Made by a program: the position numbers and the translations under genes
Shown here: positions 1 through 64,000 of the stretch, one piece after another
Layout of the letters: each line of letters begins with the position of its first letter
How positions within the stretch are numbered: the stretch's first letter is position 1
Assembly (NCBI GenBank): GCA_014905635.1
Contig: JABVCE010000014.1
Location: forward strand, 496,001 to 560,000
DNA from: Scenedesmus sp. PABB004
Lineage: Eukaryota
Reading direction: 5' to 3'
DNA: 64,000 nucleotides
The notes under the pieces: model-generated
What the model was told of the DNA's origin: nothing
The model's database searches: none
The model's input: only the letters and a program-made list of their open reading frames with translations

Positions 1-530
1 CGCGCAGAGCCGGATGACGCCGTGCACAAACTCCAGGTCGAGCACGCTGTCCCGCCCGCGCGCCCCCGTGACCGTCACGTTGCTGCGCGGGCGGCGGCGA
101 CGGCGGTGGCGGCGGCCCGCGCGTGAGCGCACGGCCGGCACCGCGGGAGCAGCAGCGGCAGCAGCGGCGCCCGCGCGCGCCGCCGGTGCCGACCGCCGGC
201 CGCGACGCGCTGCGGCGCCCGTTGGAGCTGGCGCGCTGCCCGCCGAGCCGGGTGCCAGCACGGGCGGCCCAGGGCTCGCGCTGCAGCTCGGGGGGCGGGC
301 TGCTGCCCCGCCTGCTCCACCGCGCACCGCGTGAGGTTGAAGGGCCCTCCGTGAAGGCCCCCGTGCCGGTAGGCGTCAAAATCCGCGCCGACGGCCTGGC
401 TGTCCACCGTGAGCAGCGCGGCGTCGCTCCGGAGCAGCCCGTCCGCGAACGAGCCCGCCGCCTCGCAGCGCGCCAGGCAGCTCAGCAGCAACAGCAGCAG
501 CACCGCCGCTGCGGCGGGCGGGGGCTTCAT
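1..530 (-). CDS. Secreted/receptor-like protein, 5' part only; resembles ectodomains of chlorophyte receptor-like (TKL) kinases
   Basis: ATG at 530, signal peptide MKPPPAAAAVLLLLLLSCLARCEA. Exon 530-328, GT-AG intron, then exon 82-1 joins to PFNLTR|NVTVTGARGRDSVLDLEFVHGVIRLCA. The family call is from memory and no kinase domain lies in the window. Confidence 0.55.
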
Positions 531-922
531 CGGTGCCGCATGTGCGCCGCCGCTGCAGCCGCTGCCGGGCTGGTGCCGCCGCCGCCACCGGGGACGCGTG
601 GCAGGCGCAGCGCGGCCGGGGTGGGCACGGTGTGAGTGGGCACGGCGTGGGCACGGGCGGGGGTGCGAGACCAAACCCACAGGGTTGTTGGGAGGGTCAC
701 AAAAGCGACGCTGCGTTGTGCCGCTCGCCCGCGCGCTCGGCCTGCTCGGCCCCTGATGCACACGCCTGATGCACAAAGCACTCCCCTCAGCGCTAGAGGA
801 CTAGAGGTACAACTCGGCGCTCCGCTCGCTCGCTCGCTCCCTAGTCACAGCGGCCGGCGCGCAGCGCGCGCGGCGCCGGCCGACGCGGCGGCCCGCGCGC
901 GCCCCCGGCGGCGGCGCCGCCC

Positions 923-2184
923 TCACTGCTGCTGCTGCCCCGGGCGCGCCTGCTCGGCCCAGTCGTGCTCGGGCGGGTACCAGCAGCGCGGCTCGACGCC
1001 CGTCGCCGCGTGCACGGCGCGCTCGAGGCCGCGGTAAAAGCCCAGCCCGTCGAGGGGCGCATTCCACCAGCCGCTCACGATCGCATAGTTGCCGTCAAAG
1101 TTGGGCTTGTGGTGCGCGCCGTGCGCGCGGCGGCCGATGAGCACGCCCGCGTCCTGCAGCGCGACGACGCCGGGGTGGAGCTCGCTCTTTTTCATGTGTG
1201 ACCACGCGTGAAACTGCTGGCTCATGCACACGAGGAAGAGGAAGCTCGGCAGGAACGCGTGCAGCCCGAGCGGCAGCCACGGAGAGACGGCGAGTATCGC
1301 GGCCGCGGGCGCGGCGGCGGGCTGGAAGACCTGCGCGGGCCGGCGCGGGGCGCGCTCGGCCGCGGGCGCTCGGCCGCGGGCGCGTGCGCGGCGGGCGCGT
1401 GCGCGGCGGGGCAAGCCAGGCGCCGGCGCGGCGCGGGCGCGGCGCGGCGGCGGCGCGCGCCTGGTGGACGTTGTTGCAGAACTCGCGCTGCGTGATGGTC
1501 CAGGGGCGCTGGTGGTGCCCCTGGAACGCCGCGATCTGGCGACCAAACACGGGCGTCGCGCCGTCGCCGTAGTTGTCAACCGCCCAGTGGTAGATCCCGG
1601 TGCCCTGCGGGGATTGGGCGCGCGCGCGCGGGGGCGTCGGCGCTGCGCGCGCCACGGCCGGCAGGGAGGGGCGTGGCGCGCGGGGGCTCACCAGGTCGGA
1701 GAGCACGTATGCCGCGAGCGCGGCGCCGAGCACCGTGCCCGCGTCGGCGGCGCTGTGCACGCCCGCCGCGGCGCCGCTGAGCGACGCGGCCATGAGCGCC
1801 ATCGTGCCAAACGTCCACGCCCTGCGCCGCGGCGGCGGGCGCACGCCCGGGCGGCGCGGCGTCGTCGAGGGGCGCGCACCGCTGCGGCGGCCGCTGCGCC
1901 GCGCTGCAATGCCGCCGCCGCCCGCGCCGCGCTGCGCCGCGCGCGCCCGCCGCGCTGCCCGCGTGCGCCCGCCGCGCTGCGCCGCGCGCGCGCCTGTGCT
2001 CGGGCGTGGACTTCAGGTTCTCGTTCTCATCGATCACCCACTTGCTGGCGCCGGCCTTGGCGGGCGCGGCGCCCGCGCTGCTGCTGCCGCTGCTGCTCGC
2101 GCCCGACGCGCCCAGCGTGCGCTCCAGCGCCGCCGCGGCCGCCTCCTCCTCCGCCAGCACGCGGCCGGCGGCGACGACCGGCAT
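923..2184 (-). CDS. FAD4: FAD4-type (TMEM189/Kua B domain) plastid delta3-trans fatty acid desaturase
   Basis: Spliced motifs GIYHWAVDNYGD, FQGHHQRPWTITQREFCNN, SQQFHAWSH, HGAHHKPNFDGNYAIVSGWWN, TGVEPRCW. Stop at 923-925. The start codon is uncertain and may lie further upstream. Confidence 0.9.
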
Positions 2185-2598
2185 GCCGCGCCCCGCGCGC
2201 CCCGACGGAGCGGCGGCCTGCAGCAGCGGCGGGGCGTCGGCGCGTGGGCAGGCGGGCGGGCAGGCGGGCCGGCACACGTCCGCGGGCAGCGGCGGCGTTT
2301 TCGGCGGGGGCGTTTTCGGCGGCGGGTTTGCGGTTTGGTGCGGAACGCAGTCCGGCATGCCGTCGTGCGTTCAATGCCTTCCGCGCGCGGGGGCTCGCGC
2401 GCCTGCCAGCTTGCACAGCTGGCACGCGGGCGCGAAAAATGCTCAGCCCAAGACAGACAAAACTCGGGCGCCCGCCCGCCACGCGGCGCACGACCGACCA
2501 CACGCGCTCGTTCGACTTTTGCTACAACCGCCGCCCGCGCTGCCGCTGCCGCTGCAGCTGCCCCGCCGCCGCTGGCTAGCCCGCGTGCTCCAGCGACC

Positions 2599-3646
2599 TC
2601 AGACCGCGCCCGTGAGCTTGCTGAGCACTGCGAGCACCGAGATGATCGCAATGATCCAAAGAAAGTAGTTGCTGCTCATGGCCTGCGGCCAGCGGCGGCG
2701 CGGCGCGCGCGCGCGGGGCTCAGGCGACAGCGCCGGGGCGCGCGCGCGTGCGCCCGCGCCGGCGCCGCCGCCCGAGCCCCGCCCGCGCGCACCGGCCGCT
2801 GCGGGCCGGCCCGCTGGGCTGGCGCTGCTGCTGCGAGGCTGCTGCTGCTGCGAGGCTGCTGCTGCGAGGCTGCCGCTGCGAGGCTGCCGCTGCGAGGCTG
2901 CCGCTGCGAGGCTGCCGCTGCGAGGCTGCTGCTGCGCCGGCCTTCACACCCACACACACGCACACGCAATCACGCAACCACGCAACCACGCGCAGCACAC
3001 GCGCAGCAGGGAAAACTGCCAGCAGGGGTGTGGCGCAGCGGAGACGCCCGGGCGGCGTGCAGCAGCCAGGGCGCGCGTGCGCCGGGGGACCTCGCTGGCC
3101 GCGCGCGTCGCCGTGTGTGGCTGGCGTGTGCGGGCGTGTGCGCTGGCGCCGCGAGCGGCGGCGGGCCCGGCGACGGCCGGGGGCGCGCCCGCCGCGCGCG
3201 CGGCGGCGCAAAGCAGCGCCGCGCGCACCTTGTTCTCCGCGCCGCCGAGGCCGTAGTACTCCTGGCGCAGGCGCTGCTTCATCTCCTTGGACAGGTTGTC
3301 CTTCTGCCGCAGCTGCGCGCGTCGGCGGGGGCGGGCGGCCGCTCAGCGCGCGGCCGGGGCGGGGGCGCGCGGCCAGGGGATTGCGCGGCCCCGCCCCGCC
3401 GCGCGCGCGCACCGCGGGGGGCAGCTGGTCGGCGTACAGCGCGCCCTCGGCCTTCTTCTCCTCGCCCGGCACCACCACTTCGCCCGAGTCCTCGCGGAAC
3501 TCGCGCACGGGCCGCGCGACGGGCTTCTCGCCCTCGCCCGCGCCCACGCGGCCGCCCAGCGGCCGCCGCACGCCGCCAGCGCGCCCGGACCGCAGGCGCG
3601 CGCCCGACGCGGCCGACGCGGCCGCGCTGCGGGGCGCGAGCTGCAT
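2599..3646 (-). CDS. Small plastid-targeted single-TM protein of unknown function
   Basis: Three exons: transit-like MQLAPRSAAASAASGARLR...REFREDSGEV, then DNLSKEMKQRLRQEYYGLGGAENK, then AMSSNYFLWIIAIISVLAVLSKLTGAV* with a C-terminal TM helix. Clean splice sites. Confidence 0.75.
2824..2935 (+). repeat. Intronic minisatellite, ~14-bp unit GCYGCTGCGAGGCT, about 7 copies
   Basis: Tandem units visible directly in the long intron of the preceding gene. Confidence 0.85.
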
Positions 3647-4590
3647 TTTTGCGGTGCTCCGGAGAGGTGGGTGCGCGGTGTGCGTCTGCGGTGTGCGTCT
3701 GCGGTGTGCGTCTGTGTGCGCAGCAGCGGCTGACGGCGCACGCTCGAGGGGAGAGGCGCGTGGTGGGCGGTGGGCGCTGCGGGCGAGGAGGTCCGCGTCG
3801 CATCATGTCACTCGTGCCCGCGGTTTTCCTCGAGCTGCAGCGTGCGGGCGCGCCGCCACGTCCGGAGATCGAGCCGGACGTCGAGCGCCGTGCTAGCGCT
3901 AGCTCTCTCGCGCCGACGCCCGGCCGCAGCGTGACCGAAACGTAGCCCCCGATCGCGGCTGCTGAGCAGGCGGCCATGCGTGCGTGAGGAGCGTCCCAGC
4001 GGCGAACGCCGTGCGCGGGCGCGGGCGCGGACGGGTCTACAAGCGGCGAGCAGCACGCCCGGTGAGCGGGAGGCGGGCCGGCCGGCGCAGCGGCCAGGGG
4101 GGCGGCGGGGTGAGGCGGGTCGCCTGCGCTCGCCGCTCCAGCGGGCCGCGGGCGGGACAACCTCCTAGGGCCAGCAGCGCACATGCCCTCGCTCTCGAGC
4201 CGCGCGCTGGAGGGCCGGGGCGCGCCGGACGGCGGGCCAGCAGCTTTTCAGCCTGCCCTGCGTCGCCCGGCGTGGCGCGGGCGACGTGCGAGGCACGCGG
4301 GCGCCGGCGCGCGCGCAGGTGCTGCGGACCATCGCACCGGTGCCCGCCGGCCGGCCCCGCGCCCGCCGCGCCGCCCGGGGCGCCGCCCGCGGCGGCTGGC
4401 GCGTGGGCCCGCCCCGCGCGCGGCGCGCCGCGGCCGGGGGGCGCTGGTCAGCAACCGCCGCGGCGGCGGGCGCGCGCCGTCGGCATCTCCTCATCTCACG
4501 CCGCCGCCGGCGCCGGCGGCGCTGCCGCCCGCCCGCCCGCCCCCTCACGCCCGCCCCGCCCGCCGGCGCCGCGCGCGCGCGCGCGCAGGC

Positions 4591-7500
4591 ATGGCGGCGC
4601 CCACGTTTGCGTGGACGGGCCCCGGCCGCGCCGGCGACGGCGGGCGCGTGCACTACGCCGCGTTCGCCTTTGCCGGCCAGCCCTACGCCGTGGGCGACTG
4701 CGTGCGGCTGCTGCCGGAGGAGGAGGGCGCGCCGCCGTACCTGGGGCGCCTGCTCGCGGCGTTCGAGCAGCCCGGCGCGCCCGAGCCCGAGCGCCTGCTC
4801 ATCGAGGCGCGCGCGGCGGCGGGCGCGGGGGCGGGGCGGCGCTGGCGGCCGGGCCCCCGCCCCGCGTGGCGCGGCCGCCGACCCCTTCGCGCGCGCCCGC
4901 CGCGCAGGTCCAGTGGCTCGAGCGCCCCTCCGCGGCGCCCGCGGGCGTCGCCGCGGCGATGCACGCGCGTGAGCTGCTGGCGAGCGACCTGACCGACACC
5001 AACTCCGTCGGCTGCCTCGACAGCAAGGCGCTCGTGGTCAAGGCCGGCTCGCACGCAGAGGTGCGTCGCCGCGCGCGCCGCGCCGCGCCGCGCCGCGCCG
5101 CGCTGCGCCGCGCCGCGCCGCCCCTCACGCCGCGCCGCCGCCCCGCCAGGCGCGCGCGCTGCTGCCGCACGGCGCCGACGCCGAGGGGGAGTGGTTCTTC
5201 TGCCGCGGCGTGCTGGAGGGCGACAGCCAGCGCTTCACGAGCTTCGCCGAGCTCGGTGCGGCGGCGGTCGCGGCCGCGCTCCCGCTCCCCGCCCTGCAGG
5301 CTGCTGCGTGGCCCGCGGCCGCGCGCCGCAGCGCGCCCCACCTGACCGCCCTTTGCCCGTGCCGCCGCCGCCGTCCCTGCGTCCCTGCGTCTCGCGCAGC
5401 CGCGCGCGCCGGCGAGCTTGGCAGCGCGCAGCCCGACGCGGCGCAGCAGCGCCGCCTGGAGCTGGCGGGCCTGCCCGACGGGCCCATCGCGGGGCGGGCG
5501 CCGGAGGGTGCCGCGTGCGATGCGGAGGCGGAGGCGGGCAAGGGCGCCGCCCCGGCGCGCGGCGACGGCGGCGGCGCCGCCGCCGGCGGGCCCGCCGCGA
5601 GCTGCGCCGCCAACAGCCGCAGCCGCCGCGCGGCCGCGGCGGCGCGCGTGGCGGCGGCCACGGCGGCCATGGGCCCGAGCGCCGCGCCCGCGGTGCGGGG
5701 CGTTCCGGGCAAGGTGTGCTGCGAGTGCGGCGCGACGCAGACGCCGCAGTGGCGCGAGGGCCCGCTCGGTGAGTGGCCGCGAGCGCCCGCGCGGCCGCGC
5801 CGCGCCGCCCGCCGCCGCCCGCCGCCGCCCGCCGCCGCCCGCCGCCCCGCCAACGACGAGCCTGCCCGACCGCCAGGCCCCAAGACGCTGTGCAACGCGT
5901 GCGGCGTGCGCTTCCAGCGCAGCCAGTCCAAAGCCAAGTCGAGCAAGCGCCAGGCCTCGGAGCGCGCGCGCGGCAGCCCGCTGCACATGCGCGGCCCCAA
6001 GGCCGCGTGCCCGGGCAAGGGCGCGAGCCCCGGCGCGGCGGCGGCCGCGGCGGCCGGCAGCGACGCCGCCGGCAAGGCCGCCGCTGGCGTGGAGCTCTGC
6101 GCGGCCGGCCCGCACGGCCACGCCACGCGCAGCGCGGGCAAGGGCGGCCGCGCCGGCGCGCGGTCGGCGCGCGGCGGCGGCGGCGCCGCCGCTGAGCCCG
6201 CGCTGCCGCGCAGCGGCCGCGGCGCAGCTGCGCCGCGCGCCAACGCCGGCGCAGCCGCTGCTGGCGGCGCTGTGCGCGCCGGCGGCGGGGCGGCGGCGGC
6301 GCGGGCGGGCAGTTTGAGGGGCTTCACTATTACGAGGACGAGGGCAGCCCGCCCAACATCAACACGCACATGCTGGAGGAGGCAGAGGACGATCAGGTGC
6401 GCGCGGGGGGCCGGGGCCGCATCAGCCGCGCACGCTTCGCGTGCCAGCGAGCGACCCTCGCCGCCCGCTCGTGGTGTCTGCACCGCGCGCGCGTGCCGCC
6501 TGACGCCCGCCGCGCCGCCGGCGCAGGCCCTGGTGGCGCACCCGCGCGGCGGGCACGCGCACGTGCGCGGGCACCTGCTGCCGGGCGCGCACGCGCACGG
6601 CGGCGAGCCCGCGCGCGGCTTGCTCGGCGGCGCCGCCGGCGCGACCGCCGCGGCGCACCTCGCGGTCTCGGCGGCGTTCTGCGGCAGCGTGATCGGCTCG
6701 CCGAGCGCGCTGCTGCTGAGCGAGCAGCTGCAGCCCGACGGCATGCCGCCGCTGCTCTCGCTCGACGACAAGCTGCCGCCCGCCGACGGCGGCCTGCTGG
6801 GCCTGCCCGGCGGCCCGCTCGGCGGGCACGACGCACTGTCGGACCACACGCACGCGCTCGACCCCGCCATGTCGCCGCTGCCGCGCGCGCCGCGGCACGC
6901 GCCGGCCGGCCGCCTCGGCGGCGGCGGCGGCGGCGCGGCGGCGTGCGCGTCGCCGGGGCGGCTGATCGCGGCGATGGTGCAGGGCCTGCGGCTGCCGGCG
7001 CCGCTCAACCTGAGCGCGCCGGCCGGCGGCGGCGGCGCGCACCTACACCGCCACGCGCGCGCGCAGTCGCCGCTGCTGCCCGGCGCGGGCCACGCGCACG
7101 GCGGCGCCGGCGGCGGCCTGAGCCAGGTCTCCAGCGGGCTGCACTACGCGCCGCTGCTGCCGGCGGCGGGCGGCATGCTGCCGGTGCATGGCAGCGGCGT
7201 CAGCAGCGGCGGCAGCGGCACCGCCACGACCACGCCCACCGGCCTGCGCAGCGGCGACTCGCAGACCGCGTCGGCGGCGGCGAGCAGCTGCGCCGAGCCC
7301 GGCGCGGGCGGCTGCGGCGGCGTGAGCAGCATGGTGCCCGCGGGCGGCGCCGGCGCCGGCGGCGGCGCGCTGCTCTCGGCGCTGCGCTCGCTCGTGTTCC
7401 GCGCCTCGCCATACACGCCCGACCTGGAGGGCCTGGCGGGGCTGTACCCCGGGCCGCCGTCGCCGCGGGGCATGGCGGCGCTCGTGGCGCAGCTGGAGGG

Positions 7501-8052
7501 CTTGCCCCAGGCGCCGCGCGCGCAGCTCGCGGCCGTGTCGGGCGTGGTCGAGGAGGCGCTGAGCAAGGCGAAGGCCGCCGACGCGGCGGTGCTCGCGGTC
7601 AGCCAGGTGCTGCTCGCAAAGCAGGCGGCCGCGGCCGAGGCGCGGCAGGAGGTCGAGGCCGCGCTGCTCCGGCTGCGCGCCGCGCTCGGCGGGCTCGGCC
7701 CCGCCGTCGCCGCGGCGGCCGCGGGGCACGGCGGCGGCGCCGCCGGCGGCAGCCCCGTCGCCGCCGACGCGCGCGGCGCCGGCGAGGCGGGCCGCCTCGG
7801 CTCGGGCGACTCTGGGCGGCTCGGCTCCGGCCGCCTCGGCAGCCCCGCGGGCAGCGGCGCGCTCGCGGCGCAGGGCCTGCTCGGCGCCGCGGGGCGGGGC
7901 GACGGCTTCGCCGAGCTCTGCGCGCCGGGCGGCCCCGCCGGCTTTGGCGGCGCGGCCGCGGCCGGCGGCGCGGCGGGCGGCGTCCTCCCGCGGACGCGTC
8001 GGACCCTGACGACCTCATTCAAGACCCGGAGGAGGCCGCGCGCGCCGACGCG

Positions 8053-8097
<45 letters not shown>

Positions 8098-8163
8098 CGG
8101 CGGCGGCGGCGCCGGTCAAGGTCGAGGCCGCGGCGCCTCTGCCGCCGGCGGCCCCAGCGGTGA
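4591..8163 (+). CDS. BAH domain + GATA zinc-finger transcription factor
   Basis: MAAPTFAW...YAVGDCVRLLPEEEGAPPYLGRL...VQWLERP...ARELLASDLTDTNSVGCLDSKALV...WFFCRG (BAH). CCECGATQTPQWREGPL|GPKTLCNACGVRF (GATA CX2CX18CX2C). The 3' end is uncertain because of an apparent frameshift near 7990. Confidence 0.85.
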
Positions 8164-9984
8164 AGCACGAGGCGGCGCCGCCGGCGCCGCAGAGCGCCAG
8201 CCCCAGCAGCAGCGAACCCTGCCTGGAGCGCGGCGGCGCCGCTGCGTTTGCCGCCGCGTCCGCGCAGGCCGCGGCGCCCCCGGCGCACGCGCGCGCCGAG
8301 GCGCCCGTGGCTGCGTGAGCCGCGGCCGCCGGCGGCCGCATAGCGTAGCTGCACTGCCTCCCGCACAGAACTTGGGCCGCGCGGGCCGGTGTGGTGTGGT
8401 GTGGCCCGCGCGCGCCGCCAGATTCTTGAACGGCCGCACGCCGCGCCGCGGCGCCGCGCGCGCCGCATTGACGACGAACCAATCGCGTCGCCGCGACCCG
8501 GACCGACGGGCGTGGTGGTGGAGGGGGGCGCGGCACGCGTATCTGCGGCTTGATTCGTGCAGGGGAGGGGAGGGGGCGTAGCTGACGCTGACGTAGACCT
8601 AGTCTGCTTGTGCGTTAGCGCAGGCCGCACGGGCGCGCCGGCGCTGGTGCAGCCCCCTGGGCGCCCACCCGCCGCCGGTCGGCCCGAACGCCTGCCCGCC
8701 AGCGCGCGCGTTCGCGCCCGCGCTCCTCCTCTCTTTGCACCGCACCGCACGAGCGAGGGGGCCGCGCCGCGCCCGCTGGGCCGGGCGCGCGGCCGCAGGC
8801 AGCCGGGGCCCCGCGGCCTCGGCGCTCCTGCAGCGGGAGGGTCTGGCGTGTGCATGCTGCTGCTGTCGATGTGCAGGCGCGGCGCAGGAGTTGGCGGGCA
8901 ATCAACCGCGCGCACGCACGCGCGCGGGTGGACTGCAGCGGCTGACATTGACGCGGGCCGCGCATGGTCTCTGCCCCTTGGCAGCGCATCGGTGACGCGA
9001 CGCGCCCGAGCGGGCGCCGAGCTGTACAGGCGCGCGGCGAGGCGAGGCGGCCGCGCGGCCGCAGTCGGGCGGGCGAGCGCCTGGCGGGCGGGCGGGCGGG
9101 CGGGCGGCACGAGAACGGCCGGCCGGGGCCGGCGGGTGGGCGGCGGCGGGGCGTCGCGGGCAGCCCCCGCGCGTCTGCTGCGGGCGCGGCGGGGTGTTTG
9201 GTCTCGGCGGGCGGGAGGGACGGTGCGCAGCTGGCGAAGAGTGCATGTCTGTCTGTGAGACTGCGCAGTCGCTCGCTCGCTCGCCGGGGTGCTTGAAGCT
9301 TGGTCGCGCTGGTGGTGGTGGTGGTCGGGCGACGCCGCCGGCAGGCGGCGCGCGTCGTGGTGGTCTTTTGTCTTCGTCGTTTGCCGGCAGCCAGCGCCCC
9401 CAGCGCTGCGCGCGCCGTTGACGCCCGCGCAGGGAGGCGTTCTTGCCCCCCGCGCGCGCCCCCAGCTTATCCTCGGACGTGCTGCGACGTGTGACCATAT
9501 TGTGAACTGCGTTGCACGTGGTGCTCGCTCAGGGGCGGGGGCCTGCATTTCTGTCGTGTGGGGCCGTGGTCCGCGGCGGCGACTGGGGCTTTGCGGTGGC
9601 GGGGGAATGCATCGTGCGGCAACCACCACCTGACCTGACCCGACGCGCGCGCCGCGTAGAGCAGGGCAAACGCCGCCGCCACCCGCGGCGGCGCAGCTGT
9701 CGGCGCGCGCAAACGCGAGGTTCTGAGCCGGCGGCGCAGCGCCGCGGCCGCGCCAGCGCTCGTCGCCCTCCCCGCGCGCGCCCGGCGCGCCGCAAGAAGC
9801 GGACACGCGAGCCCCGGGGCGCCCTGCCGCTCTCCGCCCGCGGGCAGCGAGGCGAGCAGGCGCAATGCGGGCAGCGCGCTCTCAACTGCCGCCGTCACGC
9901 GCGTCCTGAGCCAGTCTGCGCGGGCCAGCTCCGCCCCATCGACGCGCGCGGGCGGCAGCGGGGCAGCGCGCGGCAACAATCAAA

Positions 9985-12351
9985 ATGGCCGCGCCTCCGG
10001 GCGTGCACGCGGAGCTGGCGGCGCTGATCGAGTCGATATGCCCGCTGGAGGCACCCGCAGCCTCGGCGCCGGCCGCCGCTCGTGGCGGGAGCGGCGCAGC
10101 AGCGCGGAGCGGCGCTAATGCGCGGCGCGGCCGCTCGGCCTCGCCGGGCGCCCGGGTGCGGCGCCTGCGGCCGGCCCGGCATCTGGCGCACGCGGGGAGG
10201 GGCGGCGCGCGCCGCACGCGCGCCCGACGCGGGTCAACAACCGCGCTGCCGCCGCGCCGCCCGCAGGCGCCCGCGCCCGCGCCGGCGAGCGGCTCCCCCG
10301 CCAGGGCGGCGGCGCTGCAGGCGCTGGTCGCGCGTGAGCGCGCGCAGCTGGAGCGGCTGCGCGCGCGCCGGGCGCGGCAGCACGAGGAGCAGCTGGAGCG
10401 GGAGCGGCGGCAGGTGCCTGCGCTGTACCGCGCAGCCGCGGCCGCGGCGGCCGCGCAGCCGGCGGCGCAGTCGCCGCAGCGCGCGCAGCGGGCCGCGCCC
10501 AGCCCGGCGCGGGCGCGGAGCGCGCCCTCGCCCGCGCAGCGCGCGGGGCGCGTCGCCCGCGCTGCGGCCGGCTGTGGCTGCAGGGGGAATCGCGCGCGCG
10601 GCGCCGCGGCCGCCGCGCGACGCCAGCCCCGGCCCATCGGCGGCGGCCCCGGCAGCGAAGCCCGGTGACTACGAGAGGCCCTGGCGCCACAACATGCGGC
10701 CCGCGGGCACGGCGGCGGCGGAGCAGCAGGACGGCCCGGGCGGCCCCGCGGCGGCGGCGGCGGCGGCTGCAAGCCCCGCCGGCGCGGCAGCACGCCTGAA
10801 GGCTGCCGCGGCGGCCGTGGGCCAGCCGGTGGTGCCCCGCAGCCGCCGGCGAGACCCAGACGAACAGGCGGGGCTGCAGGTGGGGCGGCGGCCCCGACCC
10901 GGCCCAGGCGGGCCTGCGCCCCGCGCCGGCGGCTCACGCGCGTGCGCGCGCCGCCGCCGCGCGCTGTGCCGCGGCAGGCGCACATCAAGCGCCAGCTCCG
11001 CGAGCAGCGCCGCCGTGAGGCGGCGGAGCGCGCGGCGCAGGCGGAGGCCAAGGCGCGGCTGCAGCAGAGGGTGAAGGAGATTGCAGCGCAGCAGCGCGAG
11101 GTGCGGCCGCCCGCCGTGCGCCCCGCGGCGCGCCGGGGTTGCGCCGTTGCCGAGAGCCCCGCGCCTGCCGCCCGCCCGCTGCAGGCCGCGCGCCAGCACC
11201 AGCAGCGCCTGCACGCCGGCGAGGCGGCCGCATGGCAGCCGGAGCGGTCGTGGCACGGCGTGCAAACGCCGGAGGCGTCGGCGGCGTCCCTGGCGGCGGG
11301 TGGGGGCCCGTCTCAGCCGGCGGCGCAGCCGTGGCAGCAGGCGCTGGAGCCCACGGAGCTGGAGCAGCAGCGCGAGCAGCAGGCCGCGCTGCCGCCGCAC
11401 GCAGCAGGCGCGGCGGCCGCCCACGCGCTCGCCACGCTGCGGCAGCCCTGGCAGCTGGCCGCGGAGCAGCCGCCGCCGCAGCAGCGCCAGCGCCGCCACG
11501 CGGCGCCCGATGCGCCGGACAGCCGGCCCGCCGGCAGCCCCAAACGCATGCGGGTGCGCCGCCGGCGCTGCGCCGCCGGCGCCGCCGCCGCCGCGCGGGC
11601 TGCGCTCACGCCTGCCCGGCGATGGATGTGCGCCGCGCGCAGGACGTGTCGCCGGGCAAGGCCTTCCTGCAGGACAGGCAGGCCATGGTGGCCGCCAACA
11701 TGGCGGCCAAGCGGCAGTACGACGAGCGCCTGCGCGCGGCGGCCGCGGCCGCGGCCGCCGTGGCGGCGGCGGCGGGCGGCCGGCGCCGGGCGGCGGCGGC
11801 GGCGGGCTGGGCCGGCGCCGCGGCGGCGCCCGCGCCCGCTGCGGCGCTGGCGGCCAAGGCGGCGCGGCGCGGCGGCGCCGCCGGCGGTCGCAAGGCGCCG
11901 CGCGTGCCCGCGAGCAAGGCCGGGCCGCGCGGGGCGCAGCACAAGGTGGCGCCAGCGCAGCGCGGCAGCGGCTCGGACGCCTCTGATGAGGACGAGGCCA
12001 GCCCCGTGGCTCGCGACCAGCAGCCCGTCACTGCGCCGCAGCCGGCGACGGCCGTCGGGCAGTTCTGGGTGCGTTGGCCGCCGGCGGCGCCGGGTGCTGC
12101 GGGGCGCTGCGGCGCGCCGCCGGCGCCGCGCGCGCGCGCTGCGCCCGCGGTCACGCTGCCCCCGCGCGCGCCTGCGCCTCGTGCGCCCCGGCGCAGGTCG
12201 GCCAGCACCAGCGCGACAGCTGGATCGCCGAGCACGGTCCCCAGGTGGAGCAGCTCCGGCGGCAGGCCGCCGAGCTCTACCAGCGCGTGCGGGCGGTGTG
12301 CCAGACCGCGCTGCAGCAGAGGCAGCAGGCGCCGGCGCGCGCCCTGCTGCT

Positions 12352-12392
<41 letters not shown>

Positions 12393-15300
12393 CGAGGGCA
12401 TCTGGCGGCGGCGCCGCTCCCTGCGGCGAGCCGGCGGCGCTGCCCGGCCTGGGCACGTCGCAGCAGCTGACCGACAAGCTGCTGGCGCTGCTGCAGGAGC
12501 AGCAGCAGCAGGAGCAGCAGCAGCAGCAGGAGCAGCAGCAGCAGCAGCGGCAGCTGCAGCAGGAGCTGCCGCCGACACTGCCCGGCGAGGGCGCCAGCGC
12601 CATGGCCGGCGCGCCGCAGCTGGCGGCGGAGGCGAGCAGGGCCAGCAGCAAGGCCTGGCAGCAGCGGCTGCGCAGCCAGCTGCTGGAGGCGGAAGCGTCC
12701 CCCGACGGGCAGCCGCAGCAGGTGCGGGCCGACGCGAAGCAGCCGGCGGACGACGCCGCTGCCGCCGTGGCGGCGCTGCTGCCGCGCTCGCAGCGCACCA
12801 CGAGCGGCGGCGGCGGCGGCGGCGGCGGCAGCTTCCGCATCGCTGCCGTGCCTGACGCGGCCTGGCCGGCGCCGCCGCGCCTGGGCGGCGAGGCGTCGGC
12901 CGGCAGCGCGGGCGCGAGCGAGGCGGAGCACGAGCGTGGCAGCATGCTGGGGCTGCGCGCCGGCTGCGCGGGCGGCCACGAGGCCATCAGCGCCGGCGGC
13001 GTGGGGGCGCTGCTGCGCGGCCTCGCCGCGCAGGCGCCGGCGGGCGCGGACGGCGTGAGCGACAGCAAGGACGAGTGCGGTGCGGTGCGCCGCGCCGGCG
13101 CCGGCGGCGGGGGCCCGGCTTTCGACAGCAGCTCCAGCAGCGCCAGCAGCCCCGCCGCGAGCAGCGCGAGCGACGACGGCGGCAGCACCGCCAGCAGCTG
13201 CGCCGCCCTCGCGCCGCCGCCGGCGGCCGCCTGCGCGGCGAGCCCGCGCGCGTCGCCGCCGCGCGGGCTGGCGCGCCGCGCCCTGCCCGCCGGCGCGGGC
13301 GCCGCCGCTGCGCTGCCCGGTGGCGTCACCTGGTACAGCGGGCTGGGCATGTCCCTGGACTTTGGTGGCAGCCCCAGCCCCGAAGACGAGCCGAGCCGGG
13401 GCGCCGGCGGGGCGCCCGCGGCAGCGGCGACGCTCCGTGGCGCGGCGCCCGCGGCGGGCAGCTCGCTGGCGGGGCGGCTCGAGAGCCGCTTCGCCGCGCT
13501 CGCGCGCGCCGGCGGCGGCGGCGGCGCCGAGGCGGTGGGCGCGCGCGACGGCGCGGGCGCGGCCGGCGGCGCCAGCGCCGGCGGGGCGCCCGCGTGGGGC
13601 GCGCCGGCGGCGTGGGGCGGCTACAGGTGGGACGCCGTGTCTGAGAGCAGCGAGTCAGACAGCGAGGACGGCTGCGCGGCGGGCCTGCCCTGCGAGGCCA
13701 TCGTGGCGCGGCACGAGGCGCAGGCGCTCGCGGCCGCCGCGGCGCTGCCGCGGCACGACCGGCTGCTCGCGGCCGACCCGCAGCGCGCGGCGGACGACGC
13801 GCGGCACGGTGTGCGCGCCGCCCTCGACGGGCTCGCTGCGGCGGCGGCGGCGGACGACGCCGAGGCGGCGCGCGCGCAGCTCGCGGCATCCCTGGGCGGC
13901 GCCCGGCCGCGCACGGGTGCGCGGCGCGGGCCGGGCGCCGATTGGCGGGCGGGCGCGCCGCGCGCCGCGCGCGGCGGCCGCTGCAGGCGCCTCCGCCCAC
14001 GCTGCCGCTCGCCCGCGCTGCCGCGCGCGCCGCCGCTCGTGCTGCTGCCGCTGGCGCGCAGGTGATCGCTACAACTTCATCAGCACCTTCATGCGGGAGC
14101 ACCAGCAACGCGCACACAAGCTGCAGGCGGAGCAGGCGCGGCGGCGCGAGGCGCAGCAGGCGGCGCCGGCGGGCGGCGAGGCGGGCGGTGCCGGTGCCGG
14201 TGTCGGTGCGGCCGAGCCCGCGGCCGCGGCCGCGGCCGCGGCGGCGTCGCAGCAGCTGGCCGACAAGCTGCGGGCGCTGCTGACGGAGCAGCAGCAGCAG
14301 CAGCGTGAGCTGTGCGGGGCTGCGCCAGACGGCGAGCAGGCGCCGCGCGGCGAGGCGCACAGCAGCGGCGCGGTGTCGCCCTCCGACGTGCGCGCCAGCC
14401 TGGACGGGCCGGGCGCGGCGCCACACGCGCGCGACCAGGCGCAGCAGGCTGGGTGGGACGCGGCCGAGCCCGGCCGCGCGGCGGAGCAGCAGGACTGGCT
14501 GCTGCGCTTCACCGCCGGCGAGGCGCAGCGCGCGCCGGAGCCCGCCACCTGGGAGGCGGAGCCCGACGCGGCCAGCCCGTCGCCGCAGCAGCGCGCCAAG
14601 CAGCGGCGGCGGCACTCGCCCGACACGCTGTGGCGCATGCACCAGCAGGAGCTGGCGAGGTGGGTGCCGTGGGGCTGGCGGTCGCCCGCTCCGCCGCGCG
14701 CCGCGCGGCCGCCGCCTCGCTGACGCGCGCCCGCCGGCCGTCGCCCCGCGCGCCCCTCCCTCGCGCAGCCTGGAGTCGGCGCAGGAGCTGCACCTGGAGC
14801 TGCTGGCGCTGGAGCGCGCGCGCGAGCGCATGGCGGAGCAGGCGGCGGCCGTTGCCGCCGCGCGCGAGCTCGACCAGCAGCAGGCGCTCGCGCCGGCGCA
14901 GCAGCAGGCGGCGGCCGCGGCGCAGGAGCAGGTGCGCGGCGGGGGAGGGCGGGGCGGGGCGAGGGGCCCGCGCTGCCACGTTGCGCCGCCGCCGGGCCGC
15001 CGCCAGCCTCACGCCGCGCCCGCCCGCCGTGCCCGCCGACGCTTGTTGAGCAGGCGGAGGCCCTGTTCCAGCTGAGTGCCAGGGGCCTGCTGGACGATGC
15101 GTTCAGCCAGATGCAGGGCGCAGCCGCCGGGCTCGCCGCCAGGGACGCCAGCGCCGCGCGGAGCTGCGGCGCGCAGGCCAGCGCGCCGGCCGGCGAGGGC
15201 GCTGCCGCTGCGAACGCGGACGAGGCGCAGGCCCTTCCCGTGCACGGCGCGGCGGCGGCCGAGGCGAGCGACTCTGAGGGCTGCAGCCTGAGCGGCTTTG

Positions 15301-16756
15301 AGGGCGCGGCCACGGGCGCCGTCGACAGCGCGCCGGGCGCCGGCGACGGCGTGGCCGACGAGGAGGAGCGGCGGCCGGCGCTGCTGCGCGTGGCACGTGG
15401 CAGCTGGAGCGCGGATGAGGCGGAGGAGGAGGAGCAGCTGCACGCGGCCGTCGTCGAACGCAGCGCGGCGCACGAGGTGGGCGGCGAGGGTGCGGCAGCC
15501 GGCGCCGCCAGCCTCGGCGCCTGGCAGGAGCTCGCCGACTCTGCCGCCGAGGTGGTGGCCGAGGAGGCGGCTTGGGAGGAGGCGCTGGCGGCGTGGCAGC
15601 CCGGGCCGCAGCAGGCAGCGCCGGCCGGGCGCAGCACCAGCGGCAGCGTCGCAGACGACGTTGCCGACGGCGTGGCGGCGACCGCAGCAGACGATGAGGA
15701 CTGGCCGGTGGCGCAGGAGGGGCCGGCAGCGCGCGCCGTCGCGAGCGCCTCGCCGGCGCCGTCGTCCGTCGTGGACGAGGCGCTGGCAGCGCGCGCCGCC
15801 GCGAGCACCTCGCCGGCGCCGTCGTCCGTGGCGGAGGAGGCGCCGGCGGCGGCGGCCATGGCTGTGGCGCGGCGCGCGGCCTCGAGCGCGTCGGAGGTGG
15901 GGAGCTCGGCGGACTACACGGAGGACTTTGAGGCGGCCAGCCTCGCGCAGGGCACGTCGCCCGCGTGGTCGCGCTGCAGCGCCGACAGCCTGGAGCTGCA
16001 GCAGCGCGAGGTCGCGGCGCTGCGAGCGCGGCTGGCGCGCGAGACGGAGCGGCAGCGCCTGGCGGAGCAGGAGGCGGCGCTGCGTGCGCAGTTGCAGCAG
16101 CTCGCCGCCGTGCCGGTGGCAGCGGCGCCAGAGCAGGCTGTGCCGCTGCCGCGCGCTGAGAGCGGCGAGGCTGCCAGCTCCGTTGACGTTGCCTCGGCCA
16201 TGGAGCTGGCGCCGCCGCAGCAGGGCGACGGCGTGCAACCCGCCAGCACTGCTGCCAGCAGCGTCGCGGAGGAGGAGCTGGGGGCTGCGGAGCCGCAGCA
16301 GGGGGCCAGCGACGAGGAGAGTGAGGCGGAGCAGGGCCTGGCGGCCGCGCTGTCGCCGTCCGCGCTGGAGGCGCAGCTGCTGCCGCCGCCGGGCGCCGAC
16401 GCCTGGGTCACCGCCCGCGGCGCCGCGGCGGCGGACAGCGGCTCGCTTAAGGGCTACGCTGCCGAGGCGTTCTGCAGCGAGGGCGCCGAGCCGCCGGCCT
16501 GGCCCGGCCCGGCTGCACTCGCAGCGGGCGGCTCGGCGTTTGAGCTGTCAGCGTCGGAGGTCAGCTCGCTGCTGCAGGACGCGGCGGACATCGAGCTGGA
16601 GGTTGGCACGGAGCGCAGCGCGTCCGCCGAGCCCGCGGCGGCCGGCGACTGGCCGGCCGACGCCGCGACGGCGGCGGCGCCGCCAGCGCAGCTGCCGGGG
16701 GCCTGGCCGCTGGAGCGGGGCGCAGCCCTGCAGGAGGCGGACCAGCAGCCGCAGCC

Positions 16757-16800
<44 letters not shown>

Positions 16801-19409
16801 GTGCGAGCGAGCCCGGCAGCGCGATGGAGCTGGAGATGTCTGCCGCTGAGCCGGCGGCGCTAGCTCCTGCGGCGCTCGAGCTGGGCCGGCCCTCGTCGCC
16901 GGCGGTGAGCTCGGCGGCGAGCTCGGTGGCCGAGGAGGGGAGCCTGGCGGCGGGGCCGGGCAGCGATGGCGCCGCTGACGAGCTGGCTGGCATGGCCAGC
17001 TCCGACGCAGCGGGGCTGGCAGCGGCCGAGGAGCCGGCGCGCGCGCCTGAGGCTGCGCAGCCTGAGGCCGCCGCGCCGGCGCCAGAGCAGGAGCTGCAGG
17101 CGGCCGAGGGGGCGGAGCAGCTGCCGGCGGGGCAGCTGGGCAGCGATGCCAGCGCGGCAGGCGGTGTCGGAGGCAGCCCGGCAGCGGGCGTCAGCCTCTC
17201 CGCAGAGGCGTCGTACTCGCAGGACTTTGCGTCGCTGCAGGCCTCGCTGCTGCTCTGCGACGGCGTCGCGGAGGCTGCTGCTGCTGACAAGCTTGCGGCG
17301 GCGGCGAAGCGGGCGGAGGCGGCAGAGGCGTGCACGGCCGTCGGGGCGGCGACGGCGGCGGCGGGCGTCGCAGAGCCGCCGACCGGCAGCCCCGGCGCGG
17401 GCGGTGCCCCCGACGGCGACAGCCCTGCCGGCAGCCCGGCCAGCAGGGCGCACCTCCTGGGCCACCTGCGGCCGTCGCTGCGGGCGCGCATGGACCCCAT
17501 CATCGAGGAGCTGCGCTTCCGGCAGGACCTGCGCAGCGCGGGCGCGGCGCAGGACGCGGCGCAGCGGGAGCAGGGCGCGCCAGCCGCCGCAGACGGCGAC
17601 CCGGGCGCCCCGCTGCAGCCGCCCGCGGCGCACGCGGCGGTGGCGCAGGAAACGTCGGGCACTGCCGCGGAGCTGGCGGACACGCTCGCGGCGGCGGCGT
17701 TTGACCGTGTGCTGCAGGAGGTGCTGTCGGAGGCGGTGGAGCAGTGGAGCGCCAGCTGCCGGCCACCGGCAGCGCCGGCGCCGCCAGCGCAGTCGGGCGC
17801 CAGCAGCGGCGGCGGCGCGGCGCCGGCGGCCGCGAGCGAGGCGGCGAGCTGCGCGAGCAGCGGCGGCGACACGGCCGACACGGCGGACAGCTGCGCCAGC
17901 CGCAGCCTGCAGCCCGACTGGCTGTCGTCGCCGGGGTCGCCCTCGCCCTACGCCAGCCCGGGGCGGCGTGGCAGCCCGCGCCGGCGGCCGCTGGCGTCGG
18001 CGGCGGCAGCAGCAGCAGCCAGGCCTGGCCGGTGAGCCACCCGCCCACCGACTGGACGCCGCAGTCGGAGGGCCCGGCCACGACCTGGTCTGCGGCCGCC
18101 GCGGCGGGCGGCAGCGGCAGCCGCAAGCGCGCGCGCGACGGCGAGCAGCCCGACGCGTGGCAGCAGCAGCAGCCGGGCGGGGCCGCGGCGGCGGCGGCGG
18201 CAGAGGTTGCTGGGGGGAGGAGGAGGCGGAGGAGGAGGAGGCGGAGGAGGAGGAGGAGGAGGAGGAGGAGGAGGAGGAGAGCCTGCGGGGCGGCGCTCCG
18301 CCAGCAGCGCTCGCGCGCCAGCTCGACACGGCGCTGCTGGAGGCGGCGGACGGCGCGCAGCCGCCGCCAGGTGCGGAGCTGCTGGCGCAGCCGGCCGCCG
18401 CGGCAGACGGCGCGGACTTTGCGTCGGCGCGCAGCGCCGCCGGCGCCGCGGCCGACGAGGGGGGCGAGTTTGACTGGCCCGACCCTGACGGGGCGCTGCC
18501 GCCGCCGGAGCAGGAGGTGTGGCCCGCGCGCGCGCAGAGGGCGGGGGCCGCGGCCGCGGCGGGGCCGCCCCGCTGACGCCGCCCGCTGACGCCGCCCGCC
18601 CGGCCTCCGCCGCCGCCGCCGCCGCCGCATCCGCCGCCGCCAGGCCGCCGGCGCCGCGCCGGACGCGGGCGCGCGCCGCCCGCCGAGCCCGCCGCCGGCG
18701 CTCGTGGACGACTCGCCCGCGCACGTGGCCGAGTACGTCGCCGCCGCGCTTGCCGCCGCGACGGGGGCCGGCGCGCCGCTGCCCGACCTGCTCTGGCCCG
18801 GCGAGGAGCTGCTCGGCCTGGGGAGCTATCTGTGGCTCGAGAAGGAGGGCCGCCCCGAGTGGAGCGCCGGCCCCGGCGGCGCCGACTGCGACGAGGCGCA
18901 CATCTGGCACAAGGCGCTGCACGACGCGGCCGACGAGGCGCTGGCGGCCGAGTACGCGCACGCGGGGCGCCTGCAGGTGCGGCGCCGCGGGGCTGCGCCG
19001 TCGCGGGCGGGCGCCGCGCCGCGGGCCGCGCGCATGCACGCCGTGCCTGCGCACACGGGGGGCCTCGCCCGCGCGCCGCGCGCCGCAGGAGCACCCAAGC
19101 GTCGCGGCGGCGGGGCCGTGCCGGCCGCGCCGGCCGCTGCCGGCGGGGCCCGCGCTCGTGGCCGCCGTCGCGGCGCGCGTGGGCGGCTGGGCGGCGCGGC
19201 GCGTGCGGGACGAAGCGGGGCTGGACCGGCTGCTCGTGGAGGACGCGCGCGAGGACGAGCGGCGCTGGGCGGACCGGCGGGCGGAGGTCGCAGCGGTCGC
19301 GGCCGAGGTCGAGGCCAGGCTCTGGGACGGCCTGCTCGCGGACGCCGCCGCGGCGCTCGGGGCGGCGACGGCGGACGATGACGGCGGCGGCGGCGAGGGC
19401 GGGCGGTGA
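9985..19409 (+). CDS. Large low-complexity coiled-coil protein, CEP350/CAP350-like (C-terminal DUF4378/M2-type motif)
   Basis: ATG 9985, many GT-AG introns. Internal RHSPDTLWRMHQQELA|SLESAQELHLELLALER. C-terminal HIWHKALHDAADEAL...LDRLLVEDAREDERRWADRRAEVAAVAAEVEARLWDGLLADAAAAL. Stop 19407-19409. Confidence 0.6.
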
Positions 19410-19722
19410 GGTGGGTTGGGCGGCGGGTGCGACGACGCCCGTTGACCGACGACGTGACGCGTCGTCGTTTTGCACGCTCGCTCGCCGCCGCTCCTCTCCC
19501 GCCGCCGCCCTCGCCCGTCATTCCTCCGACAGCCTCCTCGCCTGTAGCGGAACGCCACGGGCGTGTCCCGCCCGCCGTGCCAGCTCGGACTCACGCGCCC
19601 GCCACGCCTCGCAACGACGGCGTTGCATGGTCCGCGGCCGACGAGCTCCGCTGGTCTGTAGCAGCTGTGAAAGCTCGCAGGCTTGACGGGCCGGCCGCGG
19701 GCGCGCGCGAGCGGCCTCCCGC

Positions 19723-20229
19723 ATGGCCGCGACCTCCGCAGCGACGCGCGGCGTCTGGGCGACCAAGAGCCGCGCTGAGTTGATCCTCCCGACCGGTGAG
19801 AGGACCGGCGCGTTGCACGTGCAGCTGGGGTTGGCCGCGCGCGAGGCGACCGCCGATGCCGCCTTCCGGAACGCTGCGCTCTTGCTCCTGCCGCGCCCGC
19901 CCGGGGCCGCCGCTGCTCACCCGCGCTCCTCCCGCTGCCGCCACGCAGCCGCCGCGTCGACGGGCGGCCTCCAGGCCGCCAGCCCCGGGTCCGCCGCCGC
20001 CGCGCGCGGCGGCGCGCCCGACGGCGGCATGCTGGCGCGCATGCGCGCCGTGCTCTCCCGCCACCAGTGCGTCGCGCAGCAGGACGCCGTGAGCGCGTGC
20101 CTGCGCGGGGCGCAGCCCTCCGCGGCGCCCTCCTGCGAGGCCTGCGCGGCGGCGATCGAGCGCCTCCGCTTCTGCGAGCACGCCACGCTGCAGCACAACT
20201 ATCCGGCGCCCCAGGCCTCCTTCTTCTGA
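19723..20229 (+). CDS. Small twin CX9C (CHCH-like) protein
   Basis: C-terminal CVAQQDAVSAC and CAAAIERLRFC, each CX9C. A GT-AG intron after ~19796 is possible, so the N-terminus is uncertain. Confidence 0.55.
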   Translation: MAATSAATRGVWATKSRAELILPTGERTGALHVQLGLAAREATADAAFRNAALLLLPRPPGAAAAHPRSSRCRHAAAASTGGLQAASPGSAAAARGGAPDGGMLARMRAVLSRHQCVAQQDAVSACLRGAQPSAAPSCEACAAAIERLRFCEHATLQHNYPAPQASFF

Positions 20230-20521
20230 GGCCCGCCGTCTGGGACCGCCCCGCGGTCGCCCCGGGGCGCGCGCGCGCGCGCGCGCAGACCAACGCGCGC
20301 GCGCGCGCGCTCCGCCTGGGGCGGCGAGGCGGCGCGCGGGGCGAGACAGCAGCCGTGTGCACGCGGCGCCGCCGCCGCGGCGGGCGCCGCCAATCAAGCA
20401 CACGCGCCGCGCCGCGCCGACCAGCGCCGCGCGCGCCGCCGCCGGGGCCCCGGCAGCGCGCACTGCGACGTGTGCCGCACCGGGGCCGGGCCGCGCGCGC
20501 GGCGGGCAGGCGGCGCGCGCC

Positions 20522-20569
20522 GCGCCGCTGAGGCGCCGCTGAGGCGCCGCTGAGGCGCCGCTGAGGCGC
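20522..20569 (+). repeat. 11-bp tandem repeat GCGCCGCTGAG, about 4 copies
   Basis: Visible directly in intergenic DNA. Confidence 0.8.
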
Positions 20570-21235
20570 CTGCCATCGCAGGCGCCGGGCGCAGCATCAG
20601 TAGTAGCACGACTCATGTGCCCCGCAGCTCCTTATATCGGGCACGAGCACTGCACGCAGGGCAGGGACGGGGCAACGGACGGGGCCGCCGCGCCGCGCCG
20701 TCGCGGCGCGGGCTCGACCTCGCGGAACGCGTGCGGTGCCCTCCTGCACGCACGCCGCGCGCGCACTGCACCCCTCGTGCCGCGCCAGTTGTCGTTGTTG
20801 GGCTGCTGTGACGCAGCCGTCGCACTGCCGCCCAGGCGGGCGCGCGCTGCGCGCGGCGCCGCTCCGAGCCGGGGCCCCGCTACGCGCATCCTCACGCCGG
20901 CATTATTGCGGCACGCAGCTTTTTGGGGTGCTCGAGGCGTAGGTGTCCAGCTTTTGGGGCGGGCGCGGTCGGGGGCGACGTCAGGGCTTTGGCGTGAGCC
21001 GCGGCAGTTTTTGCGGCGCCGGGTCCGCGCAGGCGCGTTGAGCTTGTTGAGAGCTCGTTGGCAACCACCACCGCACGAGCGACGTCGGCCCCGCAGCAGC
21101 TCGCGCCACCTCGCGGCAGCGGCGCCGCGCCGCAGCGCCGGCCGCGCTCGAGTCCGGGCGCCCGTGTTCGCGCTCTCGCTCCGGTCACGCGCTCCCAGCG
21201 CGCGGCCCTCCGTCCCCGCGAGCGCAGAGCGCCGA

Positions 21236-21937
21236 ATGCGCGCGGCGAGCCGCGCGGCGGCAGCAGCAGCGGCGGCGCCGGCGCGCCGCTTCGCCGCCCC
21301 GCGCGCGCAGCGGGGGCGTGCCCGTGCGACCATCATGGGCGCCCTGATCACCGGGCAGACGATCGTCGTCACCGGGGCTTCGCAGGGCATCGGGCTCGAG
21401 TTTGCGCGCCAGCTGCTCGACAAGGGCAACACGGTCGTCGCGGCCGTCCGCAACCCGCAGGCGCCCGGCCTCGTGGTGTGCGGCGGCGCGCCGCGCCGCG
21501 CGCGGCGGCCGCGCCCCTGGCGCCGGGCGGCGGCGCGCGCCGCGCCACGCGCGCCGTGCCACGCGCGCCGCGCCGCGCCGCGGCAGGCGCTCGCCGGCGA
21601 CGCGCCCCCGGGCGGCTCTTCGTCACGCGGCTCGACGTCGCGGACCCCGGCAGCGTCGCGGCGTGGGCGGCGGGGCTGCGCGAGGCCGTGCCGGGGCTGC
21701 GCCACGTCGACCTGGTCATCAACAACGCCGGCGAGTTGTTGCTCGCTGCCGGCGCGCAGCGCGCGGGGCGCGCGCGGTCGCGCGGCCCGCGGGGGCGCCC
21801 GCGCACGCGCTGGCGAGCCAACGCCGCGCCGTCGCCCCTCCGCCGGCAGGCATCTACGGCCGCAAGGTCGACATCAGCACCGTGACAGAGGCGGACATGA
21901 TCGCAGCGTTCAAGGCGCGCGCACGCCGGGCACCGCA

Positions 21938-21970
<33 letters not shown>

Positions 21971-22100
21971 TGCGCTCCCAGCGCGCGGCCCTCCGTCCCC
22001 GCGAGCGCAGAGCGCCGAATGCGCGCGGCGAGCCGCGCGGCGGCAGCAGCAGCGGCGCACGCCGGGCACCGCACGCCGCGCCCGCGCCCGCGCCCGCGCC

Positions 22101-22167
<67 letters not shown>

Positions 22168-22892
22168 CGCGCCCGCGCCCGCGGCCAGCGCCGCCGCGGC
22201 CGCGCCGCCCGGCCTCGGAACCCCCGCCCGCGCCGGCGCCGCAGACCAACACGATCGGCCCCCTGCTCGTCGTGCAGCAGGCAAGCAAGGGAAGGGGCGG
22301 GGTGCTGCGTTGCTGCGGCGGCGGCGGCGGCGTCGGGCGCGAGCTCACTCACGCTGCCCAATCGCCCCGCCCGCCCGCGCCGCGCAGCTGCTCAAGGCGG
22401 GCCTGCTGGGCGGCCCGGGCGGCAGGAGCGTCGTGGCTAACGTGACCAGCAAGGTGCGGCCGGGTCCCGTCCTCCAACCGCGGCCCGCCCGCGCCGCCGG
22501 GGCCCGCCGCCCTCCCTGCGCGCGCGCGCGCGCGCCCCACGCCCACGCGGCGCTCCCCGCGCCGCGCGTGCCCCCACGCGGCGCTCCCCGCGCGCCGCAC
22601 GCAAAAAAAAAAGGTCGGCAGCGTCGACGACAACCGGGGCGGCGGCGGCTACGCGTACCGCGCGAGCAAGAGCGCCCTGAACATCGTGAACAAGAGCATG
22701 AGCATCGACCTGTCGGGCGAGGGCGTGACGGCGGTGCTGCTGCACCCCGGCTACGTGCGCACAGCGATGACCGACGGCAGCGGCCTCATCGACGCCGACA
22801 CGAGCGTCGCCGGCATGCTGTCGGTGCTGGAGAGCGACCGCCCGCTCAACGGCGGCTGGTGGGACTACAAGGGCGAGGTGGTGCCCTGGTGA
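21236..22892 (+). CDS. Short-chain dehydrogenase/reductase, C-factor (CsgA)-like, with transit-like N-terminus
   Basis: VVTGASQGIGLEF (TGxxxGxG), VINNAG, NVTSKVGS, YAYRASK (YxxxK), LLHPGYVRTAM, DYKGEVVPW*. Six exons. Confidence 0.93.
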
Positions 22893-23158
22893 TAGCGGCG
22901 CGCGCGGCGACGAGAGAGAGAGAGAGCGGGGGGCCCGCCGGCGGCGCCGCCGCGCGGAGCAGCGGCGGGTGTGACCGCGGCGCGGTGACGGGCGGCCGCC
23001 GGCCAGCCGCCGCTCGTTTTGCCAAGGCTCCCGCGCGTTCTGGCGCGTGGGTGAGAGCTCGCGCCCGTCGGCAGCCACGTCCCGCAGCCAGCGCGCGCAC
23101 CGGCAGCGCCAGCACAGTCCATCACGTTGAGTGCGCACTTTGCGCACGCCGAGCATCA

Positions 23159-25642
23159 ATGGCGGCTCGGGTGTCAATGCTGTTGCTGCTGGCGTTCCTG
23201 GCGCTCTGCTGCGCCCGCGCCAGCGCTGGCCGGCCCGCCGGCCGGAGCGCAGGCGCGAGCAGCAGCACCCGCATCGCCAGCGACGACAGCGGCAAGCGCA
23301 ACAACAGGCGCGGCGCGGCGGCACGCCGGGCGGGGGCCAGGCAGCACGCGGGCCCAACGCGATCGCCCGCACAGCGAGCCGCCGCCACCCCCGGCCGCCG
23401 CTGCTGCCGACCGGCGCCGCGCCCGCCGCTGCGCCCGCCCCAGGCCCATCGTGGGCGTGCTCTCGCAGGCCGGTCTTGAGGAGGACACGTTCGTGCCCGA
23501 GAACGGCACCTACATCGCCGGTGCGCGCCGCAGCTCGCTAGCCCACGCACGGCGAGCGCCAGCGCGCGGTGGCCGTGCGCACCCCTCCCCCCAACCACAC
23601 GCGCGCGGCCCCCACGCCCGCCGCCGCAGCGTCGTACGTCAAGTTTGTCGAGTCCGGCGGCGCGCGCGTGGTGCCCATCCTCGCCGACACGCCGCCCGAC
23701 GTGGTGCGCGCCGCGCGCCGCGCCCCGCCCTCCTCCCTCCGCGCCCCTCCTCTCACCCGCCGGGCGCGCCCGCCCGCGCACCCGCGCCCGCAGCTCTCCG
23801 CGCTGCTGAAGCGCCTCAACGGCGTGCTCGTCCCCGGCGGCGCGGCCAACCTGCGCCCGGGGCACGCTTTCTTTGACACCGCGTCCGCCGTGCTCCGCCA
23901 CGCGACGGCGGCCGCCGACCGGGGCGAGTACTTTCCGCTGCTCGGCATCTGCCTCGGCTTTGAGACGCTCATGGTCGCCGTCGCGGGTGCGGCGGCGCGG
24001 CGCGGCCGGGGCGGCGGGCGCGGCGGCGGCGGCGGCGCGGGTGTGGCGCTGGCGCGGACAGCCCCTGTCCGCGCGGCGGCGGCGGCGCCGCCGCACGCGC
24101 GCGCGCGGGCGCGAGTGGGTGTGGCCGGGCGTGCGCGCCGTCGCCCCCGTCAGCCCCCCGTCGCCCCTCCCTCGCCTCCGCGCCGCGCCAGGCAGCCACG
24201 ACATCCTGACCTCGTACGACAGCGATGGCATGGCGGCGCAGCTCTACTTCACCGCGGACGCGCCGGACAGCCGCTTCTTCCAGTCGTGGGACCTCGACCT
24301 CGTGTTTGACGTCCTCCAGGCGCGCCGCGGGGGCTGGTGTGCGCGTGGTTTTTGCGCGTGTGTGCGTTTGTGGGGGGGGGGGGGGGCACAGGGCAGCTGG
24401 GGCGGAGAGGCGCGCGGGGGCGATGGCGGCGGCGGCGGCCCACGGCAACGCGCGTGCCGCCGCAGACGCCGCTGACGCGCGAGAGCCACAGCAGCGGCGT
24501 GAGCCTGAAGACCTTTTACGCCAACGCCAAGCTCTCCGCCTTCTTCAACCCACTCACCCTCTCCCTCGACAAGGAGGGCAAGGTGCGGCGGCGGCGGCGC
24601 GCCGGGGCATCAGCGCCGCGGCGCACGGGGCGCCGGCGCCGCGCGCGCGCGCGCTGCAGGGCGCGCGAGCGCGCGCGAGCGCGCGGCCGCGTGCCACGCG
24701 CGCGCGTGCAGGTGTACATCAGCACGGTGGAGGCCAAGGGCTACCCCATCCTGGGCCTGCAGTGGCACCCAGAGAAGAACAGCTTCGAGGCGCGCGCGCG
24801 GCGGCGGATGCGCGCGGGGGGCGGCGGCGGACGCGCACACAGGGGGTTTGGGGGGCAGCGGGGCGGCGCACACGGGGCGGCACGCCGCGCGTGGGAGCTC
24901 GGCGGCACGCCGAGCGGCGGCTGACGCCGCGTCCGCGCCTGGCCGCCGGGCGGGCGCAGTGGACCAAGCACAAGCAGATCCCCCACGGCTACTGGCCCTC
25001 CGAGGTCACGCACCAGGTGCGCGCGCACGCGCACTCGCACACACGCACGCACGCACGCTCGCGCGCGGGCACACGCATTGCAAGCAAGAAAACAGCCCGC
25101 GAACGCACCACGCACGCACGCGCCGACAACGCCCCGCGGCGGCGGCGCAGACGGCGCGCTTCTTCGTGAACGAGACGCGGCGCAGCCTGTCCGGCTTCCG
25201 GGACGTCGTGGACGAGGACGTGTGGCTGGCCTACAACGACCGCGTCGTGTTCTCCGGCCGGCACATCAAGGAGGACGTGAGTGGCAGCCCGCGGGGGACG
25301 ACGCGGCGGCGCGCGCGCGGGAGGGGACGGCGCGCGGAGGGGACGGCGCGGGGCGCGGGGCGCGCGGCGACGGGGCGCGAGGGCGCGGGGCGGGGCGCGA
25401 GCGGCGGCGCCCAGGCGCGGCGCGCCGCCTCACGCGCGCGCGCGCGCGCCGCAGGACCCGGTGTGGGCGGAGCAGGCGTACGTGTTCCCCGCGTGGCACG
25501 AGTATGCGAAGCAGCTCGACAAGCGCGCGTCGCTCGCGGGCGCGACTGGCTGGACTCCATCGACGCCGGCAACGCGGCGCGCCGCGCCCCGGCGCCCCGC
25601 CGCGCCGGCGGCGCGCCGGCGGCCGCGGCCACGGCGACCTAG
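23159..25642 (+). CDS. GGH: Gamma-glutamyl hydrolase (peptidase C26)
   Basis: Signal peptide, RPIVGVLSQ, YIAASYVKFVESGGARVVP, NGVLVPGG, FPLLGICLGFE (catalytic Cys), GLQWHPEK (catalytic His), FFVNETRRS. The end assumes a 1-nt error near 25540. Confidence 0.93.
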
Positions 25643-26227
25643 GCGCGCGCGGCGCGTGCGGAGGCTGCGGAGGTCTCGGACGGCGGTGGTCGGGGCCGGC
25701 GCTGGCGCGGGCGGCGCCGCCGTCCTCCATCTGAGGCGGCGCGCGCTGGGGCCGGCGGTCGGTCGCGCGTCTTGCGCCAACATCGGCCTGGGCGCCGCTC
25801 TGAAATGCACACGCGGCGCACGCGCAGCGCGTTGTCGTCCGCTGCCGCCGCTGCGGCCCGCTGCCAGCGCTCAAGCGCCGGCAGCACGCGGCTTGACCGG
25901 CCTCCAGCGCACTCCAGGCTGCGCAGCTGCTGCTGCAACTGCGGCCGGGGCAGCTCCAGGTGCACCGGGACGTCCGCTCGTGGCCGCAGCAGGGCGCCTC
26001 GCGCGGCCGCAGCGGGCCGCTCGGCGCCGGGCGGGCGCGGACCGGCTGCGGCGCTGCCGCTGCCGCTGCTCGCCCGCGCGTGGGGCGGAGGGCTGCGCGC
26101 GAGGGGCTCGGACGCGATACATGAATCGGGGAACGGCGGTCACGTCAGCCCGAGAAGAACCGCGCGGTCAACCCCCGACTTCACCGCACGAGCGCCGTTC
26201 GCCTCACGCACTGCTGAGACCGACCCC

Positions 26228-28415
26228 ATGGCGGCGCCGTACTCGCTCGTGCTCGCGCGCATCAAGGTGCTGCTCAGCCAGGGCGCCGGCGACGGCGGCG
26301 AGACGCTCGACGAGCTCGAGCGCTTGCTCAGGAGCGGCCGCCGCACCACGCTGCTAGCTCAGTGGGCGGGCTGCACGCGCCCTGGCCGCCGCCGCCGCGG
26401 CGTCTGCGAACGCCGCCCGCGCCGCCGCCTCTCGTCGCGCAGCGGCGTGAGCGAGCTGCTGGCGGGCCTGCCGGTGCCCGCGCTGCGCCGGCTCGCCGCG
26501 TCGGCGCGGGTCGTCAACTTCAAGGCCGGTAAGAGCATCTACGATGCCGGCTCGCCCGCGGAGCGCTTCGTTGTGATCCTCACCGGCCGCGTCGACCTCT
26601 GGACGCACCCGCCCGGCACGCTGCGGTGCGGTGCGCGCCCCCGCGCCGCGCCCGGACGGCGCCGACGCCGCCCTGCCCAGCCACGCCGCCCGCGTGCCCC
26701 GCAGGCCGCGCACGGTGGTCAGAGCGCTGCGCAAGGGCGAGGCTTTCGGCGAGCAGGCCCTCCTGAGCGGCGCCTGCCACGCGACCGTGGCGACGCCGAG
26801 CAGCGACGCCAGCCTGCTGGTGGTGGGCAGGGAGGTGCGCGCGGCGGGCTGGTGCGCCGTCAGCGCAGGCGCGCGCGCGGTCAGCGCAGCGCGCACACCT
26901 TGCGCCCATCGCGCACGCCGTCGCCACCACCGCGCCCGCGGCCAGGACTTCCTGCACATCTTCGGGCCCCACTTTGCCGCCGTCACCGCGCGCTGGACCG
27001 CGTTCCTCTCGGGCCGCGTCGCGCCGCTCGCGGGGTGCTCACCGAGCCAGCTGCAGCGGCTGTGCGCCGGCGCGTGCAGCAGCAGGCCGGGCGACGGCAG
27101 GGAGTGGGTGCCGGCGCGTGAGGAGCAGCTGTACTTCATCGCGGTGCGCCGCCGGCGGGCTGCCGGCAGCGCTGCCGGCAGCGCTAGCGCCACCGCCGCC
27201 GCCGCGCCGCCGCCGACGCGCGACGCGCGGCGCGCGGGCGCGCGCGCGCAGGCGGGCGCCTTTGAGCTGCAGCTGGTGGACCAGGAGCGCCAGCAGCGCG
27301 CGTCTGATGCGGCGGCGCAGGGAGCTGGGGCGGGCCTGCAGCCGGCAGCTGAGCTGGCGCCCGGCGGCGGCGCGCACGCGCTGAGCAGCTCTGGCGCGCT
27401 CGCGGGCGTGCGCTTGCAGGGCGGCCGCGTGGTGGGCACGCTGGGGGCGGAGCGGGAGCTGGCGGCGCGGCGGCAGGCCGTGCCGCGCAGGCGGGTCGCG
27501 ACGCTGGGAGCAGGGGGCTGGTTTGGCGGCGGCGACGCCGTGCACGGCGCGGGCCCGGTCCAGGCCGCGCTGCGCGTGGTGGCCACGGGTGCGCCGCGCG
27601 CTGCGCCGCCCGTGCAGCTGCGGGCGGCAGCGCGCCCAGCGCGCGGCAGGCGCGGGTGCCCGGGCGCGCGCCGCCACGCAAGCGCCCCGCCCGCCGACAC
27701 CGCCGCCGCCGCGCGCTCGGCTGCGGCCAGGGCCTGGGTGCGAGCTCATCCACGTGCCCCTGGCCGCGCTGGCGCAGCACGCCAGCGAGGCGGCCGTGGC
27801 GGCACTGTGCGACGACGCTGCGTTCCGGCTCAGCTACGCCTTGGGGCGGCTGGGCCTGGTCCCGCTCGGCACCGCGGTCGGCCACCCGCGCGCGGCGCTG
27901 CTGTCGGAGGCCCACGGCCCGGCGAGGCGCGCGGCGAGCACGCGGGCGCGGGCGCGGACGGCGGCTGCGGGCGGCGCGCCGCGCGGCGCGCGCGCGCCCC
28001 TGGCGCCGCGTTTGGCCCCGCCGCCGAGGCGGCGCTGCGGCACGTGCGCAACCTGGCGGACGAGCCCGGCGCGGCGCCGCCGGCGGGCGCCCCGGCGGGC
28101 ACGGCGGCCGAGCGCTTCCTGGCCATGTCGGAGCAGCAGGGTGGCTTGCCGGCGGGCGCGGCGCTCGCGTCGCTGCTGGCGGGCCTGTTTGACGACGGCC
28201 TGCAGCCGCTGCTCGCGGAGGAGGTGGGCGCGCCGGCGGCGGCGGCGGCGTGCGACGCCGGCGCCGGCGCGGTGCCGCCGGAGCTGCGCCGGCCGCAGAG
28301 CGCCGCGCTGGCCGCGGCGCGCGTGCTGTGGACGCGCGAGCAGGGGCGCGCGCCGCCGGCGCTGCGGCAGAGCAGCACGACGAGCGAGCTGGGCGCTGGT
28401 CGGCGGCGCGCGTGA
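26228..28415 (+). CDS. Cyclic-nucleotide-binding (cNMP) domain protein; second domain degenerate
   Basis: FKAGKSIYDAGSPAERFVVILTGRVDL...LRKGEAFGEQALL...ATV; second copy LYFIA|AGAFEL...VATLGAGGWFGG. The 3' end is approximate. Confidence 0.75.
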
Positions 28416-28583
28416 GCAGGGGGCAGCAGGCGCAGCAGGCGGAGCAGGCTCGGCGGCGGGCGCAGCGCGTTGCAGAGCTGCGCGCGGGCGCGGCGGCGGC
28501 TGCGCCGGGCGGCGCGGCGCCGCGGGGCGGGCAGGCGGCGGCCAGCGGCCAGCGGCCAGCGGGCGCAACGCGGTTAACAGCAA

Positions 28584-28658
28584 AGAGCGGAGACCGGCCG
28601 CTGCAAGGCAGATCAGCATAGATCTATGCTGATCTAGATCGGCCGGGCGGCAGACTCT
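28584..28658 (+). ncRNA. Hairpin H1 built on a perfect 26-bp palindrome (28610-28635)
   Basis: AGATCAGCATAGA|TCTATGCTGATCT, extended by CCGGCCG (28594-28600) pairing with CGGCCGG (28640-28646). Confidence 0.5.
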
Positions 28659-28699
28659 CGGATGTGATGCGCGCTGCGCGAGCGCGTCGCCTGCCAGGT

Positions 28700-28767
28700 G
28701 CCGGTCGCCTTGTCGTTGACAGCAATCAGTGTCGAGGTCCATTGTCGTCAACGACAAGGCGACCGGC
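28700..28767 (+). ncRNA. Hairpin H2, pre-miRNA-like
   Basis: 28700-28720 GCCGGTCGCCTTGTCGTTGAC is the exact reverse complement of 28747-28767. The stem continues with one mismatch, one G-U and CAAT/ATTG. 14-nt loop. Confidence 0.65.
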
Positions 28768-28834
28768 TCGCCCGAGGTGCACGCGGCGCCCGAGATGCGC
28801 CCGCCCGGCACAAACGAACGAGAGAAGTCTTGCA

Positions 28835-28944
28835 GTCGAGGACGTGCTCAGGGCCGCAGCATCTTGGCGAAGCCCCCATCCATCGCGCAATCGACGGCTT
28901 CACCAAGATGCTGGGCCCCGCGCTGACATCAGCACAGTCTCGGC
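28835..28944 (+). ncRNA. Hairpin H3, pre-miRNA-like
   Basis: 28851-28874 GGGCCGCAGCATCTTGGCGAAGCC pairs with 28896-28918 GGCTTCACCAAGATGCTGGGCCC (1 bulge, 1 mismatch). Lower stem GTCGAGGACGTGCT / AGCACAGTCTCGGC. Confidence 0.65.
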
Positions 28945-29041
28945 GCAGCAGGTCGAGAGGCGAGAGGCGGGAAAAGCAGCCGCTGTTGCACGAGCGCGCG
29001 TGCGAGGTGCCGCCCCCGCCCCCGCCGCCACGCGCCGCGGC

Positions 29042-29118
29042 TGACCACGATCAGCCCATCTTGACGTGCTTCTTCTAACGTCAAGAAGAGGCACATCAAG
29101 GTGGGCTGATCGTGGTCA
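29042..29118 (+). ncRNA. Hairpin H4, pre-miRNA-like, 35-bp stem
   Basis: 29042-29076 pairs with 29084-29118: 32 Watson-Crick pairs, 2 G-U, 1 C/A mismatch. 7-nt loop AACGTCA. Confidence 0.7.
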
Positions 29119-29142
29119 CACGCCGCGCTGGCCGCCCGCCCA

Positions 29143-29194
29143 CCGTGGTCGGACGCCTCGCTGACCGTGAGGCGAGGAAGGCGACTGACCATGG
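29143..29194 (+). ncRNA. Hairpin H5 (weaker)
   Basis: CCGTGGTCGGACGCCT (29143-29158) pairs with AGGCGACTGACCATGG (29179-29194), with 2 G-U and 1 mismatch. Confidence 0.45.
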
Positions 29195-30168
29195 GCAGGG
29201 GGGGGGGGGTGCGGCGCGGCAGCGCGCCGGCACCAGCTGCGCACGCCGCGACTGCGCGGCGCGGCGTTGTGCGGCACCCAGCACCGGGCGGGGCGGTGAG
29301 CCGCAGCAGCAGCCGCCGCTGCGGAGGCCCTGCGGGCGCGGGGCGAGGGCCGCCAGCCGGCGCCCAGGCGCCCACGCCGCGCCCCGGCGCGCGCCGGCGC
29401 GCCCTGGCGCCGTGGGCGGCCGCTGCTTCCGGAGCGCGCCGCGCCCCGCCGCCGCCCATGCGCGCCGCCGCGACGCCTGCCGCGAAGGCCCACGCGCCGC
29501 GTGATCACGCCGGCGCACCTCGGAGGCGGGTGCGGCCCCGACCGTGCCCAGACTGGGCGGGCGAGGGGGCGCCGCCGCGCGCCGCGCCGGGCCTGGGCCC
29601 AGCGGTGAACCGCCCGCTCGCTCGCTCGCTCTGCATCGGTTGTCGCCGTCCGCCGCCCATGCACACCCCGCTTGGCAACAGGCCCCACCGCACGACCGCG
29701 AGCCAGCCAGCCGGCGCCGCAGCGGCAGCAGCCCGCACGCGCCCGCCGCCGCCGCGTCGAGCTCTCGCGCCGCCGCAGGCCCGCTCGCCGCGGGCGGTCG
29801 GGGAGCTGCGTCCCGCGCGTCGGGGAGCAGCGCGGGAACCCGGCAGGCCGCGTGCGAGTCGCGCGGCCGCCCGCGGGCCGGTGGCGCGGCGCCGGCGGCT
29901 CCCACGCCCGCGACATCCCGGAGCGGCGACGTTGAGCGCGCGCCTGGCGGCGCCGCAGCAGGTGCGGGCGGCGAGCAGCGGCGGCGGGCAGCGGCCGGCA
30001 GCGGCGGCCGCGCCAGCGTGCGGGGCCCCCCGGCGCGCAAGCGGCGGGGCCGTGCGACTCCCCCGGACGCGCGCGGGCGCGACGCGCGCTCGCCGCCGGC
30101 CATGCGGCGTGGCCGCGGCGCGCTCCGCGCGGCGCCGCAACGCCGCCGCTGCTGCGCCCGCAGCCGCG

Positions 30169-30729
30169 ATGAGCTACGACGAGGTTGAGATCGAGGACAT
30201 GGCCTGGGACGAGGCCCGCGGCGCGTACACGTATCAGTGCCCCTGCGGCGACCTCTTCCTCATCACGCTGGTGCGGCGCGCCGCCGCAGCGCGGCACCCC
30301 CCGCCGCCGCAGCGGCGCCGGCGCCGCAGCGCGCGTGCCCGCCGCCGCGCGCGACCGCGCGGTTGCGCCCGCGCCGCGCAGGAGGAGCTGCGCGCGGGGG
30401 AGGAGATCGCGCGCTGCCCGAGCTGCTCGCTGTACATCACGGTCATCTATGACCAGGCGCGCCCCCTGCCTGCGGCGCTGCGGCGGCGGCGGCCCGCGCG
30501 CCACGCCCCCTCTCCCTCCCCCCTCCCTCTCCTCCCCCACCAGCGGCGCGGCGGGCGGCGCTCGTCGCTGCGGCGGCGGCGCCAAGGCCGGCGCGCGTGC
30601 TGCGCTCGCGGGCGGCCCACGCGCGGCCTGCCCCGCCCCGCCCCTCCCGCCCGCGCGCAGGCGGACTTCCAGGACGTCGAGCCGCCCGGCGGCGCGCAGC
30701 AGCCGGCCAAGGAGGTTCTGGTGGCGTGA
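30169..30729 (+). CDS. DPH3: Diphthamide biosynthesis protein 3 (CSL zinc ribbon, Kti11)
   Basis: Exons 30169-30270, 30382-30456, 30661-30729 give 81 aa: MSYDEVEIEDM...YTYQCPCGDLF...ARCPSCSLYITVIYD. Confidence 0.96.
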   Translation: MSYDEVEIEDMAWDEARGAYTYQCPCGDLFLITLVRRAAAARHPPPPQRRRRRSARARRRARPRGCARAAQEELRAGEEIARCPSCSLYITVIYDQARPLPAALRRRRPARHAPSPSPLPLLPHQRRGGRRSSLRRRRQGRRACCARGRPTRGLPRPAPPARAQADFQDVEPPGGAQQPAKEVLVA

Positions 30730-31067
30730 GCGCGCCGGCGCCGTGGCGGGGCTGCGGCGGCGGCCTTGCGCGGCGGCGGCCTGGTCGCCCAGCAGCGGCT
30801 GGCGACGAGCTCGCCTCGAGCTCGAGGCATCGATCGTTCGTTGCACGCGCGGCACGGGCCTGTCCTCGCAGGCGGGGCTGGCGATGGAGCGCGGCGAGTG
30901 AGCAAAAGCAAAAGCAAAAGGCGGACGGGCCACGGGGCCCTCGTGCTGTGACACGCACACCCTCCGCGCGCGCGACCCGCGACCGATATCAGCCGGCGGC
31001 AATTGGTTTGGGCATGCGACAACGCCCGCCCACAGCCCCTCGCCCCTCGGCGCGCCGCGCCACGCGG

Positions 31068-32203
31068 TCACCGCTTCTGCGCCGGCGCCGCCGCGGGGCC
31101 GGCGCCGGCGGCTGCGGCCGCCGGCGGGCGCACGACGAAGCGCACGAAAAAGGGGTTGGGCCCCATGTGCGGCACGCCCGGCGGCGGGCCGGCGCCAAAC
31201 GCGCCGCCCGGCGGGACGGCGCCAAACGCGCCCGGGCGGACCCGCCAGGCAAACGGGCCCGCGCCGGGGGCGGGCGCGGCGGGCGCCGCGCGGTCGGCGC
31301 CGCGGCCGCGGCCGCCCGCGGGCGCGTGCGCGTGCGCGGCGGCGGCGCCGCGGCCGCGGCCGCCCGCGGGCGCGTGCGCGTGCGCGGCGGCGCCGCCGCC
31401 GCCCGGCGGCGCGCCGCCCTCGGCGACCGTTGTGAGCAGGTCGTGCGCGGCGTTGAGCACCTTGAACGCCTCGTCAAACACGGCGGCGTACTCGTCGTGG
31501 CCGCGCTGCTGCGCCTTGTCGGGGTGCACCGCGAGCGCGAGGCGCGTGAACGTGCGCTTGAGGCCCGGCCGCGCGCGCCGCACCGCGGCCGCCGCGTCGG
31601 CGCCGTCGGTGCAGGGCACGCGGAAGACGGCCATCGCCGCCGCGAGGCGCAGCGGCGGGCCCCGCGCCATGACCGCGCCGCAGAGGTTGATGCGCCGGCA
31701 CTCCCACAGCTGCGTGCGCGACCGCGCGAGCGCCAGCAGCTCACCCTTCTCGACCACGCCCGCGAGCTCGCGCTCACTCACGCGCGCCTGCGGCGGCGCG
31801 CGGCGGGCGTGTGGGCCGCCGCTGCGCGCGCGCCGGGGGCGCGGCCGCGACCGCCGCGCCGCGCCGCGCCGCGCCCGCCCCTGCCCGTGCCCACCTGGCG
31901 GATGAAGTCTCGCAGCTCCTTAACCGACAGGCTGTCCAGGTCGGGCACATCGCTGGACAGCGTGATGACCGGGGCGCCCCCCACCTGCGCCGCCGCCGCC
32001 GGCCGCTGCTGCTGCTGGTGCTGCTGCTGCTGCTGCTGCTGCTGCGCCGCCTGTTGCGCGGCCCCGGCCACTGCCGCTGCCGCCGCCGCGGCGGCGGCCT
32101 GCGATCGCTGCGCCGCGGCCGCGCGCGCCGCAGCCTGCGCCCGCTGCGCTGCGGCGGCGGCCGCCGCCACCTTCGCCCGGTGCTGCTGCGCGGCCTCGTG
32201 CGC

Positions 32204-32285
<82 letters not shown>

Positions 32286-32453
32286 ACGGCCGTCGCCGCA
32301 TTCCGCTGCCGCACAGCCACCACGTCGGCGGCGAGCCTGCGCATGGCGTTCGCTGCCACCGCCGCCGCCGCCGCGTGCGCGGCCGCGGCGCGCGCCTGCT
32401 CCTGCTGCTTGGCCTGCTCCGCCCCGAGTCGCGCAGCGTCCTGCGGCGCAGGC

Positions 32454-32494
<41 letters not shown>

Positions 32495-33945
32495 AGCCTG
32501 CCGCTCCGCTGGCGCCGGCTGACCGGGCGCCGGCGGGCGCGCAGCCTGCTTTTGTCGCCGTTTCGGATGCGCCGCCGATGCCGATGCCGCCGCAGCCGCG
32601 GCCGCCGTCGCCGCGGCCTGCTTCTGCTTGTGCTCAAAGAACTCCAGCCACTCCTGGGCCTTGGCGTCAAGCCCTGGCGCATCGGAGACCTTGGCGCGCT
32701 TCCCGGACGCCGCCGCGGGCTCCGCCGGGCCCGCCGCGGCAGCTCCAGCGGCGGCAGCTCCGCCGTCAGCGCTGCGCTTGTGCGCGCCGCCGCCGGGGCC
32801 CTTGGCTGCCACAGCAGCGGCGCTCGCCTCCGGCTCTGGCTCGGCCGCTGGACTGCCGCGTCGCTTGCGCTGCTGCTGCTGCTCCTGCTGCTGCTGCTGC
32901 TCCTGCTGCTGCTCCTGCTGCGCCTGCTGCTGCTGCTGCTGCTCCAGCTGCTCGCCCTGCAGCTGTTGCTCCTTTTGCTGCTGCCCCTGCTCCTGCTCCT
33001 GCGGCAGCGGCGCGCGCGTGAGCCGCGCTGCGCCGCGCTGCGTATCGCGCGCACGCGCGCCGCGCGCCCCTCCGCGCCGCACCAGCCACGCCGCCGCGAG
33101 CTCCTCCTGCAGCCCGCGGTTGGTCGCCAGCAGCTTCTCGACGCTCCCCAGCAGCAGCGCCTTCTCCGCCTCTGCCTGCGCTGCGCGCGCTGCCTGGCTG
33201 TCGAGCTCCGCCTGCAGCCGCGCCGCGTGCGCGGCCGCGGCCGCCACCTCCGCGCGGAGCTGCGCGACTGTCTGCGTCTGCGCCAGCGCCCCCTCGCCGC
33301 CCGCGGCGGCGGCCTCCGGCTGCTGCGCCTGCTGCGCCGGCCCACGGTTGGTCGCCAGCAGCTTCTCGACGGCCCTCAGCAGCAGCGCCTTGTCCGCCTC
33401 TGCCTGCGTTGCGCGCGCTGCCTGGCTGTCGAGCTCGGCCTGCAGCCGCGCCGCATGCGCGGCCGCGCCCGCCACCTCCGCGTCAAGCTGCGCGACCGCC
33501 TGCCTCTGCGCCAGCGCCCCGTCGCCGCCCGCGGCGGCGGCCCCTGGCTGCTGCGCCTGCTGCGCCGGCACGGGCGCGCCGCCCCCGCCTGCCGCCGCAT
33601 GCGCCGCCTGCAGCTGCGCGCGGAGCCGCTTGACCGCCGCCATGTGCTGGTGCTCGCTCGACGCGAGCTGCTGCTGCACGCGGTGCAGCTCCGCCTGCAG
33701 CGCCCGCTTGTCCGCCTCGAGCCGCGCGACGGCAACGGCGACGCCCGCCGCCTGGGTGCCGCCGCCCTCCCGCGCCGCCTGCCTGCCTGCGCGGCGGCGG
33801 GCGGGCGGCTCGCCGCGCGCCCGCACGCGGGCCGGAGCGCGGGTGCCGCGCCGCGCGGCCCGCGGCGCTGGCGGCGAGCCGCACCCGCCGCCTCTTCGCC
33901 GTCGCTCTCGGAGCCCAGCAGGTCGATGCTCTCGTGGGCCAACAT
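31068..33945 (-). CDS. Q-rich coiled-coil protein with SAP-like helix pair and C-terminal DnaJ (J) domain
   Basis: LSVKELRDFIRQ|ARVSERELAGVVEKGELLALAR; LKRTFTRLALAVHPDK...AFKVLNAAH (HPD motif); polyQ tracts; ATG at 33945. Confidence 0.75.
33113..33568 (-). repeat. Intragenic tandem duplication, 2 x 228 bp (76 aa coiled coil)
   Basis: ...AAHAARLQAELDSQAAR.xQAEA.KALLL..VEKLLATNRG occurs twice; copies start at 33113 and 33341. Confidence 0.85.
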
Positions 33946-34183
33946 CCCGCGGCGTGCCGCCGCTGCTGCTGCTGCCGCCGCGGCCGCGCCGCAGGGCGCA
34001 AGGGCCCGCGCCTAGCCGCGCATGGGAGGCCGACGCGCGTGTCGCGGTGGTGGGCGTCACCGGGATCGAGCGGGCCAGGCGGAGGGGCGCCGGGGCAGCG
34101 TGGGCGAATTCGAGTGTTGAGGCGGGCTGCGCCGGCGGTCGTGGGCGAGGGGCCCTCCTAAGCTGCCACGGGAGCAGAGCGGC

Positions 34184-34214
<31 letters not shown>

Positions 34215-35594
34215 AAGCGGGCCGAGCCCCGAGCGACGACGTGCCCGGCCGCGCGCGCGCCCGGTGGCCGGTCCCTCTTGGTTTCCACCACCGCTCCCTC
34301 TCTGCGCAATACGACCAAGACCGACACGGCTCGCGCTGACCATGAGCAGTGATCGCCGCAGCTCGCGCCACGCGATTTGGCCCACGCGGTTTGGCGCACG
34401 CACGTGCGCGCGCCGCAGCATTCAGCATAGGTTCCTCGAGGGGTGCAGACCAACGCAGGCGGGCATCACGTTCCTACATAGGCTTAGGGCATCATGCCAA
34501 TAGATATACATACGTAAACCTAGGGCGGGCACACAGCATAAAGTAAGTAGCACACCCACACGCGGCGCGAGGGACGATGAGGGTGCAACGACGCCGCAGC
34601 CGCCGGCCGGCGCACAGCGCGGGCGCGGTGCTGGTCGCGCGCTTATGACAGTGGGCGCACGCGGCGCGCGCGCGTGGCGCAGGCCGAGGGGCTGCACATG
34701 GGCAATGCTGCTGCGCAGGTCAGCGTTTTAGGTTGGGCAGGCCAGATGGTGAGTGCTGGGGGCGGGCCCCCTGCTGCTGCGCAGCAGGGGGCCGAGCCTT
34801 ATTCAGTGAGACGCCGAGTGGTGCGCCCGGCGACGATGGCGCTCCCCGCGCCTCGGCGGGCAGGCCAGCACGCGGGGCGCCCCGCCAGGCGCGAGGCTTG
34901 TGCAGCATGGCGGCGGGCGCCGCCCGCGGGCGCCATGCGTCTTGTGTGCCTTGAAATGCCGCGCTTTGGCGCCAGAGTGAATGCCGCGCCCCGCCTGGGG
35001 CCTTCCCATGATCTATCAGCCTACCCCCCCCCCCCCCCTCCCTCCCTCCATCCCGCCGTGCTGGTCACACGGGGCGCCACGCGCCTCCAGCGCAGGTCGT
35101 TTTATGTGCAGCAGCCGGCAGCCCGCACAGCAGCAGGGCGCCGCGGCTCTCGCGCGGCCTATGCACCCCACCGCGCCACGCGGGAGGTCGTACTTGCTGC
35201 TGCGCAGCATGCGTGCTGCGCGCGGCAGCCACCGCGCGCCGTTCAGGGGTCGTCCAGGGGCCTGCCAGGGGCCGTCCAGCACCAGTCCAGCGTGGTCACG
35301 CCGGCCGTGCGATCCGCGCGGAGGTCGTACGCGCTCTCATGCGCAGGCAGCGTCCGCGGCATCGCCGTGCCGCGGCGTCAGTGCGTGCTCCGGCCGCGTG
35401 GGGCGGCAGCCGCCGCCGCGCACTGCAGCACCGCCGCCCCGGCGATGCCGCGGCGGCAGAGAGTGCGCCCCGGCCAGGGGCCATCCCGCAGCCGCCCAGA
35501 CCGCCCACAGTCAGCTGCAACCGCGCTGAGCGCGCCCGGCGCCGTGCCAAGTCCTAGCCAAGTCCGAGCTCAGTCCTCAAATCAGCAAGACCAT

Positions 35595-38500
35595 CTACAG
35601 CGAGGTCGCGAGCGCGCTGTCCACCAGCGCCGTCAGGAATGCGCAGTCAGCCTTGCGCCGCGCCTCGCACGCCCCGTCCCCGCGCGCGCACGCCGCGGCG
35701 CAGTCGGGCTTGCGCACGCGCCCCACGTCGCAGCGCAGCCCCGCGCACGCCTCGTCGTCCGCGGCGCACGCCGCGCCGGCGGCCTTGCAGGCCGCCGGCG
35801 CCGCGCGCGCGCCCGAGGCGTTGGGGCAGCAGGTGCCGGCGCGGCGGAAGTAGTCGTACACGCACTTGCTGCCGGGGCAGCACGCGCCGCCGTTGGGGCA
35901 GGAGCCGCAGGGCCCATACGCGGGGATGCACTGCGTGTCGGGCTGGCACGCCCAGAGCTGCTTCGCGCCTGGGTAGGCCAGCGGTACCGGCTTGCACGTC
36001 GTGCCGGAGCAGCACGTCGCGCCGTCGGCGGCCGCGCCGCAGAACTGGAACGGCCGCCGGCACACTGCCGGGCACGTGGCGTTGGAGCAGGCACCGCCCA
36101 GCGTCCACACGCCGCCGCAGGCCCTCTTGGTCGCCTGGCTGCACGTGCCGGTCGACGCGACGCAGCAGGCGCCCTTGGGCGCGGGGCAGGTGCCGCGCGC
36201 GCACTTGGGCCGCCCGCTCCAGGCGCCGCCCGTCGCGTTGCAGGAGTTCTGGTCGACGACCGCGCAGCTGCCGTCGCCGCGGCAGCACGCGCCGGGGGTG
36301 CCGGGCAGCGGGTTGAGGGCGAGGCAGGCCGCGAGCACGTCGGCGGGCGCCTTGTCCGTCCAGAAGATGCCGCCGGCCTTGTCGCAGCCGTCCGCGGTGC
36401 GCGGCACCACGCGGCGCTGGCTGGAGATGCAGCACGATCCCAGCACGGCCACGCGCACGCGGTCGCGGTTGTTGGTCGGGTCGGCGTCGCTCGACGCGCC
36501 ACTGGTCGCGACGTTGTCGTAGCTGCCCGCCGCGTCGGCGCGCGCGACGATCGTGACGCGCCGGCTCGCGCCGAGCGCGAGGCTCGCAAACTCGCACGCC
36601 ACCTCCTGCCCCGCCCGGTTGCACTCTGCGGGCGCGGGCGGGCGCGGGCGGGCGTGGTCGGGGCGGGCAGCACGCGTCGGCGCGCGCGCCGGCGGCGGCA
36701 GCGGCGGCGGCGGCAGGACGGCGCGCGCCGCGCTGGCGGCGGCGCCGGCCGAGCGCCGCGGCGCCGCGGCGCCGCGCGCGCGGCGCACCTGGCAGCCCTG
36801 GCTCCACCGACACGACGGTCAGGCCCGCCGGGAGCTGGTCGTTGACCTTGACGCCGGCCGCGCCGCCGAGGCCGGCCTCGGTCTTGACGGTCAGCGTGAA
36901 GGTGAGGGTGCCGCCGACAATCACCGAGGCGGGGCTGACGGTCTTTTTAACGCTCACGTCCGGCACGTCCTGGGGCGGGATGGCCACGCGGCAGCACACC
37001 GCCGCGTTGATCGTCGTGCTCGCCGCGTTGGCGGGGTTGGCGACCCAGCCGTCGGGGCAGCGGAAGGGCGCCGGCGCGGGCGCGTTGAGGCGCGCGTTCG
37101 CGCACGTCGCGATGCAGCAGTTGCTGGCCCGCGCCGGCGCGGCGCGCGCCGAGGCGTTGACGAGCGCGCCGGCGGGGCACACAAACGGCATGGGATTGCC
37201 GGGCGCGCCCGGGCGCGTGTCGGCGCAGGTGGGCCTGTCGGCCGGCGGCGCCACGCACTGCGCCTGCCCGCAGGCCTTGTCGGCGGTGAAGCCGCCGCCC
37301 GCGCAGTCGGCCGCGCGGAGCACGTGCGTGCAGTAGTCAGGGCCGGTCTGCGTGCAGCAGGCAGCCTGCGGCGGCCGGGGCGGCGGCCGACGGGCGCGCG
37401 GGTGAGCGCGAACGCGCGCACGCACACGCGACGCACGGCCCGCACACGCGAGCGCGGGGCGCGGGGCGGCTGGCTCGCCGCCGCACCAACCTTGGCAGCC
37501 ACAGTGGCGTTGCCGCTGTTGTTTTCCTTGATCTGGTCGCCCTTGGCCGTCACGGTCGCTGTGTTCACGAACGTTCCCGCGCCCAGCGCCTTGGCGCGCA
37601 GCGCCAGCACGCGCGTCTCGCCCAGCGCGAGCGTGCCCAGCGTGCAGGTCACGACCTGGACCTCGCCCGGCTGGCCCTTGTAGTCGCAGCCTGCGCGGCG
37701 CGGCACAGTGGTGGGCGGCGCGCCCGCCGGCCCGGCCGTTGCGCGCGCGGCCCGCCCCGGCTCGCGTGCAGCAGCCGCCACGCGCGCGTCCGCGCCTTCT
37801 CCCGCGCGCGCGCCCCTCCCCCTGCGCGCGCGCACCCGCGAGCTGGGCGCCGACGAGCGCCAGGCCGGCGGGCAGCGAGTCGACGACGACCACGGCCTGC
37901 GCGCCGTCCACGGGGTCGGCCTCAACGACGTTCACCGTCAGCAGCCAGTCAAACTCCTCGCCGACCAGCACCGCGCTCGCGCTCGCAGCCTTGCTGAGCT
38001 TGACGTCGACCGCCGACTCGGGCGCGATGCCGGGGTCGATGCAGCACACGCCCTTGCTCGGGCTGGTGCTGCCCGCCGCGCTGGCGTTGAACGAGAGGCC
38101 GAGCGCGGTGCAGTTGAAGCGCGCCGGCGGCGAGCGGCCGGGGCTCACGTCGGCGCACGTCGGCGCCGGCGGGTTGACCGGGTTGGTGGTGCAGCACTGA
38201 CCCTGGTTGACCGTGGTCGAGTTGACCGACCGCTCGTCAAAAAGGAACGCCCCGCAGTTGAAGCGCGGCGGGTCGGCGCTCGCCACGAGGCCCGGGTTGC
38301 CGCAGGTGGGAGCACAGCACGCCACCACGCTCGGCGGCGACACGGTGTCCGATGCAGCGGCGCGGGTCGTGTAGGTCGGGCAGCTGCTGAAGGGGCTGGG
38401 CGCGGCGCTCGCGTCGACGTTGCCGCACGTGCGCGTGCAGCACGCGGTGGGGCTCGGCGGCGCGGCAGTGCCCAGCGCAGGGTTGTAGGCCGTGAAGGTG

Positions 38501-40516
38501 GGGCAGCCGCTGAAGGGCACGGGCGTGCCGCCCACGGTGGGTGTGGTGTCGGCGCAGCTGCGGCGCGGGCGGCGGCGGCACCGGCAGGTGAGCGCAGCCG
38601 AGCAAGCGCGACCAGAGCGAGCAGCCCGCGGCAGCGAGCATCACGCGCTCACCTCGGGGGGTTGGGGACCTGCGGGTTGATCAGGGTGGTGGTGCAGCAC
38701 GTGCCCTGGCTGGGGTTGGGTGTGGTCAGGGCGTTGTCGTTGAACAGAAACTGCCCGCAGTTGAAGCGCGGCGGGCTGGCGCTCGCCACGAGGCCCGGGT
38801 TGCCGCAGGTGGGAGCGCAGCACGCCACCACGCTCGGCGGCGACACGGTGTCCGATCCGGCGGCGCGGGTGGTGTAGGTCGGGCAGCTGCTGAAGGCGCT
38901 GGGCGCGGCGCTCGCGTCGACGTTGCCGCACGTGCGCGTGCAGCACGCGGTGGGGCTCGGCGGCGCGGCAGTGCCCAGCGCAGGGCTGTAGGTCGTGAAG
39001 GTGGGGCAGCCGCTGAAGGGTATGGGCGTGCCGCCCACAGTGGGCGTGGTGTCGGCGCAGCTGCGGCGCGGGCGGCGGCGGCACCGGCAGGTGAGCGCAA
39101 ACAAACAACCGCGACCAGAGCGAGCAGCCCGCGGCAACGAGTGTCAATTGCTCACCTCGGAGAGCTGTTGCCCTGCGGGTTGATCAGGTTGGTGGTGCAG
39201 CACGTGCCCTGGTTGATGGTGGTCGAATTGACCGTGCTCGCGTCAGGCACAAACAGCCCGCAGTTGAAGGGCGTCGCGGGGGTGGTCCTGTTCACATTGC
39301 CGCAGGTGCGCGTGCAGCACACGTCAACGCTCGGCAGCGTCGTGTTGGCCTGCGCGGCGATGAAGCTCGTGGAGGCCGGGCAGCTCACGGGCACGGGCGC
39401 GCTGCCCACGGCGGGCGTGGAGTCGGCGCAGCTGCGGCACGCGCAGGCAGTGCAGCGGCGCGGCGGATGAGCTGGCTGCGCTCGGCGGCAGCGGCGGCAG
39501 CGGCGGCAGCGGCCGGCGCGCGGCCGCCAGGGGCGCGCTGCTGCGCCGCGGGCGGCTGCGGCGCCTCACGTGGCGGTGCGGGCGGTGCAGCAGACGGCGG
39601 CGCTGGGGCTGGTCGTGTTGACGGCGGCGTTGTTGAACACGTCTGTGCCGCAGTTGAAGCGCGTCGCGGGGCTGGTCCCGTTGACGTTGCCGCAGGTGCG
39701 CGGCGTGGGCGTCGTCCCACAGGTTGCAAGGCACCCTGCGTCGCGCTGCAGGTTCACGGCCACCTCGCACACCTGCGAGCACGCACGCAGCACAGGACTG
39801 AGCGGACTCTCTCTCGCCGCTGAGTGCGCGCGCGCGGTCAGCGGGGCGCGCCCGCGCCGCACCTTGGAGGGGGGGTCGACCGTGCAGCTGTTCTCGTTGC
39901 CGCTGTAGGAGCCGCCCCCGCCGCAGGTCCGGTTGTTGCCCTGATCAGGCCAAGGCATGTTGCCGTAGAATTTGCCATCATGGAAGTACCAGAGCGTGGC
40001 GGTCAGGCTGCTCGGCACGACCATGGTGATGCTGCCGGTTTCCTTGCAGTAGTCTTCGCCGCCACTGGATCCCGTGTTGCAGGCCTTGAGCGTGCAGTGG
40101 TTGTCGTCGTCGTACGTCGCCGTGCTGCCCTTGATGCAGCAGCCCCATGAGATCGCCGACTTGCACTTGGCGTTGCCGCTGCCGACGACGAGGGACCAGG
40201 TGACCTCGTACTGCTGCTGCGCGTTGCAGGTGCAGGTGAAGCGCGCGCAGGGGCCGCCGACGCTGTACAGGTCGCAGGTGGTGTCGGGGCAGCTGTTTGC
40301 CGCCGCGCGCGTGGAGTCGGGCGCCGCCGGCGCGGGCGAGCGGCGCGGCCGCGGCGAGCGGCGCGGCCGGGGCGAGCGGCGCTGCAGGAGTGCGCGCTCC
40401 GCGCTGCCGTGCGGCTCGTCGGCGCCCCAGGCGCCTGGAGCGTCGGCCGCGGCCGCGTGCGCCGCCGCCAGCAGCAGCGCCAGCGCCGCCAGGCGCAGCT
40501 GCTGCCCCGCGGTCAT
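35595..40516 (-). CDS. Secreted Cys-rich multidomain protein with two DUF11 (conserved repeat domain)-like modules and GACC repeats
   Basis: Signal peptide MTAGQQLRLAALALLLAAAHAAAA, RALLQ site, TCAD/TCGN..CC repeats, DVKLSKAAS..VLVGEEFDWLLTV..VVVVDSLPAGL, DVSVKKTVSP..VGGTLTFTLTV..VNDQLPAGL..DPTNN, then PGACC/KGACC repeats. Confidence 0.85.
38251..39140 (-). repeat. Recent exon+intron tandem duplication, ~503-bp period
   Basis: Near-identical CADTTPTVGGTP.PFSGCPTFT..CCTRTCGNVD..CCAPTCGNPG exons, with similar flanking introns. Confidence 0.88.
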
Positions 40517-42164
40517 CGTGGCGTGAAGTGCGCGGGCGGGAAGCACCAGGAGAGAATGCGCCTCGGAGGTAGTGGCGGCGCGGCACCTGCGCCAGAGCGG
40601 CCGCGGGACAGCAGTCGCCCGTGACCCCCGGGCGACCGAGGAACCGGGCCGCACGTACGCCCGCTAAGAGGGATTTTGATGCAGCCCAGCCGCGCTCGCG
40701 GCGGCGCGGCCCGCGCCGTGCGCTGATCGTCGTCGAGCCACCGCACAGCGATGGGCCGCGCCGGCGACCCGCTCGCCGCGCTCGGCCGCTGCGCGCTCAC
40801 CAGCGAGGTCTTGGATCCTGGGAGCGCTCGTCCGGAGGTCGGGCGCGCCGGCTGCAGGCGGAACCGCGCGTCGGAGGAGTACGCAGCGCAGGCGTGCGGG
40901 CGTGCGGCCGCGTTCAGGCACGCAGAACGTCGGGCGGGGCGGTTCTCGCAGGTCTGGCGGGGGCGGTGGGCGAGCGGGCGGGTGGTTGGTGCGTGCGCGC
41001 GCGCGCGGTCGCCGCGACCAATGGACGCGGCGCGCAGAGGCGCCGGTTGCGGTGTCGCCGCGCGCGAGGGTGCTCCTGGGGCCGTTTCGGGCAGCGCTAG
41101 CGCGCGTCGCCGCCGCGCCCACCTGCGCGGTCGAGGCCTTCAACCAGCCTGGCAGATGGCGGCAGCTGGTTGGCTGGGTTGGCGCGCGCGTGCACGAGCC
41201 CCGCCCGAGCGATCTCTGGGACAGACTTCCTGTGTGTGAGCTGCCACAGGACTGCGGAGCGGCAGCGCATCGCCGTCACCAGCTGCGCGTGCGGCTGCCG
41301 CTCGCCGCCAAATCCTGGTCAGGATCGCAGCAGCCCAGCGGCCTGACTCACGGCTCACTGCAGGCACCACGGGCATCCTGGAGTCGCACGGGCGGCGCAG
41401 CAGCTCACGGACGGCGCAGCGCGCGCGGCACGCGCCTGCTCGCGCGTGGTCGGGCGCACGGCGGAGCCGCGCCGGCGCGCGCCGCCCACCTGCGTGCGGC
41501 TTGGCCACGCACGTGGCCGGGGAATTTCCTGGGATCGGGGTGGCCTCCAAGCGAGCATGCTGGGGTTCATCATCGCAGCTGCTGCGCGGGTGTGCTGGCG
41601 GCAGCGCGACGCGCGGCAGCGCGCGAGGCGGGGTGCGGCGGCGGCGCCGCGCGTGGGCGGGTGGGTGGGCGTGGGCGCCAGGCAGGCGTCTGCAGGCGGT
41701 GCCCTGGTGCGCGTGCCGGCGGTGCCGTGGTGCGCACGTGCGCGTGCTCTGCGCGCGGGCGCGGCGACTGCGGCGCCGGGGCCCCGGCTGCGAGCGAGGG
41801 TTTCGCCGCTGTTGCATGGCGTGCCCGCGTGTCTGCCCGAGTGAGGCGCCGCACAAAGTGTGTCACGTTGGCCGCAGCGCGCTCGCCAAGCGTGCTCGAC
41901 GCTCGAGCTCAAGGCCCGAGTTGCGGCTGGCCCGCGCGCGCGCGGCTCGCACGCCTCCAGCGCGCTCCTTGGAGCATTCGGACCTCTCACTGGGAGGCGC
42001 GGGTGCGGAGGCGGCGCGCGGCGACTGCACGTGGCCCACGCCCACTACAGTACTGAGCCCGCCGGCCGATCAGGGCGCCCGGGCGCCATGCGGGTGCGTC
42101 CAGCGCGCGGGAGCGGCAGGAGGACGACGCTGCCGCGCCGGCGCGCTGCGGCGTCGCAGCCGGG

Positions 42165-44335
42165 ATGCAGCACGCCGCCGCCGCTGGTTCGGCAGCAGCG
42201 CTGCCGCGCCGGGCCGCCGCGTGCAGTGCGTGGCGGCCCGGCTGGGGGCCTCCCTGGGAGTGGCCTGGCCAACCGCTGCGCGTGCGCTGCCCGCCGGTGC
42301 TTCAAGCCCCGCCGCCGCCGGCGCCGCCGCCGCCGCCGCCCGCGCGCGCGCAGGCCCAGCGGGCGCCGACGGGGCCGGGGCCGGGCCTGGGGCACCGGCG
42401 CGGCCGGCCCGCGGCCGCCGCGCGGCCGGCCGGCCGGCCGCGCGCCGCGCGGCCGGCCCCGCGCGCGGCCAGCGACGGCGAGCGCGACCCGATGCTGCTG
42501 CGCCTGCTCGGCCTGGGCGCCGGCGGCGGCGCCGCGCCCCGCGGCGCCGCGCCGCCGCCGCCCGCCACGTCGGCGCCGGGGCTGGGCGCGCTGCGGCAGG
42601 GCGTGATTAACCCGCACCACCCGGTCTACCGCGCGTGGCGGGGGCTGCTCATCGGCGCGGCGGCGCTGACGGGCGTATTTGTGCCGTGGGAGCTGGGGTT
42701 TGGCGACGCGGAGCGGCTCTACTCGTTTGACAGCTGGGCGACGTGGCTCGACCTCGGCCTGGTCGCCCTCTTCCTGGCTGACATCGGTGCGCGCGCGGGC
42801 CTGGCAGGAGGGCCCTGGGCGGGCCAGGGCGGGCGGGCCTGGCAGGAGGGGCCTGGGGAGGCAGAGGGGCGTGGAGGGAGGGCCGGCAGCGCGCGCGCGC
42901 GTGCGCGCATGCGGGCGCGAGCGGGCGTGAGTAGCGCCACGGAGCAGGGCGGCGGCGGGCGGGGCGCTGCCGCGTGGCAGCCCCCGCCGACGCGCGCGCG
43001 CGCGCCGCCGCCGGCGCCGCCGCTGCCGGCCCGCCCAGGCGTGAGCCACGCGGTCGCGTACGAGACGGACGAGCTGCTGGTCGACGAGCCGGGGGCGATC
43101 GCGGCCAACTACCGGCGCCAGCGCCTCGCGCTCGACCTGCTCAGCGCCATACCCTTCGACTGGATCGCCCTCGGCGCCGCCGCCGCGCTCGGCGCCGCGG
43201 CGGCCGGCGGCGGCGGCGGCGACGGCGGCGCCGGCGCCGCCGAGGGCGCCGCGGCCGCGCCGGCGCTGCTCGGCGCTGCAGCCGCGGCGCTCGGCCACGC
43301 GGGCGCGGGCGCGGGCGGTGCCGTGGCCACAGCGGGGCCCGTGCCCGCGCTCGCCTGCCTCAAGGGCCTGCACCTGGTGCGCCCGCGCCCGCGCCCGCCG
43401 CCGCGCGTGCGCCCCTCCCCTCCCTCTCCTCTCCCCCCCCCCTCCTCTCTCCCCCTCCCTCCCTCCCGCGCTCACTCCTCCCTCTCCCTCCACCACTCCC
43501 TCCCGCCCTCCCTCCCTCCCGCGCTCGCTCCTCCCTCCCTCTCACTCCCCCCCCCCCGCAGGTGCGGCTATACCGTGTCCGCTGGTTCTTCCGGTATCTC
43601 GAATACGACCTCACCGTCAGCCTCCTCACCGTCACCGTCGCGCGCAACCTGGTGCGCCGCGCCGCGCGCGCGGACGCCGCGCGCGCGCGGCGCGGGGCGT
43701 GCCCGCCGGGCGCGCGGCGCGGGCCTGGGCCGGGCCGGCGCCGCGCCGCCCGCGTCCTCACGCATCCCTCCCTCCCCCCCCCCCCCCCCCCCCCCCCCTC
43801 AGGTCATCGTGCTGTACCTCACGCACTGGGTGGCCTGCGGCTTCAACCTGCTCGCCCGGGACGGCGGCTACGACCCCGACCTGCTCGTCGGGCTCAACCC
43901 GACGCTCTTCGCCAGCATCAGCGCGCCAGACCAGTACGTGTACTCACTCTACTGGGCCGGTGAGTGAGGTTGAGACACTCTGTTTATTGCCTCAAGGGCG
44001 TGAGCGAGCGATGCGGCGATTGTTTGTTTTGTATTGCAAGGGGCGCTAGGGTTAAGGGCGTCGCGTGGGCCCAGACACGGGGTGGCGCGAGCGCCGCGCC
44101 CGCTGACGCCGGCGCGCTCCCCGCGCCCGCCCCTGCCCCGCTGTGGCCGCGCCCCTTCCGTGCCCCCCCCCCCCTCAGTGACGACGCTCGCGGGGAACGA
44201 GTGGAACGGCATGGACGCTGTGACCGACATGCGCCAGGTCGTGGCCAACACCACACGCGCGGGGTGCGCCGCCCGCGCGCCGCGCGCGCGCCGCGGCCGC
44301 CGCGCCGGCGGCCGCTCCTGCCTCAACCCTGGAAG

Positions 44336-44381
<46 letters not shown>

Positions 44382-45606
44382 AGGGTGTTCCTGCTCTTCA
44401 ACATCGCCCTCGGCGCCTACATCCTGTGAGCACAGCACGCACAGCACACAGCACGCATGCGCACAGCACGCACAGCACGCATGCGCACCGCGCGCACAGC
44501 ACGCTCGTGCAGCGCATGTGCAGCCCTGCGCGCGCGCGCGGGCTCACGCGCCGCCGCTGCCACCGCCGCCCGTGCCCGTGCCCCTTCTCCCCCCCCCCCC
44601 CCCGGCCTGCCCCCAGCGGCACCATCACGCTGCTGGTGGTCAAAAACGACGAACGCACGGGGCGGTGCGCGCGCGCGCGCGCCCCACCCCTCCGCCCGCC
44701 GCCGCGGCCGCACCCCTGCCCGCCATCGCCCCTCCGCGGCCGCCGCCCAGTCACGCCCCTCTCTGCCCGCCGCCTAAACCCCGCCGCTTAAACCCTGCCA
44801 CCATGGCCGCCGCCTGAACCCCGCCAGGTACCGCGACCTGAGCAGCAACCTGAAGACCTACTCCACGCTCAACGCGCTGCCGCCAGAGCTCAAGGACGAG
44901 ATGCAGGAGCACCTGCGCCTCAAGTTCAACCACCAGGAGGCCTCGGACGACCAGGTCAGGAGCCGTGCCGCGCCGCGGGCCCCGCCGCCGCCGCTCGCCG
45001 CCGCGCACCGGTCGGTTTTCGCCGCCGCTCGCCCCGTTGGTTTTTGTCGTCAACGAGCGGGCGGCGTTCGTCCATCAACAACGCCCTGTTAAACCCTGGC
45101 GCCCGCGCCGCCGCCGCGTCCCCGCTAAACCCCGCCCCCAGGTGCTGTCCATCTACCCCACCACCATCCGGCGCCGCATCCTGCGCCACCTGTACCTCCG
45201 CCACCTGCGCGCGTCGTACCTCTTCAGGCGCGTGCGGCGCCAGCGCGGCCGGGGGAGGGACGCACACACGCGCGCGCGCGCGGCCGCAACCCCGGGGAGT
45301 TGGCCGCCGCGCGCCGCCTGTACCCACGCCCACGCGCCGCGCACCCGCTGCGTCCACAGGGGCACGCCGCGCAAGTACCTGGACGCGCTGCTCGCGGCGT
45401 CGCGGCTGGAGCTGTTCCGCCCCGGCGTGGAGATGCTGTCCGCGGGCGACGCAGTGAACGAGCTCTTCGTCGTCGTCGCGGGCCGCGTCGAGCTGCGGTG
45501 CGGGGCGCAGGCGGTTTGCGGGGCGCCCAAGCCGCCCTCCAAGCCGTCCCGGCCGCCCCGCCGCGCGCTCGGCGCCGGTCGCGCGCGCCGCCCGGCCCAC
45601 GCCCGC

Positions 45607-45641
<35 letters not shown>

Positions 45642-48600
45642 TGCCGGGCCGCGCCGCAGGTCGCCGCTGGACCCGTCGGCGAGTCAGTACGACTGGGGCG
45701 GCGACGGCGCCGACTCGCTGGCCACGCTGGACCCGATGAGCTCCATGCTCGGTGCGTGGCAGCAGGGTTTAGGGGGTTGAGGGGAGAGGGTTTAGGCCTG
45801 CTGCTGGCTGTGCTTGCCTGCAGCCGCGCCGGCGCGTGCCTGCGCGCGCCGACGCCGCGCGCTGCCCGCGGCCCGGCGTTCGTGGTCAGGCGACTACGAC
45901 GTGGACGGCCCCGGCGGCGGCGGCGGCGGCGCGGCCGGCCCCGGCGTCGGCGTGTACATGGGGCAGCGCAAGGTGCGGCGGCGGCGGCCCCGGCGGCGGC
46001 GGCGGCGCGGTCGGCGGCCGCGCACAGGCTGCTGCGCGCGCGGCGTGTGGGTGGCGCCGAGGCCGCCGCCGCCGCCGCCGCCGCCAGGTGCTGGGCACGG
46101 GGGAGCTGTTCGGGGAGATCAGTTTTTTCACAGAGATTCCGCAGATGGCCACCGTGCGGTGAGGATGCCACGACACACGCCCGCCCGCGCGGCGGCGCCC
46201 GTGCCCCTGCGGCCGCGCGGGCGCCCACACCGCTCGCGCCACGCCGCGTGCGCCGCGCAGCTCGCTGAGCACGGTGCGTGTCATGGTCATCAGCCGCGTC
46301 GCTTTCGAGTCGATCGAGCGCAACTTCCCCATTGCCAGCCGCCTGGTGCTGGAGAACCTGCGCCGCCGCAGCGAGGCCGAGGTGCGCGGCGCCGCGCGCG
46401 CGCGCGCGCGCGCGCGGCCGCCGCCGCCGCCGCCGCCGCCGCCGCGGCGGGGGCGCCCGGGGCGGTCAGGTGTGTGTGTGCGCGCCGGCGCCGGCGCGCG
46501 CGCGCGGGCCCGACCCCGCCCCGCCCCGCGCGTGCGTGTGCCAGGTCGCTGCCGAGTTCCCTGGGCTGGCTGGCAACCGCGCGGAGCTGCAGCAGCTGCT
46601 CGCCGGCTGCCCGAGCAGCCTGATGTACAGCTGGGCTAGCCCTGAGCTGGTGAGCGCCCCGCCGCGGGGCCTCCTGCGCCCGCCCGGCCGCGATGCGCAC
46701 GCGCGCGCCCGCCCTCGTTGTCGTGTGCCGGAGCAGCGGGTGCTGCTCACGTGCCTGCGCCGACGCACCACCACCGCCGCCGCCGCGCCGCCGCCGCGCC
46801 GCCAGGTGGAGCTGATGATGTCGGGCGGCGACGGCCCCGCGCCCGCGGCCGCGCTGCCGTCGCCCGCCGCGCTCGCCGCGCTGAGCAGCGGCAGCGGCAG
46901 CTGGGACGACGACCCCGTTGCCATCGCCGCGCTCGCCGCCGCGGGGCGGGCCCCCGGCGCCCGCGGCGCGGCCGCGCGCGGCCCCGCGCCGCCGCCGTCC
47001 AGCTACGGCGCCGGCGCCGGCGGCGGCGGCTCCCCGCCCGGCGGCGTGCTGGGCGGCGGGAGCAAGCTGAGCGCGCGGCAGGAGCTTGTGCTCAGCAACC
47101 TGGTGCGCGTGACGGCCGTCATAACGCAGCACATGGCCAAGCAGGACGAGGACCGCACCACCGACTTCCTGTGAGTCCGGGGCGCGCGTGGGGCAGCGCT
47201 GGTTGCTGGCCCCTGCGCACCACCGCACGGCCCCGTGGCCGCCCTGGTCAAACGCCGACGCCGCGCCGCCCCGCCGCCCCGCGCCGCAGCTACGCGGCGA
47301 CGCGCGGCGACGCGACCAAGCTGCGCGCCATGCTGCAGCAGGGGTGCGCGCGCGCGCGGGGACGTGGCACGGCTGCAGCAGCGGCACCCCGCGCGCCCCG
47401 GCCGGGGCCCCGCCCCGCCGCGCCTTCCTCTCCCCGCCCACCGCTCCGCGCCACGCCGCGTTGCGCCGCGCCGCCCCTGCCGCAGCTTCAACCCCGACAG
47501 CGCCGACTACGACGGCCGCACCGCGCTCATGCTTGCGTGCGTGCGCGGCCACCGTGACGTGGCAGACCTGCTCCTCGCCGCCGGTGCGCGCCGGCGCCGC
47601 CGCCCGCGCGCGCCCGGGCGGCCCGACTGGGCAGCTCCTCACCACCAGCCGGCCGGCCCGTGCGCCCCACAAAAACCAAAAATCTAATCACAAAATTAAC
47701 CGCGCCGCAGGCGCCGACCCGCGGCTGGACGACAACCTGGGGCGCTCCGCGCTGCTCGAGGCGTGCTACCACGGGCATGACGCCATCATCGACACCCTGG
47801 TCAACTCCGGCGTGCGCCTGGTCAGCGGCGGCCCCGGCGCGCCCGGCCGCGCCGTCACGAGCGGCAGCGCGCGCAGCAACATCAGCGGCCGCGGCGCGGG
47901 CGTGCCCGGCGGCGGCGCCGGCGGCAGCGGCGACCCCGCCGCCGCGGCGGGCTACGGCAGCCTCAGCGGCGCCGGCGCCGCCGGCGCCGGCGCCGGTGCC
48001 GAGGGCGCGCCCGCGGACGGCGGCGCCAGCGCGAGCTGGTCGCTGCAGCTCGCGAGCCTGCTGTGCAACTCGGTGTACGAGTGCAACCTGCCACTGCTGC
48101 GCCGCCTGCTGCGCGCCGGCGCGCCGGTCGACACGGGCGACTACGACAAGCGCACCGCGCTGCACATCGCCGCCGCCGAGGGCAACGCCGTGATGGTGCG
48201 CGCGCCCGGAGGGGGGGGGGCACGGCACGGCACGGCCGGGGCGGGCAGCGGTGCGGGCAGCGGGCCGCGCCCGGCCGACCGGGCGCGCCTCGCCCGCCGG
48301 CCGCGCGACTGACGCCGCCGCCGCGCCCACCGCCGCGTCCGCCGCCGCGTCCACACAGCTGCGCGTGCTGGTCGAGGAGGGCGGGGCAAACATCTTCGTT
48401 CGCGACCGCTGGGGCAACACGCCGCTGGCGGAGGCCAAGCGCGTGGGCGCCGCCATGGTGGTCACATACCTGGAGGCCGCCTCGACCGCGGCGGCCGCGC
48501 GGCGCGCCGCGGAGCACGAGGCCGCGTGGCAGGCGCGCGCGCTGGAGGAGCAGCGCCGCCAGAGCGCGGCGGCGGCGGGCGGCGCGCCCGCGGCGGCGGG

Positions 48601-49111
48601 CGGCGGCGGCGCGCCGGCGCCGGCGCCGGCGCCGCGCGCGGCGCCCGTCTCGCGCGCGGCGCTGGAGGCGGAGCAGCAGGCGCGGGCCGAGGCGGAGCTG
48701 CGCCGGCAGCAGCTCGCGCAGGCGGTGCGCGTGCGCGCAGAGGTGCGCGGCGGCGCGCGGCAGCGCAGCGTGGAGGCGGTCAGCCAGCTGCTGCAGCTCG
48801 CCGACCAGGCGCAGCAGGCGCTCAAGGTGAAGGCGCAGCAGATTGACTTGGAGCTGGCAGACCGCAACCAGCGCGCGCAGGCCGGCGGCGACGCGGCGGG
48901 CCCGCCCGGCGGCGGCGCCGCCGACGCCGCCGCGTGCGACGGCGGCAGCCCTGACGCCGGCGGCGCCGCCGCGCCGGAGCCGGGTGCCGGTGCCGGCGCC
49001 GGCGTGCCCGGGCGGCGGGGCACAAACAACATTGTCAAGCTGGGCAGCGTGCAGGCGGCCGCCGGCCCGCCCGCGGCAGCGCCGACGCCGGCTCCCGGGC
49101 AGCAGCAGTAG
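42165..49111 (+). CDS. Plant Shaker/AKT-SKOR-like 6-TM channel with cNMP-binding domain and ankyrin repeats; atypical pore
   Basis: INPHHPVYRAW, DLLSAIPFDW, S4 LVRLYRVRWFF, LYLTHWVAC, YVYSLYWAVTTL, FNIALGAYILGTITLLVVK, GELFGEISFF, ankyrins DYDGRTALMLA and DYDKRTALHIAAAEG, DRWGNTPL. The start codon is uncertain. Confidence 0.92.
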
Positions 49112-50437
49112 CGCGAGCGGAGCCCGCCGTGGGGGTGGGGGGAGGCATTGCGCGCACTCGCTGCGCGTGGCACGCAGTGCGCGTGGGAGAACGGGGGCAG
49201 CGCGGGGGTGTGCAGGCCAAGCCGGCTGCCAATTGGTGGCCGCGCCGCGCCAAACATGTGTACACGACAAGCTGTGTGTGTGTGTGGGGGGGGGGCAGTT
49301 CGTTTGTACATCGGACGCTGCCAGGCCTGTATGCTAGGGGGTGTGCACCCCCTGGCGGCGCACGGGCGCGCACTGACGCCCCGGTCTCAGCGTACAGATC
49401 GGGTGCAGAGCAGTCAGCCTGGGGGCTGGGGCAGCTGGGCGCGTGCTGGGGCAGCTGGACGCGTGCTGGGGGTTGGGCGGCAGGCCGCGGCGCCGCCCGT
49501 CGCTTTCTTGTCTGGGTTTTTGTGCCACGCACCCACAACCACGCGTCACGTGCTGTTGCGCGTGCTGCAGCCCGGCGCGCATGTGGTGCCGCGGCCGCCG
49601 CTGCGGCGGACCCAGCGGGGGGCCGCAGGTTGCGGTCGCGGCACGGCAGGAGCGCGCGCGCGCTTGGATCACTGCACTGGCATTGCGGGCCCGCGTGCGC
49701 ACGCGACGGTGGGTGGGTGTGCACCCACGTGGGTGCGGTCCAGGAACTCGCCGCGCCCGGCCCGCCGCCCGCCCGCAGCGCGCCCCTGGTCTTGTCGGCC
49801 AGCTCTCAGGCCAGTTCCGTCGGCGCCGCCCGCCGGGGCGGGATCAGCGGTCACAGCGGGGGGCCTGCCCGCGGCCACTGCCGGTCGCGGCGTGGAAGGG
49901 GACTCCCGCTCCCCCACGGAGAGGGGGCGCGGCGCGGGGCGGCGGCGCGAGATGCCCGTGGTGGCGCGCGCGCAGCAGCGGCGCGCGCAGCGGCCGGTGA
50001 CGCCTGCGCTCACAACCGCCGCCGGCACGGTGCGGCGCGATCCAAGCGCTACCGCCCAGCCAAGGGAGGCGCGCCGCCGCAGCTCAGCCGGCGGCGCGGA
50101 ACATCGGCGTTGGGCGCCGGCGATGGGCGGCCGCCACGCGGCGGCTCAGCACGGTCTATGCTTGTTACAGTCCCTGGTGATGTAATGCGCGGTGGGCGGA
50201 GGCGTCTCGCGGCGGCGGGAAGGTACGTAATTTGTGCCCGTGCGCCCGTGCATCCCGTGCTGCGGGTTCAGCACTACGGGCGGCCGCCCTGCCCGCGCCC
50301 GGCGCACACCCACCTGATCTGACCAACCCAGGGCGCCACCGAGCCACGCAAGCGGCGCGGCGCCCGCAGCCAGCAGAGCCGAACCTCCCTAGCACGCCGG
50401 GCTGCCCCTGGGGCGGGGGGCTGGCCTGGCGGTCGCC

Positions 50438-53400
50438 ATGCGGCTGGCGGCCGCGCTCACGGTCTGGGTCGCGCTGCTGGCCGCGCACCCGGCGCACAGC
50501 GCGGCCGACGCCCAGGCGCTCGCACAGGCCGCGGCGCCGCCCGGCGCCTGCAAGACGGGGTACGCCGCCGACTCCACCGGCTGTGGTGAGCACGGGAGGC
50601 CGCGCTGGGGTGCGCGCCGCTATAAACTGGGGGGCCTCCCCGCAGCTTCGGCGCCGTCGGCCGTGCGCGGACGGCCGTGGCCGCGTGATCGGGCCCGCAC
50701 GCGCGGGCAGACGGCGGCGCGGGCGCGCGCCGGCACCGGCGTGAGCTGCTGCCGGCGTCGGCGGCGCGCGAGCAGCGGGGCCGGTGACGCCGCGGCGCCG
50801 ACGCCCCGGCGGCCCGCGCACGCCCCGCGCCTCCGCCCGCGTAGCCTGTGCGACCGGCTGGGGCTCGCACGTGCCCGGCTGGCCCGACGCGACCTACCCG
50901 ACGCGGCGGCCGACCTGCGCGCTCTTCACGCCGGGCAAGGACAAGCCGTACAAGGCTGGCACCACCTTCCCGCCCGCCGGCAAGGGCGCGGGGAAGTGCT
51001 TCTGCTTCCGCTGCCCCGAGGGCTTCACGACGAAGGGCGGGCGGCTGAACCGCGCCGACGCGGCGTGCAAGCGCGCTCCGACGCTCACGCTGGTGGTCGC
51101 CTACACCGTGTCCGCGCCCGGCGGCGCGGCGTGCAACACCAAGCTCAGCGCCGCGGCGAGCGCCAAGCTGCTCGCGGCGCTCAAGCGCACGGCCAAGGTC
51201 GACGCACAGCAGCTGCTGTCGGGCGCGAGCTGCGCTGCCTCGCCGGTGCGCGGCGCCGCCGTGCGCGAGGGCGCGCGCGCGCGCGCGCGCGCGCCTGCCT
51301 TGCAGCAAAGGGGGCGGGCCGGCGGCGCCGCGCCACGCCGCCGCTCACGCCCGCCCGCGCGCCGCAGGCCGGCACGGTGTCGGGGAGCGGCGCTGGCAGC
51401 CAGCAGCTGGTGCTGCGGCTGTCTTACACGGGCGCCGACGCGCCGAAGCGTCTCGCGCAGTTCCGCTCCGTGGCACGGCGGGTCAACCTGCCGCCGAGCG
51501 CCTCGGCCGGCCCGTGCGCGTTTGGCGTGTGCGCCGCCGTGTCCAAGGCGTCGGGTGGCGCGGCGAGCGTCAGCGCGGCCGTCGCAGACGTGACGTCCTC
51601 GTTCGTGCAGCCGGGCGGCAACCCCTCGCCGGCGCCTGCAGGCGCGCGGCAGCTGCGCTGCGCGCGCGCGCGTGCATGCGGCCGCCCGGCCGGGCGCCGC
51701 CGCCCGCGGCGCTGCCGACCGCCCGCCGCCCCGCCCCGCCCCGCCCCGCCCCGTCCCGCCCCGCCCCGCCCCGCCCCGCCCCGCCCCGCCCCGCCCCGCC
51801 CCGCCCCGCCCCGCCCCGCCCCGCCCCGCCCCGCCCCGCCCCGCCCCGCCCCGCCCCGCCCCGCCCGCACAGGCTGCACGCTGACGGGCTGCGAGGTGTC
51901 GGCGTGCCGGACGGGCACGTGCAACGCCGCGAGCGGGCAGTGCAGCTTTGCCAGCCTGGTGGACGGCACCGCCTGCAGCGACAGCGCCGTCACGGGCGCG
52001 TGCCGGGGCGGCTTCTGCATCGGGTTCAACGCCAACATCGAGGCCGCCGCGCAGGGCGTGACGGAGCCCGTGATCTTCAAGGCGCGCTTCGCGCCCGGCG
52101 GCGCCGGCAGCGCGGCGGGCGGGTCGGTGACGCTCAACGGCGTGCGCAACGGCAGCGACGTCGGCGAGGTGCTCGGCACGCTCTACGACGACGGCAGCCG
52201 CCTGCACGAGGACCGCTTCGCCGGCGACGGCGTCTACTCCAACGTCATCCTCCTCACCTTTGAGGAGCGCGACGTGCCGGTCTACAAGTCCTTCTACATC
52301 TCCCTGCTCGGCGCGGCCGACCGCAGCGCGCAGGTCGGCATCGCCGCCGTCACGACGCGCATCGACACGCTGCTGGAGCTCTTCCCGACCGAGCAGGTCG
52401 TCACGACGGTGCAGGCGCGCGTGGACGAGATCGTCGCCGCCGGCGCGAGCCCCGAGGCCGCGATCAGCGCAATCTATGACCTCCTCATAGAGTACAACGC
52501 GGTCGACGGCGGCGGCAGCGGCGGCGGCGCCGCCGGGCGGCGGCGCCTCGCGGCGGTCAACGTGACCTCGGTGCTCGACCGCGTCGACGCGGCGACCGTG
52601 CGCCGCGCCACGGAGCGGCGCGTCGAGTTCAAGACGCGCGAGGGCTTCCCGCTCGTCGTCTACGTGCCGGCGACCTACGGCACGCGCCTGACCGGCGGCA
52701 AGTGCGGCGGCGCCCGCCGCCTGCTCGCGCACAGCAGCAGCGCGCAGCAGCGCGCGGCGGGGGCGCCCAGCGGTTGCGGCGGCCAGCTGGCGCTGGCGGC
52801 GCCGGTCGGGCCGGAGCCGCAGCGCAGCGGCAGCGGCAGCGGCAGCGGCAGCGGCGGCGGTGCAGCCGCAGCCGCCGCGCTGCGCGCGCCGAGCGCCGCC
52901 GCGGCGGCGCTCGCGTCGGCGGCGCCCGACTACGCGAGCCTCGCGCGCAGCGCCGCGCGGCGGCGGCTGCAGGCGGAGCAGTGCTCCACGCCCAAGGGCG
53001 AGGTGCTGGTGCTCGCGCCGTATTACGCGGAGAACCAGTGCACGCCCGCGGGCGACGAGGCGGGCACGATCGCGGCGCTCTACGCGGCGGGCGGCTACGC
53101 GGTGACGTTCAAGTGCAACGACGCCGACGCGTGCCCCGCGGGCCCGCCGGGGCTGGACGACTTCACCGGCTGGTCGCGCTACGCGGCGGTCGTCGTGTCG
53201 ACGCGCGGCGACGACGACCCGGCCGGCAACAGCCCCGTGCTGCTCACGCGCGCGCCGATCGACGTGCAGGCCTACATGCTCGACTGGCTCGCCGGCCGCG
53301 TGCTGCTGACCGCGGACGGCCTCGCCGCGCTGCGGCCGAGCTGGTTCGCCAAGTACCGCGACGCGCCGGGGTCGGAGCCGGGGCGCACGGTCGTGTACCT

Positions 53401-56400
53401 CGCGTCGGACCGCTCCGCGGTCAGCCCGCCCGCGTCGGAGCGCGACCGCGTCGAGGAGAAGGGCTTTGCCGCCGCGTTCTGGTCCATGGCCGGCGCGGCC
53501 GGGTTCGCGGGCTACACCGGCTACCTCTCGCGCACGTTTGACGCGCCGCCGGGCGTCGCGCTCGCGCGGCACCTGCTCGGCGGCGGCAAGCTTGACGGCG
53601 ACGCGGGCACGGGCGCGACGGACAAGCTCACGGGCGCGGCGCTGCGCATCTACGCGTACACCCCCGGCGCGACGCTGCTGGACCGCTGCAAGTCCAAGTG
53701 CGACGGCGTCGTGTGCAGCGCGCCGGCGTGCCCCGACGGCGGCGACGGCGGCGGGACCTGCAACAGCCTGACGGGCACGTGCGACGTCAGCTGCTGCGCC
53801 CTGCCCGACGGCGCCGACTGCACGCTGCGCGGCGTCAAGAGCAAGTGCTTGAACAAGAAGTGTGTCGGTGAGTCGGCGCGCCGCGGGCGGGGAGGGGATG
53901 GATGGGGGACGGCGCTCAGCCGGCGGCGTCGGGCCCGCCGCAGCGCCGGCCCACGCCGCCCCCGGGGCCGCCCCCGCCGCCCGCGCGCCGCCGCGCAGAC
54001 AAGTGCTCGGCCGCGGTGTGCAGCGCGCTGCCGTGCAAGGATCTGGTGGACACCGGCACCGTCTGCAGCCCCACGTCCGGCCTGTGCCCCACCCGGGACC
54101 AGGCCGACGGCACCAGCTGCAGCTTCCAGGGCGGCCTGGGGCGCTGCATCTCGGGGAGCTGCAAGGGTGAGCGCGGCGCGCGGCGCGGCGCGGGCGCGCC
54201 CGTGCAGCAGCACTGCGCCAGGCCGACAGACGGCGTGGCTGAGCTGGCGCCGCCGCCCCTCCTCCCATCCCGGCAGGCCTGCTGCGCGTATATTATCGGG
54301 TGAGCGGCCCCGAGACGAGCTTCCCAGACTCCCTCACCTCTGCGGCGGCGATGAACGCGTTTGCCACCAGCGTGCACGCCTCGCTCGGGCTCGACGCCTC
54401 CTACCCCATCAGCCGCATCAGCGTGCTCGTCGTGCAGGCGCCGACGCGCAGCGCGCGCGGCCTGCTCGCCGCGGCGCCTCCGGCCACGACCGCGCGGCTC
54501 GCCGCGGAGCTCGTGGACGACCTGCCGGCGGCGCGCTTCTTCAGGGTGATGGGCTCGGGGCCGCGCATGCGCTTCACGCCGCCGTTCGGGTCGGATCTGT
54601 CCGCGGCGCGCACCGACGCAGACGGCAATGAGGTCGACGTGGTCATCGAGAACACAGGTGGGTGCCACCGCGCCGCGGCGCGCGCACGCGCACGCGCACG
54701 CGCACGCGCACGCGCAGGCGCGCGCACGCGGGCGCGGCGCCGGCGCTCACGCGCGCCGCCGCGCGCGCGCCGCGCCCGCAGGCACGGTGGACCCCTGCGC
54801 CAGCAAGGTGTGCCCCGAGAAGGATGCGTGCACCAAGCCCGCCTGCGACAGCAAGTCCGGCGCGTGCACCTACACCCCCGCGAACGAGGGCGCCGCGTGC
54901 GGGGCCAACGCCACCTGCACGGCGGCCGGCAAGTGCGCCCCCAAACGTGAGCGAGCCGCGCGCGCTGCGAGGCGCGGGCGCAGGGGTGAGCTGCTGCGGG
55001 CGCCGCCTCGCGCCTGACGCCCCGCCCCGCCCGACGCCGCGCCCCGCCCCCGCGCCACCAGTGGCCGACGCTGACGTCGGCTCCCAGGAGACGCCCGCTG
55101 ACTCGCCCCCTCCTGTCTCACCCTCTCCTGACACACCCCCACCCTGGTTCGACCCCTGCGCGGGCAACCCCTGCGCGAGGGTGGACGGCGCCGAGCTGAA
55201 CCGTACCTGCGAGGTGGTGGGCGCCTCGTTCCGCTGCACCTGCAAGGCCGGCTACACCTGGACCGGCTCTGCGTGCACAAGTAAGCGCCCCCTGCGGCTG
55301 CACGGCTGCGGCAGCTGCGTAGCTCGCGCAGCGCGGCTGACCGCTGCCCGCCGCCTGCTGCGCCACAGACACAGACGAGTGTTTGCCCAGTGACCCGTGC
55401 GCCAACATCACCGGGGCAGTGCCGGGCACCTGCGTCGACAGAGCGGCGCCCCAGACCGGCTTTGTCTGCAACTGCACGGCCGGGCTCAAGTGGGATGCAA
55501 GCTTGGCGACGCCCGCTTGCGTGGGTGAGTTCAAACGCGCGCGCCGGCCCGTGGGCGGGGACCCGGCCTGTGCGCTCCGGCGCGCGCGGCTGACGCGGCC
55601 GTCGCCGCCGCCGCACGCAGACATTGATGGCTGCAGCGGCAACCCCTGCGCCAGCATCGCCGGCGCGGTGTCAACCAGCTGCCAGGACCTGCCTGCGCCG
55701 GCCAGCGGCTTCACGTGCAACTGCACGGCCGGGCGCACGTGGAACGCGAGCTTGGCGACCCCTGCCTGCGTGGGTGAGTTGAAGAGACGCTCACGCATGA
55801 GCGGGGACCGGCCAGTGCGCTCCGGGGGCGTGTGTGCGTGACCATCACGGCCGTCGCCGCCGCCGCACGCAGACATTGACGGCTGCAGCGGCAACCCTTG
55901 CGCCAGCATCACCGGCGCGGTGTCGAGCAGCTGCCAGGACCTGCCTGCGCCGGCCAGCGGCTTCACGTGCAACTGCACGGCCGGGCGCACGTGGAACGCG
56001 AGCTTGGCGACCCCTGCCTGCGTGGGTGAGTTGAAGAGACGCTCACGCATGAGCGGGGACCGGCCAGTGCGCTCCGGGGGCGCGCGTGCGTGACCAACGC
56101 GGCCGTCGCCGCTGCCGCTGCCGCACGCAGACATTGACGGCTGCAGCGGCAACCCCTGCGCCAGCATCACCGGCGCGGTGTCGAGCAGCTGCCAGGACCT
56201 GCCTGCGCCGGCCAGCGGCTTCACGTGCAACTGCACGGCCGGGCGCACGTGGAACGCGAGCTTGGCGACCCCTGCCTGCGTGGGTGAGTTGAAGAGACGC
56301 TCACGCATGAGCGGGGACCGGCCAGTGCGCTCCGGGGGCGTGTGTGCGTGACCAACGCGGCCGTCGCCGCCGCCGCACGCAGACATTGACGGCTGCAGCG

Positions 56401-58799
56401 GCAACCCCTGCGCCAGCATCACCGGCGCGGTGTCGAGCAGCTGCCAGGACCTGCCTGCGCCGGCCAGCGGCTTCACGTGCAACTGCACGGCCGGGCGCAC
56501 GTGGAACGCGAGCTTGGCGACCCCTGCCTGCGTGGGTGAGTTGAAGAGACGCTCACGCATGAGCGGGGACCGGCCAGTGCGCTCCGGGGGCGCGCGTGCG
56601 TGACCAACGCGGCCGTCGCCGCTGCCGCACGCAGACATTGACGGCTGCAGCGGCAACCCCTGCGCCAGCATCGCCGGCGCGGTGTCGAGCAGCTGCCAGG
56701 ACCTGCCTGCGCCGGCCAGCGGCTTCAAGTGCAACTGCAGCGGAGACGCGCAATGGCAGGCTTCCACCGCCACCTGCGTTGGTGCGCGGCGGGCGCGGCC
56801 AGGGGCGGCGGGCGGCTGACGGGGCGCGCGCTGCACCCGCCGGAGCCAGCTGCCACGCTCACCGCCCGCCCGCTGCCCGCCGCCGCACGCGCAGACCCCG
56901 ACCGCTGCGCCAACGTCACCTGCGCCAGCAACGGCTGCAGGGCGGGCAGCTGCAACCCCGCGACCGGCAAGTGCGTCTATGCCAACATCAACCAGAACGG
57001 GACGTGTGCGCTGAGCGAGGCCCGGCGCAGCCCCGTGCGGCGCCGCCCTCCTCGCCGACGCCCGCTGTCGGAGAGCCAGGGCGTGTGCAAGGACGGGGAG
57101 TGCACGGGTGCGTCGGCGGCGCCCCGCGCCGCGCTGGCCTGCAGAGCCTGCAGCAGGCGCTGCGCCCGCCAGCCGCGCCCCCGCCGCGTGTGCGCCTGCG
57201 ACGCGGCCGCCTGCCCGCGACGCGCTTCTGCCCGCAGACCGCTGCGCTGGCGTCAAGTGCGACACCCCGCCCAGCACCTGCCACCAGCCAAACGGGACGT
57301 GCAGCGGCGGCGTGTGCAGCTACAAGCCGCGCGCCGCCGACAGCAGCTGCGCCCTGGATGAAGTCTCACAGGGCGTCTGTGTCACAAAGGACGGCGAAAT
57401 CACCTGCACAGGTGCGTGTGTGTGCGCGCGGGAGCTGGCCTGTGCGGTGCCGGCAGCGCCGCTCCGCTCCGCCCCCGCCACAGCCAGGTGACACCACACC
57501 AACGCCCGCTGCGCCCCGCCCGGCGCGCAGATCTCTGCGCTGGCGTCAAGTGCACGCCCGGCCCCTGCGACCAGGCGTGGTTTTGCTCCGCAGGCAACTG
57601 CATCTTTGAGCCGAAGGCCAACGGGTCGACCTGCTACATTCCCATCAAGGGTGAGGATGAGGCCGAGGACGACAGCGCCGCCTGGAAGCCGGGCGTCTGC
57701 ATCACACAGGAGGAGAAGGGCACCAGCGTCTGCACAGGTGCGTGGGCGGGGCCCTGCCCCCGGCGCTGCGCCTGCTGCTGCGGGCCTGCGCCGGCGGCTG
57801 ACGCGCTGCCGCCCGCCACGCCCGCCCGCCTGAACGTGCGGCGCGCAGACCCGTGCGAAAAGGTCAAGTGCGACGACCCGCCCAACTCCTGCTACGATGC
57901 GTCAACCGGAAAGTGCAGCGGCGGCGTGTGCAGCTACGAACCGCTCAAGGCCGGGAGCGGTTGCAAGCTGGTTGTCGAGGGGAAGGAGACAGGCGAGGAA
58001 GGCCAGTGTGTCACAACTAAGGACGGCGACAGTGTCTGCGCAGGTTGGTGCATGTAGATGTTGCTGCACAGGGTTGCGGGTCACAGATGGGGCATCCCCC
58101 CTCCTGGCCTGCTGGCTTGGCCTGCAGCGCTGCCCTGCCTCGCTCGGCAGCCAGCCAGGTGACGCGCTGCCTCACGCACGCCCGCCGCACCCTGCCCACG
58201 CGCAGCCGTCGTCGCCAAGGAGGGGGCGGAGGCGGCCAAGGTGGTGTGCACGCCTGGCACCTGCCAGCAAGCGGGGTCGTGCAGCTCGTTCGAGTGCTGC
58301 TTTGAGCCAAAGGCCAACGGGTCGACCTGCTTCCTTCCCATCGAGGGTAAGGAGGACGCCAAGGACGACAGCGCCGCCTGGAAGCCGGGCGTCTGCATCA
58401 CACAGGAGGAGAAGGGCACCAGCGTCTGCACAGGTGCGTGGGCGGGGACCTGCCCCCGGCGCTGCGCCTGTCTGCCCGTGGTCCTCCGCCGCCCGCTGAC
58501 GCGCTGCCGGCCGCCTGAACGTGCGGCGCGCAGACCTATGCGAAAAGGTCAAGTGCGACAAGCCGCCCAACGCCTGCCTCAAACCGACCGGGACGTGCAG
58601 CGCCGGCGTGTGCAGCTACACCGAGCCGCAGCCCGACGGCACGGCCTGCCCTGCCGGCGAGGGCCGCGTCGGCTACTGCGAGACCAAGAACCGCAACACA
58701 CTCTGCAAGTGCGTCCCGCCCAGCCGCGACGGAAAGGACGACAAGGGGACTGGCGAGCAGCGCGGCTGCAAGCCGCGCCCGGTCAACACCGGGCGCTAG
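50438..58799 (+). CDS. Large secreted Cys-rich protein: choice-of-anchor-X/CLCA-like motif, C-x-C disulfide repeats and tandem EGF-like domains
   Basis: Signal peptide MRLAAALTVWVALLAAHPAHS; LYDDGSRLHEDRFAGDGVYSN; RRRL sites; DIDGCSGNPC...GFTCNC..G..W EGF repeats; DLCAGVKC/DPCEKVKC repeats. Stop 58797-58799. Confidence 0.85.
51727..51865 (+). repeat. Intronic (CCCCG)n microsatellite; G-quadruplex-prone on the minus strand
   Basis: About 27 tandem 5-mers visible directly. Confidence 0.9.
55590..56780 (+). repeat. Five tandem EGF exon+intron units (252-258 bp)
   Basis: Exons begin at 55621, 55873, 56131, 56383 and 56635, and the introns are nearly identical. Confidence 0.93.
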
Positions 58800-60069
58800 C
58801 GCTGCGCGCGCCCGCGCGCGCGGGCGCGAGCGCGGCGCGGCGGTCCCCCATCCCTTGTGGCGCTGGCAGCGGCGGCTGGCTGGGCGGCGGTGTTGGCAGC
58901 GGCGGCTGCCGGGTCTCTGCTGTGACGAGGCGGTGAGTGCAGGCCTTTTTCTCCGTGGCCGGGCGGTAGTGACGCGCGCGGCGGCGGCTGCTTGTCGCGC
59001 TTGACTCGAAGAAACGGGCGGCTGAGCAGGGCTGGCATTTGTGAGCGAGGGGGGCCAAGAACCTCTGTTCTTTGACTGGCTTCCCGCAGGCACGCGGGAC
59101 GCCTGCGGTTGCGGGGGAATGGGGCGGCGGGGGTCGGGGCCTGGGCCACGCGCGGCGGGGCCCAGGGGCGCATGCACTCGCTAAATCGTCAAACCACCCC
59201 GGTGGGCTGGCTGGCGACGGCGGTTGTGTGGGCGGGGGGGGGGGGGGCTAGGTTTTGGCGTTAGAGTGCGCAGACCGGCCTGGCAGCTGGCTCTCTCTCT
59301 CTCCTTGGCGCGCTGGGCCCAGACTGGCGCCCGGGTCGCATGTGGCGCCGGCCAGCGCCGCTGCTGCACTGTGTGCCCTGCGTGTGTGCTGCGTTCACGC
59401 GGCCGTCGCTGCCGCAGTGCGGCGCCAGCCAGCCGCGGCGCCCCACCGGCGCCGCTGCAGCTGCAGCCCCACGGCGCAGCCGGCCGGCCCCCGCGCCACG
59501 CCGCCGCTCTGTGCACCGGGAACCGGGGTGCTGCATGAACAGCTCCAGCAGGGGGGTGCTGCTGCTCGGCATGCTTGTGGCGCGGCGCCGGGGCTGCCGC
59601 CGCCCCCGCCCCTGCTCACTCTCTTGGCAGGCCGTCTGTCAACTCACTTCAATCACAGCAGGTGTGTGCTTGCCCGGCGCTGGCCCCCCTCCCATCCATC
59701 GACGCATCCATGCATCCACCCACCCACGCATCCGAGGCGCCGCCGCGCACATCACCTCGCACGCTCCGGCAGCTCCTCGCCCGAGTGCTCGGCCGGGGAT
59801 GCTCCCCCCACCGCAAATAAATAACCGGCTGCCGCATGCCAGCCGCGTCTGTGAGTGTGCATGGTGTGTGCTTGCGTCTGTGTGCATACAATTGTGGCCC
59901 ATTGCCTGCCGACCACGCGCGGCCCGCGTGTGGCGGCAGCCGAGCTTTGCCCCTGGTGGCGCGGTGCTGACGCGTGACGCACGCAGTGCCGCGATTCGGT
60001 GATTCGCGGCGTCCCGCCGCAGCAGCAGGGTTAACTGCCGCAACTGCCTCACCAGTCAGCGCGGCGGCG

Positions 60070-61177
60070 TCACCGGACCTGCCTGACCAGCCACTCCATG
60101 CCGTCCTGCAGCCCCGCGCCGTCGCGCGCGGAGCAACCCTGTATCTGCCACGCGCGGTCGCGGATGAGCAGCAGCCCGAGCGCCTCCGCCACCTCGTCCG
60201 CGCTCAGCGCGGCCAGCAGGTCCTGCTTGTTCGCCAGCACCAGCACCGGCACGCCGCGCATCTTCTCCTCCTGCGCCGCCGCGCGCCAGCCGGGCGGGCG
60301 GCCCGGGCTGCTGGGCCAGGCGCTGCCAGGCGGCGGGGCTGGCCGGCGGCGGGGCGGCGCGCAGCTCCGCGCGCCGCGCCGCTGCCGGCGGGCGCCCGTC
60401 CCACCCGCCGCACCTCCAGCAGCTGCGCCAGCTCCGCGCCGCACTCGTCGATGCGGCGGCGGTCGGCGCTGTCGATGACATAAACGAGCGCGTCGGTGGA
60501 GTCAAAGTAGTTGCGCCTGCGGCAGCGCCGCGCGGCCGCGCGCGCGCAGCAGCGTGTAACCAACAACAGCAGCAGCGCTGCCGGGTGCTCGCGGGCGCCG
60601 CCGGCGCGCGCGCGGCTGCGGCGCGGCGCGCGCACCAGTACGGCCGGATGGACTTTTGGCCGCCGATGTCCCACACGTTGAGCTTGAAGCCCGCGTGTAC
60701 GACCAACTTGATGTTGAAGCCCTGCCCGCCGTGGGGGCGCGCGGGGACGCGTGGGCGGCGCCGCGGGCGAGGGCGCGGCGGGAGCGCCGCCGCGCGGGCG
60801 CCCGCCGGGCAGCGGCCCAGCACCGCGCAGCGCGGGCGGCACCTGGGTGGGCATGATGGTGGTGATGTCCTCGTCCGAGAGGCGCTTGAGGATGGTCGTC
60901 TTGCCCGCGTTGTCCAGGCCGAGCACGAGGATGCGCGCCTGCGCGGCGCGCGAGCCCCGCGCCGTCAGCCCCGCGCCGCCTGCCCGTGCGCCGCCGCCGC
61001 GGCGGCCGCCGCCTGCGCGCCGCCTGCTGCGCACGCACGCCGCACCTCGGCCGCGCTCCCCCGCAGCTTGCGCAGCAGCGCGAGCAGGCCCTGCGCGGCG
61101 TGGCGCGGAGGGCGGCGGCGCCTGCGGCGGCGGCGCCCGCGGCGGCGCCTGCGCGGCAGGGCCAGGGCGCTCACCAT
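60070..61177 (-). CDS. ARL3: ADP-ribosylation factor-like GTPase 3
   Basis: [10 protein letters not shown]..|[60 protein letters not shown]..|[30 protein letters not shown]. Confidence 0.93.
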
Positions 61178-61820
61178 GGCCCCCTGCCGCGCCGCCGCGG
61201 CGCGCTCTGCCGCGCGCCGCCTGTTGACCACCGCGCTGCCGGGCGCGCGGGCTGGCGGGCCTGCGCGGGTGCACACCTGTGTCCTGCGGTGGCGAGCGGC
61301 CGCGCCCAGACCGGGGGCAGGCACAGCGGCGCGCCTCGCGGCGGCGCGGCTGCAGCGGCGGCGGCGGTGGGGCTCAGCGGCCCCGGCGTCGCGCGGCGCG
61401 TGCCCACTCGCCCGCCCGCCCCGCAGCCTGGGCCTGACACCGACCGCGCGCCGCGCACGCTGGCCGCGCGCCAGCAGCGCCACCGGGAGGCGCGTTGTTG
61501 ATGGAGCGCCCCGCGCGCGCCTGACGCGCACCCGACGCACGGCAGTGCCTGAGGCGGGAGGCGGGGCGTAGGGCCGGCCAGCGCGCGTGGCGGGTGCGCA
61601 GCCGGCGGCGCAGGCGGCGCGGGTCGGCGGCGGCCGGCGGCGCTGCCGCTGCCGCGCGGCCGCTGCTGCCGCCGCCGCCGCGGCGCGCTGCCGCCCCGCC
61701 CCGCGGCGCTGCCCTCACGCCGCCCCGCCTGTGCCGCTCACCGCCGGGCCGCGCAGCCGGGCTGCGCAGGGGCGGCGGGCGGGAGCAGCAGCAGCGGCGG
61801 CAGGCGCAGCTCGCAGCGCC

Positions 61821-62704
61821 ATGGAGCGCGCCGCCTCGGGCGACGGCGGCGGCGCGGGCCGGCCCGGCGCCGCGCCGCCGCCGCCCGCCGACGCGCCGCC
61901 GCCCGCCGCCGCCGCGGCCGCCGGCGGCGACGCGCCCGGCAGCGGCGGCAAGCGGCGCGCGGGCGCGTACACGACCGCGCACCCGCGCGACCCGGAGGCC
62001 GCGTCGCGGGAGCTGCTCGACAAGCTCGCCTTCTACGTCTCCCAGCTCGGCGGCAGCCTCGGCGAGGGCTGGCGGTGCGACGTGAAGATCGTGACCGTGT
62101 CGGGCGAGACCGGGACGTGCAACGCGAGCTACCTCACGCCCGGCGGCAAGCGCCTGCGCTCGCGCGGCGAAGTCGCAAAGTTTCTGGGGCTCGACGTCCC
62201 CGGCGGCAAGGGCAGCCGGCAGGGCCTCGGCGGCGGCGGCGGCGGGCACGGCCCTGCGCGGCCGCGCGGCAGCGACGCCGGTGGCGGCGGCGAGCCGGGC
62301 GCCGCGGCGGGCGAGCTGGGTGGCGCCGCCGAGTCGCCGGGCGTGCCGCGCGAGGCGGCCGCCGCGGCGGCGCGCGCGCGCGGCGCGGCGCTCGCCGCCG
62401 ACGGCGTCGCGCCGCCGCTGGCGCTGAAGAACGGCGTCGTCGTGGAGGCGCTCGGCGCCGTGGACGCGCGGCCGGCGTTCAGCACGCCGCTCGGGCTGCT
62501 CACGCCGGGCTACCGAGCGGTGCTGCGCGACGCCGCGGTCGGCGCGTTTGTCAGTGAGATCGTGGCGCCCCCAGGCAGCAAGCACCCGGCGTTTGAGGTC
62601 AGCCTGCGCCCCGACGCCGTGGTGCTCGCGCAGCTCGAGGCCGCCGCCGGCGGCAGCGCGGGCGGCGGCAGTTCGGGCGGCGGCGGCGCCGTGCCCGGCC
62701 TGGG

Positions 62705-62737
<33 letters not shown>

Positions 62738-64000
62738 CAGCGGCGGCGCCGCGGGCGGCGGCGCGGCGCGCACCTTCCTGCTCGCGTCGGCGCGCAACGC
62801 CGACGTCGTGTGGACGCAGGTGGAGGGCTTGCAGGAGCGCGCGCAGCTGCAGGTCGAGGCCGCGGCCGCGGCGGCGTCGTCGGGCAGCGGCGGCCCGCCG
62901 CCGCCGCCGGCCGGCGGCGCGCCCGGCGGCGCCGGCGCCGGCGCGCCGGCGCACGGCGACGCGCCGCTGGACCCCGTGCTCGCGCAGCTGCTCGCGCGCG
63001 CGGCGAGCCTCAAGGGCGCGTGGGGGCGGGCGATGTTTGGGCTGGCCGACGCGGAGGTGCTGCAGCTGCTCGAGGCGCTGCCCGGCGCGGAGGGCGCGGC
63101 CAACTACCAGTTTGTGGATGAGCGCGGCGGCTGGGACAAGGAGCGCGAGCTGCTCGCCAAGGGCCGCTGGGCGCGGCGCAGCGGGCTGCAGGCCGGCGCG
63201 CGGCGCGCGCCCGCCGCCGGCGCGGCCGCAGCCGGCGCGGCCGGCGGCGGCAGCAGCGGCAAGGCGGCGGCCGCCGCCGGCGGCAAGGCGCCCGCACCGG
63301 GCGAGCCCGCCGCGGGGCGCAAGCGCGCGCACCCCGCGAGCGCGGCCGCGGCCGCGGCCGCCGCCGCGGCGGGCAGCGGCAGCGCGCTGTTTGGCCCCGC
63401 CGCGGCAAAGCGCTACCGCGGGCTGTCCCGTGACGACAAGGCCGTGGCGACTGCGGTGGACCAGACGCTGGACAAGGTCATTCGCAAGCTGGAGACCTGG
63501 TGGGTGCACGAGACGGCGCGCGAGGCCAAGCGGGCGGAGGCCGCGGCGCGGCGCGAGGACGCGAAGCGCGCGCGCGCCGAGGCCAAGGCGGCGGCCAAGG
63601 CGGCGGCCAAGGCGGAGCAGGTGCGTGTGAGTGTGGGTCGGTGCGCGCGCGCGCATGGCCAGCCGCTGCCGGCGGCCGGCTGCGCGCCGGCATGGGCCGC
63701 CCCCGCCCGCGCTCGCGCGCGCACCTCACGCGCTTCGCGCCGCGCCACGCCTCGCAGGGCGCGGCGGAGGCGGCCGCCGACGGCTCGCCCAAGCCGCCTG
63801 CGGCGCCGCCAAAGGCGCCCCTGCGGGAGGACCTGTCCCTGCCCGGCGCGGCCAGCACGCCCGCGCCCCCCGCGGCGCCGTTGCTGCGCGTGCTGCGCGG
63901 CCGCCAGGCGGCGCAGCTGCTGCAGGTCTGGGAGTGCGCCTGCCGCTTCGGCCCGCTGCTGGGGCTGGACGCGGTGCCGACGCCGGAGCAGCTCGAGGCG
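61821..64000 (+). CDS. MBD9-like chromatin protein (MBD + FYRN/FYRC + start of DDT); 3' truncated and absent from the ORF track
   Basis: ATG 61821; LGEGWRCDVK...YLTPGGKRLRSRGEVAKFLGL (MBD); GVVVEALGAVDARPAF..PGYRA (FYRN); WGRAMFGLADAEVLQLLEALPG (FYRC); LLQVWECACRFGPLLGL (DDT). Confidence 0.8.

What the first reader, a model, noticed from the sequence alone, without database searches (positions are those of the whole stretch)
28584..29200. Cluster of five unrelated hairpins: candidate polycistronic miRNA/small-RNA locus
Seen: five stem-loops within ~600 bp of non-coding DNA between the cNMP gene and DPH3. Stems are a 26-bp palindrome, a 21-bp perfect stem extending to 27, ~23 bp plus a lower stem, 35 bp and 16 bp. 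They are more AT-balanced than the flanks, so GC bias does not explain them. They share no sequence and several are separated by purine-rich linkers (CAAAGAG, CAAACGAACGAGAGAAG, GAGAGGCGGGAAAAG). Stem imperfections modestly favour the + strand (5 G-U versus 3 C/A). The 3' arms offer 5'-U 21-mers (UCAACGACAAGGCGACCGGCU, UUCACCAAGAUGCUGGGCCCC, UCAAGGUGGGCUGAUCGUGGU). Known: Chlamydomonas and Volvox make ~21-nt 5'-U miRNAs from hairpins, often in introns or UTRs, and these are lineage-specific. Inference: a compact cluster of short pre-miRNAs, possibly in the cNMP gene 3' UTR.
Basis: partly seen in the sequence, partly recalled or inferred. Interest (0 to 1): 0.9.

Follow-up and report, generated by a model that had tools for sequence, protein, structure and literature searches.

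The report
Five-hairpin cluster in algal gene spacer
Five different, near-perfect DNA inverted repeats really do sit side by side in a 600-base non-coding stretch of an extremely GC-rich green alga, and they look like candidate small-RNA hairpins, but no RNA data or related genome could be found to show that they are used.

Summary
At 28594-29196 there are five unrelated stem-loops. Three are strong: HP2, HP3 and HP4 have z -6 to -14 against shuffles. Two are weaker: HP1 and HP5 have z about -4. They lie in a 67% GC island of a 78.6% GC window. They are the only non-simple inverted repeats with arm GC of 0.67 or less among 53 found in the 64 kb. Their arms occur nowhere else in the window.

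A 100%-identical database protein names the source as Scenedesmus sp. PABB004. The island starts 178 nt after the stop codon of a cNMP-binding gene and ends 972 nt before the DPH3 start codon. Both genes are on the + strand. The public gene model, an obvious four-gene fusion, calls the island an intron.

The interpretation could not be tested. No RNA run was listed, no relative's locus was found, and no genome was held for copy counts or for Dicer and Argonaute. The claimed + strand bias is not reproduced, because both strands fold equally well. HP1 and HP5 are too short for a 21-nt duplex.

My best guess (0.35) is that these are transcribed 3'-UTR or intron hairpins cut by a Dicer-like enzyme, as in Chlamydomonas. 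The main rival (0.28) is neutral template-switch inverted duplications. Interest is moderate.

The parts
28413..28415 (+). TGA ending the long + strand open frame of the cNMP-binding gene. It overlaps a GTGAG that resembles this genome's intron starts.
   Evidence: The public model splices out at 28400 instead of stopping here.
28416..28593 (+). G- and purine-rich, 83% GC spacer built of short tandem repeats. It is the presumed start of the 3' UTR.
   Evidence: GC skew +0.21, AT skew +0.49; 9-, 7-, 18- and 21-nt repeat units.
28594..28646 (.). HP1: perfect 26-bp zero-spacer palindrome (28610-28635, arm GC 0.35) inside a 6-bp outer stem.
   Evidence: I10; z -3.7 on both strands.
28693..28778 (.). 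HP2: 21-bp perfect stem extending to 27 nt arms (28700-28726 / 28741-28767), with a 14-nt loop and a weak lower stem.
   Evidence: I2; z -7.2 on +, -7.7 on -; 0 of 300 shuffles as good.
28844..28923 (.). HP3: 22-bp stem (5 + 11 + 6 bp; arms 28851-28874 / 28896-28919), a 21-nt loop and a 4-bp lower stem.
   Evidence: I3; z -6.0 on +, -6.7 on -.
29027..29132 (.). HP4: the longest hairpin, with 45-nt arms (29032-29076 / 29084-29128), a 34-bp core carrying one mismatch, and a 7-nt loop.
   Evidence: I1; z -13.7 on +, -12.8 on -. In one search, a metagenome contig covers 28890-29094.
29138..29196 (.). HP5: interrupted 21-pair stem-loop.
   Evidence: z -4.1 on +, -3.7 on -.
29198..29209 (+). G12 homopolymer that closes the island.
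30169..30171 (+). ATG of DPH3 (CSL zinc finger), the next gene downstream.
   Evidence: PF05207, E 4.7e-17.

Best explanation
The five inverted repeats are single-copy, independently born local inverted duplications. They lie in the long (1,753-nt) non-coding spacer between the stop codon of a cNMP-binding-protein gene and the DPH3 start codon.

They are most likely transcribed on the + strand, as part of that gene's 3' UTR or of an intron, which is how the public model draws the region. In the RNA they would fold into separate hairpins. HP2, HP3 and HP4 at least would then be cut by a Dicer-like RNase III. This would resemble the DCL3-dependent UTR and intron hairpins of Chlamydomonas. The cut would release about 21-nt small RNAs, destabilise the host transcript, or both.

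What is shown: the hairpins, their statistical excess, their uniqueness in the window and their position. What is inferred: transcription, strand, cleavage and any targets.
For: - The hairpins are far beyond chance. They are the only non-simple inverted repeats with arm GC of 0.67 or less among 53 in 64 kb.
- HP2-HP4 have stems of 21-35 bp with 0-1 internal mismatch in the core. That is long enough for one 21-nt duplex each.
- The island starts 178 nt after the upstream stop codon, on the same strand as both neighbouring genes.
- The spacer is about 1.75 kb. Two other spacings readable in the window are roughly 270 nt (SDR stop to the next ATG) and 340 nt (DPH3 stop to the lower end of the minus-strand DnaJ-type open frame). 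The spacer therefore has room for extra non-coding function.
- A source names the organism as a Scenedesmus (class Chlorophyceae). A passage in PMC10226591 places Argonaute clades in the common ancestor of Chlorophyceae.
- Passages of Valli et al. 2016 (PMC4817775) report 13 Chlamydomonas mRNAs with miRNA hairpins in UTRs, 26 with siRNA precursors, and 9 with hairpins but no small RNA. They infer that at least 43 mRNAs may be cut directly by DCL3.
- The arms are AT-richer (GC 0.35-0.67) than the 81-88% GC flanks. This is as expected if the sequence, and not only the pairing, is constrained.
- The one substitution seen in a stem in a related metagenome contig (29047 A>G) would turn A-U into G-U on the + strand. 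This rests on one contig at depth 2.7, and the partner base is not covered.
Against: - There are no expression data at all.
- There is no strand signal. Energies are -249.2 on + and -256.5 on -, and G-U pairs number 8 against 11.
- By my reading of the arms, the core-stem mismatches are all transitions, and they split evenly into wobble and A-C on either strand. That is what unselected DNA palindromes would show.
- HP1 is a zero-spacer perfect palindrome, which is a DNA-type feature. As RNA it gives only about 11 bp.
- HP5 is weak.
- No complementary target exists within the 64 kb.
- The presence of Dicer and Argonaute in this genome was not tested.
- Rfam gives only sub-threshold look-alikes, and nothing reaches gathering score in the whole window.
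Confidence: 0.35

Rival explanations
1. These are neutral scars of DNA replication. Each hairpin was made by a short template-switch (snap-back) event that pasted an inverted copy of neighbouring bases. The cluster marks a local hot spot beside repeat-rich, G-rich DNA and a G12 run, and it has no RNA or protein function.
For: - Both strands fold equally well, and the stem mismatches show no RNA-type bias.
- HP1 is a perfect palindrome with no spacer.
- Arm-to-arm divergence is low in all five (0-13%), as for young events.
- The island is bounded by tandem-repeat DNA and a G12 tract.
- Template switching is reported to create perfect hairpins, including new miRNA genes (PMC10710096). It is also reported to expand inverted repeats near yeast promoters (PMC13100816). 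For both papers I saw only the search listing and the start of the abstract.
Against: - Five independent events within 600 bp, with none in the other 63 kb at comparable composition, needs a special hot spot.
- The stems are much AT-richer than the surrounding non-coding DNA. A copy of local 85% GC sequence would not give that.
- HP3's 3' arm and HP4's 5' arm with its loop are present almost unchanged in a diverged relative. At least those two are not brand new.
Confidence: 0.28
2. One reading: a true polycistronic miRNA cluster, in which each hairpin yields one defined 21-nt 5'-U guide that represses genes elsewhere in the genome.
For: - Everything listed for the best explanation applies here too.
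- 5'-T 21-mers exist on the 3' arms.
- The arms of HP2-HP5 show a weak three-base GC periodicity like coding exons (shuffle p 0.08-0.17 in 7 of the 8 arms; the HP5 3' arm shows none). This would fit origin from, and complementarity to, coding targets.
Against: - No targets were found in the window.
- A protein search with the open frame across HP2-HP4 found nothing at E of 10 or less.
- From recall, unrelated hairpins in one cluster are rare in plants and algae.
- HP1 and HP5 are unsuitable as precursors.
Confidence: 0.12
3. A DNA-level cis element. The palindromes would bind dimeric proteins or extrude cruciforms, and would act as promoter, insulator or terminator elements between two tandem genes.
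For: - The palindromes are strand-symmetric, and one is perfect with no spacer.
- They lie between two tandem genes, 972 nt upstream of DPH3.
- They are AT-richer than the flanks, so they would melt more easily.
Against: - Arms of 21-45 bp are far longer than usual binding sites.
- The five share no motif that a common factor could read.
- No other gene spacer in the window has anything similar.
Confidence: 0.1
4. Remnants of small foldback or MITE-type transposons inserted next to each other.
For: Terminal inverted repeats that form hairpins are the hallmark of such elements.
Against: - No second copy of any arm exists in 64 kb.
- By inspection, no target-site duplication flanks any of the five.
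- The units are only 53-106 nt long and are mutually unrelated.
- The published repeat content of the assembly is 1.31% (PMC12571836, passages read).
- Three arm sequences have 0 exact matches in viral contigs.
Confidence: 0.07

Closest known systems
DCL3-dependent hairpins in introns and 3' UTRs of Chlamydomonas reinhardtii mRNAs (Valli et al. 2016, PMC4817775; passages read)
   Same: Both are from chlorophycean algae. Both are near-perfect stem-loops embedded in the non-coding part of a protein-coding transcript. Both are lineage-specific and match no Rfam family.
   Different: Here there are five unrelated short hairpins in a row, not one precursor. There are no small-RNA or dcl-mutant data. 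Transcription, the processing enzyme and the strand are all unproven.
Hairpins and new miRNA genes born by template-switch mutation (PMC10710096; search listing and abstract start only)
   Same: Perfect or near-perfect short inverted repeats arise in one step from local sequence. They are strand-symmetric at birth.
   Different: No outgroup is available to reconstruct the events. The five-fold clustering and the AT-richer composition are not predicted by that model.
Animal polycistronic clusters of unrelated pre-miRNAs, such as miR-17~92 (recalled, from no call)
   Same: Several different hairpins of about 60-110 nt sit within less than 1 kb, separated by short linkers.
   Different: That system uses Drosha/DGCR8, which green algae are not known to have (recalled). 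No sequence relation exists.
Rfam MIR5304, mir-1451 and MIR4374 precursor models
   Same: HP4 and HP3 align to them end to end as long, regular hairpins.
   Different: Scores are 51.2, 32.6 and 29 bits against gathering scores of 75, 85 and 105. MIR4374 matches both strands. This is likeness of shape only.

Membership tests
MIRNA / hairpin small-RNA locus (plant-type annotation criteria, recalled) | A single-stranded foldback with a 20-24-nt duplex region, few mismatches and few asymmetric bulges. | tested here: met
   Met for HP2, HP3 and HP4. Not met for HP1 (about 11 bp as RNA). Doubtful for HP5.
MIRNA / hairpin small-RNA locus | Precise excision: discrete miR/miR* reads with 2-nt 3' overhangs in small-RNA libraries. 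| not testable with these tools
   No RNA run was listed. The one listed run is DNA contigs from a freshwater metagenome.
MIRNA / hairpin small-RNA locus | The locus is transcribed on a defined strand. | tested here: inconclusive
   The position downstream of a + strand stop codon suggests the + strand. Fold energies and wobble counts give no strand preference.
MIRNA / hairpin small-RNA locus | The organism encodes Dicer-like and Argonaute proteins. | not testable with these tools
   No whole genome is held. The only support is a literature passage about the class Chlorophyceae.
Curated Rfam RNA families | A score at or above the family's gathering threshold. | tested here: not met
   0 matches at gathering score in the whole window. 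There were 4 sub-threshold miRNA-model hits in 27500-30500.
MITE / foldback transposon | Many copies in the genome. | tested here: inconclusive
   No second copy exists in the 64-kb window, and the genome-wide repeat content is 1.31%. The full assembly could not be searched.
MITE / foldback transposon | Target-site duplications flanking the terminal inverted repeats. | tested here: not met
   By inspection of the bases flanking each of the five hairpins, none shows a direct repeat.
Template-switch-born inverted repeat | An outgroup shows the ancestral sequence replaced by an inverted copy of neighbouring bases. | not testable with these tools
   No orthologous locus was recovered. The only related contig already carries HP3's 3' arm and the apex of HP4.

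The most novel reading that the evidence does not exclude
The locus is a genuine polycistronic array of unrelated pre-miRNA-type hairpins in a green alga. That organisation is typical of animals. The AT-richer stems would be held against the most extreme GC pressure known in the group (78.5% genome GC), which implies selection on the guide sequences themselves. The stems may descend from inverted copies of coding fragments of their targets.
Probability: 0.12. Interest if true: 0.65.

Novelty: new member of a known kind. Interest (0 to 1): 0.38.

Why it matters
If the hairpins are diced, this would be the first small-RNA locus described in this very GC-rich, compact Scenedesmus genome. None of the 10 papers listed, of the 15 that name the strain, deals with small RNAs by title.

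It would also be a rare case of several unrelated precursors on one transcript in a green alga. That would make it useful for asking two questions. One is how algal Dicer-like enzymes measure short hairpins. The other is whether UTR hairpins regulate their host mRNA.

If they are only replication scars, the locus is still a compact natural example of repeated template switching, and a warning for hairpin-based miRNA prediction.

Either way, the public gene model over this region fuses four genes and should not be trusted for UTR or intron calls.

Tried and rejected
- **Whole-genome search for extra copies and targets:** no genome is held.
- **Public sequencing runs:** no RNA holder was listed. 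The single listed run is a freshwater-metagenome DNA run sharing 0.08 of the sampled words.
- **Laying that run:** it gave small low-depth contigs of a close relative. Only one of the 8 contig pieces listed (383 more were not shown) aligns across part of the island (record 4, 28890-29094, with 3 substitutions and 5 gap events). A second listed piece matches only 46 nt of simple linker with 8 mismatches. Its depth figures are not copy numbers, so I do not use them. Parts without cover mean nothing.
- **JGI metagenome scan with both sides of the HP4 stem as a gapped pattern:** 7 loci were returned. All 7 are unrelated palindromes of other organisms. blastn of window 26000-32000 against them gave no hit at E of 1e-3 or less, and the matched stretches differ everywhere outside the pattern.
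- **Viral contigs:** 0 exact matches for arm sequences of HP2, HP4 and HP1.
- **Earlier findings of this scan:** nothing for this genome or for look-alike stretches.
- **Coding potential of the island:**
  - Six open frames across the island were scanned against Pfam at E of 1 or less. Five had no family and one had a spurious sub-threshold hit.
  - The minus-strand frame 27837-28847 had no family.
  - No coherent frame is visible in the six-frame translation.
- **Idea that the arms are inverted copies of coding fragments:**
  - Only a weak three-base GC periodicity was found. In 7 of the 8 arms of HP2-HP5, p was 0.08-0.17. The HP2 5' arm gave 0.50, the HP5 3' arm 1.0 and HP1 0.36.
  - A search of 5.8 billion proteins with the 136-residue frame 28668-29075 found none at E of 10 or less among 1,949 candidates. 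This is a weak negative, because exact matches of 8-14 residues would not reach that E-value.
- **Poly(A) signals:** TGTAA occurs only twice on each strand in the 64 kb, and never near the island. The 3' end could not be placed.
- **Sliding 100-nt fold scan:** it was stopped by time at position 51,600 after 1,033 windows with 15 shuffles each. The island gives 6 of the 25 lowest z-scores. Four GC-rich windows elsewhere also ranked high. Refolded with 200 shuffles, they gave z -4.8, -4.4, -2.9 and -2.0, all weaker than HP2-HP4.
- **ARAGORN:** it called 3 'tRNAs' of 88-97 nt. None is supported by Rfam, so I take them as false positives of GC-rich DNA.
- **RNAi genes in Sphaeropleales:** the paper on small-RNA pathway genes across green plants (PMC7994812) has no passage on Scenedesmus or its relatives.

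Full report
**What is there**

The window is 78.6% GC. Between 28594 and 29196 lies a 67% GC island holding five separate stem-loops.

- HP1 is a perfect 26-bp palindrome (28610-28635, arm GC 0.35) inside a 6-bp outer stem.
- HP2 has a perfect 21-bp stem that extends to 27-nt arms.
- HP3 has 22 bp, arranged as 5 + 11 + 6.
- HP4 has 45-nt arms with a 34-bp core broken by a single mismatch.
- HP5 has 21 interrupted pairs.

The 661-nt stretch folds 91 kcal/mol better than its dinucleotide shuffles on the + strand (z -15.5). The - strand gives z -11.4. None of 20 shuffles was as good on either strand.

With 300 shuffles each, HP2, HP3 and HP4 have z -6 to -14. HP1 and HP5 have z about -4.

A scan of the whole window found 53 inverted repeats scoring 14 or more. 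Only HP1-HP4 and one CAG/CTG repeat had arm GC of 0.68 or less. The other 48 were simple GC-rich sequence with arm GC of 0.81 or more.

The island supplied six of the 25 most negative windows. Four competing GC-rich windows were refolded and were weaker, with z from -2.0 to -4.8.

The hairpins share no sequence with each other or with anything else in the 64 kb.

**Where it is**

A protein search with the open frame just upstream returned one 100%-identical, 1,137-residue protein, which its source names 'gghA [Scenedesmus sp. PABB004]'.

A comparative-genomics paper lists that assembly at 39.8 Mb in 77 contigs, with 78.5% GC, 1.31% repeats and 7,092 genes (PMC12571836, passages read). The GC figure fits the window.

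I mapped the protein onto the window. The model strings together four genes:
- a short-chain dehydrogenase, whose own stop codon is visible at 22890;
- a gamma-glutamyl hydrolase;
- a cNMP-binding protein;
- DPH3, which keeps its own ATG at 30169.

This model is a prediction artefact. It treats 28401-29780, the island included, as an intron.

Reading the DNA directly, the cNMP-binding frame runs to a TGA at 28413-28415. That TGA overlaps a GTGAG of the kind that starts introns here. The island therefore begins 178 nt after a probable stop codon and ends 972 nt before the DPH3 ATG. Both genes are on the + strand.

Two other spacings readable in the window are only about 270 and 340 nt. This 1.75-kb spacer is long for such a compact genome.

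**What could not be tested**

- No genome is held, so copy number, targets and RNAi genes could not be checked.
- No RNA run is listed. The single DNA holder is a freshwater metagenome sharing 8% of the sampled words.
- When that run was laid, it gave fragments of a close relative. One contig covers 28890-29094 with three substitutions and five gap events. HP3's 3' arm and the apical part of HP4 therefore exist in that relative.
  - Within that contig, 1 change falls in 80 stem bases: 29047 A>G, which would be A-U to G-U on the + strand.
  - 5 changes fall in 119 non-stem bases.
  - This is one contig at depth 2.7, and the difference is not significant.
- Three viral scans returned nothing.
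- Rfam gives no match at gathering score in the window. At a relaxed threshold it gives only shape-level, sub-threshold hits of HP4 and HP3 to unrelated miRNA models.

**Strand and selection signals**

- Summed energies are -249.2 on + and -256.5 on -.
- HP3 folds clearly better on the - strand, HP5 on the + strand, and the rest are tied.
- G-U pairs number 8 on + and 11 on -.
- By my reading of the arms, the core mismatches of HP2-HP4 are all transitions. They give three wobbles and three A-C mismatches whichever strand is read.

This symmetry is what unselected DNA palindromes show. It is the main argument for the rival explanation.

Against that rival stand three points:
- All five events lie within 600 bp.
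- The stems are far AT-richer than the flanking 81-88% GC DNA.
- At least two of the hairpins are present in a diverged relative.

A further hint is that the arms of HP2-HP5 show a weak three-base GC periodicity, like this alga's coding exons (p 0.08-0.17 in 7 of the 8 arms; the HP5 3' arm shows none). That would fit origin from coding fragments. However, Pfam found nothing real on the frames across the island. A 5.8-billion-protein search with the frame across HP2-HP4 also found nothing.

**Interpretation**

In Chlamydomonas, from the same algal class, near-perfect hairpins in 3' UTRs and introns of mRNAs are cut by DCL3. This yields miRNAs or siRNAs and lowers the host mRNA. The authors infer that at least 43 mRNAs may be cut this way, nine of them carrying hairpins that give no clear small RNAs (PMC4817775, passages). 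A passage in PMC10226591 places Argonaute clades at the base of the Chlorophyceae.

If the island is transcribed, which its position makes likely, and if this alga keeps a Dicer-like enzyme, then HP2-HP4 should be cut. I give that reading 0.35.

The stricter claim of a true multi-miRNA cluster with targets elsewhere gets 0.12. Neutral template-switch scars get 0.28. Template switching is a known source of perfect hairpins (PMC10710096 and PMC13100816, abstract starts only). A DNA-level cis element gets 0.10 and transposon remnants 0.07.

Origin by template switching and later use as an RNA hairpin do not exclude each other.

**Verdict**

This is a real, statistically striking and locally unique hairpin cluster in a plausible transcribed non-coding region. 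It is best filed as a candidate new member of the known class of algal hairpin small-RNA or Dicer-substrate loci. It is unproven, and the + strand claim is withdrawn.

Noticed in passing
window 21897-30726 (+): The public protein model P0004 ('gghA', 1,137 aa) fuses four separate genes into one: a short-chain dehydrogenase, a gamma-glutamyl hydrolase, a cNMP-binding protein and DPH3. It skips the dehydrogenase's stop codon at 22890 and reads through DPH3's own ATG at 30169. The low published gene count of this assembly (7,092) may partly reflect such fusions.
   Followed up: partly
window 2692-2803: A long, GC-rich (arm GC 0.91), imperfect hairpin of about 45 pairs. Its energy is -105.3 kcal/mol and z is -4.8, with 0 of 200 shuffles as good. 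It lies next to the FAD4-type lipid desaturase gene.
   Followed up: partly
window 15740-15860: A stretch inside a long open frame contains a direct repeat of about 23 nt and folds into a long helix (z -4.4, 0 of 200 shuffles). It was the top window of the sliding scan.
   Followed up: partly
window 28413-28417: The TGA that ends the cNMP-binding frame sits inside a GTGAG, the usual intron start in this genome. The gene may therefore end here or splice on. The public model uses a different donor at 28400.
   Followed up: no
window 29198-29209; 43774-43798; 22602-22610: Long homopolymers occur in an otherwise complex sequence: G12 closing the hairpin island, C25 directly before a 3' splice site, and a run of A's before an exon. 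C-runs followed by CAG seem to mark intron ends here.
   Followed up: no
window 28700-29195 (hairpin arms): The arms of HP2-HP5 (not the HP5 3' arm) read like codons with G or C at every third base, as this alga's conserved exons do. Each arm is only weakly significant on its own. The source genes, if any, could not be traced.
   Followed up: partly
window 24621-24710, 43194-43290, 62873-62960: ARAGORN calls three over-long 'tRNAs' (88-97 nt) that Rfam does not support. They are probably false positives in GC-rich DNA.
   Followed up: partly
whole window: The chlorophycean poly(A) signal TGTAA (recalled) occurs only twice per strand in 64 kb, and AATAAA occurs once. This genome may mark mRNA 3' ends with a different signal.
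   Followed up: no

Follow-up and report, generated by a model that had tools for sequence, protein, structure and literature searches.

The locus described here raises the question of what a channel of the plant Shaker type may conduct when the K+ signature is missing from its pore. In the window, by which the whole analysed stretch of 64,000 nucleotides from Scenedesmus sp. PABB004 is meant, a sequence-only reading had recognised an ankyrin-bearing plant-Shaker scaffold without TxGYG, and it is this gene that was followed up. It lies on the + strand at about 42165-49111 and consists of 20 exons and 19 introns, with 3960 coding bases for 1319 amino acids plus stop (Table 1). The spliced model, which was built by script from the exon coordinates, has no internal stops and is 69.8% identical to P0173 of Tetradesmus obliquus over 1253 aligned residues. 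By tblastn, the gene is colinear with the 1454-residue P0173 and with P0006 of 887 residues from S1 as far as the last ankyrin repeat, and with P0173 the colinearity also takes in the C-terminal tail. S4, C-linker, cNMP domain and ankyrins are thus intact, in agreement with what had been noticed before. The ORF of P0006 lacks introns; it lies on a Logan contig of 5.1 kb, which appears to be a cDNA and stems from a relative with 57% identity. Of the introns, 18 are GT-AG and one is GC-AG. For the start codon the ATG at 42165 was taken, the first Met in frame ahead of the conserved N-terminus; this choice is provisional, and a further 5' exon is possible. The closest named relatives are Scenedesmaceae; the alga is a chlorophyte with very high GC content, and the gene is nuclear, intact and rich in introns.

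Table 1. Exons of the channel gene and selected introns, in window positions.
Feature	Position	Strand	Content	Basis or similarity
Exon 1	42165..42786	+	low-complexity N-terminus, S1, most of S2 (GVINPHHPVYRAW...LFLADIG); donor GTGCGC	tblastn P0006, P0173
Exon 2	43039..43376	+	S2 end, S3, Ala/Gly-rich S3-S4 loop, S4 start (..ACLKGLHL)	
Exon 3	43562..43651	+	S4 and S4-S5 stretch (VRLYRVRWFFRYLEYDLTVSLLTVTVARNL)	31/31 residues as in P0173 (tblastn match 43562-43654, one codon beyond exon end)
Exon 4	43803..43959	+	S5, turret, most of pore helix (VIVLYLTHW...QYVYSLYWA); ends 1 base into codon	85% identical to P0001
Intron 4	43960..44178	+	219 bases, GTGAGT...CCTCAG	junction from the sequence-only reading
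Exon 5	44179..44263	+	pore-helix end, non-GYG filter, post-filter insert (VTTLAGNEWNGMDAVTDMRQVVANTTRAG)	
Intron 5	44264..44383	+	120 bases, GTGCGC...CCCCAG; run of 44 C before acceptor	
Exon 6	44384..44425	+	first half of S6 (VFLLFNIALGAYIL)	
Exon 7	44617..44664	+	second half of S6, gate region (GTITLLVVKNDERTG)	16/16 residues as in P0016
Exon 8	44828..44954	+	C-linker (YRDLSSNLKTYSTLNALPPELKDEMQEHLRLKFNHQEASDDQ)	
Exon 9	45142..45227	+	C-linker (VLSIYPTTIRRRILRHLYLRHLRASYLF)	
Intron after exon 9	45228-45359	+	sole GC-AG intron of the gene; no GT donor in frame there	
Exon 10	45360..45497	+	between GC-AG intron and exon 11	orthologue alignments (tblastn)
Exon 11	45660..45751	+	loop within CNBD beta roll (SPLDPSASQYDWGG...DPMSSML)	
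Exon 12	45890..45972	+	Gly-rich CNBD loop (GDYDVDGPGG...GVYMGQRK); least certain exon	hand-set, fitted to P0173 and P0016
Exon 13	46088..46158	+	phosphate-binding-cassette region (VLGTGELFGEISFFTEIPQMATVR); Pro-Gln at the phosphate-binding Arg position of cNMP-binding domains	
Exon 14	46261..46381	+	CNBD end and C-helix (SLSTVRVMVISRVAFESIERNFPIASRLVLENLRRRSEAE)	
Exon 15	46545..46649	+	linker (VAAEFPGLAGNRAELQQLLAGCPSSLMYSWASPEL)	
Exon 16	46806..47170	+	low-complexity linker, helix into ankyrin domain (..SARQELVLSNLVRVTAVITQHMAKQDEDRTTDFL)	
Exon 17	47290..47343	+	first ankyrin repeat (YAATRGDATKLRAMLQQG)	
Exon 18	47486..47583	+	ankyrin repeat (FNPDSADYDGRTALMLACVRGHRDVADLLLAAG)	Pfam Ank on raw ORF 47175-47687
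Exon 19	47711..48195	+	ankyrin repeats split by Gly/Ala-rich loop	Pfam Ank_2/Ank_4 on raw ORF 47125-48312
Exon 20	48359..49111	+	last ankyrin repeat (LRVLVEEGGANIFVRDRWGNTPLAEAKRVG..), Ala/Gln/Glu-rich C-terminal tail; stop TAG/TGA 49109-49111	

The pore is interrupted by introns 4 and 5, and its reading depends on their borders. Exon 4 ends with ...TAC TGG GCC G ahead of the donor GTGAGT at 43960, the acceptor ...CCCCTCAG at 44178/44179 is followed by TG ACG ACG CTC GCG GGG AAC GAG TGG AAC GGC, and intron 5 precedes G GTG TTC CTG CTC TTC AAC. Over both introns the spliced pore reads ...YVYSLYWA/VTTLAGNEWNGMDAVTDMRQVVANTTRAG/VFLLFNIALGAYIL..., the pore-spanning peptide being YVYSLYWAVTTLAGNEWNGMDAVTDMRQVVANTTRAGVFLLFNIALGAYIL. 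When every GT/GC...AG pair that lay between conserved anchors, kept the frame and gave no stop was scored against four orthologues, the chosen intron 4 ranked first of 8 in-frame candidates (332 vs 311 for the runner-up), and the chosen intron 5 scored 182 vs 171 for its runner-up. In the relatives' database proteins P0173, P0174, P0016 and P0006, YW[AS]VTTLAG is unbroken, and together with the splice-pair search this bears out the junction G/gtgagt...cag/TG that had been proposed. A six-frame search for G[YFL]G gave 91 matches in the window, 19 of them within 40000-50500, and no match has pore-like surroundings; a single + strand match, at 43722 (GAGLGRAG) in the Gly/Ala/Arg-rich intron 3, lies between S4 and S6. 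All three matches of [TS]xG[YFL]G in the window (13386, 23452, 24839) are outside the channel gene.

As for the family, a PDB sequence search with P0016 as query found SKOR (1.9e-31), KAT3 (5.3e-29), KAT1 (3.6e-27), GORK (2.3e-26) and AKT1 (3.5e-24), and among other CNBD channels TAX-4 (1.7e-10), AtCNGC5 (2.6e-10), HCN1 (6e-9) and CNGC15b (5.5e-8), with KCNH1 and SthK likewise at 1.7e-10 or worse. Full-length P0006 matches SKOR at 2.3e-62 with the ankyrin domain included, for which region the match amounts to 107 bits, and Foldseek with the AlphaFold model of P0006 returns GORK and SKOR on top (2.4e-30 to 1e-26). On the orthologues Pfam detects Ion_trans, cNMP_binding and Ank; the Ion_trans cut-off of 25 bits is passed by P0006 (41.3) and P0099 (36.3), with P0034 (23.9) and P0016 (19.1) just under it. 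The raw ORFs of the window have no Pfam match to Ion_trans because the exons are short, and Ank families are found on them after the CNBHD. Pfam includes a KHA model, and no KHA domain was among the Pfam matches of six scanned relatives (E up to 0.01). The S4 pattern K-x-x-H-x-x-R-x-x-R-x-R keeps the basic periodicity. The cassette FGEISFFTEIPQMATVRS aligns via P0006 to SKOR fgeisilcnipqpytvrv and has Pro-Gln without the phosphate-binding Arg, and such a Pro-Gln in place of the Arg marks a non-binding cyclic-nucleotide domain. The ankyrin-bearing Shaker scaffold without TxGYG is therefore confirmed by the similarity to SKOR, the pore reading and the exon search. The gene belongs to the Shaker lineage by descent, but with T-x-G-Y-G-D absent from its P-loop, GNEWNG in the filter and no alternative exon it is not classed among the K+-selective Shaker channels.

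The register of the substitution is clear from two alignments. HMMER pairs ttlagnewng column by column with SKOR vtmatvgygd, and in a MAFFT alignment with 33 GYG-bearing algal paralogues the G-Y-G columns contain E-W-N and the three columns before them A-G-N. Glu is thus at the position of the first Gly, Trp at that of Tyr and Asn at that of the second Gly; G-N-E-W-N-G stands at the T-V-G-Y-G-D columns, and after it comes an insert of 5 residues that carries a conserved Arg (within ANTTRAG, exon 5). In the AlphaFold model of P0006 (pLDDT 78.6), the pore helix ends with ..TTLA and the loop starts with GNEW, the confidence in the loop being moderate (block means 77 and 63). All 11 residues of VTTLAGNEWNG are identical in Tetradesmus obliquus P0173, Scenedesmus sp. 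NREL 46B-D3 P0174, Hariotina reticulata P0016 and P0006, which are 85%, 84%, 76% and 58% identical, respectively, to the window gene from S4 to the CNBD. Among the relatives the filter stretch is more conserved than the remainder of the channel protein, and the same pore occurs in nine of their database clusters.

Channels with an acidic pore form a monophyletic algal clade, which comprises 13 of 60 aligned rows, the window gene included. In the first-Gly column the clade has E in 11 rows and D and Q in one row each, whereas G is present in 47/47 other rows, and the pores are of the types AGNEW, SMVEAN or SSE[YF]GN. An Arg follows the filter in 13/13 clade rows vs 0/47 others, and the loop from filter to S6 has 20-22 residues in the clade vs 17 elsewhere, with a clade insert of 3-5 residues. 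In trees built with the pore columns removed, the acidic-pore rows occupy one side of a single branch (support 91/84 in a careful search with 36 rows; SH-aLRT 98 in a quick search with 60 rows), nested among GYG-bearing algal channels. The members are from Sphaeropleales, Chlorellales and other Trebouxiophyceae, and canonical GYGD paralogues are encoded in the same genomes (Tetradesmus obliquus P0205 and P0206, Symbiochloris P0188). The second basic position of S4 is His in 8/13 clade rows and Arg/Lys in 28/33 GYG rows, and because it is mostly His, voltage sensing may be altered in the clade. As the non-Glu filter residues vary and one member has Gln and another Asp, a single common selectivity mechanism is not assured. 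A separate algal clade in Chlamydomonadales has an LGDG filter, with the acidic residue at the Tyr position.

From its sequence, the window gene can be read as encoding a voltage-gated, non-K+-selective, possibly Ca2+-permeable cation channel of the plant Shaker lineage, to which a probability of roughly 0.6 may be assigned, and the channel probably conducts cations other than K+ alone. The predicted protein would be a tetramer-type 6TM subunit with S1-S6, a basic S4, a C-linker, a cyclic-nucleotide-binding homology domain and an ankyrin domain. With a side chain in place of the first glycine, the canonical four-site K+ filter would be left unsupported, and four Glu, one per subunit, would line a shorter and wider filter, which would not select K+ over Na+ and may bind or pass Ca2+. 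It is from this Glu ring in a shorter, wider filter that we infer non-selective, Ca2+-interacting conduction, with the Glu/Asp rings of CNG, NaK and Ca2+ channels as a model. Voltage gating can be expected because the basic periodicity of S4 is retained, and gating by cyclic nucleotides is not expected because the cassette is of the Shaker-type Pro-Gln form. Caution is advisable, as a passage in PMC7576140 states for HCN vs Kv channels that ion selectivity is not reliably readable from sequence.

Other explanations of the pore have to be weighed. It is hardly conceivable that a pseudogene in decay, an error in the splicing as read or an unseen GYGD exon is behind it: the gene model comes from DNA sequence, has one GC-AG intron and is uncertain in exon 12 and the start codon, but its 20 exons form an unbroken ORF, no frame of the gene contains a G[YFL]G exon, and the relatives' clusters keep the same pore, with the filter better conserved than the rest. 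An intact gene whose unusual pore is kept in orthologues is explained neither by decay nor by a missed exon, both of which the sequence-only reading had named as possible objections. Descent from group IVa plant CNGCs (CNGC19/20), the AGN pore being inherited, is extremely improbable as well. AGN occurs in the window pore, and AtCNGC19 and AtCNGC20 have an AGN triplet at the GYG position according to the relevant passage of PMC4955031; to this extent the TLAGNQ-type pore that the sequence-only reading ascribed to CNGC19/20 stands, whereas the longer TLAGNQ string was not found in print. The resemblance is however out of register, because the AGN of the window gene aligns three residues upstream of the GYG columns, where E-W-N is found instead (the CNGC triplet being taken from the definition in the respective passages of PMC4955031 and PMC3362136). 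The kinship that had been implied is not supported either, as AtCNGC5 and CNGC15b score about 20 orders of magnitude worse than the plant Shakers, the ankyrin domain counts against CNGC membership, and the land-plant CNGC motif of the cassette and hinge matches no algal sequence, as far as this is reported in a passage of PMC3362136.

Unlikely too, though less so, is a role as a modulatory or non-conducting subunit, which would form heteromers with the alga's own GYGD paralogues and tune their pore or poison it. There is a plant precedent in AtKC1, which modulates AKT1, but the known silent subunits such as AtKC1 retain GYGD, to our knowledge. Structures of AKT1-AtKC1 heteromers have been solved (entries 7wm1 and 7xuf), and GYGD paralogues are encoded in the same genomes, but they fall into different subclades, with an identity of only about 41% in the searched region, and the strict conservation of the 11-residue filter together with the clade-specific Arg fits a filter that is in use. 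As a filterless subunit in a heteromer would abolish K+ selectivity, this explanation largely merges with that of a non-K+-selective channel. That the channel is still K+-selective by means of an unconventional filter is quite improbable. TMEM175 selects K+ without GYG, but in the window gene all five signature positions are changed. Public names of relatives suggest K+ selectivity, Micractinium conductrix P0175 being called 'potassium channel SKOR', for example, but the names are automatic, and the pore of P0175 itself is SMVEANS. The first Gly, moreover, is invariant outside the clade, and its replacement abolishes the selectivity of GIRK2, according to a passage of PMC9001731.

A non-K+-selective, possibly Ca2+-permeable channel of this descent would be of more general interest. 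In a 2020 survey of Kv-like/CNBD channels across eukaryotes, strong departures from TVGY/FG were described as single channels and not clades, with metazoan CNG as the sole exception (so the corresponding passage of PMC7576140). The acidic-pore clade is a departure at clade level inside the plant Shaker lineage, marked by an insert of its own and by an invariant Arg. If the pore passes Ca2+ or mixed cations, it is a candidate voltage-gated cation-entry pathway for green algae, in which the presence of CNGCs is disputed (in a passage of PMC3362136), and a natural experiment on K+ filter conversion. The names 'potassium channel SKOR', 'AKT2' and 'KAT1' on these algal proteins are no evidence for K+ selectivity. 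More tentatively, it may be suggested that core chlorophytes, which would lack CNGCs of the land-plant type, possess an old, conserved, voltage-gated Ca2+-permeable family on a SKOR/AKT-type scaffold, that the Glu ring and the insert Arg constitute an undescribed filter architecture, and that, with the LGDG clade, K+ pores of the plant Shaker lineage could have become non-selective or Ca2+ pores on at least two occasions, independently of the animal CNG channels and of plant CNGCs.

Among known systems, SKOR, GORK and AKT1 share with the window gene the domain order S1-S6, C-linker, CNBHD and ankyrin, the pore helix ..Y.S.YW..TT. and the Pro-Gln cassette, but they carry T-V-G-Y-G-D where the window gene has G-N-E-W-N-G and an Arg-bearing 5-residue insert before S6; unlike them, the window gene has low-complexity loops and ends in a long tail rich in Ala and Gln, and its relatives have no KHA match. 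The GYGD Shaker-like channels of chlorophytes are of the same family, and Coccomyxa P0176, P0179 and P0180 (P0176 about 49% identical from S4 to the CNBD) as well as Tetradesmus P0205 and P0206 share the S6/C-linker motif ITLLVVKxDE.TG.YR; these GYGD channels differ by GYG or GFG in 33/33 rows, a 17-residue loop and the lack of the Arg. Plant CNGCs bear calmodulin-binding sites; CNGC19/20 have the letters AGN in the P-loop, a non-GYG pore and a CNBD-channel scaffold in common with the window gene, but differ in register and family and in the ankyrin repeats of the latter. In bacterial NaK an acidic residue stands for part of the GYG, and like metazoan CNG channels it combines a K+-channel-type pore (2TM or 6TM) with non-selective, Ca2+-interacting conduction; in both, the acidic residue is at the Tyr position, whereas the window gene has Glu at the first Gly. 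Membership in metazoan CNG, whose filter is TIGE with Glu according to a passage of PMC7576140, was rejected in view of GNEWN instead of TIGE(T), the Pro-Gln cassette and the distant similarity (CNGA1 vs P0001 as query, 1.5e-4). The same filter position as in the window gene is changed in the weaver form of GIRK2 (G154S/G156S), in which K+ selectivity is lost (the pertinent passage of PMC9001731), but this is a pathological point mutation of an inward rectifier, whereas the filter of the window gene evolved, is conserved and is accompanied by further changes.

The channel gene lies in DNA with a G+C content of 72-84% in each 2-kb bin of the window, and its coding sequence consists of short exons, which is why Pfam applied to raw window ORFs gave matches in only 2 of 11 ORFs, both ankyrin. 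Exon anchors were obtained by tblastn of relatives against the window, and splice sites were chosen by a script: for each in-frame, stop-free GT/GC...AG pair between adjacent anchors, the peptide obtained by joining was compared with four orthologues and scored; the GC-AG intron and the boundaries of exon 12 were inspected by hand. This gave a gene model of 20 exons (3960 coding bases, 1319 residues) that is free of internal stops and has a provisional start codon. At the pore, the + strand reads CAG TAC GTG TAC TCA CTC TAC TGG GCC G, then GTGAGT, and from 44179 on TG ACG ACG CTC GCG GGG AAC GAG TGG AAC GGC ATG GAC, preceded by CCCCTCAG. The intron at this junction and the one downstream of it each rank first among 8 orthologue-scored candidates, and as relatives carry the same pore, the junction proposed in the sequence-only reading holds. 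The absence of TxGYG from the gene, also claimed there, is borne out by a six-frame scan: G[YFL]G occurs 91 times in the window, including 19 times within 40000-50500, but never in a pore-like context, and all 3 matches to [TS]xG[YFL]G in the window lie far outside the channel gene, which thus contains no hidden GYG exon.

The gene has a single GC-AG intron (AG/GCGCGT...CACAG/G), for which there is no frame-keeping GT donor, and the GC donor yields SYLFRGTPRKYLD, an exact match to the orthologues. Poly-C tracts of up to 44 C stand immediately 5' of CAG acceptors and serve as polypyrimidine tracts in this GC-rich genome. Intron 6 contains CACAGCACG-type short repeats.

Positions of the channel gene's features and of neighbouring open frames in the window
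Feature	Position	Strand
Start codon of the channel gene model	42165	+
S4 (exons 2 and 3)	43353-43600	+
Poly-C tract	43547-43558	+
Poly-C tract	43747-43799	+
Intron at the pore junction	43960-44178	+
Downstream intron	44264-44383	+
Poly-C tract	44338-44381	+
Intron 6	44426-44616	+
GC-AG intron	45228-45359	+
Raw ORF with Pfam match	4973-8578	+
Raw ORF with Pfam match	20543-23476	+
Raw ORF with Pfam match	29110-30726	+
Raw ORF with Pfam match	35650-38640	-
Open frame with PAPPR repeats	50393-54628	+
Raw ORF with Pfam match	54632-55390	+
Raw ORF with Pfam match	60207-61373	-
Raw ORF with Pfam match	61572-63998	+

Among the raw stop-to-stop ORFs of the window, 9 of 68 have a Pfam match, and the families found in the neighbours of the channel gene (GATA zinc finger, short-chain dehydrogenase fragment, CSL zinc ribbon, DUF11, EGF_3, Arf GTPase, MBD + FYRC) are those of ordinary nuclear genes. 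An open frame of 1412 codons, which has Cys-rich stretches and, near 51.7-51.9 kb, about nine PAPPR pentapeptides in tandem, gave no Pfam match and may encode a hydroxyproline-rich cell-wall-type protein.

With the S5-to-pore-helix exon as query, one close protein was found, P0001 (85% identity), the gene model of which ends directly after VTTLAG; in metagenome DNA it was met at a single locus (L001, 1753 bases) that ends before the pore. P0001 in turn served as query for a full HMMER scan of 1.84 billion representatives, which yielded 195 proteins (E up to 0.001), the best 150 of which were examined. Two word-index searches added 13 and 41 proteins, and for many of these the species is named. 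The pore of the window recurs in at least nine database clusters besides the window: in Tetradesmus obliquus (P0173, 1454 aa), Scenedesmus sp. NREL 46B-D3 (P0174), Hariotina reticulata (P0016), the 887-aa ORF P0006 from a 5.1-kb Logan contig, and P0023, P0026 and P0052, further as NEFNG in P0015 and as TTMAGNEWSD in the pair P0034/P0152 (1428/1437 aa). The channel gene model is 69.8, 70.6, 81.5 and 57.1% identical to P0173, P0174, P0016 and P0006 (85, 84, 76 and 58% from S4 to the cyclic-nucleotide-binding domain, CNBD), and VTTLAGNEWNG is identical in 11/11 positions in all four, so the filter is more conserved than the remainder of the protein. The P0006 ORF is uninterrupted, as opposed to the 19 introns of the window's gene, and we infer that its contig is a transcript assembly. 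In six gene models (P0001, P0002, P0011, P0023, P0026, P0042), unrelated sequence directly follows TTLAG, NEWN or TTLSMV, and the filter itself seems to be split by introns in these species at sites that are intronless in the window. P0183, annotated as 'AKT1' of the same strain, was considered as the product of the window's gene; it has no match of >95% identity and no TTLAG, and is therefore a paralogue encoded elsewhere.

That the scaffold is of the plant Shaker type is evident from several comparisons. In the full-length relatives, Pfam detects ankyrin repeats and cNMP_binding in all and Ion_trans in all but one. A search of all PDB sequences with P0016, which spans pore to CNBD without ankyrins, gave SKOR (1.9e-31), KAT3 (5.3e-29), KAT1 (3.6e-27), GORK (2.3e-26) and AKT1 (3.5e-24), and after a gap TAX-4 (1.7e-10), AtCNGC5 (2.6e-10), KCNH1, SthK, HCN1 and CNGC15b (5.5e-8). 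For P0006 at full length, the match to SKOR (2.3e-62) consists of three colinear stretches and takes in linker and ankyrin domain; the AlphaFold2 model of P0006 (mean pLDDT 78.6, 34-row alignment) has GORK and SKOR as top Foldseek matches over >800 columns. The phosphate-binding cassette reads FGEISFFTEIPQMATVRS, with Pro-Gln at the Pro-Gln site of SKOR; in plant Shakers, Pro-Gln marks a non-binding homology domain, and from the sequence, no gating of the channel by cyclic nucleotides is expected. The basic residues of S4 recur at every third position (K, H, R, R, followed by R). At the second of these positions, 8 of the 13 acidic-pore rows have His and 28 of the 33 GYG rows have Arg or Lys, a difference that may render voltage sensing pH-dependent or weaken it.

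The register of the pore was obtained in three ways. HMMER aligns ywsvttlagnewngvdnv of P0006 without gap to yfavvtmatvgygdihav of SKOR and places a 5-residue insert further on, before S6; MAFFT, run with 33 algal relatives that bear GYG and 14 that bear LGD, gives the same register and insert position; and in the P0006 model, of moderate confidence in the pore loop, the pore helix is predicted to end with ..TTLA and the loop to begin with GNEW. Gly-Asn-Glu-Trp-Asn-Gly is therefore equivalent to Thr-Val-Gly-Tyr-Gly-Asp, with Glu at the first filter glycine.

An alignment from S4 to the CNBD with 60 rows contains 13 in which GYG is missing and the first filter glycine is replaced by an acidic or amide residue (E in 11, D in 1, Q in 1); this column is G in 47/47 other rows. 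This acidic-pore clade comprises AGNEW (the window's gene, Scenedesmaceae, P0006, P0152), SMVEAN (Micractinium conductrix P0175 and P0178), (S/T)xE[YF]GN (Symbiochloris P0177, P0056, P0041), TTVDFGN (Apatococcus P0185) and TSPQYGN (Botryococcus P0099), and its subclades vary at all filter positions except the Glu. The filter-to-S6 loop has 20-22 residues in 13/13 clade rows versus 17 in the others, and an Arg in the insert is present in 13/13 and 0/47, respectively. Trees were unrooted, excluded the pore columns and covered only algal and unnamed relatives; the tree of 60 rows omits cluster mates (P0165-P0172, P0153, P0154, P0034, P0044), the very long branch P0143, P0183 and P0198 with pore regions from broken gene models, four multi-repeat proteins and all proteins matching <330 residues of P0006 170-600. 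The 13 rows stand on one side of a branch in the careful 36-row tree (bootstrap/SH-aLRT 91/84; 90% of bootstrap trees) and in the quick 60-row tree (SH-aLRT 98). As GYG-bearing rows lie on several sides, a single loss of GYG is the simplest reading. Tetradesmus (P0205, P0206) and Symbiochloris (P0188) possess canonical paralogues alongside the acidic-pore gene.

The same algal family contains a second non-GYG clade with the pore ..FTG-LGDG.. or ..MGDG.., which has Asp at the Tyr position, an arrangement of NaK/CNG-type filters. Its 14 of 60 rows (P0053, P0029, P0064, P0074, P0100, P0105, P0193, P0194, P0196, P0197, P0199, P0200, P0201, P0209) are separated from the other rows by a branch with SH-aLRT 96, and all named members are Chlamydomonadales (Chlamydomonas incerta, C. 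schloesseri, Volvox, Pleodorina, Tetrabaena, Edaphochlamys). In databases, Micractinium conductrix P0175 is called 'potassium channel SKOR' (pore SMVEANS) and Tetrabaena socialis P0199 'Potassium channel KAT1' (pore LGDS); the K+ selectivity implied by these names is not supported by the pores.

Unlike gene, family, pore register and conservation, the mechanism is a matter of prediction, and ion selectivity is unsafe to read from sequence. The conformation of the first filter glycine is disfavoured by residues with side chains, and rings of acidic residues are binding sites for divalent cations in CNG, NaK-type and Ca2+ channels. In GIRK2, according to an excerpt of the study, replacement of the first filter glycine abolished K+ selectivity (PMC9001731). 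By analogy, these points together lead to the expectation of a voltage-gated cation channel that would not be K+-selective, and Ca2+ may pass through or block it. Speculatively, the conserved Arg of the insert may pair with the filter Glu. A tetramer prediction with four copies of the P0173 pore domain (residues 388-522) had scores of 0.16 and 0.19, below the mark of 0.32, and speaks neither for nor against a tetramer.

No account of this pore was found by text searches of the literature, in which the supplement of a survey (Table S2, PMC7576140) or a review on the evolution of plant voltage-dependent cation channels may already list such filters; the full-text strings 'LAGNEW' and 'TLAGN' led only to unrelated papers among the matches listed. 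Passages of that broad 2020 survey restrict clade-level departures from TVGY/FG to metazoan CNG channels (PMC7576140). The likeness to CNGC19/20 that had been drawn from the sequence stands only in part. According to portions of two papers, AtCNGC19 and AtCNGC20 indeed have AGN where others carry GQN or GQG, and this triplet is the equivalent of GYG (PMC4955031, PMC3362136), whereas in the window's gene AGN lies three residues earlier and is thus out of register. In view of how the family scores compare, the AGN shared by the algal channel and CNGC19/20 is judged coincidental.
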